In this document: positions 1 to 64,000 of the stretch, in pieces | How positions within the stretch are numbered: the first letter of the stretch is position 1 | How the letters are laid out: each line of letters begins with the position of its first letter | From: Neophaeotheca triangularis | Lineage: Eukaryota | Assembly: GCA_054600435.1 (NCBI GenBank) | Contig: BAAIJX010000074.1 | Location: forward strand, 1 to 64,000 | Length of the DNA stretch: 64,000 nt | Direction: 5' to 3' | Position numbers and translations under genes: made by a program | The notes under the pieces: model-generated | Database searches by the model: none | Seen by the model: the letters and a program-made list of their open reading frames with translations, nothing else | Told to the model about the DNA's origin: nothing

Positions 1-390
1 ATTAACATCGATAGGAGCAAGCTCCTTACCCTTATCGATGTCGGCGAAGTAACGGAACGCTAGCGTACCCTTATTAGACCTACTCTCCTCACTATTATTA
101 CCCTTAGCATACTTGCGTTTCGAGCCTATACCCTTAACGGCCGTAGCGCGCTTCGTACTAATACCCTCCGACTTTAAACCCTTCTTAGTAGACTTCGACT
201 CGTTAACTAGATCCTTTAACTCCTCCTCCGTGAAGCTACTAGCGGCGATCCGACGGTAGCCCTTAGTTATAAAGACTCCCTTAGCGATAATCGCCCTATC
301 TATAGTAAAGGTACCCTTACTATTAATAGCTATAGCGCTAATACTATAGTCGACTAGCGCCTTCGGACGCTTACTAATACGCGGAGGCAT
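1..390 (-). pseudogene. N-terminal 130 codons of an unknown Lys-rich ORF (MPPRISKRPKALVD...), probably the antisense accessory ORF of a + strand family-A Gypsy copy; runs off the window edge
   Basis: ATG at 390 and no stop through position 1 by manual translation. Lies ~700 bp upstream of a PPT+LTR on the + strand. Confidence 0.55.
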
Positions 391-1106
391 AATAGAACGG
401 CGGTAGAGCAATAAAGGCAGTGAATAAAGTTAGCGAAAAAGGGCGATAGCGAAGATCGCGAAAAAAGTAGTCGATAAAGAAGGGAAGAAGGTGTTAGAGG
501 TACGAGGAGCGCCTTTTTGTTAAACCGCGCTAGGTAAGGTTTTCGAAAGGTTACTAGAAGCAGGTAATAATAGGAAACTAGGTGAGGTTAGCTTTATTGT
601 CGAAGAATAATAGGAACCGTATACGGACTAACGGTAGCGCGTATATAAAGAACTAAAGTTCACTTACCGACAAAGAAGGTCACCTTGTTAAAAGGTAGAC
701 CGGTACGCCGAAGGGACTACGACGGAGTAGAGGCTATTATTATTGTTATAGTTAAAAGGAGGAAGTCTTCGAAAGAGAAGCGGCCGGCAGGTTATCTCCG
801 CGTAATCATAGCGTAATCACGCTAAGGCTCTACTAGTAGTCACCGCTCTACTAGATTACCGCCACGTGGCCGTTAATACCGCTTATCGCGACGATAACGC
901 ACCTCGCCGTAGCGAACTCAGGTTTAGGGTAAATTCACTCTAGGGACCCGACGGTACGACGGCGGTACGCGGTATCACTCTTTTCCTTAGTAAAGACACG
1001 GCCGAGGTTTTTAACGAGGATGCTAATATACGCGCTATAACGGGGTTTCGCATAACTATGCTTATAAGTGCTAGCTCGAGGACGAGCTACTAGAGAGGGA
1101 GGTAAT

Positions 1107-1329
1107 TGTCACGACCGCGGCGCTAGCGGGACATTAGCGGCCTAAGCTACGGAGTAGCTCGGGAGTACTAAGCATATACACTACAAAAGTATATAAGATA
1201 GCTAATAGTGAAGTCTCCTATCTGCTATCGAATAGTTTCTATATTAAAGGACTATTACTATTGTTACTATTATTACGCTCCGCCCTCGCTACGCCGTAAT
1301 CCCGACCGAGTCCTAGTCTCGGTCTTATA
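1107..1329 (+). repeat. 3' LTR (223 bp) of a + strand family-A Gypsy copy, preceded by a polypurine tract
   Basis: tgtcacgacc...ggtcttata (TG...CA end after RIP). Reverse complement of 19347-19569 and the same length. PPT gagagggaggtaat lies immediately 5'. Confidence 0.9.
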
Positions 1330-1332
1330 AAG

Positions 1333-1530
1333 ATGCGCTATAGGGACGACGCCGCTCCGTCGGCGGGAGAGAATGCGGAGAAGTCTATTAGTGCCGAGGA
1401 TTAGCTATAGGCTAATATTGCTAATGTTGCGAAGGAGTTAGACACTAGGGCTTAAGCGTTTATCTGATTATTTACATACTCTCTATAAGCGCTATTGTCC
1501 CGTCGCTAGCCCGTCCGTAGTAGCTATTAA
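1333..1530 (+). pseudogene. C-terminal fragment of an ORF antisense to element A pol
   Basis: MRYRDDAAPSAGENAEKSISAED*L*ANIANVAKELDTRA*AFI*LFTYSL*ALLSRR*PVRSSY*. Internal stops are reconstructable as Gln/Arg codons. Final TAA (1528-1530) abuts the apparent pol stop (1531-1533, minus strand). Confidence 0.5.
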
Positions 1531-3876
1531 TTAAGAAGCTTGTGTACTACGTCCTTTTCCTACAGTTTTCTTCTTTTTTCCTAGCTATATATTCTTAACA
1601 TTCTTCTTCTTCGGGCTTTATGTTTTCTTTCTACGCTTCTTTTTCGCGCTACCGTAGGTCCGCTAGTATTACTCGAAGTCTACTATCGCTTCTTTCGCGT
1701 TGTTTAGATACTTCTCTTTCTCCTAGGTACCCTCTTCTATCAGCTAATCTTTCTAAAGAACCTAGTACATCTTGTCGCTATCGTCGTCGAGACTAGATAC
1801 CGTTATTTCGTCGATAACCTATTCGCTACCTCTATCGACTTCTCGTTCCGCTAGCGGTATAAAGTCGGCGCGTTAGTAGTACGGTTCGAGGAGAGAGACA
1901 TAGAAGACATTATAGATCTTTCTAAGGTATAGAGGTAGGGCTAATTAGTATACTTGTTTTCCGACCCTTACTATAACTCGAAAGGGCCCTACATAACGCG
2001 AGGAGTACTTTTTAGTTAGTCTTAATGTTTTCAGGTTTTTCGCGGAAATAAGAACCTCGTCGTCGACACTAAATACTATAGGATCGTGTTTTCGGTCGTA
2101 GTATTCCGCCTACTTGCTAACTGCGTGCTAAATGTTCTCCTTAACGACTTCGCGAATTACTTTCTAGTTTTCGGTTCTTTCTTAGAGGTCGGGGATTGTC
2201 GGTTCGCTACCTCCCTCTCTAACGGCGTTATCTATAACGCCGCCGGGCTATTAGGGCTCCGCCCCGTAGATAGTAAAGAACAGCGACACTTTCGTCGATA
2301 CGCTTATACTATTATTATAGGCGAATTTAGCCTATACGAAGTAATAAGGCCAATCTGTTTAAGCAAAGTTAACAAAACATCGTAGATACTGTTCCATTAT
2401 TTAGTTTTGCCTCTCCGTCTATCCGTTAGACTAAGGGTAGTACACTGTCGATAACTTGCGCTCGGTTTTCTAATACCGAAGGAGCTCTATCTAAAATGTA
2501 GAGGTGAATATACTGCCTCTATTAGTTACAATCGATTTCGGCTTACTAAACTTAGTAAGAATTTCGTGCTCGAAAATATCGGCTAGTTAGCGGGCCCCTA
2601 TCGCTTCGCTAATAGGGATATACCTCGCAAACTTTAAGAAGCGGTTAACAATAACTAATACAGAATCGACTGTTTTACCCTTATATGTCTCTACGATAGG
2701 CAACTTAACCACTATGTCTATAGACTAATGCTTAAAGATCTTATTAGTACCCGGAACCCTTAGCGATTATAATGCGCCGTAGGGCCGGTAGTAGCGCGAC
2801 TTGTGTCTTTAGTAGGTGTCACACCTAAGGACATACTCTTCGACATCCTTAGTCTACTTAGACTACTAAAACTCCTTGTGGAAAACGGCTTTAGTCTTCC
2901 CTACTCCCGGGTATCCTACTAATAGGTCCTCGTAGTAGTAGCTTAGCACGGCGGCCCGTAGGCTTTCTACTAGTAGTATATACACCTTTCTATTAATCTT
3001 AAGAAGTCCCGTAAAACTAACCGACTATATAGGCGCGGCGCCGTTAGCGTCTCCGTAGTACTATCCCTCGTCGATCTCTTTACGAATATGTTTAGCAAAG
3101 GGGTCTCCCTACTATATACGTAACATATCCGCTCTAAGGTCAATTCGGTCTACCGCTACGTTAGGCTCTCTAATGTCTAGCTCGGTAATAGTAAGAATAC
3201 CTAGCTACTTACCTATAGGGTTATAATAGATTAGCGCTACTATAGCGACGGAGCTAGTCGGGTTTAGTTCACCTCCCCCTTAGAGCGTTCGCTTAGTATA
3301 CATAGTATCATTACTCTAAAGCTTATTATTTAGAGGACCGGTGTCTCCGGCAGCCATTATATAGCCCGCCGGCGAGGCGGCTAATGCCCGGTAGTTTACT
3401 AGCGCTATATACCCTAGCGATATAGATAGGATCTCTACTCTATCTTCGGCAGCCGTCATGTAGCTACTCGCCGGAACTTCGGCGGCCTTATATTAGCCCG
3501 CTAGGGGAGCGAAAAGCCTAGTTAGTATAGGTAGCATTTCCGCCCTACTTAATTCCCTATTAGCCTCTATGTTAGGACGGCGCGAGAGCCCGTCTGCTCT
3601 AGGGTTTGATTTACCTTTACAGTATATAATCTCGATATCGTATTACGATAGCTCTTCCGCGGCGCGCGCTTAGCGGCCCGACAATTTCTTTGTCGATAGG
3701 AAGTACTTTAGATTGTTATGATCTATAAGCACCTAAACTTTACTCTTAGCCGACAATATATAGTGCCGCTACTAGCGCGTTGCCTCGACGATAGCGAGTA
3801 GTTCCTAATCATGTACTAGATATCGCAACTCTAGCCCTTTAAGCTTCTTAGAGTAATATACGACCGGATACTATAG
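1531..3876 (-). pseudogene. Element A pol, 3' part (RNase H C-terminus, integrase, GPF motif, chromodomain)
   Basis: YYSKKLKG...ELLAIVEA...DHNNLKYF...ADGLSRRP (RNase H), YSSRYVGPFRV (~1975-2010), and chromodomain E*VIDEI...MY*VL*KD*...T*EKEKYLNNAKEAIVDFE (~1670-1830). Confidence 0.9.
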
Positions 3877-4248
3877 TGTCGAGCGGCGAGAGCACTCGAG
3901 TAGCTAGGAGACTAGTTTTTACTTAGAGAGGTATTATTCATAACGGTTATAAACAATGTAGCGGGATTAGGAATTAGGTGTAGTCGAGAATCAGGGATTG
4001 TTCGTAATAGTTACGAACAATGCGTTAGGGGTTAGAAATTAGTTAGGTCGGTTATAGTACACGAAGGCTAATTCAAGTAGTCGCAATTCATTCTATGTCT
4101 ATCTGTCTAGGTAGGTAGGTAAGTAGGTAGGTGTCTAAGATATAAGTGCTAGTATAGGGGGAGGTATAGGTATGTAAAGGGGGTAATGACAAAGCAAATA
4201 CCGTAAAACTAGCCTACCTATAAATGTAGTACGGGAGTCACTACGACA
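3877..4248 (-). repeat. Element B 3' LTR (372 bp)
   Basis: Direct repeat of 16129-16500 with an adjacent PPT; contains (taggt/aggt)n and two 27-bp palindromes. Confidence 0.96.
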
Positions 4249-4269
4249 TCCCTCCCTAGCTAGAAAGTC

Positions 4270-7200
4270 TTACCACTCTATAGCAGCTACGCTACCCTAA
4301 ACCACTATTAAGTTCTCCTTATCCTACATTTCCTCCGTAAGCTCCTCCTATCCTACCGGTATAGCTCCCCTCTTTCCTTTATCCTATAGCGGTAGAGCGG
4401 AGCTAGAACTTTCCGAACGGTAGAACGACTTGTTCTAAAACACCCTTTTCTCTTCGTCTCGCTAATATGTCTAGGCGAGCTCGTACGCCTTAATAGCATT
4501 ATCCCGGATTTCCTAAATGTACTTCCGGATATAACGCGGGCTCTCTATAGTAATAGTATGTAGTACTTACTAGACGTCGGGGCTCGTGTACCGCAATTCG
4601 CCGATAGCTACTCTAGACAAGGCATCCTATACTACTAGATGTAGGGTCGCGGGAAATGGTACACGAGGAGCTCTATACTTAGTAGTGTAACCGGAGGCAC
4701 TTAACGGGCTAGGCACGAAGTCGCGGTATGTAGTAGTAATGTCGCTCCACTTTCTACTAGCGGCATTCTAAAGGTACTTATGGTCTCGGTCGATTCCTAC
4801 GAACTAGGGTAGGACAGTTATACGTTAGCGAACGGCTTTTGACGTAGTAGTGCTATAGGGTAGGCATAGGTTAGAAACGCAAACTCCGAAGGCCTTATAA
4901 GGGACTAGCTACTATTTCAAACCCTAGGCTAAGAGCTAAGCTTTCGGTAGGTTTATGTCGTCGATAGCCATAATCTCTTTTTTATAGTCTAGGTTATTAG
5001 TAACGAGGAAGTCCGTCCACTCCTTTAGGCGTTAGTACATCCCCTTAACCACTATAGTATAGTCGTCCTTAAACTTATTAAGGATGCTAACGCTGCCCTA
5101 AATAGTGTACATACCGGTACCGTTATTCTATATAAACACCGGGTTCAAATCGATATGCCTAAATCTAGTAGAGTCCCTAGGGTACTAGTTCTTAGTGTAA
5201 TATGGGTAGGACACTAGCTAAAGCAAGCCGTTATCGCGTAAGAGAGCATATAGTAGGATTAGTACCGGGCTCTAGCGAAGGTACTATTGAATCAGGCTAT
5301 AGTACATGTTCCTATACTAGCCCCGGTTAGACATGTTGTTTTGTAGGTAGGCGTCGTACATACTAAACTCGCTTTTAATCAGGTCCTTAACCTCTAGTAG
5401 CTTAGGGAATAAATCCGGAATGTTAATAGTACCGTTCCTTTCCTATTCTTTACGCTAGGCGACCGTGATGCCGAGTCCTTCCGCAATCCTCGCTTTCTAG
5501 TTATTGTCGAGGTAGTATATCACGCCGGACTTAACCGGTTTATACGCGAAAGTCTCTAGGTCATTAACGTCGGCCGAGATCCCTAGTAGGCGTTAGACTT
5601 CGGTGTTTAGAAACCAGCGGATACTACTACGAACGACGTTTTTCTAGGATTGCTTTAGGAGTTTCGCGATGTAGAAGATGTAGTCGTTAGTCGTCTTCGC
5701 ATCTTTCCCTTAGATAACTAGCCTAAGACTCTACGCTACTAGTCTCCGGTAGGTCGCGCACATACTATAGTAGTAGGTACTATAGCTAGTACATAACTCT
5801 ATGCGATCCCTATCTTCTATAGTAATGCGGAAACTAGTTCGCTAGTCGTTATCGGCTCTAAGCATGACCCGTAACTATAGTAGGGCTATCTTGTCTACCT
5901 CATAAGTGTATCGGCCGCCGCGTAGACTACCGTATACGGCATTGCTAGCAAACTAGGCCTCTATGACTACTTAGATCTCCTCTAGCTTCGGAGAGGGTAA
6001 CTCGCTAAGCCGGGGTCCTCGTACTACTTACGTTAGGGCCGTACCCGGGGGCGTAGCTAACATGCCCGGGGACGGAGCTAACGTTCCTACACTAGCAGAC
6101 CGGGTATAAGTGCGAGTACGAAGGGCTAAGGTAGTAGACATAGGCGTAGGCAAGGGCTACATTAGCTAGTAATACCCCTAGAGCTAGCGACGAAGCTCCT
6201 CCGACGTAGACACTAGAGATACTACATCCTCCTTAATTATAGGCATTAGTAGCATACTAGTGTTTCGAGATCGCGGCTGTCCTATAGGGCTCGGGGAGAC
6301 GGTGCTAACGAAGCGCCCTTCTCGTCATAGGGTCTCTAGGGCTTTAGGTGTCGTTAGGGCTATAGGACGGGTAAGGAAAGAGAGCTAGCCATCCTGTCCT
6401 CGGTATAGGACGCGATCATTCGGGCGCATCTTTTTGTATTTTTCGATTAGTTCCCCTACTATGTCCTATAGCTCGTCGGTAGTCTACTTAGTCGCAAACT
6501 TAGATATCTAGTCTATACCTACCGCGTAATTAAAGTCGGCCTTAGTGTAGAAGAACGTATAGAGTGGTTTCCCTTTCCTACTAGTCGGTTAACCTATAGG
6601 AGTTTCCTTGACAAGCCTACGCATAAGCTAGATACTAGCGGTAGCACGTAGCTTCCGGAACGTCTACTTAGATGTCTAGGCATATTTAGCGAGGTCGACA
6701 AATCCCTAGGACACATTCTCTAGAGCTATAAAGATACGGTCAATAGTTTCTAAAGCGACGGCTTTAGCAGCATTAACTAGCCCGTATAAAGAGAGGAAGT
6801 TCTCCTTTCGAGTAATACGCGGGTCGCGACGGCTACAGGTAGCTATGTCTTTAACCTTCCTAAACTTAGCTCTTTTTAGGGCCTACATAGGGTCGCTTCG
6901 CGCGTAGTTATCTACTATGTATACTAACATGTCCTAGTCTTCGCCGGCTTTATATACTATCTTAAGTATAGCGAGCTACGTAGCGTCTCGGGCGCGTAGG
7001 TCGGTTATAGCAGTTATCTTTTACAGTATCTCCTTCATAGTGTTTTTAAGCCGTATACTAGAAAAGCTTAAGGTGTATCGCTACGTGTCGAGTATAGGAG
7101 CTCCCTAGTCGTTAGTTGCTCCCTAGTTTTAGTAGACGCTCGTATCGGTAGACCTCGCTATTATAGTGGTGTCGGGCGTAGGCGCGGTTATAGTTATAGG

Positions 7201-7353
7201 CGCAGCCGAGGCAGTAGTAGGGCATGTAGTAGCCTAGCTACTACGAGTAAGGCGAGGGCTTTTAGGAGCTACTAGTTTATTCGAACTACCTAATCCGGAG
7301 CCGGCTTAGGAACTCGCCCGTAGGTGCTTCGGAGTAGACTCCTTAGGTACTAT
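4270..7353 (-). pseudogene. Element B ORF3: ~1027-aa protein with a C-terminal PhyH-like Fe(II)/2-oxoglutarate dioxygenase domain
   Basis: RIPed start (ATA at 7353), His codon at 5157 and TAA at 4272-4270 share one frame. Motifs: LVSYPYYTK..GDSTRFRHIDLNP..I*GSVSIL(D)..DDYTIVVKGMY..LP(Y<-H)(S<-G)..R*RITVLP*FVG, i.e. HxD...H...R. Confidence 0.8.
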
Positions 7354-7832
7354 GGTTAGTAATCTTAATCTTAACTATAGAAAAGAGAGAAAGAGAGAGA
7401 TGTGAAAGTAAGGAGAAGAAGGAAAGTAGAGTTAGTTACTCGGTATGTTACTAAGATGTGTCGGTGTCGGTATTAGTGTTAAAGTGAAAAGGTGTCGGCA
7501 AAGTCGTAGGTTTAGGAGAATGTGAAGTAAGGAAGTAGGTATAGGCACTAAAGGACGGAGGTGTCGGAGTAGTAGGTACTAGAGATATCGACTAGGTTAA
7601 AGAGGTCGTAAAGGTCGGAGGGAGTAGCTGCTTTAAGGCTTATCTAGAAGTAAAGCTGAACTACTCGAAGGTTCTCGTAGTAGTGCTAATAACAGCTAGT
7701 TAGCCGGGTGTAGTATAGTTAGTGTTAATGATGTCTCGGTGTGAGAAAGAGAAGAAGGAGTAGTAGTAGTAGTAGTGGTTGCTATTAGAGAGGGAGGAGA
7801 GGTAGAGGGAGTAGAGCGGAAGAGGAGGCCTC

Positions 7833-7839
7833 TTTTATA
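7833..7839 (-). promoter_or_regulatory. Candidate TATA box (TATAAAA) of ORF3
   Basis: Followed on the minus strand by pyrimidine-rich tracts typical of fungal 5' leaders; ~480 bp upstream of the ORF3 start. Confidence 0.5.
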
Positions 7840-7970
7840 GGTAGCTATGTTAGCTAGCGGAGCACGTGTCGACTACGTGTTACTAACTTAAGCACTAGTG
7901 ATACGAGTAGTGACTATACGTTGTTAGCCGACATGTAGCATGTAACACTAAAGTGTTATAGAGGTAAAGG

Positions 7971-8217
7971 CATTGTTTACAACGGTTGCGAACAATGTAA
8001 CGAGCTTAGCGTGTATTACTAAGGCGTCATAAGGTAACGGGTGACATTGTTTATAACGGATATGAACAATATAATATAGCTACGGCAAATAACACTACAC
8101 TATTAGGTAATAGGAGGCATTATTTATAACAGTTATGAACAATGCGACGAGCCTCGTCTATACTACTAGGAGTCGCGGTGTCGGGCCTAGCATTATTCAT
8201 AACAGTTACGAACAATG
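7971..8217. repeat. Array of four 27-bp palindromes (consensus CATTGTTCRYAAC-N-GTTRYGAACAATG) with 46-47-bp spacers
   Basis: Copies start at 7971, 8045, 8118 and 8191 (periods 74, 73, 73). Confidence 0.9.
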
Positions 8218-11200
8218 TAGTAACACTAATCTCTATTAGAATCTAGGTCCCTAAATTGCTCGTACTCTATCGGGTCGTACCGAATACTAGGAATCGAGAC
8301 GAAACCAGTACTACTCCGTCTCGGTACTAGCGTAGTATCGGTAGGTTATAACCGCTAGCTCCTACGAGGCCCTTCCTATACAGCCGGGACGATATCCTTA
8401 GGGTTAGACGCGTTACCCCTAGACATCGAGTACTACTCTTCCGCTAGGTCTACGTCGTCTTCGTCTTATATCGCGAGTACATTAGGCCTTAGATAGAACA
8501 GTTTTAATAGTCGACTAGCATGTAGCTTATCTAGTACTGTCCCGTTAAGCTCCTTAAGACGGTACGAGTCTATATTCTCCTAGACGGTTTTAATACGATA
8601 CGGACCGAGCTAGCGAGGGGCGAATTTGCGGTTTGCCGTTATATTAGTATTACGAACCGAGTCGAATAGTAACACTAGATCACCGACATTTAACTCCTCT
8701 AGCCTCGTCTAATGAGTCTTATCGAAGTACTCCTTGTTAAACTCGCGGTAGCGCTATAAGCGTAGAAGGGCTTCGTCTATCTTCTTATCCTAACGTTCGA
8801 GCTACTTTATCCGCGCTACTAGTAGGTCTTCCGTCGTTTAAACGCCGTTCTAGTTAATGTTGTGCTAGGTCGGGAATAACAACTCTACCGGTAGGATAGG
8901 CTCCCTACTATAGATTACTACTACTAGAGTTATACTAGTAGTAGCTCGTACGGTAGTCCTATTAGCCTAGAGCGCGCTATAGAGTAGGTCTGGCCACGGT
9001 CGTCCGGTATCTCGACTCGCTTTAGCTAACGTATTAACGATAGTCGGGTAGCCTCCTTCTACTATACTATTAGCTTAGGGGTAATACGGCGAGATCGTGA
9101 TGTCTTAGATACCGTATCCTTCGAGTAGGACGGTAGTCTACCCTTAGTTCTCTAGGCCTCTATCGTGGACTAGTTTCCCGAATACTCCGTGTCGAGTAAC
9201 GATATCCTCGTAAAGGAAGCGAGCTAGCCCGCGGCTCTCGGTGTTACGTAGTGGTCGGCCTTCTACCTAGCCGGACACGTCTTCCCGGGTAAGGGTAATG
9301 TACTAGAAAGTACGGGATTCCGGCATTCGTACTAGGTCGACGGCCTACTTCCTACCTACTACGTTTATGTAGGTAGGGTGTAGTGGTTCTTCTAATTGGT
9401 TCCGTGCGCGTAGCTAACACTCCCGGCAGGTTTTGACATACGCTGTAACAGTATTATATATACCTTCCTACTAGTACCTGTCTACTACTTTCCGGTATGT
9501 CCCTTCTCTTCCGTAGTAACTACCCTTATCGTGAAGTTCCTTTATTATTCGTAGTCGGTTCTACTCTCCGTCTACTACGCGAGTTAATAGCTAGTTCCTA
9601 TTTATATAGCGAAATAGTTAGTCGTTATAGACTAGGAATCGCATTGCTTGTCGCTTAAATGCCCGGAACTCCGATTTAGATAGGTCTACGGGCCTTCGTA
9701 TAGTCGTGAGCTAGCGGGCGACATTTTACGAGTGCTTAGAGTAGGTAGAGTCGAGCACATTATCGTCGGCAGGTTCCCCCTCCCTATTAGAAGGAGTCGA
9801 AGCTCCGTCTTCGCCGCTCGCGGGCGTTAGGCCCTATACTAGGAGTAACCCTACTATATAGGTAGATCTTCGATTCTCGCCGACTATAGGCGTTAGGCCT
9901 AGTGTCGGGGGCAGCCCTAACGCTAAGGTCGGCGGTCTCTTTCTACTAATAGTAGGCGTTAGGCCTAGTTCTAGGGGTAGCCCTAACGAAATGCTGTCGA
10001 GATAGACGTTAACCTAGTTATCGATGTCTTTAGTATTAGCCGGCCCATTAGACTTCCGGGACAGGCCGTTAGCGATAACGTTTTTCGTACTAGCGACGTG
10101 TCGCACGTCGAAATCAAATAGTTAAATCTAAGCTAGCTAGCGAGTTACTATAGTATTCGGTACGTCCGAGGCAACCTTATTAAGCTAGGCAACTAGCGTA
10201 TTAGCGTCTGTTTCGACTATAAACCTCGCTCCGTAAAGGTATAGCCGTAACCTTTTAAGAGCGATCATTAAAGCCTAGTACTCGAGCTTAACAGCATCGT
10301 ATTTCTGCTCGCTCTTATTCTAGAGACCGCTATCGTACCGGATAACTCGTCTTTTTACGCTAGCGACTTCTTATTATAAGTAAAGTCCCTAGCCGGTACT
10401 ACATATATCGACCATAAGAACTAGTTAGCCTATGTTTACGCCGTATTTAACTAGGGCCACGATCGGGAATTTCATTAGCTACTCTTTTAGGTCCGCTATT
10501 ACCGCGGCTTATTTCGGTCCCTAGATAAAGGGCATATCTTTCCATATAAGTGTAATAATAGGTCTCGCACGCTATATAAATCCCTAGATCAACTACTTAT
10601 AGTACGTACACATTCTAATAAAGCCACGAGCTTTACGCAATGTGCGACACTTAGTCTACTCGGCGATAGCTTTAACCTTTAAACGCGATAGTTTCGTACT
10701 ATTAGGCATGTACATAAAGCCGACAACCTTAAGCTCCTCGGAAAGGAAGTGCGATTTCCCTATAGCGACAGTACATCTAGCTCGCTCTATGTCTACGAGC
10801 AGCTAGTCTAGTTTCCGGATATAGTTATAGACCGGGAGCCGGATACCGGGTAAAGGGTTAGGGTCGCCCTAGGAGTCACTACGGTTACTAATAGCGATAA
10901 TGTCGTCAACGTACGGGACGGCGTTATGTAGATATAGCACCATGAGTATCTACATTATGACTCGACAAAAGATAGCTACTAAGTTTGTCTAGCCTATTAG
11001 TAGTATTGTCTGCCTTAGGAGCCCTAATAGAGTCATGATAGCCGTCATGTCCCGGCTTTCTTCGTGTAAACGGATTTCGTCATACCTAGAGAAGACGTTA
11101 TATAGCGAGAGGAGCGGTCTACCCGTAACATGATAGACGAAGCTCGCGAGGTCTAGTAGCATTATAGCGTCTCGAACTATAACCGAATTCAGAATAGTAG

Positions 11201-11893
11201 CCGAGTTAATTAGCCTATGTTTGCTATTCTTCTTTTTAACTAGAAACTAAGGATTCCGGTATTGCCCTTAGCTATACTTAAGGACACTAGCTTTTAGTCG
11301 GTCTTCTAACATCTCGACGAGCTCCCTAGATAAAGCTTTTAGCACGGGATATGTCTTGGCCTACTAGGCTTTATAGGGTACCGTTCTTATCTTAACCGGA
11401 GGGCATATGTCTTTATAGATCATGCCATACTCCTTAAAGTCCTACATAAGGGCCGGCTTACGGGCTATTAATATCGCTTCGAATAGCTAACGTTCTTCTA
11501 GTAAGAGCGTGATGTTAACTATTACTCCCGCTATTCGTTCTAGGGTTAATCTATAGCCCCTTAGCTCCCGTGTATATCGCGGTTCGAAGTAGCTATTATA
11601 CTCGGAGTAAGCGATAAGATCTTTTAGCATGCTTTTAATCTAGCGCTCTATAGCTTTCTTTCGCTAATCTAACTGTCTACTAGGAATCTTAGAGGGGATA
11701 GCACTTAAGTCGTCGATAGGCACTACCTTATCTACCTTCCGTTTAGCTATAGTCATAACACCGCAATTCTCCTTTAGCGGTAAGGTAGGGTTAGAGGCGA
11801 GCGCTATAAGTTCTAAAGGTTTTACACTCTACGAGAGCTTTATACTATCTACTATTATGCTTAACCTCTATACGTAGGAGACCCTACCTAGGG

Positions 11894-12070
11894 CATTGTT
11901 CGTAGCGGTTACGAATAATGCTCGGGTACTAGTCGAGGAGTTAGCGGAGCGTCCGGGTATTACGTGACTAGAGGGATTATTCGTAGTAGTTGCGAACAAT
12001 ACTCGGGTCATCGTAGTGTTATCGGTCGCTTCGTGAAAGGCAGGATTGTTCGTAGTAGTTATGAACAATG
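11894..12070. repeat. Three in-frame copies of the same 27-bp palindrome between protease and RT
   Basis: Starts at 11894, 11975 and 12044 (periods 81 and 69, both multiples of 3). Read as LFxTxTNN repeats in ORF 11868..12068. Confidence 0.88.
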
Positions 12071-12709
12071 ATTTGCTTAGTTCTTAGTAGGTATCGGCGG
12101 TAGTAATCGAACCTACTTGTCCGCCCTACCTTTTAACGAATGAATAGAGGACGCGCTCCGATCTACACGTACCGTATACATACCGACACCATTAAGGGAG
12201 AAATGGTCTCTAGCCTTAGAATCTAAGCCCACTAGTCGACGAATCCCTATACTAGGAATAAAGTCTATAGTCGCCGAGCTATCCTCGCTAGTGACCTGGC
12301 AGGTAACTTTGCCTAACGGATTCCTCCGAACTTCGAGGGAAGCGCGATAGGCATATAGCTCTCCGAGGATATAGGGTTTCGATAACTACTCTACTACTAG
12401 TATTAGTATGCGAATGACGACCTAGCCGACCTAAACGGGCGCGTTAGGAACCTACCTAATAAAGATGACTACATCTCCGTTTACTACTGTAATACCCGGA
12501 CTAATAGAAGATGGCAACCTCGTAATTAGTAGTCGAGCGCGTTTAGCCACGTCTCTTATCATGACATTAATATCCGTGCTAGAGTCGAGGAGTATAGTTA
12601 CGTTAGTCTTCCCGATCCTTATCTCGTAGACTAGGGAGTCGTTACGATAAACTAGGTCCTCTCCCATAAGATCGTCGACGTCACGGGCGGTTATATAGAA
12701 CAACGTAGT

Positions 12710-13409
12710 TATAAGAACTGTGCGTATCACGTGATGTCTAATCCTTATGCACTAACTAGTTCGCTACAAAGTGCAAAAGACTAGGAATATTTACCTCCGT
12801 AGTGAATATCGACATCATACCTATATAGGCTTGAGTCTTGGCGTCACGTGACGTCGTACGTGACCCACAAACTTAGTCGTGACAATTGCTTCCCTCTCCG
12901 TCGGACTCGTCCTCAAGTCTTACGACTTCATGACTCATGTCGGCCTTCCCCGTTACATATATATAGTCATACATGACTTATGCCGGATAAGATCCTAGCA
13001 CGTAATCATAGAGGTTGTCACACCTACATAGACCGCCCCTATCACTACACACGTGTGTCTACGTGATCACGAGCACGTGATCTACACATGAGGACTTCCG
13101 TCACGTGACGCATCACGTGACGTACTACCCTAAGTGATGTCGTACCTTAAAGTCACGACCCCGCACGAAACGTCAAGCAGCTTTCTACACGATTCGAACG
13201 GGCGACCTTTAGGCACCGGTAGAGGTGAATATATTGTGAGAACTATGCGTATCACGTGATGTCTAATCCTCGTGCACTAACCAGTTCGCCACAAAGTGTA
13301 AAAGACTAGGAATATTTACCTCCGTGGTGAATATCGACATCATACCTATATAGGCTTGAGTCTTGGCGTCACGTGACGTCGCACGTGACCTACAAACTCA
13401 GTCGTGACA
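12710..13409 (-). mobile_element. TRIM (miniature non-autonomous LTR element C): 175-bp LTRs and a 350-bp non-coding interior
   Basis: Direct repeats 12710-12884 and 13235-13409. 5-bp TSD gtagt (12705-12709 and 13410-13414). PPT ggagagggaagcaat on the minus strand next to the left LTR. Confidence 0.95.
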
Positions 13410-16128
13410 GTAGTGTTTAATGCGGTAGCATTCCGTCGACGCCTATCGACCGAATCATGAGCTGTAGTTATAGCGGGTAACACGGAAGCACCTCTAGCGG
13501 TAGACTTCTTCGTTTCGCGGGCAAGGTGCCGTTACGTAGCGGTCATGTCTATTTCTCGCTACACATCGTCAGCTAGCCCCTCGGGTAGCGGGCTAAATAG
13601 TAGCTTCTAGACACCTAGCATCTTTACTAAGACGTCTATATAGTTTATGGTAACATCGCTACTAAGGAGTATCTCTAGTATCGTAGCATTATCATACTGA
13701 TTTCGGATAAGGACATCGAGGAGCTTCGCACGTCTCGAGGCCTACTATTTTGTCGCTAGTAGCGCCGGCTGTTACTAATCTTCGTCATTAGTATCCCTTT
13801 CCTCGACTAGTCGATTAATTAGCGAGTCGTAGGGAATAGTCTAGCTTCTCTTATAAGCCGCGCTGTCTACTAGCTTCTCGTACTTACTAGGCCTCGTCAC
13901 GCGGACTTTAGGAGCAGCTCGCTTCTTATACACTCTCGCGTCCGGATCTTAAACCGGCCCTAGGCTAGATCGAGTCTGCATTAGATATAAAGAGACGTCG
14001 TCCTTGTCCTCGGAGGTGTTAGAACGGGATAATAGAGGGAGTGTAGTCATAAAGCGAACTATAGGACCCTATGCGGCGATAGGCACGAACCGGTTCTCGC
14101 CCCGTTTAATCTTCTACTTAATAGTATCGAGCCGGTTTTCCTACGGAAGCCTTTAGAGTTCCTCTCCCGGGTTTTAAACAGATCCCTATCAGATACGTTT
14201 ACTACTTAGGTTAGAGTGTACGAGTCCCTTATTAATAAGCTCGAGAAATCTAGGGCAAGTCATCTATCCGTGTAGGCCGCTATACATGAAGTAGCCTCCC
14301 GGCGCCGTTCCGTAGGTAGTATTAGGAGCGCCATAACCCTAACTAGGATACTACATGTAGTTATTAAAATTAGAGGTAGTAGCGGTAGGGGCGTAAGTAG
14401 ACCGTTCGGGAAAGGAAGGTTATAGAGCTACCTAGAAGACATTAGTCGTAGCGCTAGCTAGAATGTTAGACATAGTAAATCCGTAGTAGCCCGTATTCTT
14501 AACTATAATAGCTAGGTCTATAGCGTTTAACTTAAGCGTCTTGAACTTAGCTACTAGTTCGTCTATTTCCTTTTCGGAGGTAGGCTATTTAGGGAAGTTA
14601 GGTATAGGACGTCCCTAGCTCCTAAAAGCTAGCGCTAGGAATGCCGCGGTAGGGACTAGCATATATACGACAGGTTTCTCGCTAGCCTCTATATAGACTA
14701 TTACGTTATGAACCGAATTCAACATCTCTAAGGATTAGTCAGCACGGACCTTGTCCTCGACGGCCCTAAACAGTTATTAGTACTCGATAGACTCGCTAGG
14801 CATAAGTGGATTAATCTAGAACTGCCGGATAAGACGCTCCTATAAGTTCTAAGGCAAACTATAGAGGAAGTACTTTATAATCTCCGGTCCCCTAAGAGGG
14901 TACCCCTAATCTTTAGCCTTATAGATAATGCTCTCGAAACCGCGAACGTACTCTAGGATCCTATTCGGATAGCTAGCGGCTTTACTCTTAGCCATAAAAC
15001 CCGCGAGTGCTTCTATACTTCTAGTAAGTCGCTCCGAGTCAAAATCCCTAAACTTAACCTTTATGGCAGCGAAGACGCCCGCTAACGAGCCGTCGTGCTC
15101 AAGGTCCGACACCTAGGCCTAGACCTTATCGCTAACGTAGCTATCGAGTAGTTCGGCTACGCGACGGGAGTCGAACCTAAACCGCACGCATATCTTCTTA
15201 TACTTCTATATAAAGCTCGTAAGGTTACTACTATCGAAGTAGGCCGCTCTAGACTTGTAGGGGCTCGGGGGAGGCGCCGTAATCACGTACCCTAGGGTAT
15301 TAGTAGGACGCGACGGTAGGGACGCCCTAGGGCTGTCCCCGCTAGATCCTAGGGTAAGCGCGGGGGTAGATAGTGCCGAGGAAGTAGTAGGCCCTATATC
15401 CTATATGTCTTCTAGGGTAAGGGAAACGTCGAGAGGGGAGTTAGACATATTTTTGGTTATTTGTTCAGTTTTCTAGAAACAGTGATAATAGTAAGGCGGC
15501 GTAAATAAAACAGTAGAATCTTAGAACATATAAGTAATAGACCGAGTAAGGAAGCCGAGAATGTAAGCGATGTTCTTAGTAGTAAATTTACGAAGTTAAT
15601 CTTAAGCGGTGCCTCGTAGTCTTTCTTCGATCTATAGCCGAGTTGATATCTTTTCTCTACTAGAGGTCCTAAAGGTCCGGATTCTCTAGTAGTATGTAGA
15701 AGGTTTGCCTCTATTAAAATAAGACGAGCGTCGTCGTAGGGGACTCCGGCCTCTACATTTTTAAAGCTCTATTAAGTTTTCGGCGATAATACCGAACAGT
15801 CTAAAACCTTACGTAGCGTAGACAACCGCATCTAGGCTAAGTAGAACGGTAAGGGCGAGAAAAGCTAAAGTAGTAAGTAGTAGTCTAGACTATCTAGAAG
15901 CCGCTATCGTCGTTTCGTTAGGACAGGAGAATAGCGGGGTAGAGTAGTAGGTTTCTTAGGGTTAACTATAGCGCCGCTATCGCGTTATCGAGTCCCTTTT
16001 CTAGTTCCCTTATTAAAAGGGTAAGTTCTATAAGCTAGGTAGTCTTGTAGTAGGTATAATTCCTAGAGCGTAGGTTCGGCTATTAGGACGAAGACAATAT
16101 GCGATCGCCCTACCTTCGGCTCTAAATA

Positions 16129-16500
16129 TGTCGAGCGGCGAGAGCACTCGAGTAGCCGGGAGACTAGTTTTTGCTCGGAGAGGTATTGTTCATAACGGTT
16201 ATGAATAATGTAGCGGGATTAGGAATTAGGTGTAGTCGAGAATTAGGGATTGTTCGTAACGGTTACGAATAATACGTCGGGGGTTAGAAATTAGTTAGGT
16301 CGGTCATAGTACACGAAGGCCAATTCAAGCAGTCGTAATTCATTCCATGTCTATCTGTCTAGGTAGGTAGGTAGGTAGGTAGGTGTCTAAGATATAAGTA
16401 CTAGTGTAGGGGGAGGTATAGGTATGTGAAGGGGGTAATGATAAAGCAAATACTACAAAACTAGCCCGCCCATAAATGTAGCACGGGAGTCACCACGACA
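16129..16500 (-). repeat. Element B 5' LTR (372 bp)
   Basis: Direct repeat of 3877-4248, with palindromes at 16184 and 16248. Confidence 0.96.
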
Positions 16501-16504
16501 ATAG

Positions 16505-19297
16505 CGTGCCCGAGTACTTCTACGCGAGTATACCTCCTAATGCATATCCCGATATATTGGTCTTAAGGCAGGTCTCTAGCGTAGCGTTAAAGTGCCGTAG
16601 TACTAGTGCTGAAATGAAGCTGTACTTTAACCTTTTAAAGGATTTTTAGGCATCTTTACCTAGTAGCTACTATTCACCGCCGCTATACCGTAGGCGGTCT
16701 ATAAGGGGAGCGGTAATCTTTATATATCCCTTAATAAAGCGATGATAGAAATTCGCGAATCCTAGGAACACTTAGAGTTCTTTTAGGGACTTTAGTATTA
16801 GCTAATCTTGTACTACGGCTACCTATAGGGGCTCTATCGCTACTCTAGTAGAGTTAATAACGAAACCGAGGAATCCAATTTCTCGGACTATGAACTCGTA
16901 TTTCTCGAGACTAGTATATAGCTTAGCGTCGGCGAGCTAACGGCAGACCGCTCGAACGTGTTCGTGGTGTTCTACTTTAGTATAGGAATAGATAAGAACG
17001 TTATCTATGTATACTACGTAGTAGTAGTTAACGAGTTCTATGAGCACCTTATTAATAAAGGCCTAAAACGACGCTAGTACATTAGCGAGTCTAAAAGGCA
17101 TAACCTTATATTGAAAATGGCCGTACTAATAGTAGAACGCCGTCTTCTACTCGTCGCCCCGGGCAATACGTAAACGGTAGTATGTCTCGACTAAATCGAT
17201 TTTCGAAAAGCACATTAATCTACGGACTCTATCTAAGAGTTCACTAATAAGTAGTAAAGGATGCTTATTCTTAATAGTGATTTCGTTTAAGCCTTAGTAA
17301 TCGACGTACATTCGGAGTTTGCCGTTTTTCTTCTTAACGAACAGTAATGGTACGCTAGCGGGGCTAGTACTAGGCTCGATACGGTCTGTCGCGAGCAGGT
17401 TATTAATCTACGACTACATTTCCTCGAGCTCTAGCTCGGAACATAGGTAGATCAGTCTACTAGGAGGATTTTTCCCCTCGACTAGTTCGACATAGTAGTT
17501 ATAAAGCGTATACGGAGGTAACTCTTTCGCCTTCTCTAATTTAAACACCTCGGCGTATTCTGCTAACTACTCGGGCACCTATAGCTCCGCTAGGGCCCTA
17601 TATAAGTCTTCTACGCTAACGGCGAGGATAGATGCTCTACTGTTAATATCTCGGGCTAGTTCTTCGGCCTCGATAATTTCGACTTCTTCTTTATTATACA
17701 TGCCGCCGTAGCGCTACTATACTAGTAGCGACGCGAAATCAAGCTATACTTTCGCGGATCGGATCTAAGGCATTCTAAGAATCATTTCGTAATCCTTCTA
17801 GTTCACTACTTCGAACATTTACAGGATAGTCTAAACTATACTGTCTAAATTAGCGACTTTAGTATAGAGTCGGCATCGGCCTACTATTAGGGCTTCGATG
17901 TCGCTAAAGGCTCGTAGCCTACGAATCTAGTCACCCTTTATCGGCAGGTTATACTAGACCGCGATGTCTTCCGAGATGACATTGTAATACGCTCCTATAT
18001 CGATAAGCCTACGGGCCTCGAAGCGTAGCCCGTCGCGGGTACGATTGTATATCTTCGCGACAGCCTATAGGCGCTCTATTAATACACTGCCTACTTACTG
18101 CCCTAAGCCTTTAAGGCTAATAATTAAATGACCTAGGGCTAAGCTTTTCCCTTTCGGCAATGTTCTTACTAGTAGCCTTTATTGCTATACTTAAAACAAA
18201 GGTTTTCCTCGAGGGCTTTGTTATTTCGTTCGCTACCGTTAGTCGTACCTATATAGTTTACACCGGTCGCCGGTGTTCTATTAGTGCGCTAGTAGCGCGG
18301 TTTAGAGTTGTTATCGCTTATACTCTAGTTTTATTCTCTTTTCCTATAGCCGGAACCTCTTAAGTCGGTCTTATATAGCTTGTCTGCCGTCTCGCCTCTA
18401 GCGTCCTAGCTACTATAGCTCGCATCGTCGAGGCGCGTATAAAGCGCGACGAGGTCGTAGCGGTTATCCGGCACCGTTAGCTAGGCATTTAGCTTAGCCT
18501 TAAGATTCTCCCGTAAACCTGTCTTAACGAGGGTTAGGAGCGTATACTCCGGTAGCGGGGCGACGTTAGCCTCGCGGAGGGAGTCTTCGACATATAAGAG
18601 GTAGTCGTGAAATAGATTAGGTTAGTCCCTACACGTGTCGGAAACCTCGAAACGCCATGTTTATAGCGCGGTTTTCAGGGTCGAGGATCTAATCTAGTAG
18701 CTATTCTTTAAACATAGGCCATTTCATCTCTTCGCGTTCGAGTCGTAATTCTTTACTCTCCTAGTTCTAGCCGACGCGGCTATATAGGCGGCCTACGGCA
18801 TACTAGACACGCTCGTACTAATAAAAGTAAACATAAGGGTACGTCTTAAACACACGCTCGCATTACTAGATAAACGTCTATGCTTTTAGGAGATTAGGAT
18901 AACTCCTATAAACCGTTAGTTCGGCCGAGCGAAAAGCTTTCTTAATATCGATATAAGACTTTCGCTCCTTTATCGTTACGCTAGTAGGTAGATCTTCGTC
19001 TACTGTCTACTTACGTGCTACTAGGGTAGGGGCAATGTCCGCTAGCTCCTCCGGTTCGATATGTCCTCTTTCGGACTCGTCGTATAGGACCGTCGCTCTA
19101 TTAGCGGCTCGCTAAATAGGCGCTATACGCTCTACTAATTACTATCGGAGTTCCGTAATAGCGGTAGTAAGGACCGTGTATTAGTCCGTCGCTACCTCTT
19201 CTTATTCTTATAGGGTATTAACTCCGGTCATAGTGTTAGGGGAGTCCGCTAGGTTAGCGTCGTTAACCCGAGGGCGTAGCGAGCGCGATAGTACTAT
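16505..19297 (-). pseudogene. Element A gag-pol, 5' part (gag, zinc knuckle, protease, RT, start of RNase H)
   Basis: RIPed ATG ~19297; ENLCFKYSNKGY*..HC knuckle ~18156-18210; LIDIGAYYNVISE (DTG-type protease) ~17970-18015; RT VVYIDNVLIYS ~16985-17017. Confidence 0.9.
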
Positions 19298-19346
19298 AAT
19301 ATCTAAGCGAATCTTAACCTAAGAAGGTTCTAAGATCGAATAGAAT

Positions 19347-19569
19347 TATAAGACCGAGACTATAACTCGGTTAGGATCACGGTAGAGCGAGGGCGGAGCG
19401 TAATAATAGTAATAATAGTAATAGTCCTTTAATATAGAAACTATTCGATAGTAGATAGGAGACTTCACTATTAGCTATCTTATATACTTTCGTAGTATAT
19501 ACGCTTAGCACTCCCGAGCTACTCTATAGCTTAGGCCGCTAATGTCCTACTAGCGCCGCGGTCGTGACA
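19347..19569 (-). repeat. Element A 5' LTR (223 bp)
   Basis: Begins tgtcacgacc on the minus strand; followed by a self-priming-type PBS (ctattcgat) and gag. Confidence 0.92.
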
Positions 19570-20717
19570 CTTTAGTTACCTAGCCCCACTATAATTCAAT
19601 ACGCTAGTTTTACTTACTAGTACTATACCGGAAATAGTCCTTAAAGCCTAGGGGTTCGCCATTAGGTCCTAGCCTTAATTGCTCTACGATCTAGTAGTAA
19701 GCGTCTACTATTATAGTAGTCTTACCCCCCCTATCGGTAGTAATGATTTCCGGAGCGATACCTATCTCCGAGACGGTCTTAAGGTATTATACTGTAACTA
19801 AAACCCCTATACGGCTAGATATGCCGCAATAGATCTACATAATCTTATGTGAATATATGTCTATAGCGCTATAGACCTAGATCCCCTATAACTCGAGCTT
19901 ATAATAGACATCTATAGACTAGATATAATTAGGACTAGGATAGTTAACGGCGCTACGTATATAGCGCAGTATTAGGTCCCTACGAGTTATAGCCTATCTA
20001 CTATTTACGGGCCTTGTCCGAACTCTATCTCGTCTAAACTTTATGCTAAGACTAGCAAGATTTCTTTAAGGGCGCTCTATTAGAGTTTACGAGGCTTACA
20101 TTACGCGAGAATCACTATAGACTCTTAGGCTAATAACTCCTTTAGGACTCGACTTTAGAAGATCGTAAAACAGCTTAATCTAGCGGTATTCGAGCGCTGT
20201 AGTCGTACTAAAGACTCGCTTACCTATCTACTATGTTGTACTTAGACCGCATCTTTTAGTATAGGTAGCCTATTCTAAGGTCCTTAATAGAGCCGTCCTC
20301 ATACTCCTAGGTTAATACTACATATATAGTAGTCTCTATTTCCTACTCTTTAACTATCCCTCTCTTAATTCGCTTTTTTAGACCTATCTCTTTATGTAGC
20401 TCTACGATTTTGTAGCTACTAATGTCCGCTAGGCCGTTAGCTAGCAAAATCTGCGCGATTTGCTCGTCCATGATAAGGTGTTCTATGAATATATAGGCGA
20501 GTCTCGCGCGAAGTATAGGTCTGTTAAACACACTAGTATTGCGGTGCTATACTACTACCCCCTAGTCATAGAGCGACTCGCAAAGGCGCGTAAGGCCTAC
20601 CTTGCAATCGTGGTTGTCTCGTAGGTAAGTAATAATATCTTACTGTCTAACCTTGTCGCGCGTAAGAGCCTCGATGTCATCCCTAAAAGGCTCGAGGTTG
20701 ACCTTATAGCGAGTCAT
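19570..20717 (-). mobile_element. RIPed IS3EU-like DDE transposase (Clr5-like N-terminus + integrase core), cut by element A
   Basis: MTRYKVNLEPFRDDIEAL... start; core YPSPNYI*SIDVYYKLEL*GI*VYSAIDIYSHKIM*IYCGISSR...TDRGGKT...N*RIEL*WG, ending exactly at the element A LTR. Confidence 0.75.
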
Positions 20718-21213
20718 ACTATCCTGGATTTTCTGTTGTTATTATTGTTTGTATGACGAGTTACGGGTGATTAGCTCAAAACTAGGAAAGTTAAAGGTAG
20801 GAGTGACCGCGGGGCTGTTAGGATAGGAATCCGAGTCTTCGTAGGCTTATACGACCGTCATACATTAGGTAGATGTTTACTCCACGGCCCGAACAACACC
20901 TTACCGACGTTACCGTACCGGGCTATACCTATGTACATACAGTGCCTACACGCACTTTACCTACAGCACCTACCTTACCTTACAGTATGAGTCTGGCATG
21001 GACACCCACCGACGTCTAGCTTGCAGTACAAGCCTCTCCTTTGATCAAATCTTGCAGAGGTGTCATTTACGAACTGAGCAATTAACAAGCTCTACGTAGG
21101 GCCCGATAACTTTCTTTATCACTCAACTTCCATTGGATCCAGATAGTTTCCTTCATTATCCTCGCCCTCGCCATTCGTAGTGGACAAAGCTTCAAAATCA
21201 CTCCGAAACGGCC

Positions 21214-23160
21214 ATGGACCGACTGCCTGAAGAAGTAGTGCTCCAGATCATCACATGTAGGTATCGATTACGCCTAAGCATCAGGCCTTTCTTTTCTCTG
21301 ACGATATCTTCAGATCTCAATCACCTCGATGTTGTACGTTTACAAGGTGTCTCTTCACGCTATCTTTTCCTAGGCCGCGACAATGTCTACTGGAAACTTG
21401 AAGCTTTCGATCATTCCCGCGCAGAAGCGCTTAGGAGGCGGCAGCAATTACTCGATAGGCAAGGCTCCTCTTTGGCTGAGATCCGAAATGCTATATCTGC
21501 ACTACCTGGCTCGGACCTGACGGCTTTCGACGTTGCTCAAATACGCGGATCCTCTCAAGGTCGGGCCTCATCCGATCCCCATTCCGAAGCACGCGATCAG
21601 AGGAACAGAGCTTTGGCGAACTGGGAGCCTGGCTACCCTGGCGAACAACTTGACTATTATGAAGAGTACATTCAACGCCATGCCCCGATCAATGTCGGTT
21701 GGTTGGATGTGCCCAACGGAGAGACGGCGGAACGTGAGGTGTTGCGTGAAATTACGGGAGTTGGCGCCTTGCACTCGTCTTACTTCGACACTGTCGAACA
21801 TGTCGTTGCACCACTCGATGATGGCAGTATTTCAATTTGGGATCTCGCTCCTCGCACCACTTCAGCTATTGGCGGCGCAGGCAAACCGCTTCATCAGACC
21901 GCACCTGGCTTCCTGACAGGCCTTGGCCCAGACGACACGGCTAAGAGTCATGCTATCATGACCGAGACTGGCGCCGTCGAGTGCGTGAGTGTTGACAGCT
22001 CGGCAAAGAGAGGGTACTTCGCGGTGAACAATATGCTCCACGAAGTCGACCTACAGACAATGCAACGCGTTGGGGTCAAACAATACCCCTTTCCCATCAC
22101 AGCTCTGTCCGAGGCCCGCGATAAGGTTCCCATCACAGTTGGCACTAACATGACAATACACTTGCATGATCCACGAGATGATGCCTTCACGACCAAAGGG
22201 GAACACAGCAACGGGGAACTCATCGGTGGCTCTCCTCACTCACACGCCACTCTATCGCAGCCAGGGCCACTGTCGATCCTCCACCACGCTGGGCTGGATA
22301 CCACTGGCGCCTCAATTTGGATCGCAGGCCGCTTCACAAGCCTCTTAAACTACGATCGACGCTTGTTCCCACGACTTCGAGGCACAGTCCACAGTGGTGC
22401 CCGCGTCGCATGCCTCTCAGCCCTACCATACCCGCACTTGCCTCGTGACCTCGACTTGATGCGTAACCCCTCAGCCTCAATGCTAGACCACCAAAACGCC
22501 AAGACTTCCAGTGGCACGACCATCCTCGCTGCGGCAGAGTACAAAGGCAAAGGCTCGCTAGAACTGTACGGCCTTCCACACTCGACATCCTATCAAAACC
22601 GCCAAACCGCGTCCGCCTCCAAACTGCTTTCGGTAACGCCTCATGGCGGCCGCATAGTCTTCAGCGACGGCGACGGAAACCTTAAGTGGGTGGAGCGCGA
22701 TGGTTTCTCCCACGTCCGTAGCTACAACATCAACGAAGCCATCGGAGCATCCTCTGAAAATCCCGCTGCACACGATACCCGCGCTTCAGGCATCTGGTCA
22801 TCCACGAACGGCGGGACACCGGGCCACGGCGACATTGTCCAGAAGATCATCCCCACACTTTCATCCTCGCAAATCTCGTCATCGCGCTCCGAGCGTGCGG
22901 ACGTCGCGCAGTCGAACCTATTACTCTGGACGGGCGATGGCCGCCTCGGAGTGTTGGGTTTCGGACACCGGGACCCGCTTAGCAGCGCCAAGGCCGTGGA
23001 GGAGTGGCACGATGCCGTGGAGTCTCAGCATGTCATGGGCACTGCTGAGGCTAGGTCGAGAGAGGATGCCGAGAGGCAGTATGCGATGAGGATGCGGCGG
23101 GCGTTAGAGAGGAACGCGGACGAGGTGCGTTTTGTCCGGGGCTTGGGGATGGGGATCTAG
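21214..23160 (+). CDS. F-box protein with probable WD40-like beta-propeller
   Basis: MDRLPEEVVLQIITYLNHLDVVRLQGVSSRY...YWK F-box after removing an in-frame 57-nt intron (21257-21313, GT..AG); DGSISIWDL and DGDGNLKWVE repeats. Confidence 0.85.
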   Translation: MDRLPEEVVLQIITCRYRLRLSIRPFFSLTISSDLNHLDVVRLQGVSSRYLFLGRDNVYWKLEAFDHSRAEALRRRQQLLDRQGSSLAEIRNAISALPGSDLTAFDVAQIRGSSQGRASSDPHSEARDQRNRALANWEPGYPGEQLDYYEEYIQRHAPINVGWLDVPNGETAEREVLREITGVGALHSSYFDTVEHVVAPLDDGSISIWDLAPRTTSAIGGAGKPLHQTAPGFLTGLGPDDTAKSHAIMTETGAVECVSVDSSAKRGYFAVNNMLHEVDLQTMQRVGVKQYPFPITALSEARDKVPITVGTNMTIHLHDPRDDAFTTKGEHSNGELIGGSPHSHATLSQPGPLSILHHAGLDTTGASIWIAGRFTSLLNYDRRLFPRLRGTVHSGARVACLSALPYPHLPRDLDLMRNPSASMLDHQNAKTSSGTTILAAAEYKGKGSLELYGLPHSTSYQNRQTASASKLLSVTPHGGRIVFSDGDGNLKWVERDGFSHVRSYNINEAIGASSENPAAHDTRASGIWSSTNGGTPGHGDIVQKIIPTLSSSQISSSRSERADVAQSNLLLWTGDGRLGVLGFGHRDPLSSAKAVEEWHDAVESQHVMGTAEARSREDAERQYAMRMRRALERNADEVRFVRGLGMGI

Positions 23161-24170
23161 CTGTCTGCGGGTGGTGTGGTGGGGTGGACGAGGTGGTTGG
23201 GAGATGCTGCGACAGGACGTGAGTGACGGGTGTGCAGGCGCTTCTGGATTACTTCTTGTTCAAGGCAGATGAACTCGTTTTCGAGCCAGTCTGCTACGTT
23301 GGTCTATTCCCACAGCACGGTGGTCGCTCGAAAGTTGGTACAAGCCTGGGCACTCTCCATCTCATTCGCAAACGGTCTGTAGGGGGCCTGGATGATAGGG
23401 CGACCATGAATTATCATCAAGCCGCCAATATCCCAGCGCCCTTGAACATGATAACCGTCAATTGAGACGAGACAAATATCTCTCCAAATCAATGTCGATA
23501 TGACGCTTTCGAGTTCGACAATCATCAGAGCAGGCAGCAAAAAGCAGTTGCGACTTGCACGTATTCACAAAATCATCATACGCGCCGAGCAACATAGTAG
23601 CCCGACAGCAATGCTTGCCACGCTAGGTCTAGCCGCCTTCGACCTCGTGGTCGAGGGCATTCGAACTTAACTCTCAAGCCTGCTCTGGGCTCGACCGTGC
23701 CGGCTATCTAGATATTGGCCTTTCCTCTTCCTGTCTGGTTCGCGTTTTTCACCTTCATCCGTTCGCTATTATTTTCTCTCCTCAAGCACCTTTTAAGACC
23801 CGAGCTCTGTTACGGCATTAACTCTTGACCAGGATTTAAGATTGCAGGGCACTCCTCTCACAAGCATTCGATACGTCTTAAGTCGGCCCAGCGAGTGGGA
23901 AGGTGTCGTGCTCTTGAAATTATTAAGTATTAACATGGCAATTTGCTCCAGCTGCAGCACAATAGCTCCATCCAATCGAGCCACATACGAGCAGCTCAAG
24001 GGGACAGAGGCAAGAAAAACGAAGAAGAGTCACACATGAAGGTAGATGCAATACCAACAACCAACCCGAAGAAAAAAAAAAGATCAACCAACGCACGTGA
24101 AAAATTCGTATCCCCAACACCCCAACCCTTCCCCTTTCCCTCCTCACCAAGCCCTCGAAACCCCCCAACT

Positions 24171-24757
24171 CTATAGCTTGGCCTTATCCTGCGCCTTCTT
24201 CAAAATCGGCTCCAGCTTGGTAGCCTTCATAACATCCCCCTTGACCTTGAGCTTCCCACTCATAAACAACTTCTGCGCATTCGCCTTCCCGGAGACCAAC
24301 TTAGCGAAATCAACATCACTCAGGATGAGCGTCACTACCGCCACCGCGAGTGTCTTGTCAGCAAAACCGCACCATTATGCATCCATCCACGCACCCCTTC
24401 AAGCCTAGTATAGCATAGCAGGAAGTAAAAGCAAGGGATGTCTAGGACATACCGACTTTGCCGGCACTGCCCTCGGGCGCGCCCCCCTTGCCGACTTTCC
24501 CCGTCGAGGCGGCGTCGATGTGCCAGCTTGCTTGTTCGTCCTTGTCGTTTTTGAGGGTGAAGACGAAGATGGTGCCGCCGCCTTTTTTGAGGACGTCTTT
24601 GCGTTCGGCTTCCGAGGAAAGGGCGGAGGAGAGGAGGTCGAAGGCTGCGGAGGAGGGCCAGGCGTCTGTTGGGGAGGGAGGGTGGGTGGTTAGTTGGGGG
24701 GTTGGGGTTTTGTTTGGGTGTTGGGAGGGGAGTCGGCTTGCCTTCTTTGAGGGACAT
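24171..24757 (-). CDS. SCP2 sterol-carrier / fatty-acid-binding peroxisomal protein (POX18-like)
   Basis: Spliced product [15 protein letters not shown]...[37 protein letters not shown] with PTS1 AKL. Introns 24741-24666 (GC-AG) and 24452-24335. Confidence 0.92.
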
Positions 24758-25015
24758 GGTTGGGGTTGGGGTCGGTGTTTGGGGTGTTGGATGGGGATTG
24801 CTTGGTTGGTTGTCAAGAGGCTGTGGTGGAGTTTCTAGGTGTTGATGGATGTGTGAGGAAAGGGAAACAATATGCTGTCGTGATATGTGAGTTAAGTAGG
24901 AGGTATGTATGTAGCCATCATCTCATCTCCCTTCCCCAGACTTCGCGACAGAGAGCAGCCGAGGTAGGCATCGACAGACGCATGTGAAAGACATTGCCAG
25001 CCCACGTGATAAGTC

Positions 25016-25116
25016 TGCTCTTTCTTGGCGCCGTATACATTCCGTCATCTAGGGCTTTATTAGAGCAATTGAAGAATACCTTACCTAGGTAGGTAGGTAG
25101 GTATTAAGTAGGAATC
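25016..25116 (+). repeat. Left direct repeat of the two-gene cassette
   Basis: tgctctttcttggcgccgtatacattccgtcatct...agagcaattgaagaatacctt...gtaggaatc matches 29126-29214. Confidence 0.92.
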
Positions 25117-25300
25117 TAGGTACCTATGTGTTGTATAATATGTGATCAAAGTACGAAGGTGCGTAGTCGCCTCTTGAACCCGATCAAAGCTCTGTCTACG
25201 TTTTGTACACTACTTAGATTTACTGTAGGCCTACTTCTGATCGGACGTGGAAACTGACTGCAACTTTCCGAAAGGCCATTCGATCAGGTGCAGCGACGCC

Positions 25301-27623
25301 ATGGGACTGCTACAGATGCCACCTGAGCTAGTAGCACTCATCTTGAACCAATTACTTCTCGAAGATGGAATTCGTTCTTGTACTCGGCTAAGAGTTGTGT
25401 GCCGTAAGACCTGACCTTAGTTACGCTTACTACGGTCCGCCCATAACTGATATCCCCCCTAGACAGTTTCGATGACTTGATCTCTGAGGCCATCTACGGC
25501 CTGCCGACATTCCAAGGGCTGAGTGACGTTAGCCCAGCTCACTTGACCTGGGATGTCAATATGAGCAAGCCCATGGTTGCAAGCCTGATCCACTCCAAGC
25601 TGAAAGCAGAACCCGAGCAGCGTCCACTGACCAAGGAGCTTGCGCATACCGTGCGCTTCGCCGAATCAGTCTTCGGGCCCGGGCAGACGACACACTTCAC
25701 CAATACTCTTGTCCAATTGGCAGCGAATCATCTTCCATTGTACGAAATCATCGATGGTCTATCGTGGAGCTCGACCGCTACAGACTCCCACTTCACCGTG
25801 CTCGAGAACACTCTAGCAGTTGCCCTCTATTTAGATCGGCCCTCCCATGTCGAAACTCTCATCAAGCTTGGAGCCAAAGCGCAAGTACGGACTATGTCGT
25901 TCGGCGACCCACTTACACATGCAGCATGTCACGGACAGTTGCCAACATATCTACTCATCCTCGGCGTCTCCATGGCCACGGACAACGAAACTATTAGACG
26001 CCTAGTCAGCTCACGCCACGTCCTCGCCCTACGACAAGCCGCTGTGTTCGGTAGAGCAGATCTGTTTTGCAGAGACCTGTATACTTCCATGGAGCACATG
26101 TACGCTTACTACGGAGTTATTGGAGTCTACGAGCCTATCATAAAGGCAGCGACCCTAGCTTCTCGTGTCGAGGTCGTGTTTGCGGTATTCAGGATGCTTG
26201 ATGGGCAGAATGCAGATATCCTGAACGTATTTGGCGAGGAGTTCTGGGTCGAAACTTTGAGATTGGCTTCTTCAAACAACCTCGGATCTGTCGTAGGCTT
26301 CATTCTTAGCCGCACGAGTATCTTGAGCCGTCATGGAAGTTTGAATTTTCCAACAGAAGACGCAAGCAGGTCCGGGCACTTGTCGGTCCTGGCTCTACTA
26401 ATTGCCAATCATTCGGAAGACAATTTGACGTCGTGGGGGGGCATAGTATATTGGTTGGCGCGTGGGGCCCATTACGACGCTCTGTCGTCTCTACTCGCGG
26501 ACCCAAAAGGAGCTAGGCCTTCACTTGTACGAGACGCATTGTCTGGTGCATCATCACATGGTGCCCGTGGCATGATCGCCATTCTTCGAATTGTAGGCGA
26601 AGACCTGGGGAAGGACTTCAGCGGGCTTGGTAGTGAGATTTTCTCCGAGGTCATCGACAGCATCACCTGCGCCAGTTGCGACGATGTGCAAGAATCAGGG
26701 GTCACGACCACGGCGTCAGCGGGAACTCCAGCACAGCCGTATGAAGGCGACATTTTTCAAGATCTAACGCCCCCAGAAGACATCGAGTTAGCAGGCGCGT
26801 GCGCAAGAGGAAACTTCCCAGTCGTCCGACGCATCGTCGCAAAGCACGCCGATCAACGCCCACCTCTGCACAGTGTTTCCACAAGCTGTTTCATGGAGTG
26901 CATAAAGCACAACCGCCCTGGTATCCTTCAATATCTATGCGAGAAAGTTCCTGAAAGTGCACGATATCTACGCATCGATATGCGCGGGGTCCTATCAACA
27001 GCCACTTTGCAGGTGCTCCTCGACCATGGGTGGGATATAAACCAACCTCTAAGCCGGACGAAGCCCCCAGTTCTCGGGTATGTACGATCAATGTAGTGAC
27101 CATCGTTAGCGACTCTGTACTTACGCTGCCCAGATACATAGCAAGAAGTGAGGAGCTTACCCGTTGGTTCCTAGACCACGGTGCCGATCCTAATGCTAGA
27201 TGCGACTGGGATCTCACCCCACTCTCTGTCGCTATAGGCGAGGGGTCTCTAAGCGCCATCTATCTCATGATACAGTACGGTGGAGATACGCGAAAGGGGC
27301 AATTGCTTCACTTCGTCTCGGAGAGAAGTAGCCCAGATCAACTCGCGCTCATGGATCATCTGATTGCATCTGGCGCTTCTGTCAACGCCCGCATGTTCGA
27401 GACAGACAAGCAATCATGGTTGGAAAACCATGCGTTCGGAATGGGAACATCACTTCACAAGGCTGCTGAGATCGGAAAAGTGGAAGTGGTGAAATACCTC
27501 ATCGGACAAGGTTCGGATCACTGCTTACTTGACTCGGTGGGAAGAACAGCGTTTGACCTGGCTGTGGCCAGAGGCTTCACCACCATCGCTAGGATCCTCG
27601 AGGAAAGGTCTCATGTTGAATGA
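25301..27623 (+). CDS. F-box-like + ankyrin-repeat protein
   Basis: Exon 1 MGLLQMPPELVALILNQLL...LRVVC (F-box-like). Introns 25404-25462 and 27078-27133 join ORFs 25477.. and 27030.. in frame. Ankyrin motifs GDPLTHAACHG, LLDHGWDIN, TPLSVA and GTSLHKAAEIGKVEVVKYLI. Confidence 0.88.
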
Positions 27624-27660
27624 GAAAGTGTTACGTAAAGAATTCTCGTCGCTGTGCCAT

Positions 27661-28521
27661 TCAAGCCGAATACCATCTCGATCCGTCCCACAACCGTCGC
27701 CCTTCATAAACTCTGTTTTGACCATACACATGTATCCATTCACTGGTCGGAGGAGCTGCCGTTTGCTGTAAGATTCTCCTGCTGCTGTCGAGCTGTGTGT
27801 AGCCCATCCCTCCAATTCCATTTGGCCGACCTATCCAGAAATCCGCGTTTTGTACTCCGGTTCCAGATTGCGGTTGACTGGCTTGCGATAGACTGGCTTG
27901 CGATAGACTGGCTTGCGATGGACTGGCTTGCGATGGGTCGGATTCCGATGGGCTGGCCTGGGTAGATAACGCGTTCGGCGTGATGACTTGATCCTCGAGG
28001 TATACCATCGGAGTGTTGTTCCGTTTGACAACCCACACAGTACCCTCAGCCCGGTTGACATCGATCAGACTTTGAGCGGAACGTTCGTAGCCGACGTCCC
28101 GGACGATAGGTAACCCTAGAGCGTCAAGTCGCTGCCGAAAGATGGTAGCCTGCTCTGGTGATGTTGGCGTCGATCGGAACGTTGCAAAGATGACATATGC
28201 GTTGGTGCTGCTCGAGAAAAGTCTCTGATCCTGCAGATACAAACGCTCCATTTCGCTCATCTTCTCTTGCGCTAAAAGCGTGAAGGAGTTTGGGTCCTGG
28301 GAGCCAAGAATGTTGGGACCGATGTGTGCGACCACGGCTGCGAGATCAGAGACCACGACCACGACGGTGCAAGCACTCAGACCGCTCACCCCAAGTGAAG
28401 CCGGGCGGCCAGCGACGGGAGTACCGAACACCAAACTCTTGACCTCGTTGATTCCGACGAGCTCAACCAACCCACGGTCCATAGCCTGGGCTAGAAGCCC
28501 TTTCTTCGCAGGAACGCTCAT
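27661..28521 (-). CDS. Putative CNF1/CheD/YfiH-fold Cys-His hydrolase (protein deamidase-like)
   Basis: 286-aa intronless ORF. Motif GVSGLSACTVVVVVSDLAAVVAHI resembles the LSGC...H catalytic signature. Low-complexity SQAS linker, then a short Trp-rich C-terminal domain. Confidence 0.7.
   Translation of the reverse strand: MSVPAKKGLLAQAMDRGLVELVGINEVKSLVFGTPVAGRPASLGVSGLSACTVVVVVSDLAAVVAHIGPNILGSQDPNSFTLLAQEKMSEMERLYLQDQRLFSSSTNAYVIFATFRSTPTSPEQATIFRQRLDALGLPIVRDVGYERSAQSLIDVNRAEGTVWVVKRNNTPMVYLEDQVITPNALSTQASPSESDPSQASPSQASLSQASLSQASQPQSGTGVQNADFWIGRPNGIGGMGYTQLDSSRRILQQTAAPPTSEWIHVYGQNRVYEGRRLWDGSRWYSA
27876..27935. repeat. 15-bp coding tandem repeat (gactggcttgcgatR x4), encoding SQAS(P/L)
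   Basis: Directly visible in the sequence. Confidence 0.9.
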
Positions 28522-29125
28522 AGCTTTAAGTTTCTGTTCTCGAGTTAGATGATGAATGGAACGAGTGGGATGATGGCATGTAGATGGTAGTAGTGACGCG
28601 AGTGCAGATATATGACAGTTTAGGCCCCCTTCCCCTTCCCTAGCCCCTGCTCCTACCGACGAACCCTATGCATTACGATGCCTAAGCTCTAAACGCCCAT
28701 CTACGTTGCGTGCGAAAGGGCAAAATCTAGAAGTGACCGATCGTTCTCGCAGAACGCTGGAGGGCGGCAAGTCGATGCAGCCGAGTGCTTTCGAAACGAC
28801 TCTGTTGAGCAAGGGCCAGGACCAGATCATACTATTGGGTGCCACTACGGCGCTGTATGCAGTTTGCAGCTACGGCTCGAGTATCGCTTAACATGATGTG
28901 ATTAGCTGACATCCTGCCTACCTGCAGCCTCAGATCATTGTGCACGGGAACAACGAAAGCGACCTTCCAGTCTGAACTTACCGTCTCAGACTATACTCGC
29001 ACATGTGAGGTCGGCGTGACAGCACCTGCCAAGTGCCGACCTACGCCTTCCTGGGAATAGCTCTCCACCCGGGCAAGCGAGCGTTTGGTGACATTGGATA
29101 TTCTCACTGACTTTATCAATCGCTT

Positions 29126-29214
29126 TGCTCTTTCTTGGCGCCGTATACACTCCGTCATCTGGGGCTCTAGAGCAATTGAAGAATACCTTCGTAGGTAGGT
29201 ATTGAGTAGGAACC
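29126..29214 (+). repeat. Right direct repeat of the two-gene cassette
   Basis: Matches 25016-25116 apart from transitions and small indels in the aggt tract. Confidence 0.92.
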
Positions 29215-29810
29215 CACGGGCAACACGGGCGTAACGTTACTCTTCAGAGCGACCGACTCCAACAAGAGCTACACCCGGAGACCCGTACGATAAAATCTAC
29301 CACGACGTTCGAAAAGCTGCCAAGTACATACTGTACCAAAAGCCAAGCGCAGCCTTACACGGATATACGTACCTCCAGTGAGTAGTATCTAGCCGATGTC
29401 AAATGGAGCATGTGATCACCGACCACGAGACTGAACCCCAGATGCACGCACCCCCGAGAAAAAGACATTTCCATCCAGTCGGGGTTGCAACAGCGCAATG
29501 AGGTGGTAAATACACAAGCAGCTAAAATTTCAGAATTATTCCTCTATATTATTAAAGCTAAGCGTCAAGTCGTAATCTATAGTAGTCCCAATAATCCCAG
29601 CCGTCACAAGCAAGCAAGCCGGCCGAAACACCTCGCTGGAAAAAGCAAAGAGAAAGAAATATTACATGTGGGTATCCTCGGTCGCTCGCTCGCGCAAACA
29701 AAACAATTTCCCGCTCAAAGCGAAGCAATAAGGAGCAGGAAAAAAAGGAATCCGAAAGCGCTTCGGCGTCCTCCACCGAAAGTCGTCCTCGAGTCGTCCG
29801 CTCGCTAATT

Positions 29811-31427
29811 TCAATACACGGGCACGCTCTGTCCACCCAGGTGCCCACTGGGCGCGAAGAAAGAGTAGCCCGGTGGTGCTTCGCCGTCCGCGGGTAGAGG
29901 GACCGTCTGCTGCTGGCCGATGTTGCTGCGGCCGATGAAGTCGGGCGAGGGCGGACTGAAGCGCCTGGCTTCGAAGACGTCGGCCTCTTCTTCGTGGTCG
30001 AGTTGATTTTCGTTTGGCAGGGAAACAATGGAGCTGCGGCGGGAGAGAGAGGCTGGGTGCGCGGCACTAATTTGCACGGGAACTTTGAGGTCGATGTTCT
30101 TCATGCCGGCGTTGGGGATGTTGAGGCTGAGGCTGATGCAGTAGATGCGGCTGATGAGGCAGGTGTGGAAGGTGGGGACGAAGGTCTTGTGGCTCGGGAG
30201 AGTGATGGGGACGAGCAAGCGCGCAGTGTAGTAGGTCTTGCCTTTGTACGCTTCGCTTGGCGAGGGCGTGAAGCCGGTGCTGCACTTGGAGGTCATGGAG
30301 GTGGCGGAGTCCCTGCGCTCGGCGGTGTCGACTTCATCGTCGGCCGCGTCATGCTTGCACCATTCGGCAGCTGCCATGTAGCGGGACGACAGGCTGAGGG
30401 TCTCGGTGTGGATGCCTTGGGTGGTGTCCATTAACGGCGCGGCCTTGGATGGGAAGTCCTTTCTGGTACTGCTGGCGTAGAATGTAGTCACTTTGAGTTT
30501 GGATGCAAGAGCTCCAAGCTTGGGAGGTTTTGAAAATTCATCAGCTGGGTCGAAGCGGAGCATGATCGTGGCAAGTGTGGTGACTTGATCGTCGCCTTCG
30601 CTTGTTGCTTCAGATGAGCTTCGGGGAACGGGCAGGGTGAAGGACTTTGGTTGCTGCGCTTCCATGGTGATGCGACCCAGCTTGTTCTTCAGGAGACCCT
30701 TCTTGACCGACTTCTCCTTGCGCATTACATAGTCATTGTCCGGCCCATCAACGTTGACGGGAGGTTGCTCGGCAGTGGCTGGGATGACACGGACCCTTTT
30801 CGCCTTGGTGGCGATGTTCGTTTTGATATTGCCCTCGTCGCTAGGCTTGTTGCGAATGAGTTTGGCAAAGATACCGTAACGCACGCTCGCCATGTCAGGG
30901 GCCATGTCGTCTTGAAGCTCTTGCGACTCGATAAGTTCTTTGTCGCCGAGGCTAGGCGGGAGCTGCAGATGCGCGTCCCTGACCGCCGGGCTCTTGACGC
31001 TGTGCTTGCAAATCTTGAGAAGCATCTGCTCTGGCACGGCGAAGATGAATGGAAATGTATAAGTCTTGCCGGCCTTGAGAAGCATATTCTCCGGGTAGTG
31101 GAACTGCAGGTTGGGCTGCGACAGTTTCAGAAACTGGTGGAAAGCCTCTGAGCGACCACTGACGGCAGATGCTGTGGAAAGTCTCTCAACAAACGTCCTG
31201 GAAGTGCCAATGAACTCGATTTCGATTTGGTCAAAATAACAGTCGACAGGCGAAGTGATGGAGACGTGGCCGTCAAGCTGGTCCATTGTCGTGTAGACAT
31301 TCTTGTTGCTCCGCAGCTCAATGCTGACCGAAGGCTTCTGGTTCTGCATCAGGTTCTTAAGTTTGGCGGGCATTATTGCGGCGTTTTCGCTGGACCTGCG
31401 GTCTTCGTAACTGGCGTGGGAAGGCAT
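29811..31427 (-). CDS. Arrestin-like / Bul1-like ubiquitin-ligase adaptor
   Basis: 538 aa; arrestin-N-like start (VYTTMDQLDGHV...YTFPFIFAVP...LPPSLG), FVPTFHTCLISRIY, and C-terminal PPGY (PPxY). The ATG reads on the minus strand (ggcat at 31423-31427 on +). Confidence 0.88.
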   Translation of the reverse strand: MPSHASYEDRRSSENAAIMPAKLKNLMQNQKPSVSIELRSNKNVYTTMDQLDGHVSITSPVDCYFDQIEIEFIGTSRTFVERLSTASAVSGRSEAFHQFLKLSQPNLQFHYPENMLLKAGKTYTFPFIFAVPEQMLLKICKHSVKSPAVRDAHLQLPPSLGDKELIESQELQDDMAPDMASVRYGIFAKLIRNKPSDEGNIKTNIATKAKRVRVIPATAEQPPVNVDGPDNDYVMRKEKSVKKGLLKNKLGRITMEAQQPKSFTLPVPRSSSEATSEGDDQVTTLATIMLRFDPADEFSKPPKLGALASKLKVTTFYASSTRKDFPSKAAPLMDTTQGIHTETLSLSSRYMAAAEWCKHDAADDEVDTAERRDSATSMTSKCSTGFTPSPSEAYKGKTYYTARLLVPITLPSHKTFVPTFHTCLISRIYCISLSLNIPNAGMKNIDLKVPVQISAAHPASLSRRSSIVSLPNENQLDHEEEADVFEARRFSPPSPDFIGRSNIGQQQTVPLPADGEAPPGYSFFAPSGHLGGQSVPVY

Positions 31428-34023
31428 TGTTATATAATAACAGCAGCGGCTGCCCGCTCGTCGTTGTTTGGGCGCGATGAGGTCACCAGGTCTCGGTATT
31501 CTTGTGTTGTCTTGAGGTCAAGCCAATGTACTCGAACTGGCCAATGGAACGCCTGCCTGTATTTGCGGGGAGAGCAGCAGATGGCTTGGACAGCCAGCAG
31601 TGGCGTCCGAATTCAGATGATGGCCGTCAGAGTGTACGTAGGCGGCAGAGGGGAAGCTGGCTATTGTACCCGAAGTCGTCTTGGTATGGCTACGACCAAG
31701 AAGTAGAAGGGATGTATAAAATTGGTAGGAGAGGCGAAGTGGGTGAAGGGGGGGGGATGATGTGATGAGAGGAAGCGACCGTCTCGTCTTCTGTAGTACT
31801 TACGCCTCAATATATATACTCTCGGCAGTCACCCACAAGGCGCGCAATGTTGTTGCAATAGTATGGGGGGGTGATGGAGTCGTGATGGTTACTTGCAAGT
31901 TGCCACGATGGTATTTTGGATGTTTCGGGGCAATAATGTTACTGTTGAGTCGCTTGAGGTGGTCAACACGACGTCGGACTCCATCCGAATCGGACCTGGG
32001 GAAGATCCGTGCCAGTTGGCCCTATACCGTCCTGTGGGCTGCTATACCAAGCACAAGGCATGCACTTCCCCATCACCCACAATCCGGCCCTGCCTCTACC
32101 ATCTCTCCCGCCCATGTCAATCTCCCAATCTCAGTGTTTCTTGTGCAGCTTTTACTGCTTACCAGCGATGTCGTTCACGCTCACATATGCTGCCAAAAGC
32201 TGCCCTTGGACGGGCGTCGACGAGGCCTTTGCAGGCTTTGACGCGCGGGAACTCGGCCGGCGGTGGATTGGTGCCATCACTTTCACGTCGCTGCTTACCC
32301 AACATTAATGAGAAGAACCCAACACCAACACCGCACCAGTCTTGGTCAGGAAGTCGAATCCCACACGACCTCGTCCAGACCTCCAGACCCATTTCTTCTT
32401 GTTCTTTTCTTCCCATACCCCCAATAAAACTTACAACGTTCTACTAATTCAACTTACCTGCCGTCGGCATCTCGCCACCACCATCGTCGCGGAAGCAACC
32501 GACTAGTACTACTACTGAGAGATCGTCCTTGTGGCCTTTTCCTTCTACAAATCATTCTAAAAGCACATTGACATGTGAAAGCGTCCCTACGCCGTCTGCG
32601 AGGCACAGCGGTACGTACACTTCGATAGGAGTTGCGCAACCAAAGTATACATGAACGTTTATTCTACTCTACGACCTCAACATCTCCCCGGCTTGCGTGT
32701 TGCCTTGTCCTTCACCTAGCAATCATCATTATTGTTTGCCACTTGCCGGCACTCAGATACCACCACTCAACTCCGTGTGTGCTATTGAAAATGTTCTCGA
32801 CTCGTCCACCACTACTCTCCACCATCTCCGGACAGAGCCTGGGATACAAAGTCCCGGTTCGGCATACAAAAAGCAAGGAGCCTTGTGGACATACATGGTA
32901 GCACCGAGGCCGACGTGAGCCGAACGGCCACCACCAACGGCATTCGCCCCGTCTTCATATAACTTTGCTTGTTGGTGGGGAACGATTACAGTATGAAAAT
33001 TCCTTTTCTCCCGTCGGGAGTTTCGACTCTGGGGACGCCAGCAGCCTCTCGTAGCCGGCATGTGGGCACGTGTTTGGATCTCTGGAGTTGTCTCCATATG
33101 TGGCTAGTGTATATTAAAAGAAGAAGAATAAAAGAAAAAAAAAGAAACAGCCCGGATACGGAGTTCGTGACAATGGTGATGCCAAGTTCACAACCCTAAT
33201 CAGGAGACTTATCTTGAGATGTACATAAAGGTCGGGGCATTACACCCACAGCCGATGTCGGCGAGGTCGCCATAATGGTTTTGTTTAGACTACACGTCTC
33301 GGACCTCGTCTGCTTTTATAGCTGTCTCGCCTGTATGTTGGTCGCACACATGCCTTTCGTTTGCGCGGCTGCTGGTTACCGGGAGCGAACACGGTGTCTT
33401 TGTTCGTCAACAGGCTGGTGTTGCAACGCGGCCAAGCGGAAGCAACATCTAGTCTAGTAGGTAGGTAGGTAGGTAGGCACCACTGTCTCCCCGTACTTAA
33501 TCTCTCCAACTCCCTAGTAACGGGCAGGAGGTAACGTCTGCCTTGTCAGGCGGAGTGGGATCTGTTTCCGGGGTCAGGTGGGTGAAGTGCGGCATGGGTC
33601 TGTTATTTACCTTGATATTTGCAACGGCCACTTGAGTTCCAAACTCTCTTGCTATCATTAGTCTGATCCTCGTACTCACTCCCAGCAGATTCAGGACGAA
33701 ACGACACGACGAGATAGAGACGTAGCTGCATCGCAGAATGATGAATTGCTAAAAGAAAAGGCGCATGCGGCCAGACCACTACAACAACAACAACAACAAC
33801 AAGTACAGCAGCCACGCTCATGCGCAGACATTGTTGATAAGAACTCCATCCCTTGCTTGAACAACCCTCACAACACCACCTCATCCGCGGTACAATAAAA
33901 TCCCGCAGCAGCATCTCATCCGCGCGAAAAAGATTCGCAACACGAGTCCGAAAGGAACAAACGGAAAGGGGTGGTGGTTTGGTGTAGCGCAATCATTCGA
34001 TCTGGACCGGACCAATGTTGCGT

Positions 34024-36412
34024 CTAAGGCTCCGCAAACACATGGTCCCCGCCAACCTCCTCGTCTTCAAAAGTGTCGAAGTCGGCTTCCGCAACGAAGG
34101 AAGAAAAATCGTTGCCCCTGTGGCGTCCAGTCAACCATAGCGTCTCGTACACAGCAGCGTCGCGGGCATCCGGGGAAAACGCCGAGCCATCCTTCATGTC
34201 CGTGTCGTCGAAGGTATCCGTATCCGTGTCCATAACAGCGCGCTTCGAAGAAGTAGAAAGAAGAGAAACTCCACCGGCGCCGTCCTGGGTCTTGTTGATA
34301 GAAGGCGAAGTGAACGCGCACGAGCCTGGCACGGAAAAGACATCGTCGCCGTCGCGAGGGAGGCCAAAGGAGAGGGGCGCGTCAAATCTGAGAAAGCTTA
34401 GAGCGCTTTGGGGAGGGGAAAGGTTGGCCTGCGCCATCGCAGTCGGCCGGGTCTTTGGCAGCGCGCTTAAGGCTGTCTCCAGAGCCGTGAGTTCGGGGAA
34501 GTGCGGCGGACGGTTTTGGTGCTGGTCGGCCGGGCCCGCGTTAGCAAACTTGACGTCCTTGAAGCTTTTGGCGCAAGGGCTTTTACCCTCGGGTTCCTCG
34601 CCCATCGGGAAGATATCTTCCGACTCGCTCAACTTGGCTTTCTTTTTGGCGGCGGAGCGGGCTACGGTCTCGTCTCTGTGTCTGCAACGGTTAGCACGGA
34701 GGGTGTCGAGCTGGCGTTCGCGCTTGGGTTTGGCTAACGGTTTATTGACCCGGAGTTTTGGAGGAACTCTGGCAGCGTACGACTGGATCGTCGCTGGCGA
34801 AGGAACGGGCACATTTGCCTTCTTCATGGACTTTCCAAAAATCTTGACGTGACGGACGCGGAACCACAGGGTGTCGTCGTTGAATGGCGTCTCCTCCGCA
34901 ATGTCCAGCAGTTCTATGATCTTCAGCTCGTCCTCTTTCTTCTGGACGGAAGATACCTCGTCCTGCCTATCGCCCAAGAGCTCAAGGGCATCCACGATCT
35001 TCTGCTCGGCTTCGGCACGCTTGGCAATCATCTCGGCTTGCTTCATGTCCTCCTTGTGGGCGGTTTCCTCTTCGGTCATTTTGTTCAACCAGCCGGCATA
35101 GTCGTGGTCACGGGGGTCATCGCCAGCGTCTTCCTGCTCGTATTCGCTGTTGCCATCGAAGCTGTCGTCGAAGTCATCCGCCCCATGATTCTGGCCCTGC
35201 ATATCCTCCATGAACTCTTCCGCGGGGATCCTATCGACGCCACCATGGCCGCTACCGCTGCTGACACCGCCGTAGAGCTGTTTGATGACGTAGTCGTGGA
35301 GAGCCTCTTTGGCCGTCTCAATCTTGTGGTCGAGATCGTCGGTGTTGAACATGCCGCCCGTCATACTCATCATGGACTTTTCGAGCTTGAAAGCGAAGGA
35401 GGCCGTCGGCTCATGAGTGTTGAGAGTTTCGGGGAGGGTGATTTTCACGTTGTGCACACCAGTTAGCAGCGCAAATGGACGTAAGACCAGCTCGATATCG
35501 CTGATGCCGTGGATAGAGGTGATGCGTGGCGACTGAGTGTTGCGATCGATCCAGCCATCTACAGGTCCAGAAGGTTGGTCGCTCTCGGAGTCAAAGTCGA
35601 TGATGATGTTGGTCATGCGCTGGTTGTCAAGGGCGTCCGTGTTGTCGCGCTTCAGTAAGAGGCAGATGGCGTGGTTCATGAAGTAGGTGTTCAGGGCGAT
35701 GTGGCGGTGGTTGGCTTCATTGGTGGCCTCATGGAAGATGGTGATGTGAAGTTTCTTGAGGCGATGGAAACCGAACTCCTCAATACCGGTGAATCTGTCG
35801 AAGCGCATGTCGTTCTCGGTCTTGTATTGGAGTGGCTGACGGCCAACGTTGATGACCTCGATGCCGCCGTGCTTGACGCCCTGGTGGACGTGGACAGCGA
35901 AGAAGCGCTCCTCGTAGACGACTCTGGCGACTTCGTTCTTGATGACTTTGTTGAGGACCATAAGATCCGAGACCTCATTGTGCCGTCTGGGAAAAGGAAA
36001 AAGTTAGCCTCTCCTTCACTTCACTTCACTTCACTACACCATGGGGTTGAACTTACGGCTTCATGCCATTGACCTTGACCTTGTTGCTGTCCGCACAGAG
36101 AGGCTTGAACTCGGTGTCTCTGGAGGGCAGGGAGGCGGTCAGGATCATGCGACGGACGTCGGAGGGCACCTTGTCCATGAAGGGCGAGGCGCCCGACTGT
36201 GGCGGGATACTGGCCGGGTGAGGGAGCTGATCCGTGGCGACCTCATTGATCTTGCGCACGCGGACTGGGAGGTAGCCGGCCTCGCAGAGAATTGGCTCGG
36301 TGAGCTCCCATGGCAGAGGGTTGTTCTCACTCGCCAGTAAGGCGATGAGATTGGCGCAGCGGATTCTGTAGCCCACCGTGTTCTGGTCCATTGGCACAGA
36401 TAGCACTGCCAT
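34024..36412 (-). CDS. Hypothetical protein with an F-box-like segment and an acidic/low-complexity C-terminus
   Basis: ORFs 36053..36412 and 34024..35961 join via intron 36056-35987 (GTAAGT...CTAAC...CAG). SPFMDKVPSDVRRMIL resembles fungal F-box-like starts. Confidence 0.75.
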
Positions 36413-38216
36413 GGCTGTGATGATGTGTTGCTAGGGGATGTGGATGGAGTGTTGGGTAAAGGGGTAGCAACTGGGAGCGAAGATGAGAGTGGATGTTTCG
36501 TGTTGTGAGTAAGAAGAAGGAGAGCGAATGAAGAAAAGGATGGCCTGGCAGTGAGGTCGAATGTTTCAGAAGCCGTGCTGAGCCGTACGCACCCCCCATG
36601 CAATCTTGTTGTCGATTCCGTTTGTGGAAGAGCCTTGGCGTGTCTGCCTCAGTAATGCCTCCGTAATGTCACGTGCGGTCGCCGACAGGAGACGGGGTTT
36701 GTTTCGTGCGCGCGCATAATGTCCTGCCCTTACCTACCAAGAGACCTACCTTCATTCTCCCTGGCGAGCCGAGCCATCTCATTTCTGCACGCAGCCTTTA
36801 CGCCATGCCCCTACTGGCTCACCTACAATATTTTTGGTGCAAACTGCGGTCACCACGGCCATACGATGTATTCGCCGGAAAGGAGGATGTTTAGGCCTAA
36901 CAGCCGGACCGCAGGGATGGATCCAGCCACAATTCACCCGTAGTGTTCCGCCACAAGTCTGTCAGGCATTTCTCTCCCTGTGTAACGGCATCAGCGAGTC
37001 CCCCGGGCGAAAAGGGGCTTCTACTTAGGGCAGGCAGCCCCCAAGCAGGCGCTGACGTTTCTTCGTTCTCCATTACTCCGCAAGCGTAGCCCCACCGTCG
37101 TTACTACCACAGGAACGCTGAGAGACTTCTACTCGGTCTCGATTATTCCCACCATCTGGGTGTACGGGTCAGCGAATGCCAAGATATCACCGGCGAACTA
37201 CAAGCCCACTCACCATAGTCTCCTCCGCTCGCCTTCTCAGCAAACCAAGCCTCTACACTCCTGCCAGCAGCCCGTGCGTACATGCCACGATCCCACCCCT
37301 TTTTCCCAGAAGCCTGCGAGCACAGTGTTGTCAGTATCATGTGCCACACAGCATCGCGAAGGGCATGTCCTGTCTGTCAAACGCAATGTACCACTCGTGT
37401 GCAGAGAGAAATCTAGGCATGGGGAACTACAAAGCATTCACCATGTCTCCCAGCGTCACCTACCCACCGGCCAAAGCCTTCCCATGTCCGCGAGCATTCA
37501 TATGGCGTGCTGCCAGTCTATGATTCCCGTAGATAGCGCACTCAAATCGTGCAGTCAGGGTCCATTTGGTTGAAGCGCCGAAAAGTAGGTCTTCCAGCCT
37601 TATTCACGCGAGTCAGCTTTTGATAAAGGATGAAAGCCAGCGATACACTTATTCACGTCCTCCCTTTGGTGGATTTCTCCGTTGACCAAAGTAACTGCAA
37701 TGTTCCGAGCAGGCCTCGAGCGTGCTACCGATTTGCCTTTCTTTTCCAAAGCTACACAGTGGACATACGCCCGTCGTAGCGCCACGACGCAGGAGCCCAT
37801 CCGTGCCTATGCTAGGTGATTCCGTTCTACAGAGAAGGGTTCACGAGGCACTTACAGCCACTACCGGTAAATTCATCGCCGTCCAAAGCCATCTCTGCGT
37901 GCAAGCGTACTCCAACCGTACCATTATCCATCAATCTCGAAGACTTAGTACGAATCCAGCCTTGACGCCCCTTGAATGTATCGAAAACACACATGGTAAA
38001 CCGGAAGCCAAGTCTCCTGCACCCATCGCAAAGGGCAAGGGGTTCAATTCAATGTGATCGTGAATTTCGTCTCTTCCTAAGCCTATGCTATGTTCCCCCG
38101 GCGTGCTCGCGGCAGTCGCCCGCCGATCCTCCGGCGCAGTGTCCACGCACCGACGAGCAGTGGTCTAGGGCGTAAGTCTTTTGCAAGTAAAGCTACCATT
38201 GAGCAATGAACGGCGC

Positions 38217-38795
38217 CTAGTGAGCCGCGCTAGGGCCCTTGGTGGCGTTCCTGTCACCCATGCGGCCATGCTCCTGTGAGAGTAGCAAGAGTCAGTCAAC
38301 CGTCTGACTCCCCAGCTTCTTGTCTGTATCCGAGCAAAAAGCCACTTACCTCAGATTCGACCACAGTCCCCTGCTCCAGAATCTTCGTCACGACCTCGTC
38401 ATCCTTCGTAGTGCCGAACTCATCCTCCAATTGCCCCTTGCTCGCGCTGTCGAGGATGCCCTGGTTACCGTGCCTACATCACCCCAGAACGTTAGCAAAT
38501 ACCATACACATAACTCAACTCAACTCAAACCCATCCCATGTCCTTCGGATGAAGTTCAAATCTGGCCCACCCCCACTTCTTCTCAATCCTCTCCAACACA
38601 AGCGGTGTGGGATAGGGGAAACGCGGCGTACTTGTGGGTTACGAAGATCTTCCAGCCGCTAACGACTTGGGCGAGGGGCACAGTCTTGTCCTTCTTCCAG
38701 GCCTCGAGCTCGGCGGCGCTCTCGACGAAGACGATGAAGTCTTCCGTGTTGCCCTTGTGGTGGACCTTGGTCTGGGCTGCGTTGCCGCGAGTCAT
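38217..38795 (-). CDS. SBDS N-terminal domain protein (Rtc3-like)
   Basis: MTRGNAAQTKVHHKGNTEDFIVFVES...WKKDKTVPLAQVVSGWKIFVTHK. Introns 38631-38474 and 38349-38274. Confidence 0.88.
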
Positions 38796-39809
38796 TGTTG
38801 CTGATTTGAGTAGGTTGGGTTTGGGGGCTGTTAGGTTCTGAAGCTGTAGTGGGAGGCTTTGGAAGTCTTGGAGGATTGTGTTGTTTGTCGTGTGTTGTGA
38901 TGGAGTGTTGGGTATGAGTGGTTTTATAGCGGTCTCGTGCTCGTCAGGCTACGTGAGCTCTGGAGCTTTGAAGTCGGCCCTGGACTGGAGTGGGCACCTC
39001 AGGGCACGGTCGTATCGAGGGACGTCACCTTGCATATGCCAGGGCAGGCGCGTCTCGGGCCAGAATAAATAATGGAAGAGACGATCAGACAACGGCACCG
39101 CCTCGTTTCACTGTACCAGGGCAGGAACTGTGCTTAGAGCTCCATTCAGGGGAACATGACTGACTGGGCGTACGGTACGGTATGCTAGAAATCCATCACA
39201 GGCATACGTAACGAGCTACTAGTATCTGGACAACGACGACCCCAGCCAGCGACCTGCTTCACTCTGATTCGTCCCCACATCTTCACGCTAACATTCGGAC
39301 ACCTTATACCTGCACTTCGAACCCTCCCCTCCATTCTAATTTTTTAGTTATTAACCACACAGGAAAGAATGGCAAAAGTACCTACATAAAAGTGTTCAAG
39401 ACGCCTTGTCATTGACCACTTGACCCATCTCCACCGGGAGCGCTGAAATTGCACCCACTGGTCTATCCTAAAGCTGCCCCCGGGCGATGCAGCCGGTCGT
39501 TGGAGGTCATGCCACGACCCCTCAGCAGTCCGAAACAAGACCAGTCAGATGGCGCCCAAAACCCGAAAAACGTACGCCTACTAGCGCCTAATTCTCAAAG
39601 GCCAATCAGAGAGTAGGGGCGTTCAGGAGCATGATTGTATCGGCAAGAAGAGACATGGATGGTGATAGCTATTACGGCAAATTGCCATTGCTCATAGCCA
39701 TGGATAGCTAACTATACATAATTATAATACATACGCGCAACCAGGGTTCCCGTCGCGTTGCTACAGCATGCCTCCTACGACTGCTCCAAATACCATGCCA
39801 CCTCTTCCG

Positions 39810-42800
39810 CTACTGTCCAAACAACCTCATCAACTTATGCCTACTCTTCATCTTTCTCGGCGTTCTACAAACCTTCTCGTCCTGCCCAGTACCCCTCACC
39901 TCCCCCCCGACCCCATCACGCCGTGGAGCCTTCACCTTCACCTCCGCCCCACATCCATCCACGCCCCCAAGCCCAACCGCCAACGCAGCCAAACTCCCCT
40001 CGCCCTCGCCCCGCCTTCCAATCGGCCTCAAAGTCCCTTCGGATCCCCCCTGCTCGCTCTCCCTAACATCCTTGACACTCTGCGCGCGCCTCAATCCCCC
40101 ATTCTTCGCCTCACTCCCCAGCAGCGGGCTGAAAGGCCTCTCCATCGTCAACGTCAGCGTCCTCAACGCGCTCTTCTTCCTCTTAGCCTCCTTGGCCACA
40201 TTCCCGCCCCCCAGTTCGAAATCCGCAGGTAAGAACGCTTCAGGCGCGTTGTGGAAATCGACCAGAGGCGCTGGTCTACCGCCGGGGTTGCTCTTCGCCG
40301 CGCGCTTGTAGCCCACCCTGCTGTTGTTGCTGGAAGGTGGCCTGTCTTCTTTTGTGCGCGCGGAGCTCGCAACGCTGGCGAAACTGGGCGTGCGCTTTGA
40401 GCTGCTGAAGTTGCTGGTGATGGAAGCCATGCTAAATTTGCGGATCACGTGGTTGGCGCCGGCGCGTAAGGGGTGGTCGGAACGCCGCGGTATCATGCCC
40501 GGATGCGGGAGTTGGTCTTTGGTCCAGACATCTGCGAGGAGCGTTTCCAGCCTTATGCGGTCGGCGCGGCGGGGGGCGAGCGTTTGGACGTGGCTTGGTG
40601 TGGCGACGGACTGGGAGCGTGGAATTTGGAGGGACGATGTCGATGGGTCTGCCGAGTACGTGGGGACGCCGTCCGGACTTTCTTTGACGGCTAGGGTGTT
40701 TTTGATGATGACTTGGTTGAGGTCCGTAAGTGGCCCTACTGTCGCTGTGCGCTGAACGGACATGCGTCGAACGAAGCTCCCGACTTTGCCAAAAGCATTT
40801 CCGATACTGCGCATTTCGCTGAGCATTGGTGAGTGGAGCTCGAGGGGGTTGCCCGAGCCTTCTGCCACAGCTTTCGCTCGCAAGGCGATGTTAAGACTCA
40901 GCCGTTTGCGCCAGACCTCTGCCTCCTTAGCTGAACAGGCCGTGAGTATCATTTCGAACATCCGGGCGTCGTGTTCAAAGATGACTTTCCACGAGTGTTG
41001 GGCCGTGTGGCACTGCAAGGCTTTGCCGTTGTCGCACTCTTCGATCGTGGCGTTTGCGAGTGATATGCCGAGGAGAACGCTGTATCGTGTTCCATCATCG
41101 CTAACACTAGCAAGCAGCAAAGTTGTCTCAAAGAGGATGCACACAACGTACGATCCGCGGATGCGATCACGGCTTCGGTAGGCTGTATGAAGGCAGCCAC
41201 AAAGCACAACCTGACCTAGTAGAGTCAGAAAAACTGATCGTGGTACCTGGTCAGAGAAGTTGAGTCGCTCGCCAATTAGCCAGGATGCTTCTAGCGCTCG
41301 GCTATACGTAGGATTGTCTTTGGCGTGGTTCACCCCTTTGCATGTGTTGTGGAGCTCGGCTGTCAAGTCGAGGAGCTGCCCATGAGCATCGGGATCGTCG
41401 CATGACGGAGTCAGTTTGCAAAGGTCTCGAAAAAGCAGCTCATATCGCATGATGCGCTGAATAGGTTTGATGAGCAGATCTTTGACCGTCAACGCCTTTT
41501 TGTGGTTCGCAGCCCTGTCTTTGGCGGCGCCAATTGTGATTGAGAGAGCCTCGATAGCTTTGTCGTAGTCCGGCCACCGAGTGATGATCTGCTGCGTCTC
41601 CTCGATGTCTTTCTGCATCATTTCAAAATGGCTGCCAAATTCTTCGTAGGTCTTCAAGCGTTTCAGCCGGGACGTGAAAGCGTTCGCAACAGCTGCTACG
41701 ACTTGCGGACTGCATCTTGGGACCAAAGCTTCTTCGTCAGACGACCTGCCTATGTTGAGCGATCTTCGTCCCTTGCGAATCGAGGCGACGGCCGAGCGGA
41801 CTGTGCTGTTTCGTGTGGGAACGACGTCGACGCTGTGCCATCTTGTATGTTTTCGGGATGTTGTCGCAACAGGTACGCTCGAGAGCGTCTTGTCCATCTC
41901 CGCGAAGGGCACTACCTTGTGAAGATCGCTGAGTAACTCATCGTGCAGGTGCAGAATCTCGGCAATATTGCGCTGGGCTGCGGCCCTCGTGAAGCCTGCA
42001 GATGGGAGGTACTGCCCAAGGAGCGTAAAGTACGCCTACGGAGATACTATTAGCAACTACAAGTACAACGGGGTTGGGTGTTGCTGACATTCGACAGTGC
42101 TTTCACGTCAGCGATGTAGTTCTCCTCGGTCCTGATCAGTTCCTCGACCTTCTCATACCGCTTCCTCGATCGCTGTTTGGCAGCCTCGTCAAGCACAGAG
42201 CGCTCGCTATCAACAGAAGGCCGGGTTTCAGATCCCGAAAGAACGCTGCTGCGCTGCTGACCCCTCCGATAATGAGTAGTGCGCTTCGAGAGTGGTGCGA
42301 TGCTGGTGCTGGCGATCGTCACGGTAGCCGATTTTACTGCGCTCACGAAGCCAAGAGAAGAACTTTGTGAGCTTGACTTGCGGTGACGGTAGTGCTGCGA
42401 CCTTGGCGAAGGCCCCTTGCAGTCGAAATCGTCGAGAATCCACCGCTGCTTGCGTGGGGTCACGGCCGTTGGCCTCGTCTTCTGGCGTCTACGCCGCAAT
42501 GTACTCATCCAACGACGAAATGGGGTTGGCTCTAACGAGGCCAATGAATCTTGCTCGAAGTCCCGTTCATCAACGGTATCCTCGACTTCGTTCATGGGCT
42601 CAATGTTCCGCAAAGGGGCATCTACTACATCCGCGGTACTCATGGTACTATCCACGCGCTTCAGTCGCTCGAAGGACGCAAGACCCGAGTCCTGGTGTGA
42701 ATCATTACTGCGCCCTTGAGCCAAGGCACTGCTGATCGAATCAATGCCTGGACTGGGGCTCGGGTCTCTCGTAGTGTCTTCTGCTTCGTGCACACTCAGT

Positions 42801-43123
42801 GCAGAAAAAAAGCTTGATCGAGGCGAGGTGCGCAGAGAGGTAGACACCGAGAAGCTTCTCTCGCCTCCTGAAGCGTTGGCTGTGTGACCGGCAGCTCGAG
42901 GACGGGAGGGAGGTGTCGGACGTGACCTCCAATCAGTTTCCTCAGATCTCGAAACAGCTATGGACAGCTGGGAACCGAGCGAGAGGAGCGAGTTTGTCGA
43001 GGTCTCCCTGGGATGACGGCGCTTCACGGTACCCGAGGAGTTTATGCTAGGCGTGAAGGCATCTGAAAGGTGAGGTGTCTCTTTGAAAGGCGTGCCGGGT
43101 GTCAGGGTGAGTACGTAGGACAT
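39810..43123 (-). CDS. Rho guanine-nucleotide exchange factor (DH + PH-like)
   Basis: EELIRTEENYIADVKAL and DLLIKPIQRIMRYELLF DH motifs. Intron 42088-42036. Confidence 0.92.
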
Positions 43124-43890
43124 TTTGGATGCGTCGACTGGCGAGAATGCAGTCCAGTGCAGGGTGACTGGCTGTTATTGTATGCAGTTGAGTGCTTGAA
43201 CTCGGAATCATACCTACCTTATACATGACAAGAGGCAAGGGAGCAGTCGTCGTCAAAGAGAGTCGTCAATGTTTTCGCAACACTGAAGGAAGTCCAGGCT
43301 AAGCGGTGCCTACCTACATCTCTTGAGACATGAAGGAGGAAGGCTCGTGTTGCATTCGAACGGTCGAGGCAGGTGGATCGTACTTCCTCCAATTTCGCAA
43401 TCCGGATAGCATGCTTCGAGTATCATGCTTCCGTGAAGCATTTCAAGGTTTCTATAGTGGCCATGCTGCCCCAGGGTGCTCGCTATGAAGCTCTCTCTGC
43501 AAGTCTTTGCTTTGTTGCGGTTGCGTGTCAGGGCAATATTAATAACATCGTAGTGTCTCGTCGCGGCCTGTTCAGAAGCGAATGGCTCGGTGGACGCAGG
43601 TTGTCTCCCGCCAATGTCGTGGTCCCGCTCAGGGTTCCTTTCGATGAGACTGAGGATTTCTAGACGTCGTCCGGTCGTGGTGTGCCTCACATAGAAGAGA
43701 ATGCGGTTGGCACGTTCCAAGGTTATTTGAGGCAATTGAGGTGATTTGAGGACAACCTTCTTCGCAGGCTCCAACGCCGAGGTCCCGTCGCGTTTTCCAC
43801 GACGCGTCTTGCTGCCTGAAGCGTTTAACGGTACATAAAACATGAAAGCAATGCACCGACATCCTCTTGGGCTACTGCAGCAACTCGAAC

Positions 43891-44784
43891 ATGTCTTCAC
43901 CTCTCAGCGTGAAGCGACGAAAGGTCAATCATGCAACAAACGTCCTCGCAAAGCCGTTCGTGTCTCCTCTCAAACGGACAGCCGCAGACCAATCGACATC
44001 ACAAGAGCAACAGCCCAACACATCACGAACCGATCACAGGCCGTACACTCCTAGCACCTTAGCGCACACCATCAGCACATCATCATCACCTGCCGCCGAA
44101 AGGACAAAGAGTACTGCTACACCTCGTGCCAACACAGTCCGCGCCCGGCCTTCCTATACACCCATCACAGGCGGCAAGCGGCGCGATCCAGAAGAAATTG
44201 CCGCGCAGCGAGCCATCACATCTTTGGAACTCCAGATCCGCTCATTACGCCACGAGCTGGAGACTCTCACCCAAGCCCAGCAGCTGTCTACAAGCAGTAC
44301 CGACGACGAGCTCGTCGTCCTGACCGACAAATGGCGGTCAGCGGCGCAACAAGCAGCTGAAGAGCTATTTGGGTCTGTTCATGACCGCGTATGCCGAATG
44401 GGAGGCGTAGCAGCATGGCGGGAAGCTGAGAAGTCTAAATTCGACAAGCAGCACGGGTTAGGGGAGTACGCGCAACAGGATGAGGGAGCGAACGAGGACG
44501 ATGATGCGGACTGTGAGTTTGACAGTCAGGGTGAGGAGTTGCCGGAGGACGAGCAGGAATGGAGGCGCAAGAAGAAGAGGAGGGTGAGGGAGGAGATGGC
44601 TGCGGCTGCGGATGTGCCCGCTGAAGGCGAAGGGGAAGGAGAAGCAGAGGTGGCGAACTCGAGGGTTTGGCAGGATCCGGGCAAGGAGGATGATGCTTTT
44701 ACGATGGACATGATGTTGCGGTCGCTTAATATTGAGCTGGACGTCATTGGGTATGATAAGAGGGAACAGAGGTGGGTTGCATGA
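43891..44784 (+). CDS. Sfr1/Mei5 (Dds20)-like recombination repair protein
   Basis: KPFVSPLK motif, coiled coil, L..KWRSAAQQAAEELF, and FTMDMMLRSLNIELDVIGYD C-terminus. Confidence 0.85.
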   Translation: MSSPLSVKRRKVNHATNVLAKPFVSPLKRTAADQSTSQEQQPNTSRTDHRPYTPSTLAHTISTSSSPAAERTKSTATPRANTVRARPSYTPITGGKRRDPEEIAAQRAITSLELQIRSLRHELETLTQAQQLSTSSTDDELVVLTDKWRSAAQQAAEELFGSVHDRVCRMGGVAAWREAEKSKFDKQHGLGEYAQQDEGANEDDDADCEFDSQGEELPEDEQEWRRKKKRRVREEMAAAADVPAEGEGEGEAEVANSRVWQDPGKEDDAFTMDMMLRSLNIELDVIGYDKREQRWVA

Positions 44785-45195
44785 AATGAGTGAGTTGATC
44801 ATGGGACGCGGCGTTTATGATATCAATGATACCCCTGGAGCATATGCTTTGCTTGCTGCCATGTAGTGAGTGGCTCATATTTCCTTACCTTGCTAGACAC
44901 ATCTCATTTCGAGAAGATCGTGTGATTCCTTCTCTTCCGATGCTATTCAATCACTTCCGCTCAGATGCCTCACGGGCACACCTGTGCACCTGGCAGGTCA
45001 TGCTTACTAATCTGGTAGTTCGCGTGCATGCAAACTGACATCATTAATCGGACTCCAGGTGCCCGTGCCGGGCAGTTGGATGGAAGCTCCCGGCGGTTTG
45101 GGGTGTTTCTTGAAGCTCGTTGATTGTTGAGTCCTTCAATCTGCTTCCTCTCTGCACACAGCATCTCAATTGATTCTTGTCGCACAGCATCAATC

Positions 45196-46421
45196 ATGTT
45201 CGCAAGTAGAGCTTTCAGGCCGGCAGCTCAGCTGTCTAGCGTACGTCCACTAGAAGACCCAATCTCAGCAATACGCCACGCGCATAGTCGCCTCGCGATG
45301 TCGACGGGAACAGCAACAGCAACATCGAACTGACACCCGATCCCAGCACGTCCGTCGTTACGCTACCGAGCCCCCCAAGGGCGGCAACAACGCCCTCCTC
45401 TTCGGTGGTATTGGTGCCGCAGTCCTCGGTGGTACCTACTACGCCTTCGGCACCTCGCCCGCCGCCTCACCAACTGCCCAACACGGCATCGGCAACGAGA
45501 GTGCAGCCAAGGGTCAGCCCGCCTCTAAGGAGGAAGAGAAGAATGTGCCCGGTGTTGCCGCCGAGGCTTCCAAATGCTTCAAAGGAGGCGACCAGGGCTT
45601 CATTGGCTTGACCCTTGACAAGGTCGAGCCTCTGTCTGGCAACACCAAGCTCTTCCGTTTCAAGCTGCCAGAGTCCGACTCGGTCAGCGGTTTGAGCGTT
45701 GCGAGCGCGTTGATCACAAAGTTCAAGGGTCCGGAGATGCAGAAGCCTGTCATTAGGCCTTACACTCCTGTCAGCGATGAGAGTAAGTCTGCAGAGAGCA
45801 TGGCTTCAACGGCTTGGTACCGAGAAATGTTGCTAATCATGAGCACGATCAGACACCAAGGGCTACCTTGACTTCATCGTCAAGCAATACCCCGGCGGCC
45901 CAATGTCAACCCACATTCACGAAATGAAGCCCGGCGACTCGCTCGACATGAAGGGACCCATCCCTAAGTACCCCTGGACCGAGAACAAGCACAACCACGT
46001 CGCCATGATTGCCGGCGGTACAGGCATCACCCCAATGTACCAGCTCTGCCGCGCCATCTTCAAGAACCCCAACGACAAGACAAAGGTCACCATGGTCTTC
46101 GGAAACGTCAAGGAAGAGGACATTCTGCTGCAGAAGGAACTACAAGAGCTTGAGCAAAAGTATCCCCAGCGCTTCAGGGCTTTCTACACTCTCGACCAGC
46201 CCCCGAGCAACTGGCAGGGCGGCAAGGGTTTCATCACCAAGGACTTGCTGCAGACTGTGCTCCCGGGCCCCAAGGATGACAACGTCAAGGTGTTTGTCTG
46301 TGGTCCACCGGGCTTGTACAAGGCTATCTCTGGCACCAAGAACTCGCCCGCTGATCAGGGTGAGCTTGCCGGCAGCTTGAAGGAGTTGGGTTACTCCAAG
46401 GACCAAGTCTACAAGTTCTAA
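45196..46421 (+). CDS. MCR1: Mitochondrial NADH-cytochrome b5 reductase
   Basis: [20 protein letters not shown] and VFVCGPPG motifs; mitochondrial-type N-terminus. Introns 45241-45346 and 45783-45852. Confidence 0.93.
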
Positions 46422-47124
46422 GCTAGAACTGTAGATCGAAGGTTGTGTATCATAGATTTACAGCTAGATGAGGCGGTAAAAAAGAAGCCACTGTACACGC
46501 TCGAAGAATACAGCCAATCATCATCATGTCGCGTGTTGGTAACTTACAATTCTTTTGGAAGACACAATCGATCTTTGGTTGTGGACATTGGGCAGACTGC
46601 AGTGCTTTGGGCGAACCTGCGTTTCCCCCCTCGCTTGGCACGCCCCACTGCTCGTGGATGCCTTCCTACCTACATGGCAACATCAAAGGAAACCTTCATC
46701 ACTCAGGTCATCTGTACATGCTCCATAAGCAGTAACAAAAGTAAGTAATCTCGTAAACCTCATCTTGTCCGATACCGCAGAAATGAAAAGGGAAACGGCG
46801 AGTGAAGATCGAGGGCGCGGCCGACGATAACCGTTTCGTCGCGCCTTATTCCCGAAAGTTCGTGATGCGTTGACTACCAGGGACGCGGGAAGACACAAGG
46901 TACATCTTACGCCCTTCGACACGCCGCCCGAACACGGAACCTCATCTACTCACAGTCATTGGAAACAATTTGCGCTACTCTGAAAATCACATATTCTCCG
47001 TCAGCTAAGTGCCGCGATGCGTGGTAGGTCTTCTGTTGCATCCTGCCAACCACTCTTTTGCTCTTCATCTCTTTTCCCGGCCTATTAAGCCATCCGGGTG
47101 TTTGGTGGCGAGCAACACGCGAGC

Positions 47125-49086
47125 ATGCAGTCGTTACTCCAATACCGCCGTTTCAAAACGGCTCTAAAGCAACAGCTCGACCGTGATGGCGATAAAGCAC
47201 AAGCATCAAGGAAACACCGTAGCGACACAACACCAAGCAGCAATAGTCAACAGCCGCCGAACGAAACAGAGTGGAACACCAGCGGCGATCTCGAAAAGGG
47301 TACACCTCTTGCACCAAAAGAGAGCCATGATTCCGGCCGAACTCCCAAGGGCGTGAAACCAGGAGAGCTCGATCCGAGCATTCAGCCGCCGCCTCTGTCA
47401 GAAGAAGAACAAATCATGGAAGAGAACCAGCGAAACTTCGAGCCAGCCGAGGAAGTCGACTCTCACTCCGACCAGGATAGCGATGACGGCGATCGCAATG
47501 TTCACCCAGCGCTGTCACGAACGACTACCCAACAATCAGCTGGCGTGGCACTGGGTGCCGTGCTCACAGGTATCGAACTCCGAAAACGTCCTACTGGTTC
47601 GGATACAATCTTCGTGGTTGGGTACGAGGGCGACAACGACCCGCAGAACCCGCATAACTGGAGTACGCTCGTGAGGACGCGTGCTACGATGCTGATAGCG
47701 TGCATTGGTGCTGTCGTGGGGTTCGCAAGTGCTATTGACTCTACTGCTCTTGAGCCGGCTGCTAGGGAGTTTGGAGTCGAACCGATCGTCGAATCTCTTG
47801 CTACAGGATTATATCTTATCAGCTTTGGCCTCGGATCACTAGTTGCGGGACCTCTCAGTGAGACTTTCGGGCGCAACCCTGTATACAGTAAGCTCGTCAA
47901 GCCGCTATCTCCTACACTTGGAATTATGGCTGACAAATACTCAGTTGTCACATTGGTGCTATTTATGATCTTTGAGATTGCGGCAGCGGTGTCTCCGAAC
48001 GTTGGCGCGCAATTAACGTTCAGATTCTTCGCAGGGCTCTTCGGCTGTACCCCCTTGACCTGCGCAGGTGGAAGTTTGAGCGATCTCTGGACGCCGCTGG
48101 AGAGAGTGTACGCTTACCCTATATTCGCCAACGCGGCGTTCACCGGACCCCTGATAGGCCCAGTGCTAGGTGGTTTCATCGTCCAAAGCGACGTCCTTTC
48201 CTGGCGTTGGGTCAACTGGATCACTGTCATTTTAGCAGGCCTCGTCACCGCCGCCGTCGTTCTGTTCCAACCCGAAACACACCCTCCGACGCTCCTGTTT
48301 TGGAAAGCGCAACACCTACGGACCCTGACAGGAGACTCGCGCTACGTGTCCGAGCTCGAAATTCGGCAAGAAACGCTCCTCCACCGTCTCAAACGTGCCT
48401 GCTATCGCCCCTTCCTCCTCACCGTCCGTGAACCAATTATCATCCTTATCGCTCTCTACCTCACCATCATCTACATTGTCCTCTTCACCTTCCTAGACGG
48501 CTACACGCACATTTTCGGCGAAACCTACGGCTTGTCCACGGGCCTGACTGGCCTCAGTTTCGTAGGTATTATCGTCGGATTCTGCTTCGCTGGTGGAGGG
48601 CTCGTGCCTTTAATGTACAAATGGGCCAAAAACGACCTGGCGAGAATGAAAGAAGCCGGGCACGAAGAGCGCCTGCCACCAGAGTTCCGCTGCTGGTTCG
48701 GCATGCTAGGCGGCTCCTTCGCAATCCCCATAGGCATCTTCTGGATGGGCTACACCGCCCGCTCCGACATTTCCATCTGGTCGCCACTGTGCTCGAGCGT
48801 GCTCATCGGGTACGGAATGCTCTCGGTCTTTATAATGTGCACGCAGTACATTATCGATTCGTACGAGCTGTATGCGGCTTCCGGGCTGGCCAGTGTGACT
48901 TGCTTGCGCTATGTGGCTGCGGGTGTCATGACGCCGGTCGGGTTGCCGTTTTATGAGAACATGGGCGTGCAGTGGACTTTGACGATTTTGGGGGGTTTGA
49001 GCGCGCTTTTGGTGCCGGTGCCTTTTGTTTTTTATGTCTATGGACCTTGGATCCGGAGTAAAAGTCGGTATGCTGTTGATGCTTGA
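47125..49086 (+). CDS. MFS transporter, DHA1 drug:H+ antiporter family
   Basis: DPQNPHNWS, GPLSETFGRNPVY and WRWVNW/PET motifs with many hydrophobic segments. In-frame intron 47888-47944. Confidence 0.93.
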   Translation: MQSLLQYRRFKTALKQQLDRDGDKAQASRKHRSDTTPSSNSQQPPNETEWNTSGDLEKGTPLAPKESHDSGRTPKGVKPGELDPSIQPPPLSEEEQIMEENQRNFEPAEEVDSHSDQDSDDGDRNVHPALSRTTTQQSAGVALGAVLTGIELRKRPTGSDTIFVVGYEGDNDPQNPHNWSTLVRTRATMLIACIGAVVGFASAIDSTALEPAAREFGVEPIVESLATGLYLISFGLGSLVAGPLSETFGRNPVYSKLVKPLSPTLGIMADKYSVVTLVLFMIFEIAAAVSPNVGAQLTFRFFAGLFGCTPLTCAGGSLSDLWTPLERVYAYPIFANAAFTGPLIGPVLGGFIVQSDVLSWRWVNWITVILAGLVTAAVVLFQPETHPPTLLFWKAQHLRTLTGDSRYVSELEIRQETLLHRLKRACYRPFLLTVREPIIILIALYLTIIYIVLFTFLDGYTHIFGETYGLSTGLTGLSFVGIIVGFCFAGGGLVPLMYKWAKNDLARMKEAGHEERLPPEFRCWFGMLGGSFAIPIGIFWMGYTARSDISIWSPLCSSVLIGYGMLSVFIMCTQYIIDSYELYAASGLASVTCLRYVAAGVMTPVGLPFYENMGVQWTLTILGGLSALLVPVPFVFYVYGPWIRSKSRYAVDA

Positions 49087-49227
49087 TTTGACCAATTTCA
49101 GCGCTGGCGTCTCGGGAAGGGTATAATGATTTGTTTAAATCGATCAGTCTCGATATGTGAAGATAGAACTTGTGAATAGCTATCAGATGCTGTTGTCTCC
49201 GCTAAAATGCTACTCAACGGCAGTTCA

Positions 49228-50778
49228 TTACATATAAAACCCCAGCGTCTTGTTCGCTCTGTCCATAACCTCCTTCTGCCCCTGAGTCAAGCCCGGTTCG
49301 CCACTATCCCATGGTTCCAGACCAAATGCCCTCATCCCACCAAGAGGATCGACCTTCTTCACATCCTCGGGTCGAGGACGACCAACATGCTGGCTCTCCC
49401 CAAGGCCACTCCCGAAATCCGGGCCAGGCGTCCCTTCCAGGAACGCGGCTCGCTGTTTGGCCAGATACTCGGCGTTCTGCACCGTGAGCGGGCAGGAGGG
49501 AATGTACAAAACACTACTGTCGCTCTTCCCGGCGTGCGTCTTGTCGACCGCATGGATCGTGTCGCAGTGCCAGGAGACGTAGTCGCCCGGCTGTACAGTC
49601 GGGATGTGCACCATCGACGACGGAAGGTCGAGGTGCGGGTGCAGATTAGCACGCAGTTCCTGCCCGTGCCCGGGAGTGGCGCCTTGAAGCCAGGAATCCT
49701 GCTCCCGCTGCAAGGTCCAGTTCTCCGGCGCCAAGAACGCTTCGTCATAAGTCTCCGATGCCGGGTCAGCGGCAGGGCGTTTAGGCTCGAAGAACGGGCG
49801 CAAGAGAAAGTAAGCCGTCGCGCGGCTGAGCAGCGGGTTCACCAGCAGCGTGCCCTCGAACGGCGACGTCTCCGACATGGACAGCCAGCCCTGCAGCATG
49901 CGGAACATGGAGCAGGCGCCCACGCCCTGGTAGAGGTCCGAGGAGACGGGGAGTCTGCAGCTCGATTCCCAGAGATCGCACTCCTCCCACCGCCCTTGGA
50001 AGATCTTCTCGTACACTTTGCCTTTGCCGTAGCCTTCTTCTTCCCAGCGCTCGCACGAGCCGCCATCGACGTGCGGGCCGAGAGCGAATTTCGCGTCGCC
50101 TGGGAGCCGCATTCGCAGGCGGTCGGCGTAGATGGTTGGGTGGCTGGATGAGATGAGCGCTTCTGGGTCTTTGGAGTGCCAGAACTCCATTAGGAATTTC
50201 TGGGCTTTGAGGAGATTCGGATGGCTCCGGGCTTTGATTTGCGCGGGCGACCAGTATAGCTCGAAGACTTGGGGATTTTCGGGTGGAAAGGCTTTGGTGT
50301 GCGGGTTGCGGGCGATGTAGTTGCGCAGTTCCTGCTTCATATCCAGGGCTTCTTGTTGCGGGATTGCATTGCGAATGATGGCGACGCCACGTTTGCGATG
50401 CTCGGATTGGAACTCTGGCGATGCGTTATCGATCTCTTTGAAGTCAATTTCCGGGATCAAGGCGGAGCCTTTGGCTTTGATGAGGGGTATCTCTTCGCGG
50501 AGAGATGCTAATAGTCGGTTCCAGGAATGGTAGACTTCTTCCTCGTGGCCTGCTATCAGTTTTGATTTCACTTGAGCGAAGCGCGGGTCCAGTGGTCCGA
50601 ATTGCATGCCTGCGAGCGAGGCGAAGGCATCGGATATGTCGCCTTCGCGTTTCTGGGCCGAAGCGGCGGCGGCATTGCGGATCGAAGTTCCGCTTGGTCT
50701 CGCTCTCCATGTGCTTGCTCTCACGCTGTTCTGTAGGAGCTGGGTAGTAGGTGCCATTCTATCAATATAATGTCCCAA
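49228..50778 (-). CDS. DUF1479 (Gig2/YbiU-like) putative Fe(II)/2OG oxygenase
   Basis: YADRLRMRLPGD..LGPHVDGGS, SMFRMLQGWLSMS and PGDYVSWHCDTIHAVD. The true start may be the second Met. Confidence 0.9.
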   Translation of the reverse strand: MGHYIDRMAPTTQLLQNSVRASTWRARPSGTSIRNAAAASAQKREGDISDAFASLAGMQFGPLDPRFAQVKSKLIAGHEEEVYHSWNRLLASLREEIPLIKAKGSALIPEIDFKEIDNASPEFQSEHRKRGVAIIRNAIPQQEALDMKQELRNYIARNPHTKAFPPENPQVFELYWSPAQIKARSHPNLLKAQKFLMEFWHSKDPEALISSSHPTIYADRLRMRLPGDAKFALGPHVDGGSCERWEEEGYGKGKVYEKIFQGRWEECDLWESSCRLPVSSDLYQGVGACSMFRMLQGWLSMSETSPFEGTLLVNPLLSRATAYFLLRPFFEPKRPAADPASETYDEAFLAPENWTLQREQDSWLQGATPGHGQELRANLHPHLDLPSSMVHIPTVQPGDYVSWHCDTIHAVDKTHAGKSDSSVLYIPSCPLTVQNAEYLAKQRAAFLEGTPGPDFGSGLGESQHVGRPRPEDVKKVDPLGGMRAFGLEPWDSGEPGLTQGQKEVMDRANKTLGFYM

Positions 50779-52133
50779 TGGTGATCCGGTTGTGGCGATG
50801 GGTCGAGTGTTGACGGTGTATGACGACGAACACTGGTGGACCTACGACTACAGTACTCACTATCAGTTTGAGAACACTATGCAATCTTCACAGAGTCATT
50901 GTCGAACTTTTCGATGCTGCAATATTTCAATGCTTGTTCGTGGTCAAGCCCCGACAGTTCTTGTTGTAATGTAGTCGGCTTTTACCCATTTGAGATACCT
51001 CCGCTTTCCCTTTTGCGCGATTCCGCCATCCGTCCCGACATGCCGTGATGCCCATATCGTTCCGCAAACTCTCTCCACTGCTACTACACACGGTTCGGGT
51101 CTTCGTACCGTAAGTCCATAAAACATCGTGTGCAGTGAAGTGCTAGCTTTCGGTGTTTCCCTCGTGGCTGGAACAGACGGTATGGGGTAAGGGTGAGCGT
51201 TTGGGTAATGATTGCTTGATCAACAAGCCTTTGAGTCGGTCCCGGAGATGGCAGCAAAGTGGCAGAATCTTCCAACAACGTCCTTCGACGACAATGGTTG
51301 AATGACGTTTCAGCAACGATACAACGGAACACGTTGAACGATCAGATGCGAGATATCCGGAAACAAGTAGAGCCGAAATGCAAAATTCCACGACAAGCTG
51401 GCAGCGAAATTCTCACTTGAAGTACAAAGGGACGGGAGAATCACTTCATCACTATATCAAAGCACACGGACGACTATCGGTATAAGTACAACATCTCTAC
51501 GCGAACAGCGAGAAGCGCGGCAAGAGTAGAACATCCTTTGATAAGAAGAGTCCGTTCCCAGGCTCTGCAACCTCGCTCTACGCAGACTTTTCCCCTGGCT
51601 CACAGCCTTGCCAGAGCAGCGGCGACATAGCTGGTTCACGATCCGGTCGATGCGATTGAAGTTCATATCAACGAATTCCAATGCAAAACCTCGTGGGGTT
51701 GGCGGCAGCGTGTTGCCGTCTTTGGGGGTCTCGTTGACTCATGGAAATCGTGGTTGTGCTAGAGTTCGCGGCCCTCGTTCAAGCGGAGAGTAGCGTGCTG
51801 ATGCTCGTCAAGCCACCCGACCAGACCAGTGCAAGAGCCACCATTACTCTGTCCATTGAAATGTTCGGGTCAACGACCAGTGGACCACGTGCCCTGCCGT
51901 AGTCTGTCATTGTGCTGAACAACGAACTCTACCGAGGAACCGCTAAGGTATTCATTATCTTGCTGCGCCTCTAGCTCACATTTCAAGCCATCGACAAGCC
52001 CACTGTCCTGCCGTTAGTACGGGCATAGCCAACAGCAATAGCAAGAGCGATTGAGGCACTAGGCAGTGGGAAGTGGCCGCGGTCGAATGATGGACGGTGG
52101 AAAGCACGACTAAACAAGAGCGAAGGTGGTGCT

Positions 52134-52600
52134 ATGCCAGAGGTGCCTGAGAAGGGGACGAAGGAGACGGACGAAGTCGACAGAGGCAGTAGGAAGGTCT
52201 TCAATGGCGGAAGTGCGGGTAGAGACTTCGAGACTAGCGGCGAGAAGAACAATGGCTTGGGTGTAGGCGATGGCAACAGTGGTCAAGGCGAGTCCAAGGC
52301 AATTCTCAAGGCATCAATACCGTTGACATTGGTCGCGGGCGTGGGACGGCGTGCTTCAACTGCAAGATGATGAAGATTGAGTGCGACGGCGAAATGCTCT
52401 GCAGAAAGTGCCAGAACGGGGATTAAAGCGGGAACGCCGATAACCTGTCCGATCAAAAAGATACTGAGGCTGGACAGGCCGATGCTTACTACGACGCCGA
52501 CCCTGAGGATGTCGACGCAGAGGAAGACGATTTTGGAGACGAAATGGATGAGAATGATGCAAATTTCGAAAGCACCGATGCCTTTGATGTGACAATGTGA
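52134..52600 (+). pseudogene. Disrupted Zn(II)2Cys6-like gene remnant with an acidic tail
   Basis: ACFNCKMMKIECDGEMLCRKCQNGD* (52349-52426) continues in frame into SGNADNLSDQKD...EEDDFGDEMDENDANFESTDAFDVTM* (to 52600). Upstream ORF 52134.. is in a different frame. Confidence 0.55.
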
Positions 52601-54067
52601 GGATCTGCCTCGCTTACAGGGCTGTGGGATGTCATGTGAAAGTTTGTGAGATCGAGACGGAGGAGGTGGCCGTGGAGACAGAACGACGCAGTCCAGTCGG
52701 GAAGAGCTTTTAACGTGATGCCTTCTCTTCCCGTGATTCTGATGCAGAGGGAGCGTAGGCAGCGGGTGAATTTGCGGTCGAGACGCTAGGGGGGCTCGGT
52801 GGGATTGAGATGGTTTGACGTTTCAAACTTCTACGGTAAGGTCGAAAGCGTAAGTGAGAAGGTTAGCAATGGCCTTGCTGGCGGTCTCGCGAGAATTGCG
52901 CGTAGTGCCGCTGGTAGTTGGGAGGTCGGGTGTCGAGAATGGCGGCAAAGGGGTTGACGGTAAAGGCTGGGCAGTGATGGGGTGGTCTGGTTCATGTAGA
53001 AGAGCGGGACACTCGTCTTCGAGATTGTGGCAAAGATGCACCCCTCGAAGACTAGGACTTGAACATCCTGAGGGACGTCGTTTCCGGTTGCCTTAGCGTT
53101 CAAGTGATCCCGTCGAGGTTCTAGCTGTGGGTACACTGAGATGAAAATAGCTGCGCTGAGCTTTTAGACTGTTGCTCTGCGTTCTTCGACATTGCATTGC
53201 AGGTGAAGTTGCTTGTGTTATTGGAAAGTCGTCCCCCCTGACAAATCCTATAACGAACCCGTGAACAGGCCGGCGAACTATCCTAATCCTCCATAAGCAC
53301 ACATCGAGTCTCGGGCCCATCCCCAATCGCCAGTTTAGCAACCGAGGTGGTAGAGTTAGTTGCCACTTATTCAGACGAGACTAAAGCCTATGTCAACAGC
53401 AGCACCTACGCACGAGAGACCGCATAGCCGCTCCCACGCCATCCGCCAACCGCAACAGTGAACAAGTGCCTCGCAGTCGCAACCCTCACCCAATCCACCA
53501 CAGCGCTCCCACCCCTCAACATCCCATCCCGCAATGCCTCCCTCCCCTCCAAGCTCAAACTTCCAACTCAAAAACCAAAGCAAGATCACAAGCAGCATTA
53601 GCCCCACCCCCCCACGACCCCATCAACACCCACAAAGCCACCTCACAGCAGCAGCAGCAGCCGGCCAAAACCGCCACGGCATGTAACAGGTAACCTAGGT
53701 ACATACAAGTAAGTACAAGTGACACAGCCAGACACAGCCGCTACCTCACCCACCGTCCGGCGTCGAAGGGGAGAACCCACTCGTCCGTCCCGTCCCACGC
53801 CTTTTCCGCGTACATACATACATTTCCGTCTCGGCGCAGCCGCGATCAACGTGCGAGATGACCTTGACTTGCCCTTGAAGGCGGTAAGCCCGGGATATCA
53901 TACCCACCTTGTTGTTTTGGGAATTGGGAAGAGATGAGATGGGACGGCCGTTTGCCGAGCTCTTATTGTCGTGGGTTGATTTATGGTGCGGGTTTCCGGG
54001 GCGTGATGGTGCGGTCTGCTGACGATGAATATGGTATAATAATAGGAATAGAATATTAATAATAATA

Positions 54068-54068
54068 G

Positions 54069-54100
<32 letters not shown>
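54068..54100. repeat. (GTT)n microsatellite
   Basis: Eleven gtt units in intergenic DNA. Confidence 0.9.
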
Positions 54101-55712
54101 GCAGTTTGCTGGAGCGGCTCATTGGTGTCGCTGGACGGGGTGGGGATCTGCCAATTCGAACCATGATGATGTTGCAAACGTGACGAGGGCTCTAGGTTTG
54201 ATGATGGTGATGATGGTGATGATGATGATGAGGTGCTTTGCTGGATGGAAAGCGACTTGCGGTTGGAAGACTGACTTGGACTCGCTATGCATGATTGTCG
54301 CGGTAGTTGAATCGCGCGAAGAATCAACGTTCGTGGCGTGGCAATACTGTTACAGACCTGCTTGAGATTGCCGGGAGCGATGATCGATGGCAACTTCATC
54401 ATCAACTTATCAAGTATATCCTACACAGTCTGTCTACAGGACCACCAAAAAAACCCCCCACAAGGCACGAGGCTCTAAAGCGATGCATGTGAGCCAAAAA
54501 GGATAACCAGGTCGCTCCCAAGGCTGTCAGATCTAAAACGGATCACGGCTATTCGCCCAAACGCCTCGCTGCCGGTGCTCGAATACTGTACAATGCTCCT
54601 TCTCCAAACCACCACAAAATTCCTCCACACAAGCCATTCTCCTCCCAAGCAATTCATACGCGTATTGACGGTTCGCCAATGAAAGCAAGGTTCAGAGTCG
54701 GTCGTCGGGACGCTCCTGGACGCATGATAACAGCAGCAGCGAACGTCGCGTACTTGGACGGAGCTTTCCTGCCAAAAGTTGGAGACTCAGTCGCAGCGTG
54801 CGACAGAGGGAGACATGAGTCGCGAGGCAATCTTTCCATGACCCCCAAACCCCCAATCGAAAGTCACGATTATGCTAGGCAGCTAGCGAAGCTGGAGGAT
54901 CATGTGACGGCTGAGCTGTGCAAAAACTCTCACAGACGATCGACGCGGTTCGAGTTCCCTCGTGGGTGAAAGTACCGCGCACGGTGGCACTGGTTCGCGA
55001 CCGTGCGGGTATCAGGGCTGGAGGAGGTTTCAGGATGGTGTCTAGCGAAGTGTATTTGGTTTTGAATTTTGGCAACTGCCTAACTCCGGCAGAAACGAGC
55101 CGGCAGCGTCCAACGTGGCGCGGCAAAGTTGCGGACGGCAGAGCCAGAAAGCACATCATCGTTGCCTGCCGACTACTGATGATCTAATAAGGTATGAGGA
55201 TTTCAAAACTTTCGTCTTCACAAGGTACTTTCACGTGCACCCCAAGTGCACTTCTTTCTTTGGCAGCTGGAGAGCGCTCGTCTGTTTGCAGTGTCGGCCT
55301 TGCGTTCTCGCAACGTAATCTCCATGTAGGCAGGGTGCGCAGTAGTCCTGCAATTTCGTTTGTTCCTGTCGACGAGGTTTGGCCTTTGTGAAAAAAGGGG
55401 ACTTGCGGCATCCAATACCCAGCCGCGTCTGCATCTGCATTGCGTCTGCATTGCCGGCTGGCCGGTCTTAGCCCCATGCGGTCAAAGAGTGCTACGTCTG
55501 ATAGGCCGGCACAGTAGGGGCTGATTCTCGTATGTTCGTCGGGGCTGTAGGTAAGTTGCTCGTGGTGGATAGTAGTGGAAGACTTTTTCGCAGTGGAATC
55601 CTTCCATCCAGTCTACCCTGTAAAAGCAAGCCCATCAGGCTCGCCCGTCTGGGCCGACAAAACTCCGAGAGAGAGCTTTCGGCAAAGCTGGGACCAGATG
55701 TTCCCTCGCCCA

Positions 55713-57014
55713 CTACGTAGGGTATTGGCCATAGGGGTAGGGCGGAATCTTCGCATCCCGGTACTCCATTGGCGCTTGAGGCTGCTGTGGTGGATAGCTC
55801 TGTTGCTCAGTCTGGCCTTGATGTTGGTATTGTATCTGGCCTTGAGGTTGGCCGTATCCAGAGGATAGCTGAGGAACCTGCATAGGTGTCACTTGGTATT
55901 GCCCAGGCTGGCCAAACGTGTGCTGTTGAGGCGGGATTGGCTGCTGTGGCATCTGGTAGTGGCCCGGGCTAGATACGGCCATGTTTTGGAATTCTGCCTG
56001 GGGAAGCTGTGTCGAGTGGTACGATGACTGCGGTTGGGGGGGTGCGGCGTGAGGGTGCGCTGGTGCTTGCGACTGAGGTGGTGGTTGCGTGTGAGCTTGT
56101 GGTGGTGGTGGTTGCTGCTGCGATTGCGGTGCTGCTGGTGGGTAGCCGGAGCCAGCCTGAGGTTGAGAAGCGTAAGACTGTTGATGGTGCTGCGGCGAGT
56201 GCTGGAATGGCTGTGTCCTTTGATGCCCCGGCGATACTTGATACTGGTAAGAATGAGCAGGTGCGGACCATTGTACGCCTTCAGGCTGCACTTGATCGTG
56301 CGACCTCCACTGCGTCAGGTTTTGGGCTGCTGGTGGTTGGCCAGGCCCAGGCATGGAGAGTGGTGCACCGGCCGCACTTGACGGATACGCTCCATGGTGC
56401 TGCCACGACCCTTGACGAGAGCCAGGTGGCTGAGAAGCTGCGGCCGAGGAGACGCTATGCTTTGCAGAGGCAGACTCGGCTGAATCGTTCGTTCGGGCTG
56501 CTGGCGACCCTACAGACGGTGGAATATAAGCAGTATCTCGCTGACGTTGGTCTATTGTTTGTCGACATTAGCAATTGTTCATTCCTCGTGGGTTGTGATT
56601 GTTGGGTCTACGAGACTTACTCTCGGCGTGTGAAGCTGGTACTGAGAATCCTGCGTCGGTCAGTCTGCCGCGCAAGTACGTGACTTCCTCCTCGAGCTCG
56701 CGGTTTCGTTGCTGAGTGGCCGCAAGAGCCCGTTTGTCTGCATCTTGGGCGAGCCGCAGATCGTTAATGTTCTTCTCGAGGCCATCGATGTGATCTTTGG
56801 TACGTTGACGAATGGCTCTCTGCGCTTCTCGGTCATTCGCCCGCTTTCTCTCAAGTTGAGCAGCGGACAAGCTTGTCACACTTCGAGTGCCAGCCCTGGA
56901 GGCACGTTTCTTGCCCGAATCCAACGGTTTCCGGGACTCGGAGCCCGAGGAAGCGTAGCCATGGGACGGTGTTTTCTCCAGAGAGTGTGTGGACGGCGTC
57001 GTCTCCGGATTCAT
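55713..57014 (-). CDS. bZIP transcription factor with a Gln/Pro-rich C-terminus
   Basis: LERKRANDREAQRAIRQRTKDHIDGLE basic-zipper region. Intron 56620-56510 joins in frame to ORF 55713..56354. Confidence 0.9.
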
Positions 57015-60000
57015 TGAGGACCAGAAATGAGACCCGTTCGTGTGCCAAGAGGGTGACGCTAGTACGCACGTCATGAGAGATGACAGCGAGTAAGATAGAA
57101 AAGTGGTTGGAAGCCGGCGTGTTGAGAGTAAGTGTGGTGTAGAAGACGCGGTCGCGAGCCCAAGCTGTGTGACCAGGGAAGATGCAACTTTGCTCGTTGT
57201 CCCTGTAGCGTGGCAGAGCTTCAGCTGTGCTTTTTCGACAGATAGCACGTAGGTAACAAATCCTCGGGGCGCCTGACGATGGGTCGAACTGGCAATGATT
57301 CGATCGGTGCGGCAACGCGGTGACGTTCTTTCTCCCTAGTCAGTTGATGTGCACAAGGGTATATAGTAGCTTGGTTCGTTTGATCAGGAGTAATCTGCGG
57401 GAGGAGGAGAGGGAGGGTTATAGTAGTCGCAACTCGAGACCGTCAAAGGCGTGGGGGCCTACTACTATTAATTGGAGAGGGACTGAATAAGGGAGAGCAG
57501 CCGGGGATCTTCCTGTTGCCGCATAAAGAATAAGAATAATAATGTTACCAGGCTCCTCACACGGACGCACGGTACCGGATGTCGTCCCGAAGACAGCACG
57601 ATGCTGCTACCCCATTGGATTGGAGCTGCAAGATGCATCCTCTTCGCATGAGAAGGAGGAGAATGATGAGACGAGCGGATTGCTACTACTGCCACACTAG
57701 CCCTAGCCTTTGTTGCGTATGGCCTGGCAAGCCAATCGAAGAGGCTCTTAGCCGCAGGCATCGGCAGACAGGCAGAGCACGAGGGCGAGTGGTGGCTACT
57801 GGCTACCTTAGCTACCGATGTTGACGACTGCCTGTGTGCTGTGTCTGTGTCTGTGTCTGCGTCTGTGGGTCCCGCTCCAGGGTAGATGGGTCGGGAACAG
57901 GGAGACAGTAGTACCTCTAGTCACGGAGCGGTAGTAGTGCTAACGTAGATAGTAGTGCTAAAAGGCAGACGAGACGGCTGTAGGAGGTAGTCGAGTGGAG
58001 ACGATAATAGCTACCCAAGCCCTCTTCCACCGGCTCTCACCGAAGCCTCCTTCCATAGCACGTGGCAGGCCGCGCTATGGCGCCCTGGCGTACCGTGAAC
58101 TTCCATTGTGAAGCCGCCAAAAAAAAAAGCGGGTGGCGCGCTCAGTCGAGCGATCTGCAAGCAGGAACTGTCAACTTTTGTCAAGGTAGAGGTCAAAAGT
58201 CAAAATTTCAGGATAGAGTTTACATGGTAGGAGGTAAGGCAGGTAGTCGATCGGTAAGACGTCAAACCGCCCTTCTCTGCATAAGGTTATTAAAAGTCAT
58301 TACAGTAGTATTGCTGCAACAAGACGGACAAATTGCCCAAAATAGCAAGCCTCTCTCGTGGGAGCTGTTGTTTCAGCCATGATGATCGCCAACTCTTCTC
58401 TGATTGTTATCATTCTTGTCCACCCCCATCACTCCGACTCCCGCCCACTATCCTACTTGTGAGGCGTGCTAACAATTGATTTAGAAGCAATGCAGAAGCC
58501 AAGCACGTTTAGTGGGCCCAAAGGTCGCGCACGGCACGACTAGTACTTCTGAGGCTGTAACTTTGTATGGTTGTAGCAGTGGATAATAATCGGACTACTG
58601 CCAACTTGTTGTTGATCAACTCTACCATTAGGCGTGGTCTAGCCGTTCTGAAGATCGTGACCAATACTTGAATACACCCTCAAACACACACAAGGTCAGC
58701 AGAGCGCCAAGTCGACTCGAGACCGGATGGACTACGTTCGGCGTGATAATACCACAGTAAGAAGCGTGACTGACCGACTGGCATCTGATGATCTGGCTGA
58801 AAGCTAGCTAGCCTGGGCACCAGCCCTAGTCAGCTACGAGTGAGGTTGGATAGTAGTAAGGCCTCGTCCTAAGGTAGGGTGGTAGCACCGTATCATCAGA
58901 AGTAACTTCTGACCCCTGACTCCTGAGACTAGGTATGGCTGCCACATGGCATATTGGCAGAAATGGCGTTTGACCGCACCGTGCAGCGGAAACCTGTCAG
59001 GTGAGGTACTACTACTATTTCTCTCCTCGCCCTGCAGTGCCAAGTTGCGAGAACCGTAGTTAGGGTGGCATGTAAAATGATAGACCTCGAGTCGCGTTCC
59101 GACTCCGATCAGCGTCTACCGAATGGGGAAAGTTTCCTAGCCTGTCCCCGTAGGTAGGCTGTAGGAGGTAGGTCCCGCTCGACAACATGAGGCACCGCGG
59201 CGCTTGCTCGCCGGAGTGAAGATGAGGCAATAACAAAACGATTCTTTGCAATCTTGTCAAAGGAGTATTTCAGTTTGTGGACAACCCCCCTTTTCCCAGT
59301 CCGGGGTCGCTTCGGGCTGGCTAAGCACTAGGTTGCGAGGATCAACTTACTGCCGAAACATTACCTAAGTACAATACATGCAAGTTTTGTACATTGAATG
59401 CCGCCAAAGGACACGGAATAGATAGACAGTAGTATTTCTTGCACGATGGCGTATACACTTCTCTCTTCTGGCGTCAAAGTTCGTGAAGTCTCTGGGCGGC
59501 GCTGTTTCATGATTTGCCTTTCGAGCTGGTGCCGCCCAATCTTCATCCACTCTGTGATCCAGCCCTGTTAAATGATTTGAAGTCGTTCCCACCACCCTTT
59601 TGGGCAACAAGACCGGTCCGAACTATCTACGTACGCTCGCTCCTATACCCACGAGAAGAACTGTGGTACTGCTACTAGCACCTTCGGCGGCCCCCCCACC
59701 GTCTAGAGGCTCTACCATCAGATTGTGAATTTGTGGTCACCCGATGATGCCTCCTCATACCGGCAATGGCCAATACTTGCTGTGCCGAACGGAGATATTT
59801 CGATTTTCAGCCTCTTTATCACGTTTCGCCCGCAATAATGATGATGATAACCGAAGCCTTGCGGCAGGGCTGTCTCCACCCGGTACCCCCCGGCTTCTTC
59901 GCGACTTCATCCCCTCCTTCTACACAATTTTTAATTCCTTTCATTAGTCGGTGTTGCGATATTGCGGAGCGCCGAATGCCCGCAATCTACACTTCGGCTT

Positions 60001-62299
60001 ACCCCCAGGCTCAAAAGTGTTCGGTACACTTATGTATGTATACGCTAATGACAGTTTCCGTCAGGGAAAGGCGGATCGAACTTGTTGTTGATCGTTGATC
60101 TGCAGTACCTTTCTACCTACCTACCTAATCAGCGCGATTCTCCAACACCGGCGGGGGCCTTCTTTTTGCGGGCAAGCATTGGCAACTTGCCCACCTTACT
60201 CATGCGTAGGCAAACCATTTGCGAGTCGTGACTTGTCGCGACTCGCAGCACTAGAGCAGCATCCAGGGCATAGGCTTTCCAGCTAATAACTTGTCACGAC
60301 GGGCCTGGCCTGAAGTTTGATCGGAACACGCCGTAGACCCTAGTCTAGCCAGTGTCTCAATACTCGACTTGGCAATAATAATGTAGGTACGCGAATTAGG
60401 TTCTCGCTTGAATAATAACAATATCACGTGGGCGACCCATATGTGCATAGCTGAGCGGTCAGACACGCTGCTGTCGACAACTGCACCACTGTCGCAAGGC
60501 TGTCATGCAAGGTTTACAGCCCTGTCATGATATAGTCTTCATCAGCCACAACTAAATCAGACTGACTCGCACGCCTTTGTCGTCACCCACCTACTCCCCC
60601 TGTCTGAAACGGTTTTGACGCCGACCTCGGGCATAGGTTCATCACAACCTGAGATAGGAGCCGCCACTGTGTAATAAATTGCATAGCGTAACGTTGCGTC
60701 GAACGAGCGTTCGATCTGGGTCCAACAACAAACGGCTCTGGAAATCGAGCCTAGGTTCAAGATGCCTATCACCTGGACTCCACCTCCGTTGATTGTGTTT
60801 TTTGTTAGTAATTTCCTCCCTCTGAAGCTTCCTTTCCTTCACAACCGACCGAGAAGTGTTGTTAGATGTTAGCCGACTCGGCTTCTAATAACACTCCAGC
60901 TCGTGCCTTACCCCTTGGGGCCGTGCAGGCCACCACATCAGGAGTAAAGAACAAAACAAATAATAATGCGCCAACTCCGCCCTGACAACTCGTGACAAGA
61001 AGCTTAGTACAGCCATTCGCCACGGAACGGCCTTCGCAGCTGCTTGCCGGCCGACTAGGTAGCGAGAGCTTCACCGATATAGCTCTGGCGGTGAGTGAGT
61101 GGCCGAAATGCCAACACACCTGGTGACGCATCGCACCATCACGCCACCTCGAGCACCATCGCAGCGATAGATCATAGAGGTGTGGTAGTGGTAGTGGAGT
61201 GCGCAAGCTGCGTGCCTCCAGGCTCTTCCCTTGAATTTGCATAGAGGCACCAGCCACCGGGATCGGTGTCAAGCGAAGATCGACGCAGGCATGCCGCATG
61301 GGTTAGGAGGTTGTACAACCACCAACCGACGGCTATCGGCTGAGACTCGATCCGCCACACGAGAGTTTCGGCTCTCACGTGCTCTCGACACAATGCCAAG
61401 TTCGTATACGAGAAAGGTAAGGAAAATGTATAGTTACTGGTGTAGCTAGTTATTCCACGAGCTGTGGAGCAGCGTGTTCTGCACCCTGCGTCCTTGAAGT
61501 TTTTCAAACGGTGAAGTGAAGATAGGTAGTAATAAGTATCCAAGTAGTAGTATACACCGCGCAGTGAGCACGAAGAATGCCCACCGCCAAGGAAGACTCA
61601 TCGAAACATCGACGACACCTTCTCCGCTGTCGCGCACCGGCGCGTTCGGTAACCCTAACAGATGACGGTGGAGGTGTCGTGTCAATAATATCAATAATAA
61701 TAATAAGAGGCCCACCTTCTGCTGCACCGAAGAACCCTCTCCCAAAACCTATGGGAGGTAGGGCTTCACGTTGCACCGTCTACTATGATACAAGTGGAGC
61801 AATGCGAATCGAATTAATACCTACTGCTCCAGTTCTTCGGCCAAAAACGTGAAACTCACTCATTGTTATTACTACATACCCACCATGCCTTACCTTGTAT
61901 CAAGCGATCCGATCGACCGCAGGCGGTCAGTCGTCGCGGTGGCCGCGCTCACCGCCACAGTTCAGCCAGCATTGAACAGGCATGACTTCACCCGAACGAA
62001 AAAGGATGAGGGAGAAAACTCGGGTGCTGGCATTAACTTAATGCCAAAGAAAGTCTCAGCTAGGAAATGGGCAGTCACAAAAAGGTAAGCGCATCGAGCC
62101 TGGAGACTACTGGAGACACCGGGCGAGACGGTCAGTCAGTCACGTTCCCCCGTCCTGCGCGATTCAGCAATCGTTCTCTTCTCCACGTCGACCAACGCTC
62201 CAACAGCACCGCCCACGATCCGGCCGCGCCGCCCACGCGCACAGTAGTGCACACATTCGGCGGCGAGCCTCTCGAACCATTGCGGAGACACCACTCTTC

Positions 62300-63943
<1,644 letters not shown>

Positions 63944-64000
63944 GGTTCAGAAGCGTCTTCTACACGGTGGATGACAGAAAACAAAACAACAGGGGCTCTG

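Follow-up and report, generated by a model that had tools for sequence, protein, structure and literature searches.

The gypsy retrotransposon of Drosophila carries about 12 non-palindromic Su(Hw) sites in one cluster within its 5′ untranslated leader, where they are bound by a host zinc-finger protein. Similarly, yeast Ty1 contains intragenic enhancer sites, plant ONSEN contains heat-shock elements, and MMTV contains hormone response elements. The LTR is the usual seat of retroelement enhancers, and in retroviruses, the stretch from the primer-binding site to gag contains the packaging and dimerization sites. VANDALs are DNA transposons in which VANC binds its motifs and causes methylation loss (PMC5735166). 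Furthermore, fungal DNA transposons carry TET/JBP dioxygenases, which are thought to counter silencing, and, according to the same survey, such enzymes are not known from any retrotransposon (PMC12730594). Orchid Gypsy elements carry an AlkB m6A demethylase (PMC9289625).

Here, the window (a 64,000-nucleotide stretch of Neophaeotheca triangularis DNA) was found to contain a 12.6-kb Ty3/Gypsy element at 3877-16500 that carries one palindrome in 11 copies (Table 1). It is encoded on the minus strand, a correction to the anatomy described in an earlier note on this DNA. Direct TG...CA LTRs with a target-site duplication and the order protease, RT, RNase H, and integrase on one strand identify it as Ty3/Gypsy. 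Pfam matches on the minus strand comprised RVT_1 (below gathering score), RT_RNaseH, RT_RNaseH_2, and Integrase_H2C2; the protease region (12643-12152) aligned to relative P0195, and the closest relatives showed 33-47% identity. All of the differences between the two LTRs (33/33) are transitions, and the carrier is a dead element, killed by RIP-type mutation. The sequence after the 5′ LTR (TATTTAGAGCC...) lacks the TGG start of a tRNA primer-binding site and may be RIP-damaged. When the carrier proteins were searched against the window using tblastn, the only match apart from their own loci was that of pol to the RT of a neighboring Gypsy (17350-16700, 21% identity), and no second copy of the carrier family was found in the window. 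A second hairpin-containing tandem array (9823-9988), with 3 copies at a period of 66 bp, is situated in a different linker of pol and is unrelated to the palindrome. Elsewhere in the window, a 659-aa open frame (21181-23160) has no Pfam match.

Table 1. Window coordinates of the carrier element and its parts, from its 5′ to its 3′ end.
Feature	Position	Strand	Remark
5′ LTR	16129..16500	-	372 bp, TGTCG...CGACA; ungapped match to 3′ LTR, 91%
Palindrome, 5′ LTR a	16248..16274	.	25-mer core starts at 16249
Palindrome, 5′ LTR b	16184..16210	.	25-mer core starts at 16185
Gag-protease reading frame	12152..15448	-	gag Met probably at 15448; homology to protease stops at 12152
Gag zinc knuckle, RIP-damaged	about 14299-14267	-	
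Protease DSG motif (now DSS)	12595-12560	-	
Protease-RT hinge	11771..12151	-	without homology to relatives; holds the 3-copy array
Palindrome, hinge a	12044..12070	.	25-mer core starts at 12045
Palindrome, hinge b	11975..12001	.	25-mer core starts at 11976
Palindrome, hinge c	11894..11920	.	25-mer core starts at 11895
Pol (RT-RNase H-integrase)	8226..11756	-	conserved start MTIAKRK at 11756; stop codon 8228-8226
Pol YVDD	10916-10896	-	
Integrase H2C2	about 9533	-	
Palindrome, post-pol a	8191..8217	.	25-mer core starts at 8192; begins 8 nt past pol stop
Palindrome, post-pol b	8118..8144	.	25-mer core starts at 8119
Palindrome, post-pol c	8045..8071	.	25-mer core starts at 8046; has the single transversion
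Palindrome, post-pol d	7971..7997	.	25-mer core starts at 7972; example sequence of the earlier note
ORF3	4375..7038	-	probable ATG at 7038; family-profile match 5811-4375; RIP-inactivated
ORF3 CxC (now YTY)	within 5913-5896	-	
ORF3 CxxH (now CTSY)	within 5796-5782	-	
ORF3 HxD (FRHIDLN)	5163-5143	-	
Polypurine tract AGGGAGGGA	4249..4257	-	adjoins 3′ LTR
3′ LTR	3877..4248	-	partner of the 372-bp ungapped LTR match
Palindrome, 3′ LTR a	3996..4022	.	25-mer core starts at 3997
Palindrome, 3′ LTR b	3932..3958	.	25-mer core starts at 3933
Target-site duplication ATAG	3873..3876	.	partner at 16501-16504

The distribution of the palindrome was evaluated on two strands of the 64-kb window using a transition-tolerant pattern (ATTRTTYRYARYRRTTRYRAAYAAT), which accepts C/T and G/A changes. 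The pattern matched 11 places with ≤2 mismatches and the same 11 with ≤3 mismatches (22 matches, two strands per place), compared with mean matches of 0.00 and 0.01, respectively, in shuffles. These are the 11 places reported in the earlier note, and its claim that the motif is confined to the element also held, as no copy was found outside 3877-16500 in the window with ≤3 mismatches. Moreover, a window-wide RIP-tolerant palindrome scan returned 52 palindromes, among which only the carrier's motif was multi-copy; the same scan found no copy of it in the flanking older Gypsy. The exact 27-mer given as an example in that note occurs once. Eight of the 11 palindromes are non-coding (LTRs and post-pol array) and three lie in the translated hinge; those of the 5′ LTR occupy LTR positions 227-253 and 291-317 in the sense orientation.

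Alignment of the 11 copies over 27 columns showed C/T or G/A variation only, with the exception of the outermost position and one T>A change. The firmly conserved core is 12+1+12, and the outer pair is complementary in some copies only. In this comparison of copies inside one RIP-destroyed element, once RIP transitions were discounted, the 25-nt core was the same in all 11 copies except for one T/C variant common to the three hinge copies and the one T>A change. No stem of different sequence that still pairs occurs among the 11 copies, and no compensatory changes can be read among them because the variation between copies is RIP noise. In addition, the 13-nt half-site (≤1 mismatch) gave 24 matches, 20 of them within the 11 palindromes; the four isolated matches compare with 2.5 expected by chance, indicating that there are no solo half-sites above chance. 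Half-sites were found as dyads only, with a fixed 1-nt centre, as expected of a homodimer site.

In contrast to the palindrome, the spacers have diverged, in agreement with the earlier note. Start-to-start spacing is 64 bp in each LTR, 69 and 81 bp in the hinge, and 73, 73, and 74 bp in the post-pol array. Fifteen spacer pairs were compared with shuffles in purine/pyrimidine coding, the duplicate LTR spacer being left out: 13 were no closer than shuffles, and the remaining two, each within the post-pol array, were alike (z = 4.3 and 2.8). The palindrome arrays were not called by Tandem Repeats Finder, and an ordinary tandem repeat was therefore rejected. Together, the 13 unrelated spacer pairs and the silence of Tandem Repeats Finder indicated that the copies are not remnants of recent whole-unit duplication. 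Furthermore, only the hinge spacings are multiples of 3, in contrast to those of the non-coding arrays (64 and 73/73/74), indicating that the motif is accommodated in the reading frame and not dictated by it.

These data also bear on the explanation that the copies have no function and are by-products of hairpin-promoted template switching or of a tiny foldback/MITE-like insertion, their youth mimicking conservation, which we consider very improbable. The two related spacer pairs show some local duplication, and the array at 9823-9988 indicates that the linkers of the element do gather such repeats. However, with 13 of the 15 spacer pairs unrelated and the 25-nt core identical, a neutral process would have to copy the exact core to three distant places, and no copy is present beyond the carrier although the window has other transposon DNA. 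The palindromes also lack target-site duplications, since their 5′ flanks end in CG, TA, AT, or AG and their 3′ flanks begin with CC, CT, or TC. A foldback/MITE-like unit was rejected on the basis of these mismatched flanks and the absence of copies outside 3877-16500.

The earlier note raised two possibilities, sites bound by a dimeric protein and hairpins in RNA, and these are still the sensible pair of readings. We tentatively favor the former, at slightly less than even confidence, and speculate that the palindromes are cis-acting double-stranded DNA recognition sites of a sequence-specific symmetric-dimer protein, clustered as an LTR enhancer and two internal modules. This reading is consistent with the restriction of 11 sites to the carrier when 0 are expected by chance, with the fixation of the sequence itself and not just of pairing, and with placement in the LTR, between pol and ORF3 directly behind the pol stop, and in a hinge that shows no homology to proteins. 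From these points we infer that a protein binds the sites, that they act as DNA, and that their effect is regulatory. The sites would form small homotypic clusters of 2 to 4 each, 64-81 bp apart, in which the LTR pair would contribute to the LTR enhancer or upstream activating region, the four post-pol sites would serve the ORF3 unit downstream of them as an internal regulatory module, and the three hinge sites would represent an intragenic module tolerated in a non-conserved translated linker. If the dyads are binding sites, a single recognition sequence would be present in the LTRs, in the polyprotein hinge, and ahead of the accessory gene, providing a compact case of co-ordinated genomic and sub-genomic expression control.

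Several observations argue against DNA sites. The centre base points the same way in each of the 11 copies, which a purely symmetric site would not need, and only three of the arrays are independent. The LTR copies might belong to R/U5 instead of U3, with just 55 nt of LTR beyond the second copy. Moreover, the four post-pol copies had been placed upstream of an ORF3 TATA box; a TATA-like CTATAA does come after the last of them, but the array, which begins 8 nt past the pol stop, lies about 930 nt before the probable ORF3 ATG, and this distance is far for a fungal core promoter.

Regarding the protein that would bind such DNA sites, a host factor is favored, and the element's own ORF3 protein is less likely. 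The two palindrome ends are CATTGTT/AACAATG, which is the core that HMG-box proteins of the SRY/SOX type bind; such proteins are candidate binders, although this is only a lead. One study describes AACAAT as the sequence that the HMG domains of SRY/SOX recognize and, for Penicillium chrysogenum, as a possible MAT1-2-1 site (PMC10512297). As in the Su(Hw) array, a Ty3/Gypsy element here contains clustered, repeated candidate sites with unrelated spacers outside the canonical promoter; unlike that array, those of the carrier are spread over locations of three kinds, one of them a translated hinge, and each location has 2-4 perfect dyads. The carrier also resembles Ty1, ONSEN, and MMTV, in which host transcription-factor sites occur in LTRs and even in coding sequence, and dimers act on dyad-symmetric sites. 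In contrast to their short host-wide motifs, its dyad is 25-27 bp long, present in 11 copies, and found only in the element within the window.

The main rival to DNA sites, doubtful in our view but with an appreciable chance, is that the palindromes act in the genomic transcript as RNA hairpins or intermolecular duplexes, with a role in packaging/dimerization, in export, or, in the hinge, as a stimulator of a -1 frame change. An RNA-level role fits the same data because all 11 copies are on the transcribed strand and each is hairpin-capable. The six segments tested, single copies or pairs, gave stable folds with z values of -2.4 to -4.8 against shuffles, even after RIP damage, and the identical self-complementary sequences could allow two RNAs to pair. 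However, no covariation was found and the stem is identical everywhere, whereas selection on structure only would permit different stems in arrays ~4 kb apart. In addition, with a centre of 1 nt, a perfect palindrome can form no more than a strained loop of 3 nt, and a repeated 25-nt self-complementary RNA would attract template jumps and Dicer. No palindrome copy lies between the primer-binding site and gag, and a search of 3800-16600 on two strands for known structured RNA families gave 0 Rfam matches at E≤1.

A role in frame change concerns the hinge array. Its three copies had been described as in frame inside pol; the RT frame does run through the array with 0 stops in about 73 codons and spacings of 69 and 81, but the array lies in the protease-RT hinge, which lacks protein homology. 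A profile of the relatives' pol N-termini showed homology only from about 11771 downstream and none over the array. By tblastn, the frames are -1 for the protease and -3 for RT, the RT codons beginning 1 nt 5′ of the protease codons, and the array sits at this -1 difference. Close pol relatives have RT-RH-INT without a protease Pfam domain; therefore, the clade seems typically to have pol in a frame of its own. The carrier is similar to retroviral pro-pol -1 stimulators and dimerization hairpins in having hairpin-capable sequence at the protease/RT -1 junction, with RNA-RNA pairing possible. It differs in lacking a slippery heptamer, in having copies where no frameshift occurs, and in having none in the leader. 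The canonical X XXY YYZ heptamer is absent from 12330-11740, a weak negative given that RIP may have erased one, and a -1 programmed frameshift signal was rejected on this ground, although a downstream -1 ORF is present. Furthermore, frameshifting does not account for the LTR and post-pol copies.

Sequence comparison showed ORF3 to be real and conserved; the gene lies on the same strand as pol, between pol and the 3′ LTR, and its existence agrees with the earlier note. An exhaustive phmmer search with ORF3 gave 433 relatives at E≤1e-3, and the family profile matched ORF3 5811-4375 with an E value of 1.5e-88. Other searches gave little: when the RIP-damaged ORF3, gag-protease, and six frames of the whole element were scanned directly against Pfam, ORF3 had no match, a word-based homologue search with the damaged ORF3 gave no relatives, a PDB sequence-profile search gave nothing significant (best E 0.25), and the protein atlas gave sub-threshold PhyH leads only (score 0.87). 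The relatives, about 430 when clustered at 50% identity, are 100% unnamed or hypothetical. The family of ORF3 is an unannotated one of Ascomycota, in which a PhyH-like Fe/2-oxoglutarate dioxygenase domain is combined with a CxC...CxxH motif. Pfam PhyH was detected in 20/35 short and 18/55 full-length relatives, and an AF2 model (pLDDT 92) gave Fe/2OG dioxygenases as top Foldseek matches (TM 0.4-0.6), with a double-stranded beta-helix and an HxD...H iron triad. H540, D542, and H640 are invariant among the relatives; the copy in the window has kept HID, and its distal His is now Y, a RIP-type change. The cysteines and histidine of CxC...CxxH are invariant or near-invariant among the relatives and may form a zinc site. 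The Foldseek matches included GriE, proline hydroxylases, EctD, SnoN, DUF1479/Gig2, and human PhyH, the closest solved folds being small-molecule and amino-acid hydroxylases. The carrier clade is an Ascomycota Gypsy lineage with a third gene, a PhyH-like dioxygenase; in full-text searches of the literature, no description was found of fungal Gypsy elements that carry a dioxygenase or arrays of palindromes.

Overall, the earlier interpretation was partly supported. Its suggestion of a VANC-like system gained no support, as nothing links ORF3 to the palindromes. We consider it improbable that the palindromes are targets to which the element's own ORF3 is recruited in cis and that its dioxygenase removes or blocks a silencing mark. 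Quite improbable, in its specific form, is a single system of arrays and ORF3, in which an ORF3 dimer at the 11 dyads would oxidatively remove or prevent a repressive mark on the element's chromatin or DNA. Such targeting would be consistent with the conservation of ORF3 on the element's strand, with the CxC...CxxH motif and N-terminal helical domain that its relatives share, and with the position of the largest palindrome array between pol and ORF3. However, no DNA-binding domain was detected in ORF3 and 55 full-length relatives by Pfam, which gave PhyH only, or by Foldseek, and the Cys/His region is packed on the dioxygenase body in the full-length model and does not form a separate finger. 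TET/JBP, AlkB, and JmjC had no Pfam match and were absent among the top Foldseek PDB matches listed, which were PhyH-like small-molecule or amino-acid dioxygenases only. As judged by Pfam and fold, ORF3 has no similarity to VANC.

Like the VANC/VANDAL system, the carrier combines arrays of a short element-specific motif, mainly non-coding, with an accessory protein (PMC5735166). Unlike that system, it has one array in coding sequence, its motif is a long perfect palindrome, and its ORF3 is a PhyH-like dioxygenase with no detected DNA-binding domain. Transposon-borne dioxygenases have precedent in the TET/JBP transposons of fungi (PMC12730594) and in the AlkB carrier of orchids, which is likewise a Ty3/Gypsy element with an additional ORF (PMC9289625). 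The present element shares with them an extra Fe/2OG dioxygenase gene, but its ORF3 is of the PhyH-like branch. If ORF3 did act on the palindromes, no sequence-targeted anti-silencing device would have been described before from an LTR retrotransposon; it would occur in fungi in which RIP and ensuing methylation form the main transposon defence, which eventually killed the carrier copy. The substrate of ORF3 and the palindrome binder bear on whether fungal retroelements counter silencing themselves. Moreover, pol relative P0171 and ORF3 relative P0296 were each found on 2 contigs, of which the longest has 11305 nt, with lgn and ena as sources; the two relatives probably come from one contig, a hint that the Gypsy-ORF3 linkage recurs elsewhere.

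Across the 64 kb, the palindrome of element B, a RIP-inactivated Ty3/Gypsy retrotransposon, was searched for using a pattern that tolerated C/T and G/A changes at the variable columns. The 27-mer given as an example in the earlier note has a single exact match in the window (7971–7997), and the tolerant pattern matched 11 places at two or fewer mismatches and the identical 11 at three or fewer, with essentially zero matches in the dinucleotide-preserving shuffles that set the chance level. This search confirmed the 11 copies where the earlier note had placed them, and its claim that the motif is confined to element B also held, with zero matches in the rest of the 64 kb. The same pattern search found no palindrome in other RIP-degraded transposon DNA (1–3876 and 16501–~22000), and zero copies are present in the older Gypsy that hosts element B (16510–17350, 3574–3864). 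The 13-nt half-site gave 24 matches at one mismatch or fewer, 20 of them within the 11 palindromes; 4 stray matches compare with 2.5 expected, and solitary half-sites are therefore not above chance. Variation among the 11 copies is confined to C/T and G/A columns once the outermost position and a single T>A are set aside, and the RIP-corrected copies form a single dyad, CATTGTTCGCAAC-C-GTTGCGAACAATG in element sense, with a firm core of 12+1+12 and with conservation judged from copies within one dead element. The three hinge copies, between protease and RT, share a real variant, in which C replaces T at the second base 3' of the centre.

Palindrome arrays and landmarks of the element that carries them
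Feature	Position	Details
LTR palindromes	27-mer starts 3932, 3996; 16184, 16248	two per LTR
Post-pol palindromes	7971–8217	n = 4
Hinge palindromes	11894–12070	n = 3
LTRs	3877–4248 and 16129–16500	372 bp, 91% identical, ungapped, TGTCG...CGACA
Target-site flanks		ATAG on both sides of element B
Polypurine tract	4249	adjoins LTR
Protease motif	12595–12560	recognisable within gag-protease frame
Older Gypsy (minus strand)	RT 17350–16700; RNase H fragment 16657–16510; pol resumes 3864–3574

RIP mutation spans the entire left third of the window. The TpA/ApT and (CpA+TpG)/(ApC+GpT) ratios are 2.05 and 0.39 in element B, against 0.75 and 1.16 in the genic part; the 33 differences between the LTRs are all transitions, and the only open frame of more than 100 codons left in element B encodes 103 aa (15457–15768). 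The palindromes were hit by RIP too, with inter-LTR differences at 7 of 54 nt in palindromes versus 26 of 318 nt elsewhere in the LTR. At ~21000–23000, RIP-degraded DNA of 43–47% GC shifts abruptly to genic DNA of 51–57% GC, and a 659-codon open frame with no Pfam match (21181–23160) straddles this boundary.

Every pol domain (RVT_1, RT_RNaseH, and Integrase_H2C2) lies on the minus strand, which together with the position of the polypurine tract identifies 16129–16500 as the 5' LTR. Element B is inserted, ATAG-flanked, in the RNase H region of the older, distantly related Gypsy. Its nearest pol relatives from database searches (P0151–P0199) are RT–RNase H–integrase proteins of ~1100–1300 aa, 33–47% identical and without a protease Pfam domain. 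In P0195, a more distant, fused relative, protease aligns to 12643–12152 in frame −1 and RT from 11558 in frame −3, indicating that the protease and RT frames differ and are one base apart. Homology with the relatives' pol starts only at ~11771.

The hinge copies occupy a 380-nt stretch from the end of protease homology to the start of pol homology, and the RT frame is stop-free for ~73 codons across all three. The earlier description of these copies as in frame inside pol is borne out by this open frame and by spacings of 69 and 81 nt, both multiples of three, but they lie in a non-conserved linker rather than a catalytic domain. None of the post-pol spacings (73, 73, and 74 nt) or the LTR spacing (64 nt) is a multiple of three. 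The RIP-corrected palindrome is open in all three frames, and the protease-frame stops within hinge copies are RIP-type (CAA>TAA). The LTR copies correspond to LTR positions 227–253 and 291–317 of 372 and could lie in U3 or in R/U5, depending on the transcription start. Alignment of the pol relative P0151 reaches position 8217, with its C-terminal tail (...EFQYFSDDDD...) paired to ...YEQFRDLDSNRD; a stop codon comes next (8228–8226), and the first post-pol copy begins at 8217, 8 nt past this stop.

The palindrome is indeed kept while its spacers diverge: when spacers were recoded as purines and pyrimidines, which makes the comparison insensitive to RIP, 13 of the 15 pairs were no closer than shuffles, and the two related pairs both lie inside the post-pol array (z 4.3 and 2.8). 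MAFFT alignment of the 11 units showed conservation of only the palindrome and the following CC, and TRF called none of the palindrome arrays. A neutral origin of the copies is disfavoured and appears very improbable, because the spacers are unrelated, target-site duplications are missing, and the motif is restricted to element B alone. A second, unrelated hairpin-bearing tandem array lies in the RNase H–integrase linker of minus-strand pol (9823–9988; three copies, 66-bp period or 22 codons), with 11-nt inverted arms GCGTTAGGCCT/AGCCCTAACGC and a loop of 10–12 nt. In contrast to the palindrome arrays, the entire unit is repeated (68–86% identity), and the array coincides with ~58 residues that are extra in element B relative to the pol relative P0153.

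All palindrome copies lie on the transcribed strand and are foldable, with z values of −2.4 to −4.8 for six tested segments, and the hinge array sits at the −1 frame junction. We nevertheless consider it rather unlikely that the palindromes act as RNA structures, as neither a slippery site, covariation among the 11 copies, nor an Rfam match was found, and a frameshift role would leave the eight non-hinge copies unexplained. Tentatively, we favour putative homotypic binding-site clusters comprising an LTR enhancer and two internal modules, a reading that falls somewhat short of probable. A symmetric dimer would recognise the palindrome as a double-stranded DNA site, with the LTR pair acting as enhancer and the other two arrays as internal modules. 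This is preferred over structure-only RNA because the core sequence is identical and the single-base centre fixed, because solo half-sites are absent and copies cluster in twos to fours, and because copies occupy the LTR and the region preceding ORF3. Each end of the dyad reads AACAATG/CATTGTT. AACAAT is cited as an SRY/SOX HMG-box target, and a possible role as a MAT1-2-1 site has been suggested for it in Penicillium chrysogenum (PMC10512297); similar ACAATG boxes occur in fission-yeast mating-gene promoters (PMC1693924). The apparent HMG-box-type sequence at the dyad ends is only a lead.

The ORF3 frame, downstream of the post-pol array, represents a real protein family: exhaustive phmmer with the stop-masked translation as query retrieved 433 representatives at E ≤ 1e-3 and 41 at ≤ 1e-30, the conserved part being approximately the C-terminal 340 residues. 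A profile from 55 full-length relatives matches 5811–4375 (E 1.5e-88). Named relatives, all 'hypothetical', are from Ascomycota (Venustampulla, Coccidioides, Rhinocladiella, Onygenales, and several lichen fungi), and one record bears the label Sphagnum. Pfam PhyH was found in 20 of 35 short and 18 of 55 full-length relatives, and the AlphaFold model of the domain (pLDDT 92) resembles DUF1479/Gig2/YbiU, TlxI, EvdMO1, OkaE, SnoN, GriE, proline hydroxylases, EctD, and human PhyH (TM 0.4–0.6). The iron triad H540, D542, and H640 is invariant among the relatives; the window copy retains HID (5163–5143), and RIP-type changes have left Y in place of the distal His and of the two cysteines in the conserved CxC...CxxH motif. 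In the full-length model of the ORF3 relative P0004 (pLDDT 82.7), the predicted N-terminus is a helical domain, and the remainder comprises a disordered linker and a compact body within which the Cys/His region would pack on the dioxygenase. Pfam searches on relatives and the top structure matches listed revealed neither a DNA-binding fold in the family nor TET/JBP, AlkB, or JmjC relatives. Targeting of the palindromes by the ORF3 protein is attractive and quite improbable, its sole positive point being the co-residence of both in element B.

The ORF3 start codon is probably at 7038. Between it and the last palindrome lie ~930 nt (7040–7970, minus strand) of low complexity that are pyrimidine-rich (plus-strand GC skew +0.19), with Ser/Thr/Pro-rich frames; they could correspond to an extended leader, to sequence containing an intron, or to a disordered extension at the N-terminus. 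For the pol relative P0171 and the ORF3 relative P0296 the contig statistics are the same: each lists 2 contigs, the longest of 11305 nt, from the sources lgn and ena. This suggests that a single contig, about as long as the element, carries both, and hints that the Gypsy–ORF3 pairing recurs elsewhere. Contigs of 10–13 kb carry many of the ORF3 and pol relatives. P0112, a 1289-aa ORF3 relative, joins the PhyH-like domain to a C-terminal Ulp1-type peptidase C48 domain, a frequent fusion partner in transposon-borne proteins.

The nearest functional analogues of the palindrome arrays include the Su(Hw) site array of Drosophila gypsy and the intragenic factor sites of Ty1. A further analogue is the set of repeats targeted by VANC in VANDAL transposons (PMC5735166). 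For ORF3, the analogues are TET/JBP genes on DNA transposons of fungi (PMC12730594) and, in orchids, the AlkB ORF carried by Gypsy elements (PMC9289625). The element B system belongs to none of these families. Full-text literature searches, with subscription literature and Repbase outside their coverage, turned up no account of a Gypsy element in fungi that carries a PhyH-like ORF or palindrome arrays of this kind.

The gag-protease region of element B also contains a 176-bp direct repeat (12709–12884 and 13234–13409, 93% identical, 525 bp apart), a duplicated reading-frame stretch of the zinc knuckle to protease interval, and one near-perfect 12+12 palindrome (13099–13122; CGTCACGTGACG/CATCACGTGACG) with two CACGTG cores, unrepeated elsewhere. 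A (TAGG)6 microsatellite is present in both LTRs (4108–4132 and 16360–16384), with a similar run in the genic region (33447–33477).

Follow-up and report, generated by a model that had tools for sequence, protein, structure and literature searches.

A Gypsy retrotransposon lineage of Pezizomycotina carries a PhyH-clan oxygenase gene that also occurs beside Helitron genes

Introduction

Transposon-borne Fe(II)/2-oxoglutarate (2OG) dioxygenases are familiar from two settings, the TET/JBP enzymes of fungal DNA transposons and the AlkB-type enzymes of orchid Gypsy elements and plant viruses. In both settings, the enzyme points to a silencing mark that the element has to face. According to the part of a 2025 survey on which we draw, TET/JBP dioxygenases are carried by 11 lineages of fungal DNA transposons, including Kyakuja-Dileera-Zisupton, Plavaka, EnSpm, hAT and Helitron, and are thought to counter methylation; the same part reports that no retrotransposon with a TET/JBP gene was found (PMC12730594). 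In Phalaenopsis orchids, Ty3/Gypsy elements have an extra ORF for an AlkB-type m6A RNA demethylase with activity shown in vitro, which the sections of the report cited here describe as acquired recently, within a single lineage of 25-kb elements (PMC9289625).

What, then, is the frame that fills about 3 kb between pol and the 3´ LTR of a decayed Gypsy element in Neophaeotheca triangularis, and what might its product do? The element lies in the 64,000-nucleotide stretch of contig BAAIJX010000074.1 analysed here (the window). An earlier note on this DNA had read the frame as a third gene with a dioxygenase domain, likened it to TET/JBP and AlkB enzymes of other mobile elements, and suggested that it might counter silencing. 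Below we ask whether the frame is a gene, whether it is a regular part of such elements, and which role best fits its fold and distribution.

Results

Positions 3877–16500 of the window hold, on the minus strand, a 12.6-kb Ty3/Gypsy LTR retrotransposon killed by RIP (element B), which interrupts a second Gypsy element in its RNase H region. Blastn self-comparison delimits a 372-bp 3´ LTR (3877–4248) and a 5´ LTR (16129–16500) in direct orientation with 91% identity; both have TG...CA ends (TGTCG...CGACA). The element is flanked by a candidate target-site duplication, ATAG (3873–3876 and 16501–16504), which at only 4 bp is weak evidence, and a minus-strand stretch that abuts the 3´ LTR, AGGGAGGGA (4249–4257), presumably serves as the polypurine tract. 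The internal regions were located by tblastn with proteins of an intact relative, L001: a gag-like region at 14144–15289 (ORF1 aa 170–561, E 6e-9), an aspartic protease region at 12251–12694 (ORF1 aa 802–952, a stretch that carries Pfam Asp_protease_2; E 6e-11), reverse transcriptase and RNase H at 9969–11759 (ORF2 aa 26–631, E 9e-106; Pfam RT_RNaseH, 6e-13) and integrase at 8448–9755 (ORF2 aa 630–1061, E 5e-88; Pfam Integrase_H2C2, 3.2e-10). Read along the minus strand, the gag-like region is followed by protease (12694→12251), reverse transcriptase-RNase H (11759→9969) and integrase (9755→8448), which is the Ty3/Gypsy order with integrase after reverse transcriptase. The RIP signature is pronounced in the region of the third frame (ORF3), where TpA/ApT is 2.34 and (CpA+TpG)/(ApC+GpT) is 0.35, against 0.74 and 1.16, respectively, in the gene-rich part of the window.

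The frame of about 1027 codons that had been described at 4270–7353 is present (minus strand, 7353→4270, 1028 codons) and sits in an env-type position, downstream of the integrase, on the same strand, and stops 22 nt short of the 3´ LTR. The motifs quoted for it were all recovered on the minus strand (RHIDLN at 5160, GSVSIL at 5097 and VVKGM at 5052); a plus-strand reading was rejected, the motifs being absent from every plus frame. The frame, described earlier as broken only by RIP-type stops, has 63 in-frame stops (50 TAG, 12 TAA and 1 TGA). Taken alone, its openness is at chance level: two other frames of this stretch have 65 and 68 stops, likewise nearly all TAG or TAA, and stop density was accordingly discarded as coding evidence. 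The frame is real because of homology. When the window sequence was kept out of the family profile, that profile still matched 5817→4375 (profile positions 356–834 of 846, E 9e-89) and no other frame, and phmmer with the X-masked frame retrieved 430 proteins at E≤1e-3 and 41 at E≤1e-30 (best 1.1e-43). The verified part of ORF3 is thus the C-terminal 481 codons at 4375–5817 on the minus strand, a helical CxxH module followed by a RIP-inactivated Fe(II)/2OG dioxygenase domain of the PhyH clan. For the N-terminal approximately 510 codons as drawn in the earlier note (5818–7353, read 7353→5818), the profile gave no match in any frame (filters off, E≤10) and tblastn gave none in 80 related loci; other copies, degenerate ones included, do match the profile in its N-terminal block. 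This putative part is placed only by analogy with intact elements, in which ORF3 starts about 450 nt past the end of pol. Pfam had no match on the window frame at E≤1, PF05721 (PhyH) included.

In the family, the HxD motif, the distal His-Gly and a downstream Arg are invariant or at least 90% conserved (62 and 77 aligned sequences), as the earlier note had anticipated; the Asp is invariant, and both His and the Arg are at least 90% conserved. By its position after the distal His, this Arg (R208 of P0012, R713 of L001 ORF3) would bind the C5-carboxylate of 2OG. The window copy retains H733 and D735 of the HxD motif and the putative 2OG arginine, Arg844. At 833/834, Tyr-Ser stands in place of the distal His-Gly and, because the second iron histidine is thereby replaced by Tyr833, the window copy is, on the evidence of these residues, a dead, non-functional, RIP-mutated relic of the dioxygenase domain. 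At near-invariant columns, 15 of its 18 changes each amount to one C>T or G>A transition. The possible Cys cluster that had been pointed out at 5756–5793 falls on a CxxH motif that is nearly invariant in the family and is represented in the window copy by C532 and Y535.

The frame is also no isolated occurrence. A search with an 8-sequence alignment recovered 80 related metagenome loci, 41 of them with at least 4 kb of upstream flank. A Gypsy pol of the window type lies upstream on the same strand in 25 of these 41, and the distance from pol to the gene in pol-linked loci is mostly 1.5–2.1 kb (range 0.7–2.8 kb). In 23 of the 27 pol-linked loci, both pol and ORF3 lie between a pair of LTRs. One degenerate family from one metagenome accounts for 21 of the 27; independent examples of the Gypsy linkage stem from about 8 samples. 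Here the surmise that the gene was not captured only once holds. That the window copy alone captured a host gene, or that the frame arose by chance from RIP mutation, would agree with the stop counts, with the unmatched N-terminal half and with the lack of a Pfam match on the window copy. This reading is at odds with the strength of the profile match in a single frame, with the 23 loci that have the order pol-gene-LTR and with the predominance of RIP-type transitions. For the C-terminal 481 codons it is ruled out, and overall we regard it as extremely improbable.

Four intact elements with three ORFs were found (L001, L002, L049 and the circularly permuted L042). Element B is best placed in a Gypsy lineage of Pezizomycotina with three genes between the LTRs: gag-protease, reverse transcriptase-RNase H-integrase, and a third gene of approximately 850–1220 codons. 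Between L001 and L002, a single pair, dN/dS is 0.083 for ORF3 (dS 0.33), 0.086 for pol and 0.197 for gag. ORF3 is an integral and conserved gene of the element and, in this one comparison, is selected as strongly as pol. ORF3 proteins of different Gypsy elements are only 27% identical, and this divergence suggests that the association between gene and element is old. No pol-ORF3 fusion was seen among proteins of 1639–4680 aa, which is weak evidence.

RNA libraries contain relatives of the intact element together with its ORF3: one metatranscriptome contig of 7,988 nt, which resembles L001 at about 93%, extends from pol across ORF3 to within the LTR. DNA carry-over is possible, so that transcription is not proven, and such contigs cannot reveal transcript ends. 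Splicing was considered as the route of ORF3 expression and rejected, since only two skips (146 and 178 nt) occur in the pol-ORF3 spacer, both without GT..AG ends and taken as length variants. Rfam had no match on the L001 spacer.

The 430 homologs are uncharacterised proteins of Pezizomycotina, about 800–1000 aa in length. Models of the intact protein suggest four parts: residues 15–205 form a helical domain at the N-terminus, a long disordered linker of 140 residues follows, residues 352–505 form a helical CxC...CxxH module that is possibly a zinc site, and the dioxygenase domain lies at the C-terminus. The fold evidence comes from intact homologs of the degraded window copy. In the full-length model, pLDDT is above 90 over residues 352–860. 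The AlphaFold2 model of an intact homolog has the expected double-stranded beta-helix, of the PhyH-clan type (domain pLDDT 95.2), and Foldseek with a homolog model returned PhyH-clan 2OG oxygenases at E 1e-6 to 1e-4. With residues 487–795 of L001 ORF3 as query, VIA-align gave PhyH-clan matches at Z 13–21. The best were two proteins of the DUF1479 type, YbiU (4rgk, 2csg, 2dbn; Z 21.2 over 273 residues, rmsd 3.0) and Gig2 of Candida albicans (6akz; Z 19.6 over 281 residues, rmsd 3.6), which lead the other matches by four to six units. Lower scores were obtained for a chain of an RNA-editing complex (8fnc, Z 14.7), human PHYH (Z 13.7), the protein hydroxylases PHD2 and OGFOD1/Tpa1 (Z 9–11), NgTET1 (Z 8.3) and ALKBH3, AlkB and ALKBH6 (Z 8.0–8.4). 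As modelled, the catalytic domain of ORF3 is a PhyH-clan Fe(II)/2OG dioxygenase with a fold nearest to DUF1479. YbiU and Gig2 are single-domain cellular proteins of about 400–450 aa, whereas ORF3 has approximately 500 additional N-terminal residues, and no relationship between them was detected at the sequence level: when all PDB sequences were searched with a profile of 62 family members, nothing came out below E 0.29, and neither YbiU nor Gig2 at E≤1. To our knowledge, neither YbiU nor Gig2 has an established substrate. In a Pfam scan of 16 homologs, PF05721 was the only family matched (4 homologs, E 1e-3 to 9e-7, three over the 22-bit cut-off and one under it), with no DUF1479 at E≤0.01 and no Tet_JBP or AlkB match; L001 ORF3 scored 17.1 bits against PF05721, under the same cut-off. 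For the CxC...CxxH module (residues 340–500 of L001 ORF3), the ESM Atlas returned no usable match.

These comparisons bear on the function of the enzyme. All substrate-assigned structural neighbours in the PhyH clan (EctD, GriE, AusE, FtmOx1, EvdO1 and PHYH) act on small molecules, and no known nucleic-acid or histone enzyme is among the PhyH-clan matches in the VIA-align list; the exception to the small-molecule pattern, 8fnc, is a match with no assigned substrate. ORF3 could then be passenger cargo that acts on a small molecule, like most enzymes of the clan, is beneficial or neutral to the host, and has been spread by transposons, including by capture into Helitrons. Many intact copies indeed have no transposon gene within 10 kb. 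Of the 41 loci with enough flank, 16 are without a Gypsy pol, and most of the genes in such loci are intact; in at least one case, L047, a gene fragment is surrounded by ordinary host genes. From these 16 loci and from L047, it appears that host or domesticated copies of the oxygenase gene may exist. Helitrons, moreover, are known to capture genes readily. A passenger would nevertheless hardly be expected to keep its position across Gypsy elements with so diverged ORF3 proteins, or to be under constraint like that of pol. Nor would a metabolic PhyH enzyme usually have some 500 non-catalytic residues and, among them, a conserved CxC...CxxH motif, and a scan of 11 loci showed no biosynthetic genes nearby. 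We consider a small-molecule cargo unlikely. In a quick tree, the Gypsy-borne genes are scattered (7 state changes), with a single clade not rejected by the AU test (p 0.224); the window copy is on a branch of length 2.7, too long for placement.

In five further loci (L024, L034, L036, L051 and L076), Rep/helicase ORFs adjoin the oxygenase gene. This location beside Helitron Rep/helicase genes is new here. L051 and L076 have the same gene order at about 80% nucleotide identity, and their dN/dS is 0.108 for the oxygenase (dS 0.82) and 0.147 for RepHel (dS 0.75). With similar dS in both genes, the oxygenase of this diverged pair appears to have co-evolved with its Helitron. The orientation relative to RepHel varies among the three Helitron groups, and some of the adjacencies may be incidental.

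The Helitron loci also affect a second alternative, in which the enzyme serves the replication of its own element by hydroxylating Gag, integrase or a host cofactor, in the manner of prolyl and lysyl hydroxylases, and thereby aids particle assembly, nuclear entry or integration. The equal constraint on ORF3 and pol and their presence on one RNA-library contig are in keeping with such a role, as are the large non-catalytic domains and the disordered linker, which are typical of protein-protein adaptors, and the protein hydroxylases among the structural matches. Helitrons, in contrast, are without Gag, reverse transcription or integrase, which makes a partner specific to retrotransposition improbable, and the family is also found apart from any pol. 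We judge a role in the element's own replication to be quite unlikely.

Discussion

The earlier reading of the locus is largely supported with respect to the PhyH-clan fold, the catalytic residues and the recurrent Gypsy linkage. The likeness to TET/JBP and AlkB appears to be one of lifestyle rather than of family, as fold scores and Pfam results lean against membership in either. We find it reasonably probable that element B represents a Gypsy lineage of Pezizomycotina in which ORF3 is a PhyH-clan oxygenase kept by Gypsy elements and Helitrons and weakening silencing. The same enzyme would be kept by two transposon classes with unrelated transposition chemistry, which argues that its target most likely lies outside transposition and is something that every transposon in these fungi meets. 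By oxidative hydroxylation or demethylation, the enzyme could then act on a host target, or on a nucleic-acid or chromatin target, and so weaken silencing, be it RIP and DNA methylation, heterochromatin or RNA-based control. That the oxygenase family helps mobile elements is probable; a counter-silencing role, which we infer, is the more specific suggestion. A wider proposal, which we offer as a tentative possibility, is that the large and unnamed DUF1479/PhyH-like family of Pezizomycotina is an accessory gene common to LTR retrotransposons and Helitrons that acts in counter-silencing by oxidizing a mark or component of genome defence, such as cytosine methylation and RIP, heterochromatin or RNA modification.

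Nothing of the kind was described in the literature searched. In fungal Gypsy elements, an apparently different dioxygenase family fills the retrotransposon position in which TET/JBP is lacking. Helitron linkage is a further feature of this family, and its uncharacterised homologs in Pezizomycotina number in the hundreds. Like the TET/JBP enzymes, as portrayed in the part of the survey cited above, the ORF3 oxygenase combines predicted Fe(II)/2OG chemistry and an HxD...H triad with a location in fungal transposons, with an association to more than one transposon class, Helitrons included, and with a proposed escape from silencing. The two differ in fold, which for ORF3 is of the PhyH clan and DUF1479-like (Z 21) with NgTET1 much further away, and in the absence of a Tet_JBP Pfam match. 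If counter-silencing is its role, ORF3 would be to retrotransposons what the TET/JBP genes are to fungal DNA transposons, with another enzyme scaffold as its basis. The orchid elements, within the cited sections of that report, offer the parallel of Gypsy elements that have fixed an additional 2OG-dioxygenase ORF, read as a sign of conflict between host and element. There, the setting is a plant, the enzyme is of the AlkB family and the acquisition is recent, whereas the fungal ORF3, known from sequence alone, is PhyH/DUF1479-like and its association with the element appears old.

The substrate of ORF3, once found, could reveal an unrecognised silencing or modification pathway in filamentous fungi, and would give DUF1479-like enzymes a first biological context. 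Whereas most family members fall under the Pfam threshold of PhyH (PF05721), and phytanoyl-CoA metabolism is not implied, ORF3 shares with PhyH the HxD...H...R pattern and the fold, and some database entries of homologs bear the accession PF05721 or its name.

A degenerate oxygenase gene in element B

Judged by homology, the C-terminal part of the ORF3 oxygenase gene in the window is real. The X-masked window frame (P0001), compared by phmmer with 1.84 billion representatives, gave 430 matches at E≤1e-3, of which 228 reached ≤1e-10 and 41 reached ≤1e-30 (best E 1.1e-43), and the best-matching stretch of every match was query residues ~505–1014. A family profile of 76 homologs, with the window row left out, matched 5817→4375 (profile positions 356–834 of 846, E 9e-89) and gave no other match in the six frames of 3800–8600 or of the entire window; Pfam gave no match to the window copy. 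The earlier note had placed the ORF at 4270–7353. The frame is present on the minus strand (7353→4270, 1028 codons), where the quoted motifs are located (RHIDLN at 5160, GSVSIL at 5097, VVKGM at 5052), but a plus-strand reading was rejected, the motifs being missing from all three frames. The frame had also been described as broken only by RIP-type stops. Its 63 stops are indeed mostly TAG or TAA (50 TAG, 12 TAA, 1 TGA), but two other frames over 7353–4270 contain 65 and 68 of the same kinds, so the stop count by itself is not evidence for this frame. In pairwise alignments, the stops of the window copy align with W or Q of homologs, and of its 18 differences at nearly invariant columns, 15 are each accounted for by one C>T or G>A transition. 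H733, D735 and R844 are retained and the distal His-Gly (833/834) is changed to Tyr-Ser; what is left in the window is a dead relic.

The upstream half is putative. No match to 7353→5818 was found with the family profile (filters off, E≤10) or among 80 related loci, whereas in most other copies, even those degraded by RIP, a single frame matches the profile over positions ~17–837. The distance from integrase to the verified domain is ~2.6 kb, compared with ~1.8 kb in L001, an intact relative on a metagenome contig. The upstream half of the window copy is thus either very divergent or rearranged. The ~1.1 kb from the end of the integrase to the start of the frame (7354–8447) matches nothing; its translation has repeated short motifs (e.g. 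VMNNV, YEQC) also present in the LTR translation, which suggests an LTR-like or repeat-derived origin.

Element B is bounded by LTRs at 3877–4248 and 16129–16500 (91% identical, TG..CA ends), with ATAG on both flanks as read from the sequence and AGGGAGGGA abutting the 3´ LTR. On the minus strand follow gag (15289→14144), protease (12694→12251), RT-RNaseH (11759→9969), integrase (9755→8448) and then ORF3, the frame of which ends 22 nt from the 3´ LTR. Between gag and protease lies a direct repeat of 171 bp (12714–12884 and 13239–13409, 525 bp apart, 94% identity), which may explain some of the additional length of the element (12.6 kb against ~10.5 kb in relatives). Element B interrupts the RNase H of another, different Gypsy element (element A), all of it on the minus strand: 19201→16514 covers RT and the first half of that domain, and ~3870 to ~1300, read from translation, covers the remaining RNase H, the integrase and the C-terminal part. 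Element A is also RIP-degraded and gave no ORF3-family match. Its remains are flanked by a 227-bp repeat (92% identity; 1104–1330 and 19346–19572), the inverted orientation of which is not that of LTRs of one element. Over its first 21 kb, the window is RIP-like, with GC ~0.44 (~0.53 beyond), TpA/ApT ~2 (0.74 beyond) and (CpA+TpG)/(ApC+GpT) ~0.35 (1.16 beyond), and holds no long ORFs. At ~21000, this mutated transposon island switches abruptly to gene-like DNA with normal dinucleotide indices.

Protein family and predicted fold

In alignments of 62 and 77 sequences, the order HxD...HG...R is kept, with an invariant Asp and with His, His-Gly and Arg at least 90% conserved, as expected from the triad and Arg proposed from the window copy. 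The predicted ligands of the metal and the co-substrate are conserved, and upstream of HxD, a CxC and a CxxH motif are nearly invariant. Pfam PhyH (PF05721) matched 4 of 16 homologs weakly (best 8.8e-7) and L001 ORF3 with 17 bits, and the family profile found no solved structure by sequence (best E 0.29). The AlphaFold2 model of a 347-aa homolog (pLDDT 95.2) matched DUF1479/YbiU/Gig2, EvdMO1/EvdO1, TlxI, GriE, EctD, AusE and FtmOx1 in a Foldseek search of the PDB (E 9e-7 to 3e-4, TM ~0.4–0.55). The full-length model of intact L001 ORF3 (950 aa, mean pLDDT 78) has a helical domain (residues 15–205), a disordered stretch (211–351) and a confident block (352–860), in which a helical CxC...CxxH module precedes a double-stranded beta-helix. 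VIA-align against 48,161 chains, effectively a test of residues 487–795 only, gave Z 21.2 for YbiU (273 residues, rmsd 3.0), 19.6 for Gig2, 13–15 for other PhyH-clan enzymes (human PHYH 13.7), 10–11 for prolyl hydroxylases and ~8.3 for AlkB proteins and NgTET1. The models and their PhyH-clan matches thus point to the PhyH-class fold that had been proposed.

The named homologs, all "hypothetical", "uncharacterized" or auto-labelled PhyH, come from Pezizomycotina (Xylona, Venustampulla, Sclerotinia borealis, Coleophoma, Rhinocladiella, Coccidioides, Penicillium and several lichen fungi). One homolog of 1289 aa (P0114) has an Ulp1-type Peptidase_C48 domain (residues 1121–1225) after the oxygenase domain; Ulp1-type proteases are often seen in transposon proteins.

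Linkage to Gypsy elements

Genomic context was taken from 80 loci of 362 confirmed relatives, all on metagenome contigs, by tblastn with the window's own RNaseH-integrase. Of the 41 listed loci whose upstream flank measures 4 kb or more, 25 have window-type pol upstream on the same strand and 16 gave no tblastn match to it. Pol lies mostly 1.5–2.1 kb from the C-terminal domain (range 0.7–2.8 kb). In 23 of the 27 loci linked to pol, direct repeats of 127–357 bp bound an element of ~10.5 kb that contains pol and the gene, which places homologs between RT/IN and an LTR; of the other four, three are short of upstream flank and L049 of downstream flank. As a single metagenome supplied 21 of the 27, independent support amounts to ~8 samples.

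L001 is intact, with gag-protease (ORF1), RT-RNaseH-integrase (ORF2) and ORF3, and the visible parts of its LTRs are identical. ORF3 is intact in L002 and L049 too, and a fourth intact element is present in circularly permuted form on the L042 contig; the remaining pol-linked copies are degenerate (GC 0.36–0.46). The L042 contig holds a single ~10-kb element with ends (1–167 and 10054–10220) that are 99.4% identical, in the order ORF3 C-part, one LTR region, gag-pol ORF (1918–8421) and ORF3 N-part, and reflects either two LTRs collapsed in assembly or a circle with one LTR. Between L001 and L002, ORF3 is constrained like pol (dN/dS 0.083, with dS 0.33, and 0.086, respectively; gag 0.197). The 23 relatives with the gene between pol and an LTR speak against a one-off capture of a host gene. 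L001 and L049 share only 27% identity in ORF3 protein sequence, a divergence indicating that the association with Gypsy elements is old.

Helitrons and other contexts

The oxygenase gene is linked to two transposon classes, Gypsy and Helitron. A Pfam scan of the flanks of loci without pol found Helitron Rep/helicase (RepHel) ORFs (DUF6570, Helitron_like_N, PIF1) adjoining the gene in five loci: divergent in L024, convergent at 0.2–0.5 kb in L034 and L036, and upstream on the same strand in L051 and L076. The latter two keep the order RepHel then oxygenase at ~80% nucleotide identity, with similar dS (0.75 and 0.82, respectively) and low dN/dS (0.147 and 0.108). Other flanks contain a Plavaka transposase (L061) or an rva_4 integrase fragment (L008), and L047 is a short family fragment amid ordinary host genes. 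Two loci without pol (L006, 3128–6991; L012, 1376–5212) have in common a large ORF of ~1280 aa, upstream on the same strand (E 2e-20, 24% identity over 448 aa), in which Pfam found no domain; this ORF could be a partner gene or belong to an unrecognised type of element. In two related loci (59% identity), L011 (12380–14495) and L046 (5213–6628), the oxygenase gene is followed downstream by an SNF2-related helicase gene of opposite orientation.

A quick maximum-likelihood tree of 71 rows (C-terminal 398 columns) has Gypsy-borne genes in a large clade and in three more places (L018, L022, L049) and Helitron-linked genes in two clades, and parsimony counts seven changes among three known contexts. 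As one clade of all Gypsy-borne genes was not rejected by an AU test (p 0.224) and the window copy is a very long branch, these seven changes do not fix the number of transfers.

Possible function and relation to known systems

The finding is real and the earlier reading was largely right: we are highly confident of the identity and architecture of the enzyme and its element. The role at the substrate level is a matter of inference. Gypsy elements and Helitrons have no transposition chemistry in common, and what both need is, as we infer, more probably a way around host control than help with replication. Counter-silencing specifically, the role first proposed, is a tentative reading that we consider somewhat doubtful, since structural neighbours with known substrate act on a small molecule or on protein (in VIA-align, the latter are PHD2, OGFOD1/Tpa1 and P4H-EF-Tu, Z 9–11) and intact oxygenase copies occur away from transposon genes.

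As transposon-borne dioxygenases, the TET/JBP genes of fungal DNA transposons are the closest analogue in lifestyle, and that source reports no retrotransposon with such a gene (PMC12730594); the AlkB ORF of orchid Gypsy elements is a second (PMC9289625). Searches of full-text papers, subscription journals and Repbase aside, found no account of Helitrons or LTR retrotransposons of fungi with an oxygenase of the PhyH or DUF1479 type, and the family behind the window copy appears to be undescribed. Passages of two papers, on Botrytis (PMC8365987) and Rhynchosporium (PMC5118889), proved to be unrelated.

Related sequences in RNA libraries

Four metatranscriptome runs from two studies contain contigs 90–95% like L001 that cover pol, ORF3 and LTR, one of them (7,988 nt) running from L001 3963 to 11727 and then into the LTR. 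No intron-like joint was seen in these contigs. They would fit transcription of a related element that bears ORF3; DNA carry-over is also possible. The pol-ORF3 spacer (L001 8292–8584), to which Rfam gave no match, is covered by short contigs at a depth far above the rest (in run X12, 222.8 for bin 8254–8646 against ~5 elsewhere on L001). In several runs these contigs have loose ends at 8492/8527 and 8581, and a perfect inverted repeat lies at ~8542–8565.
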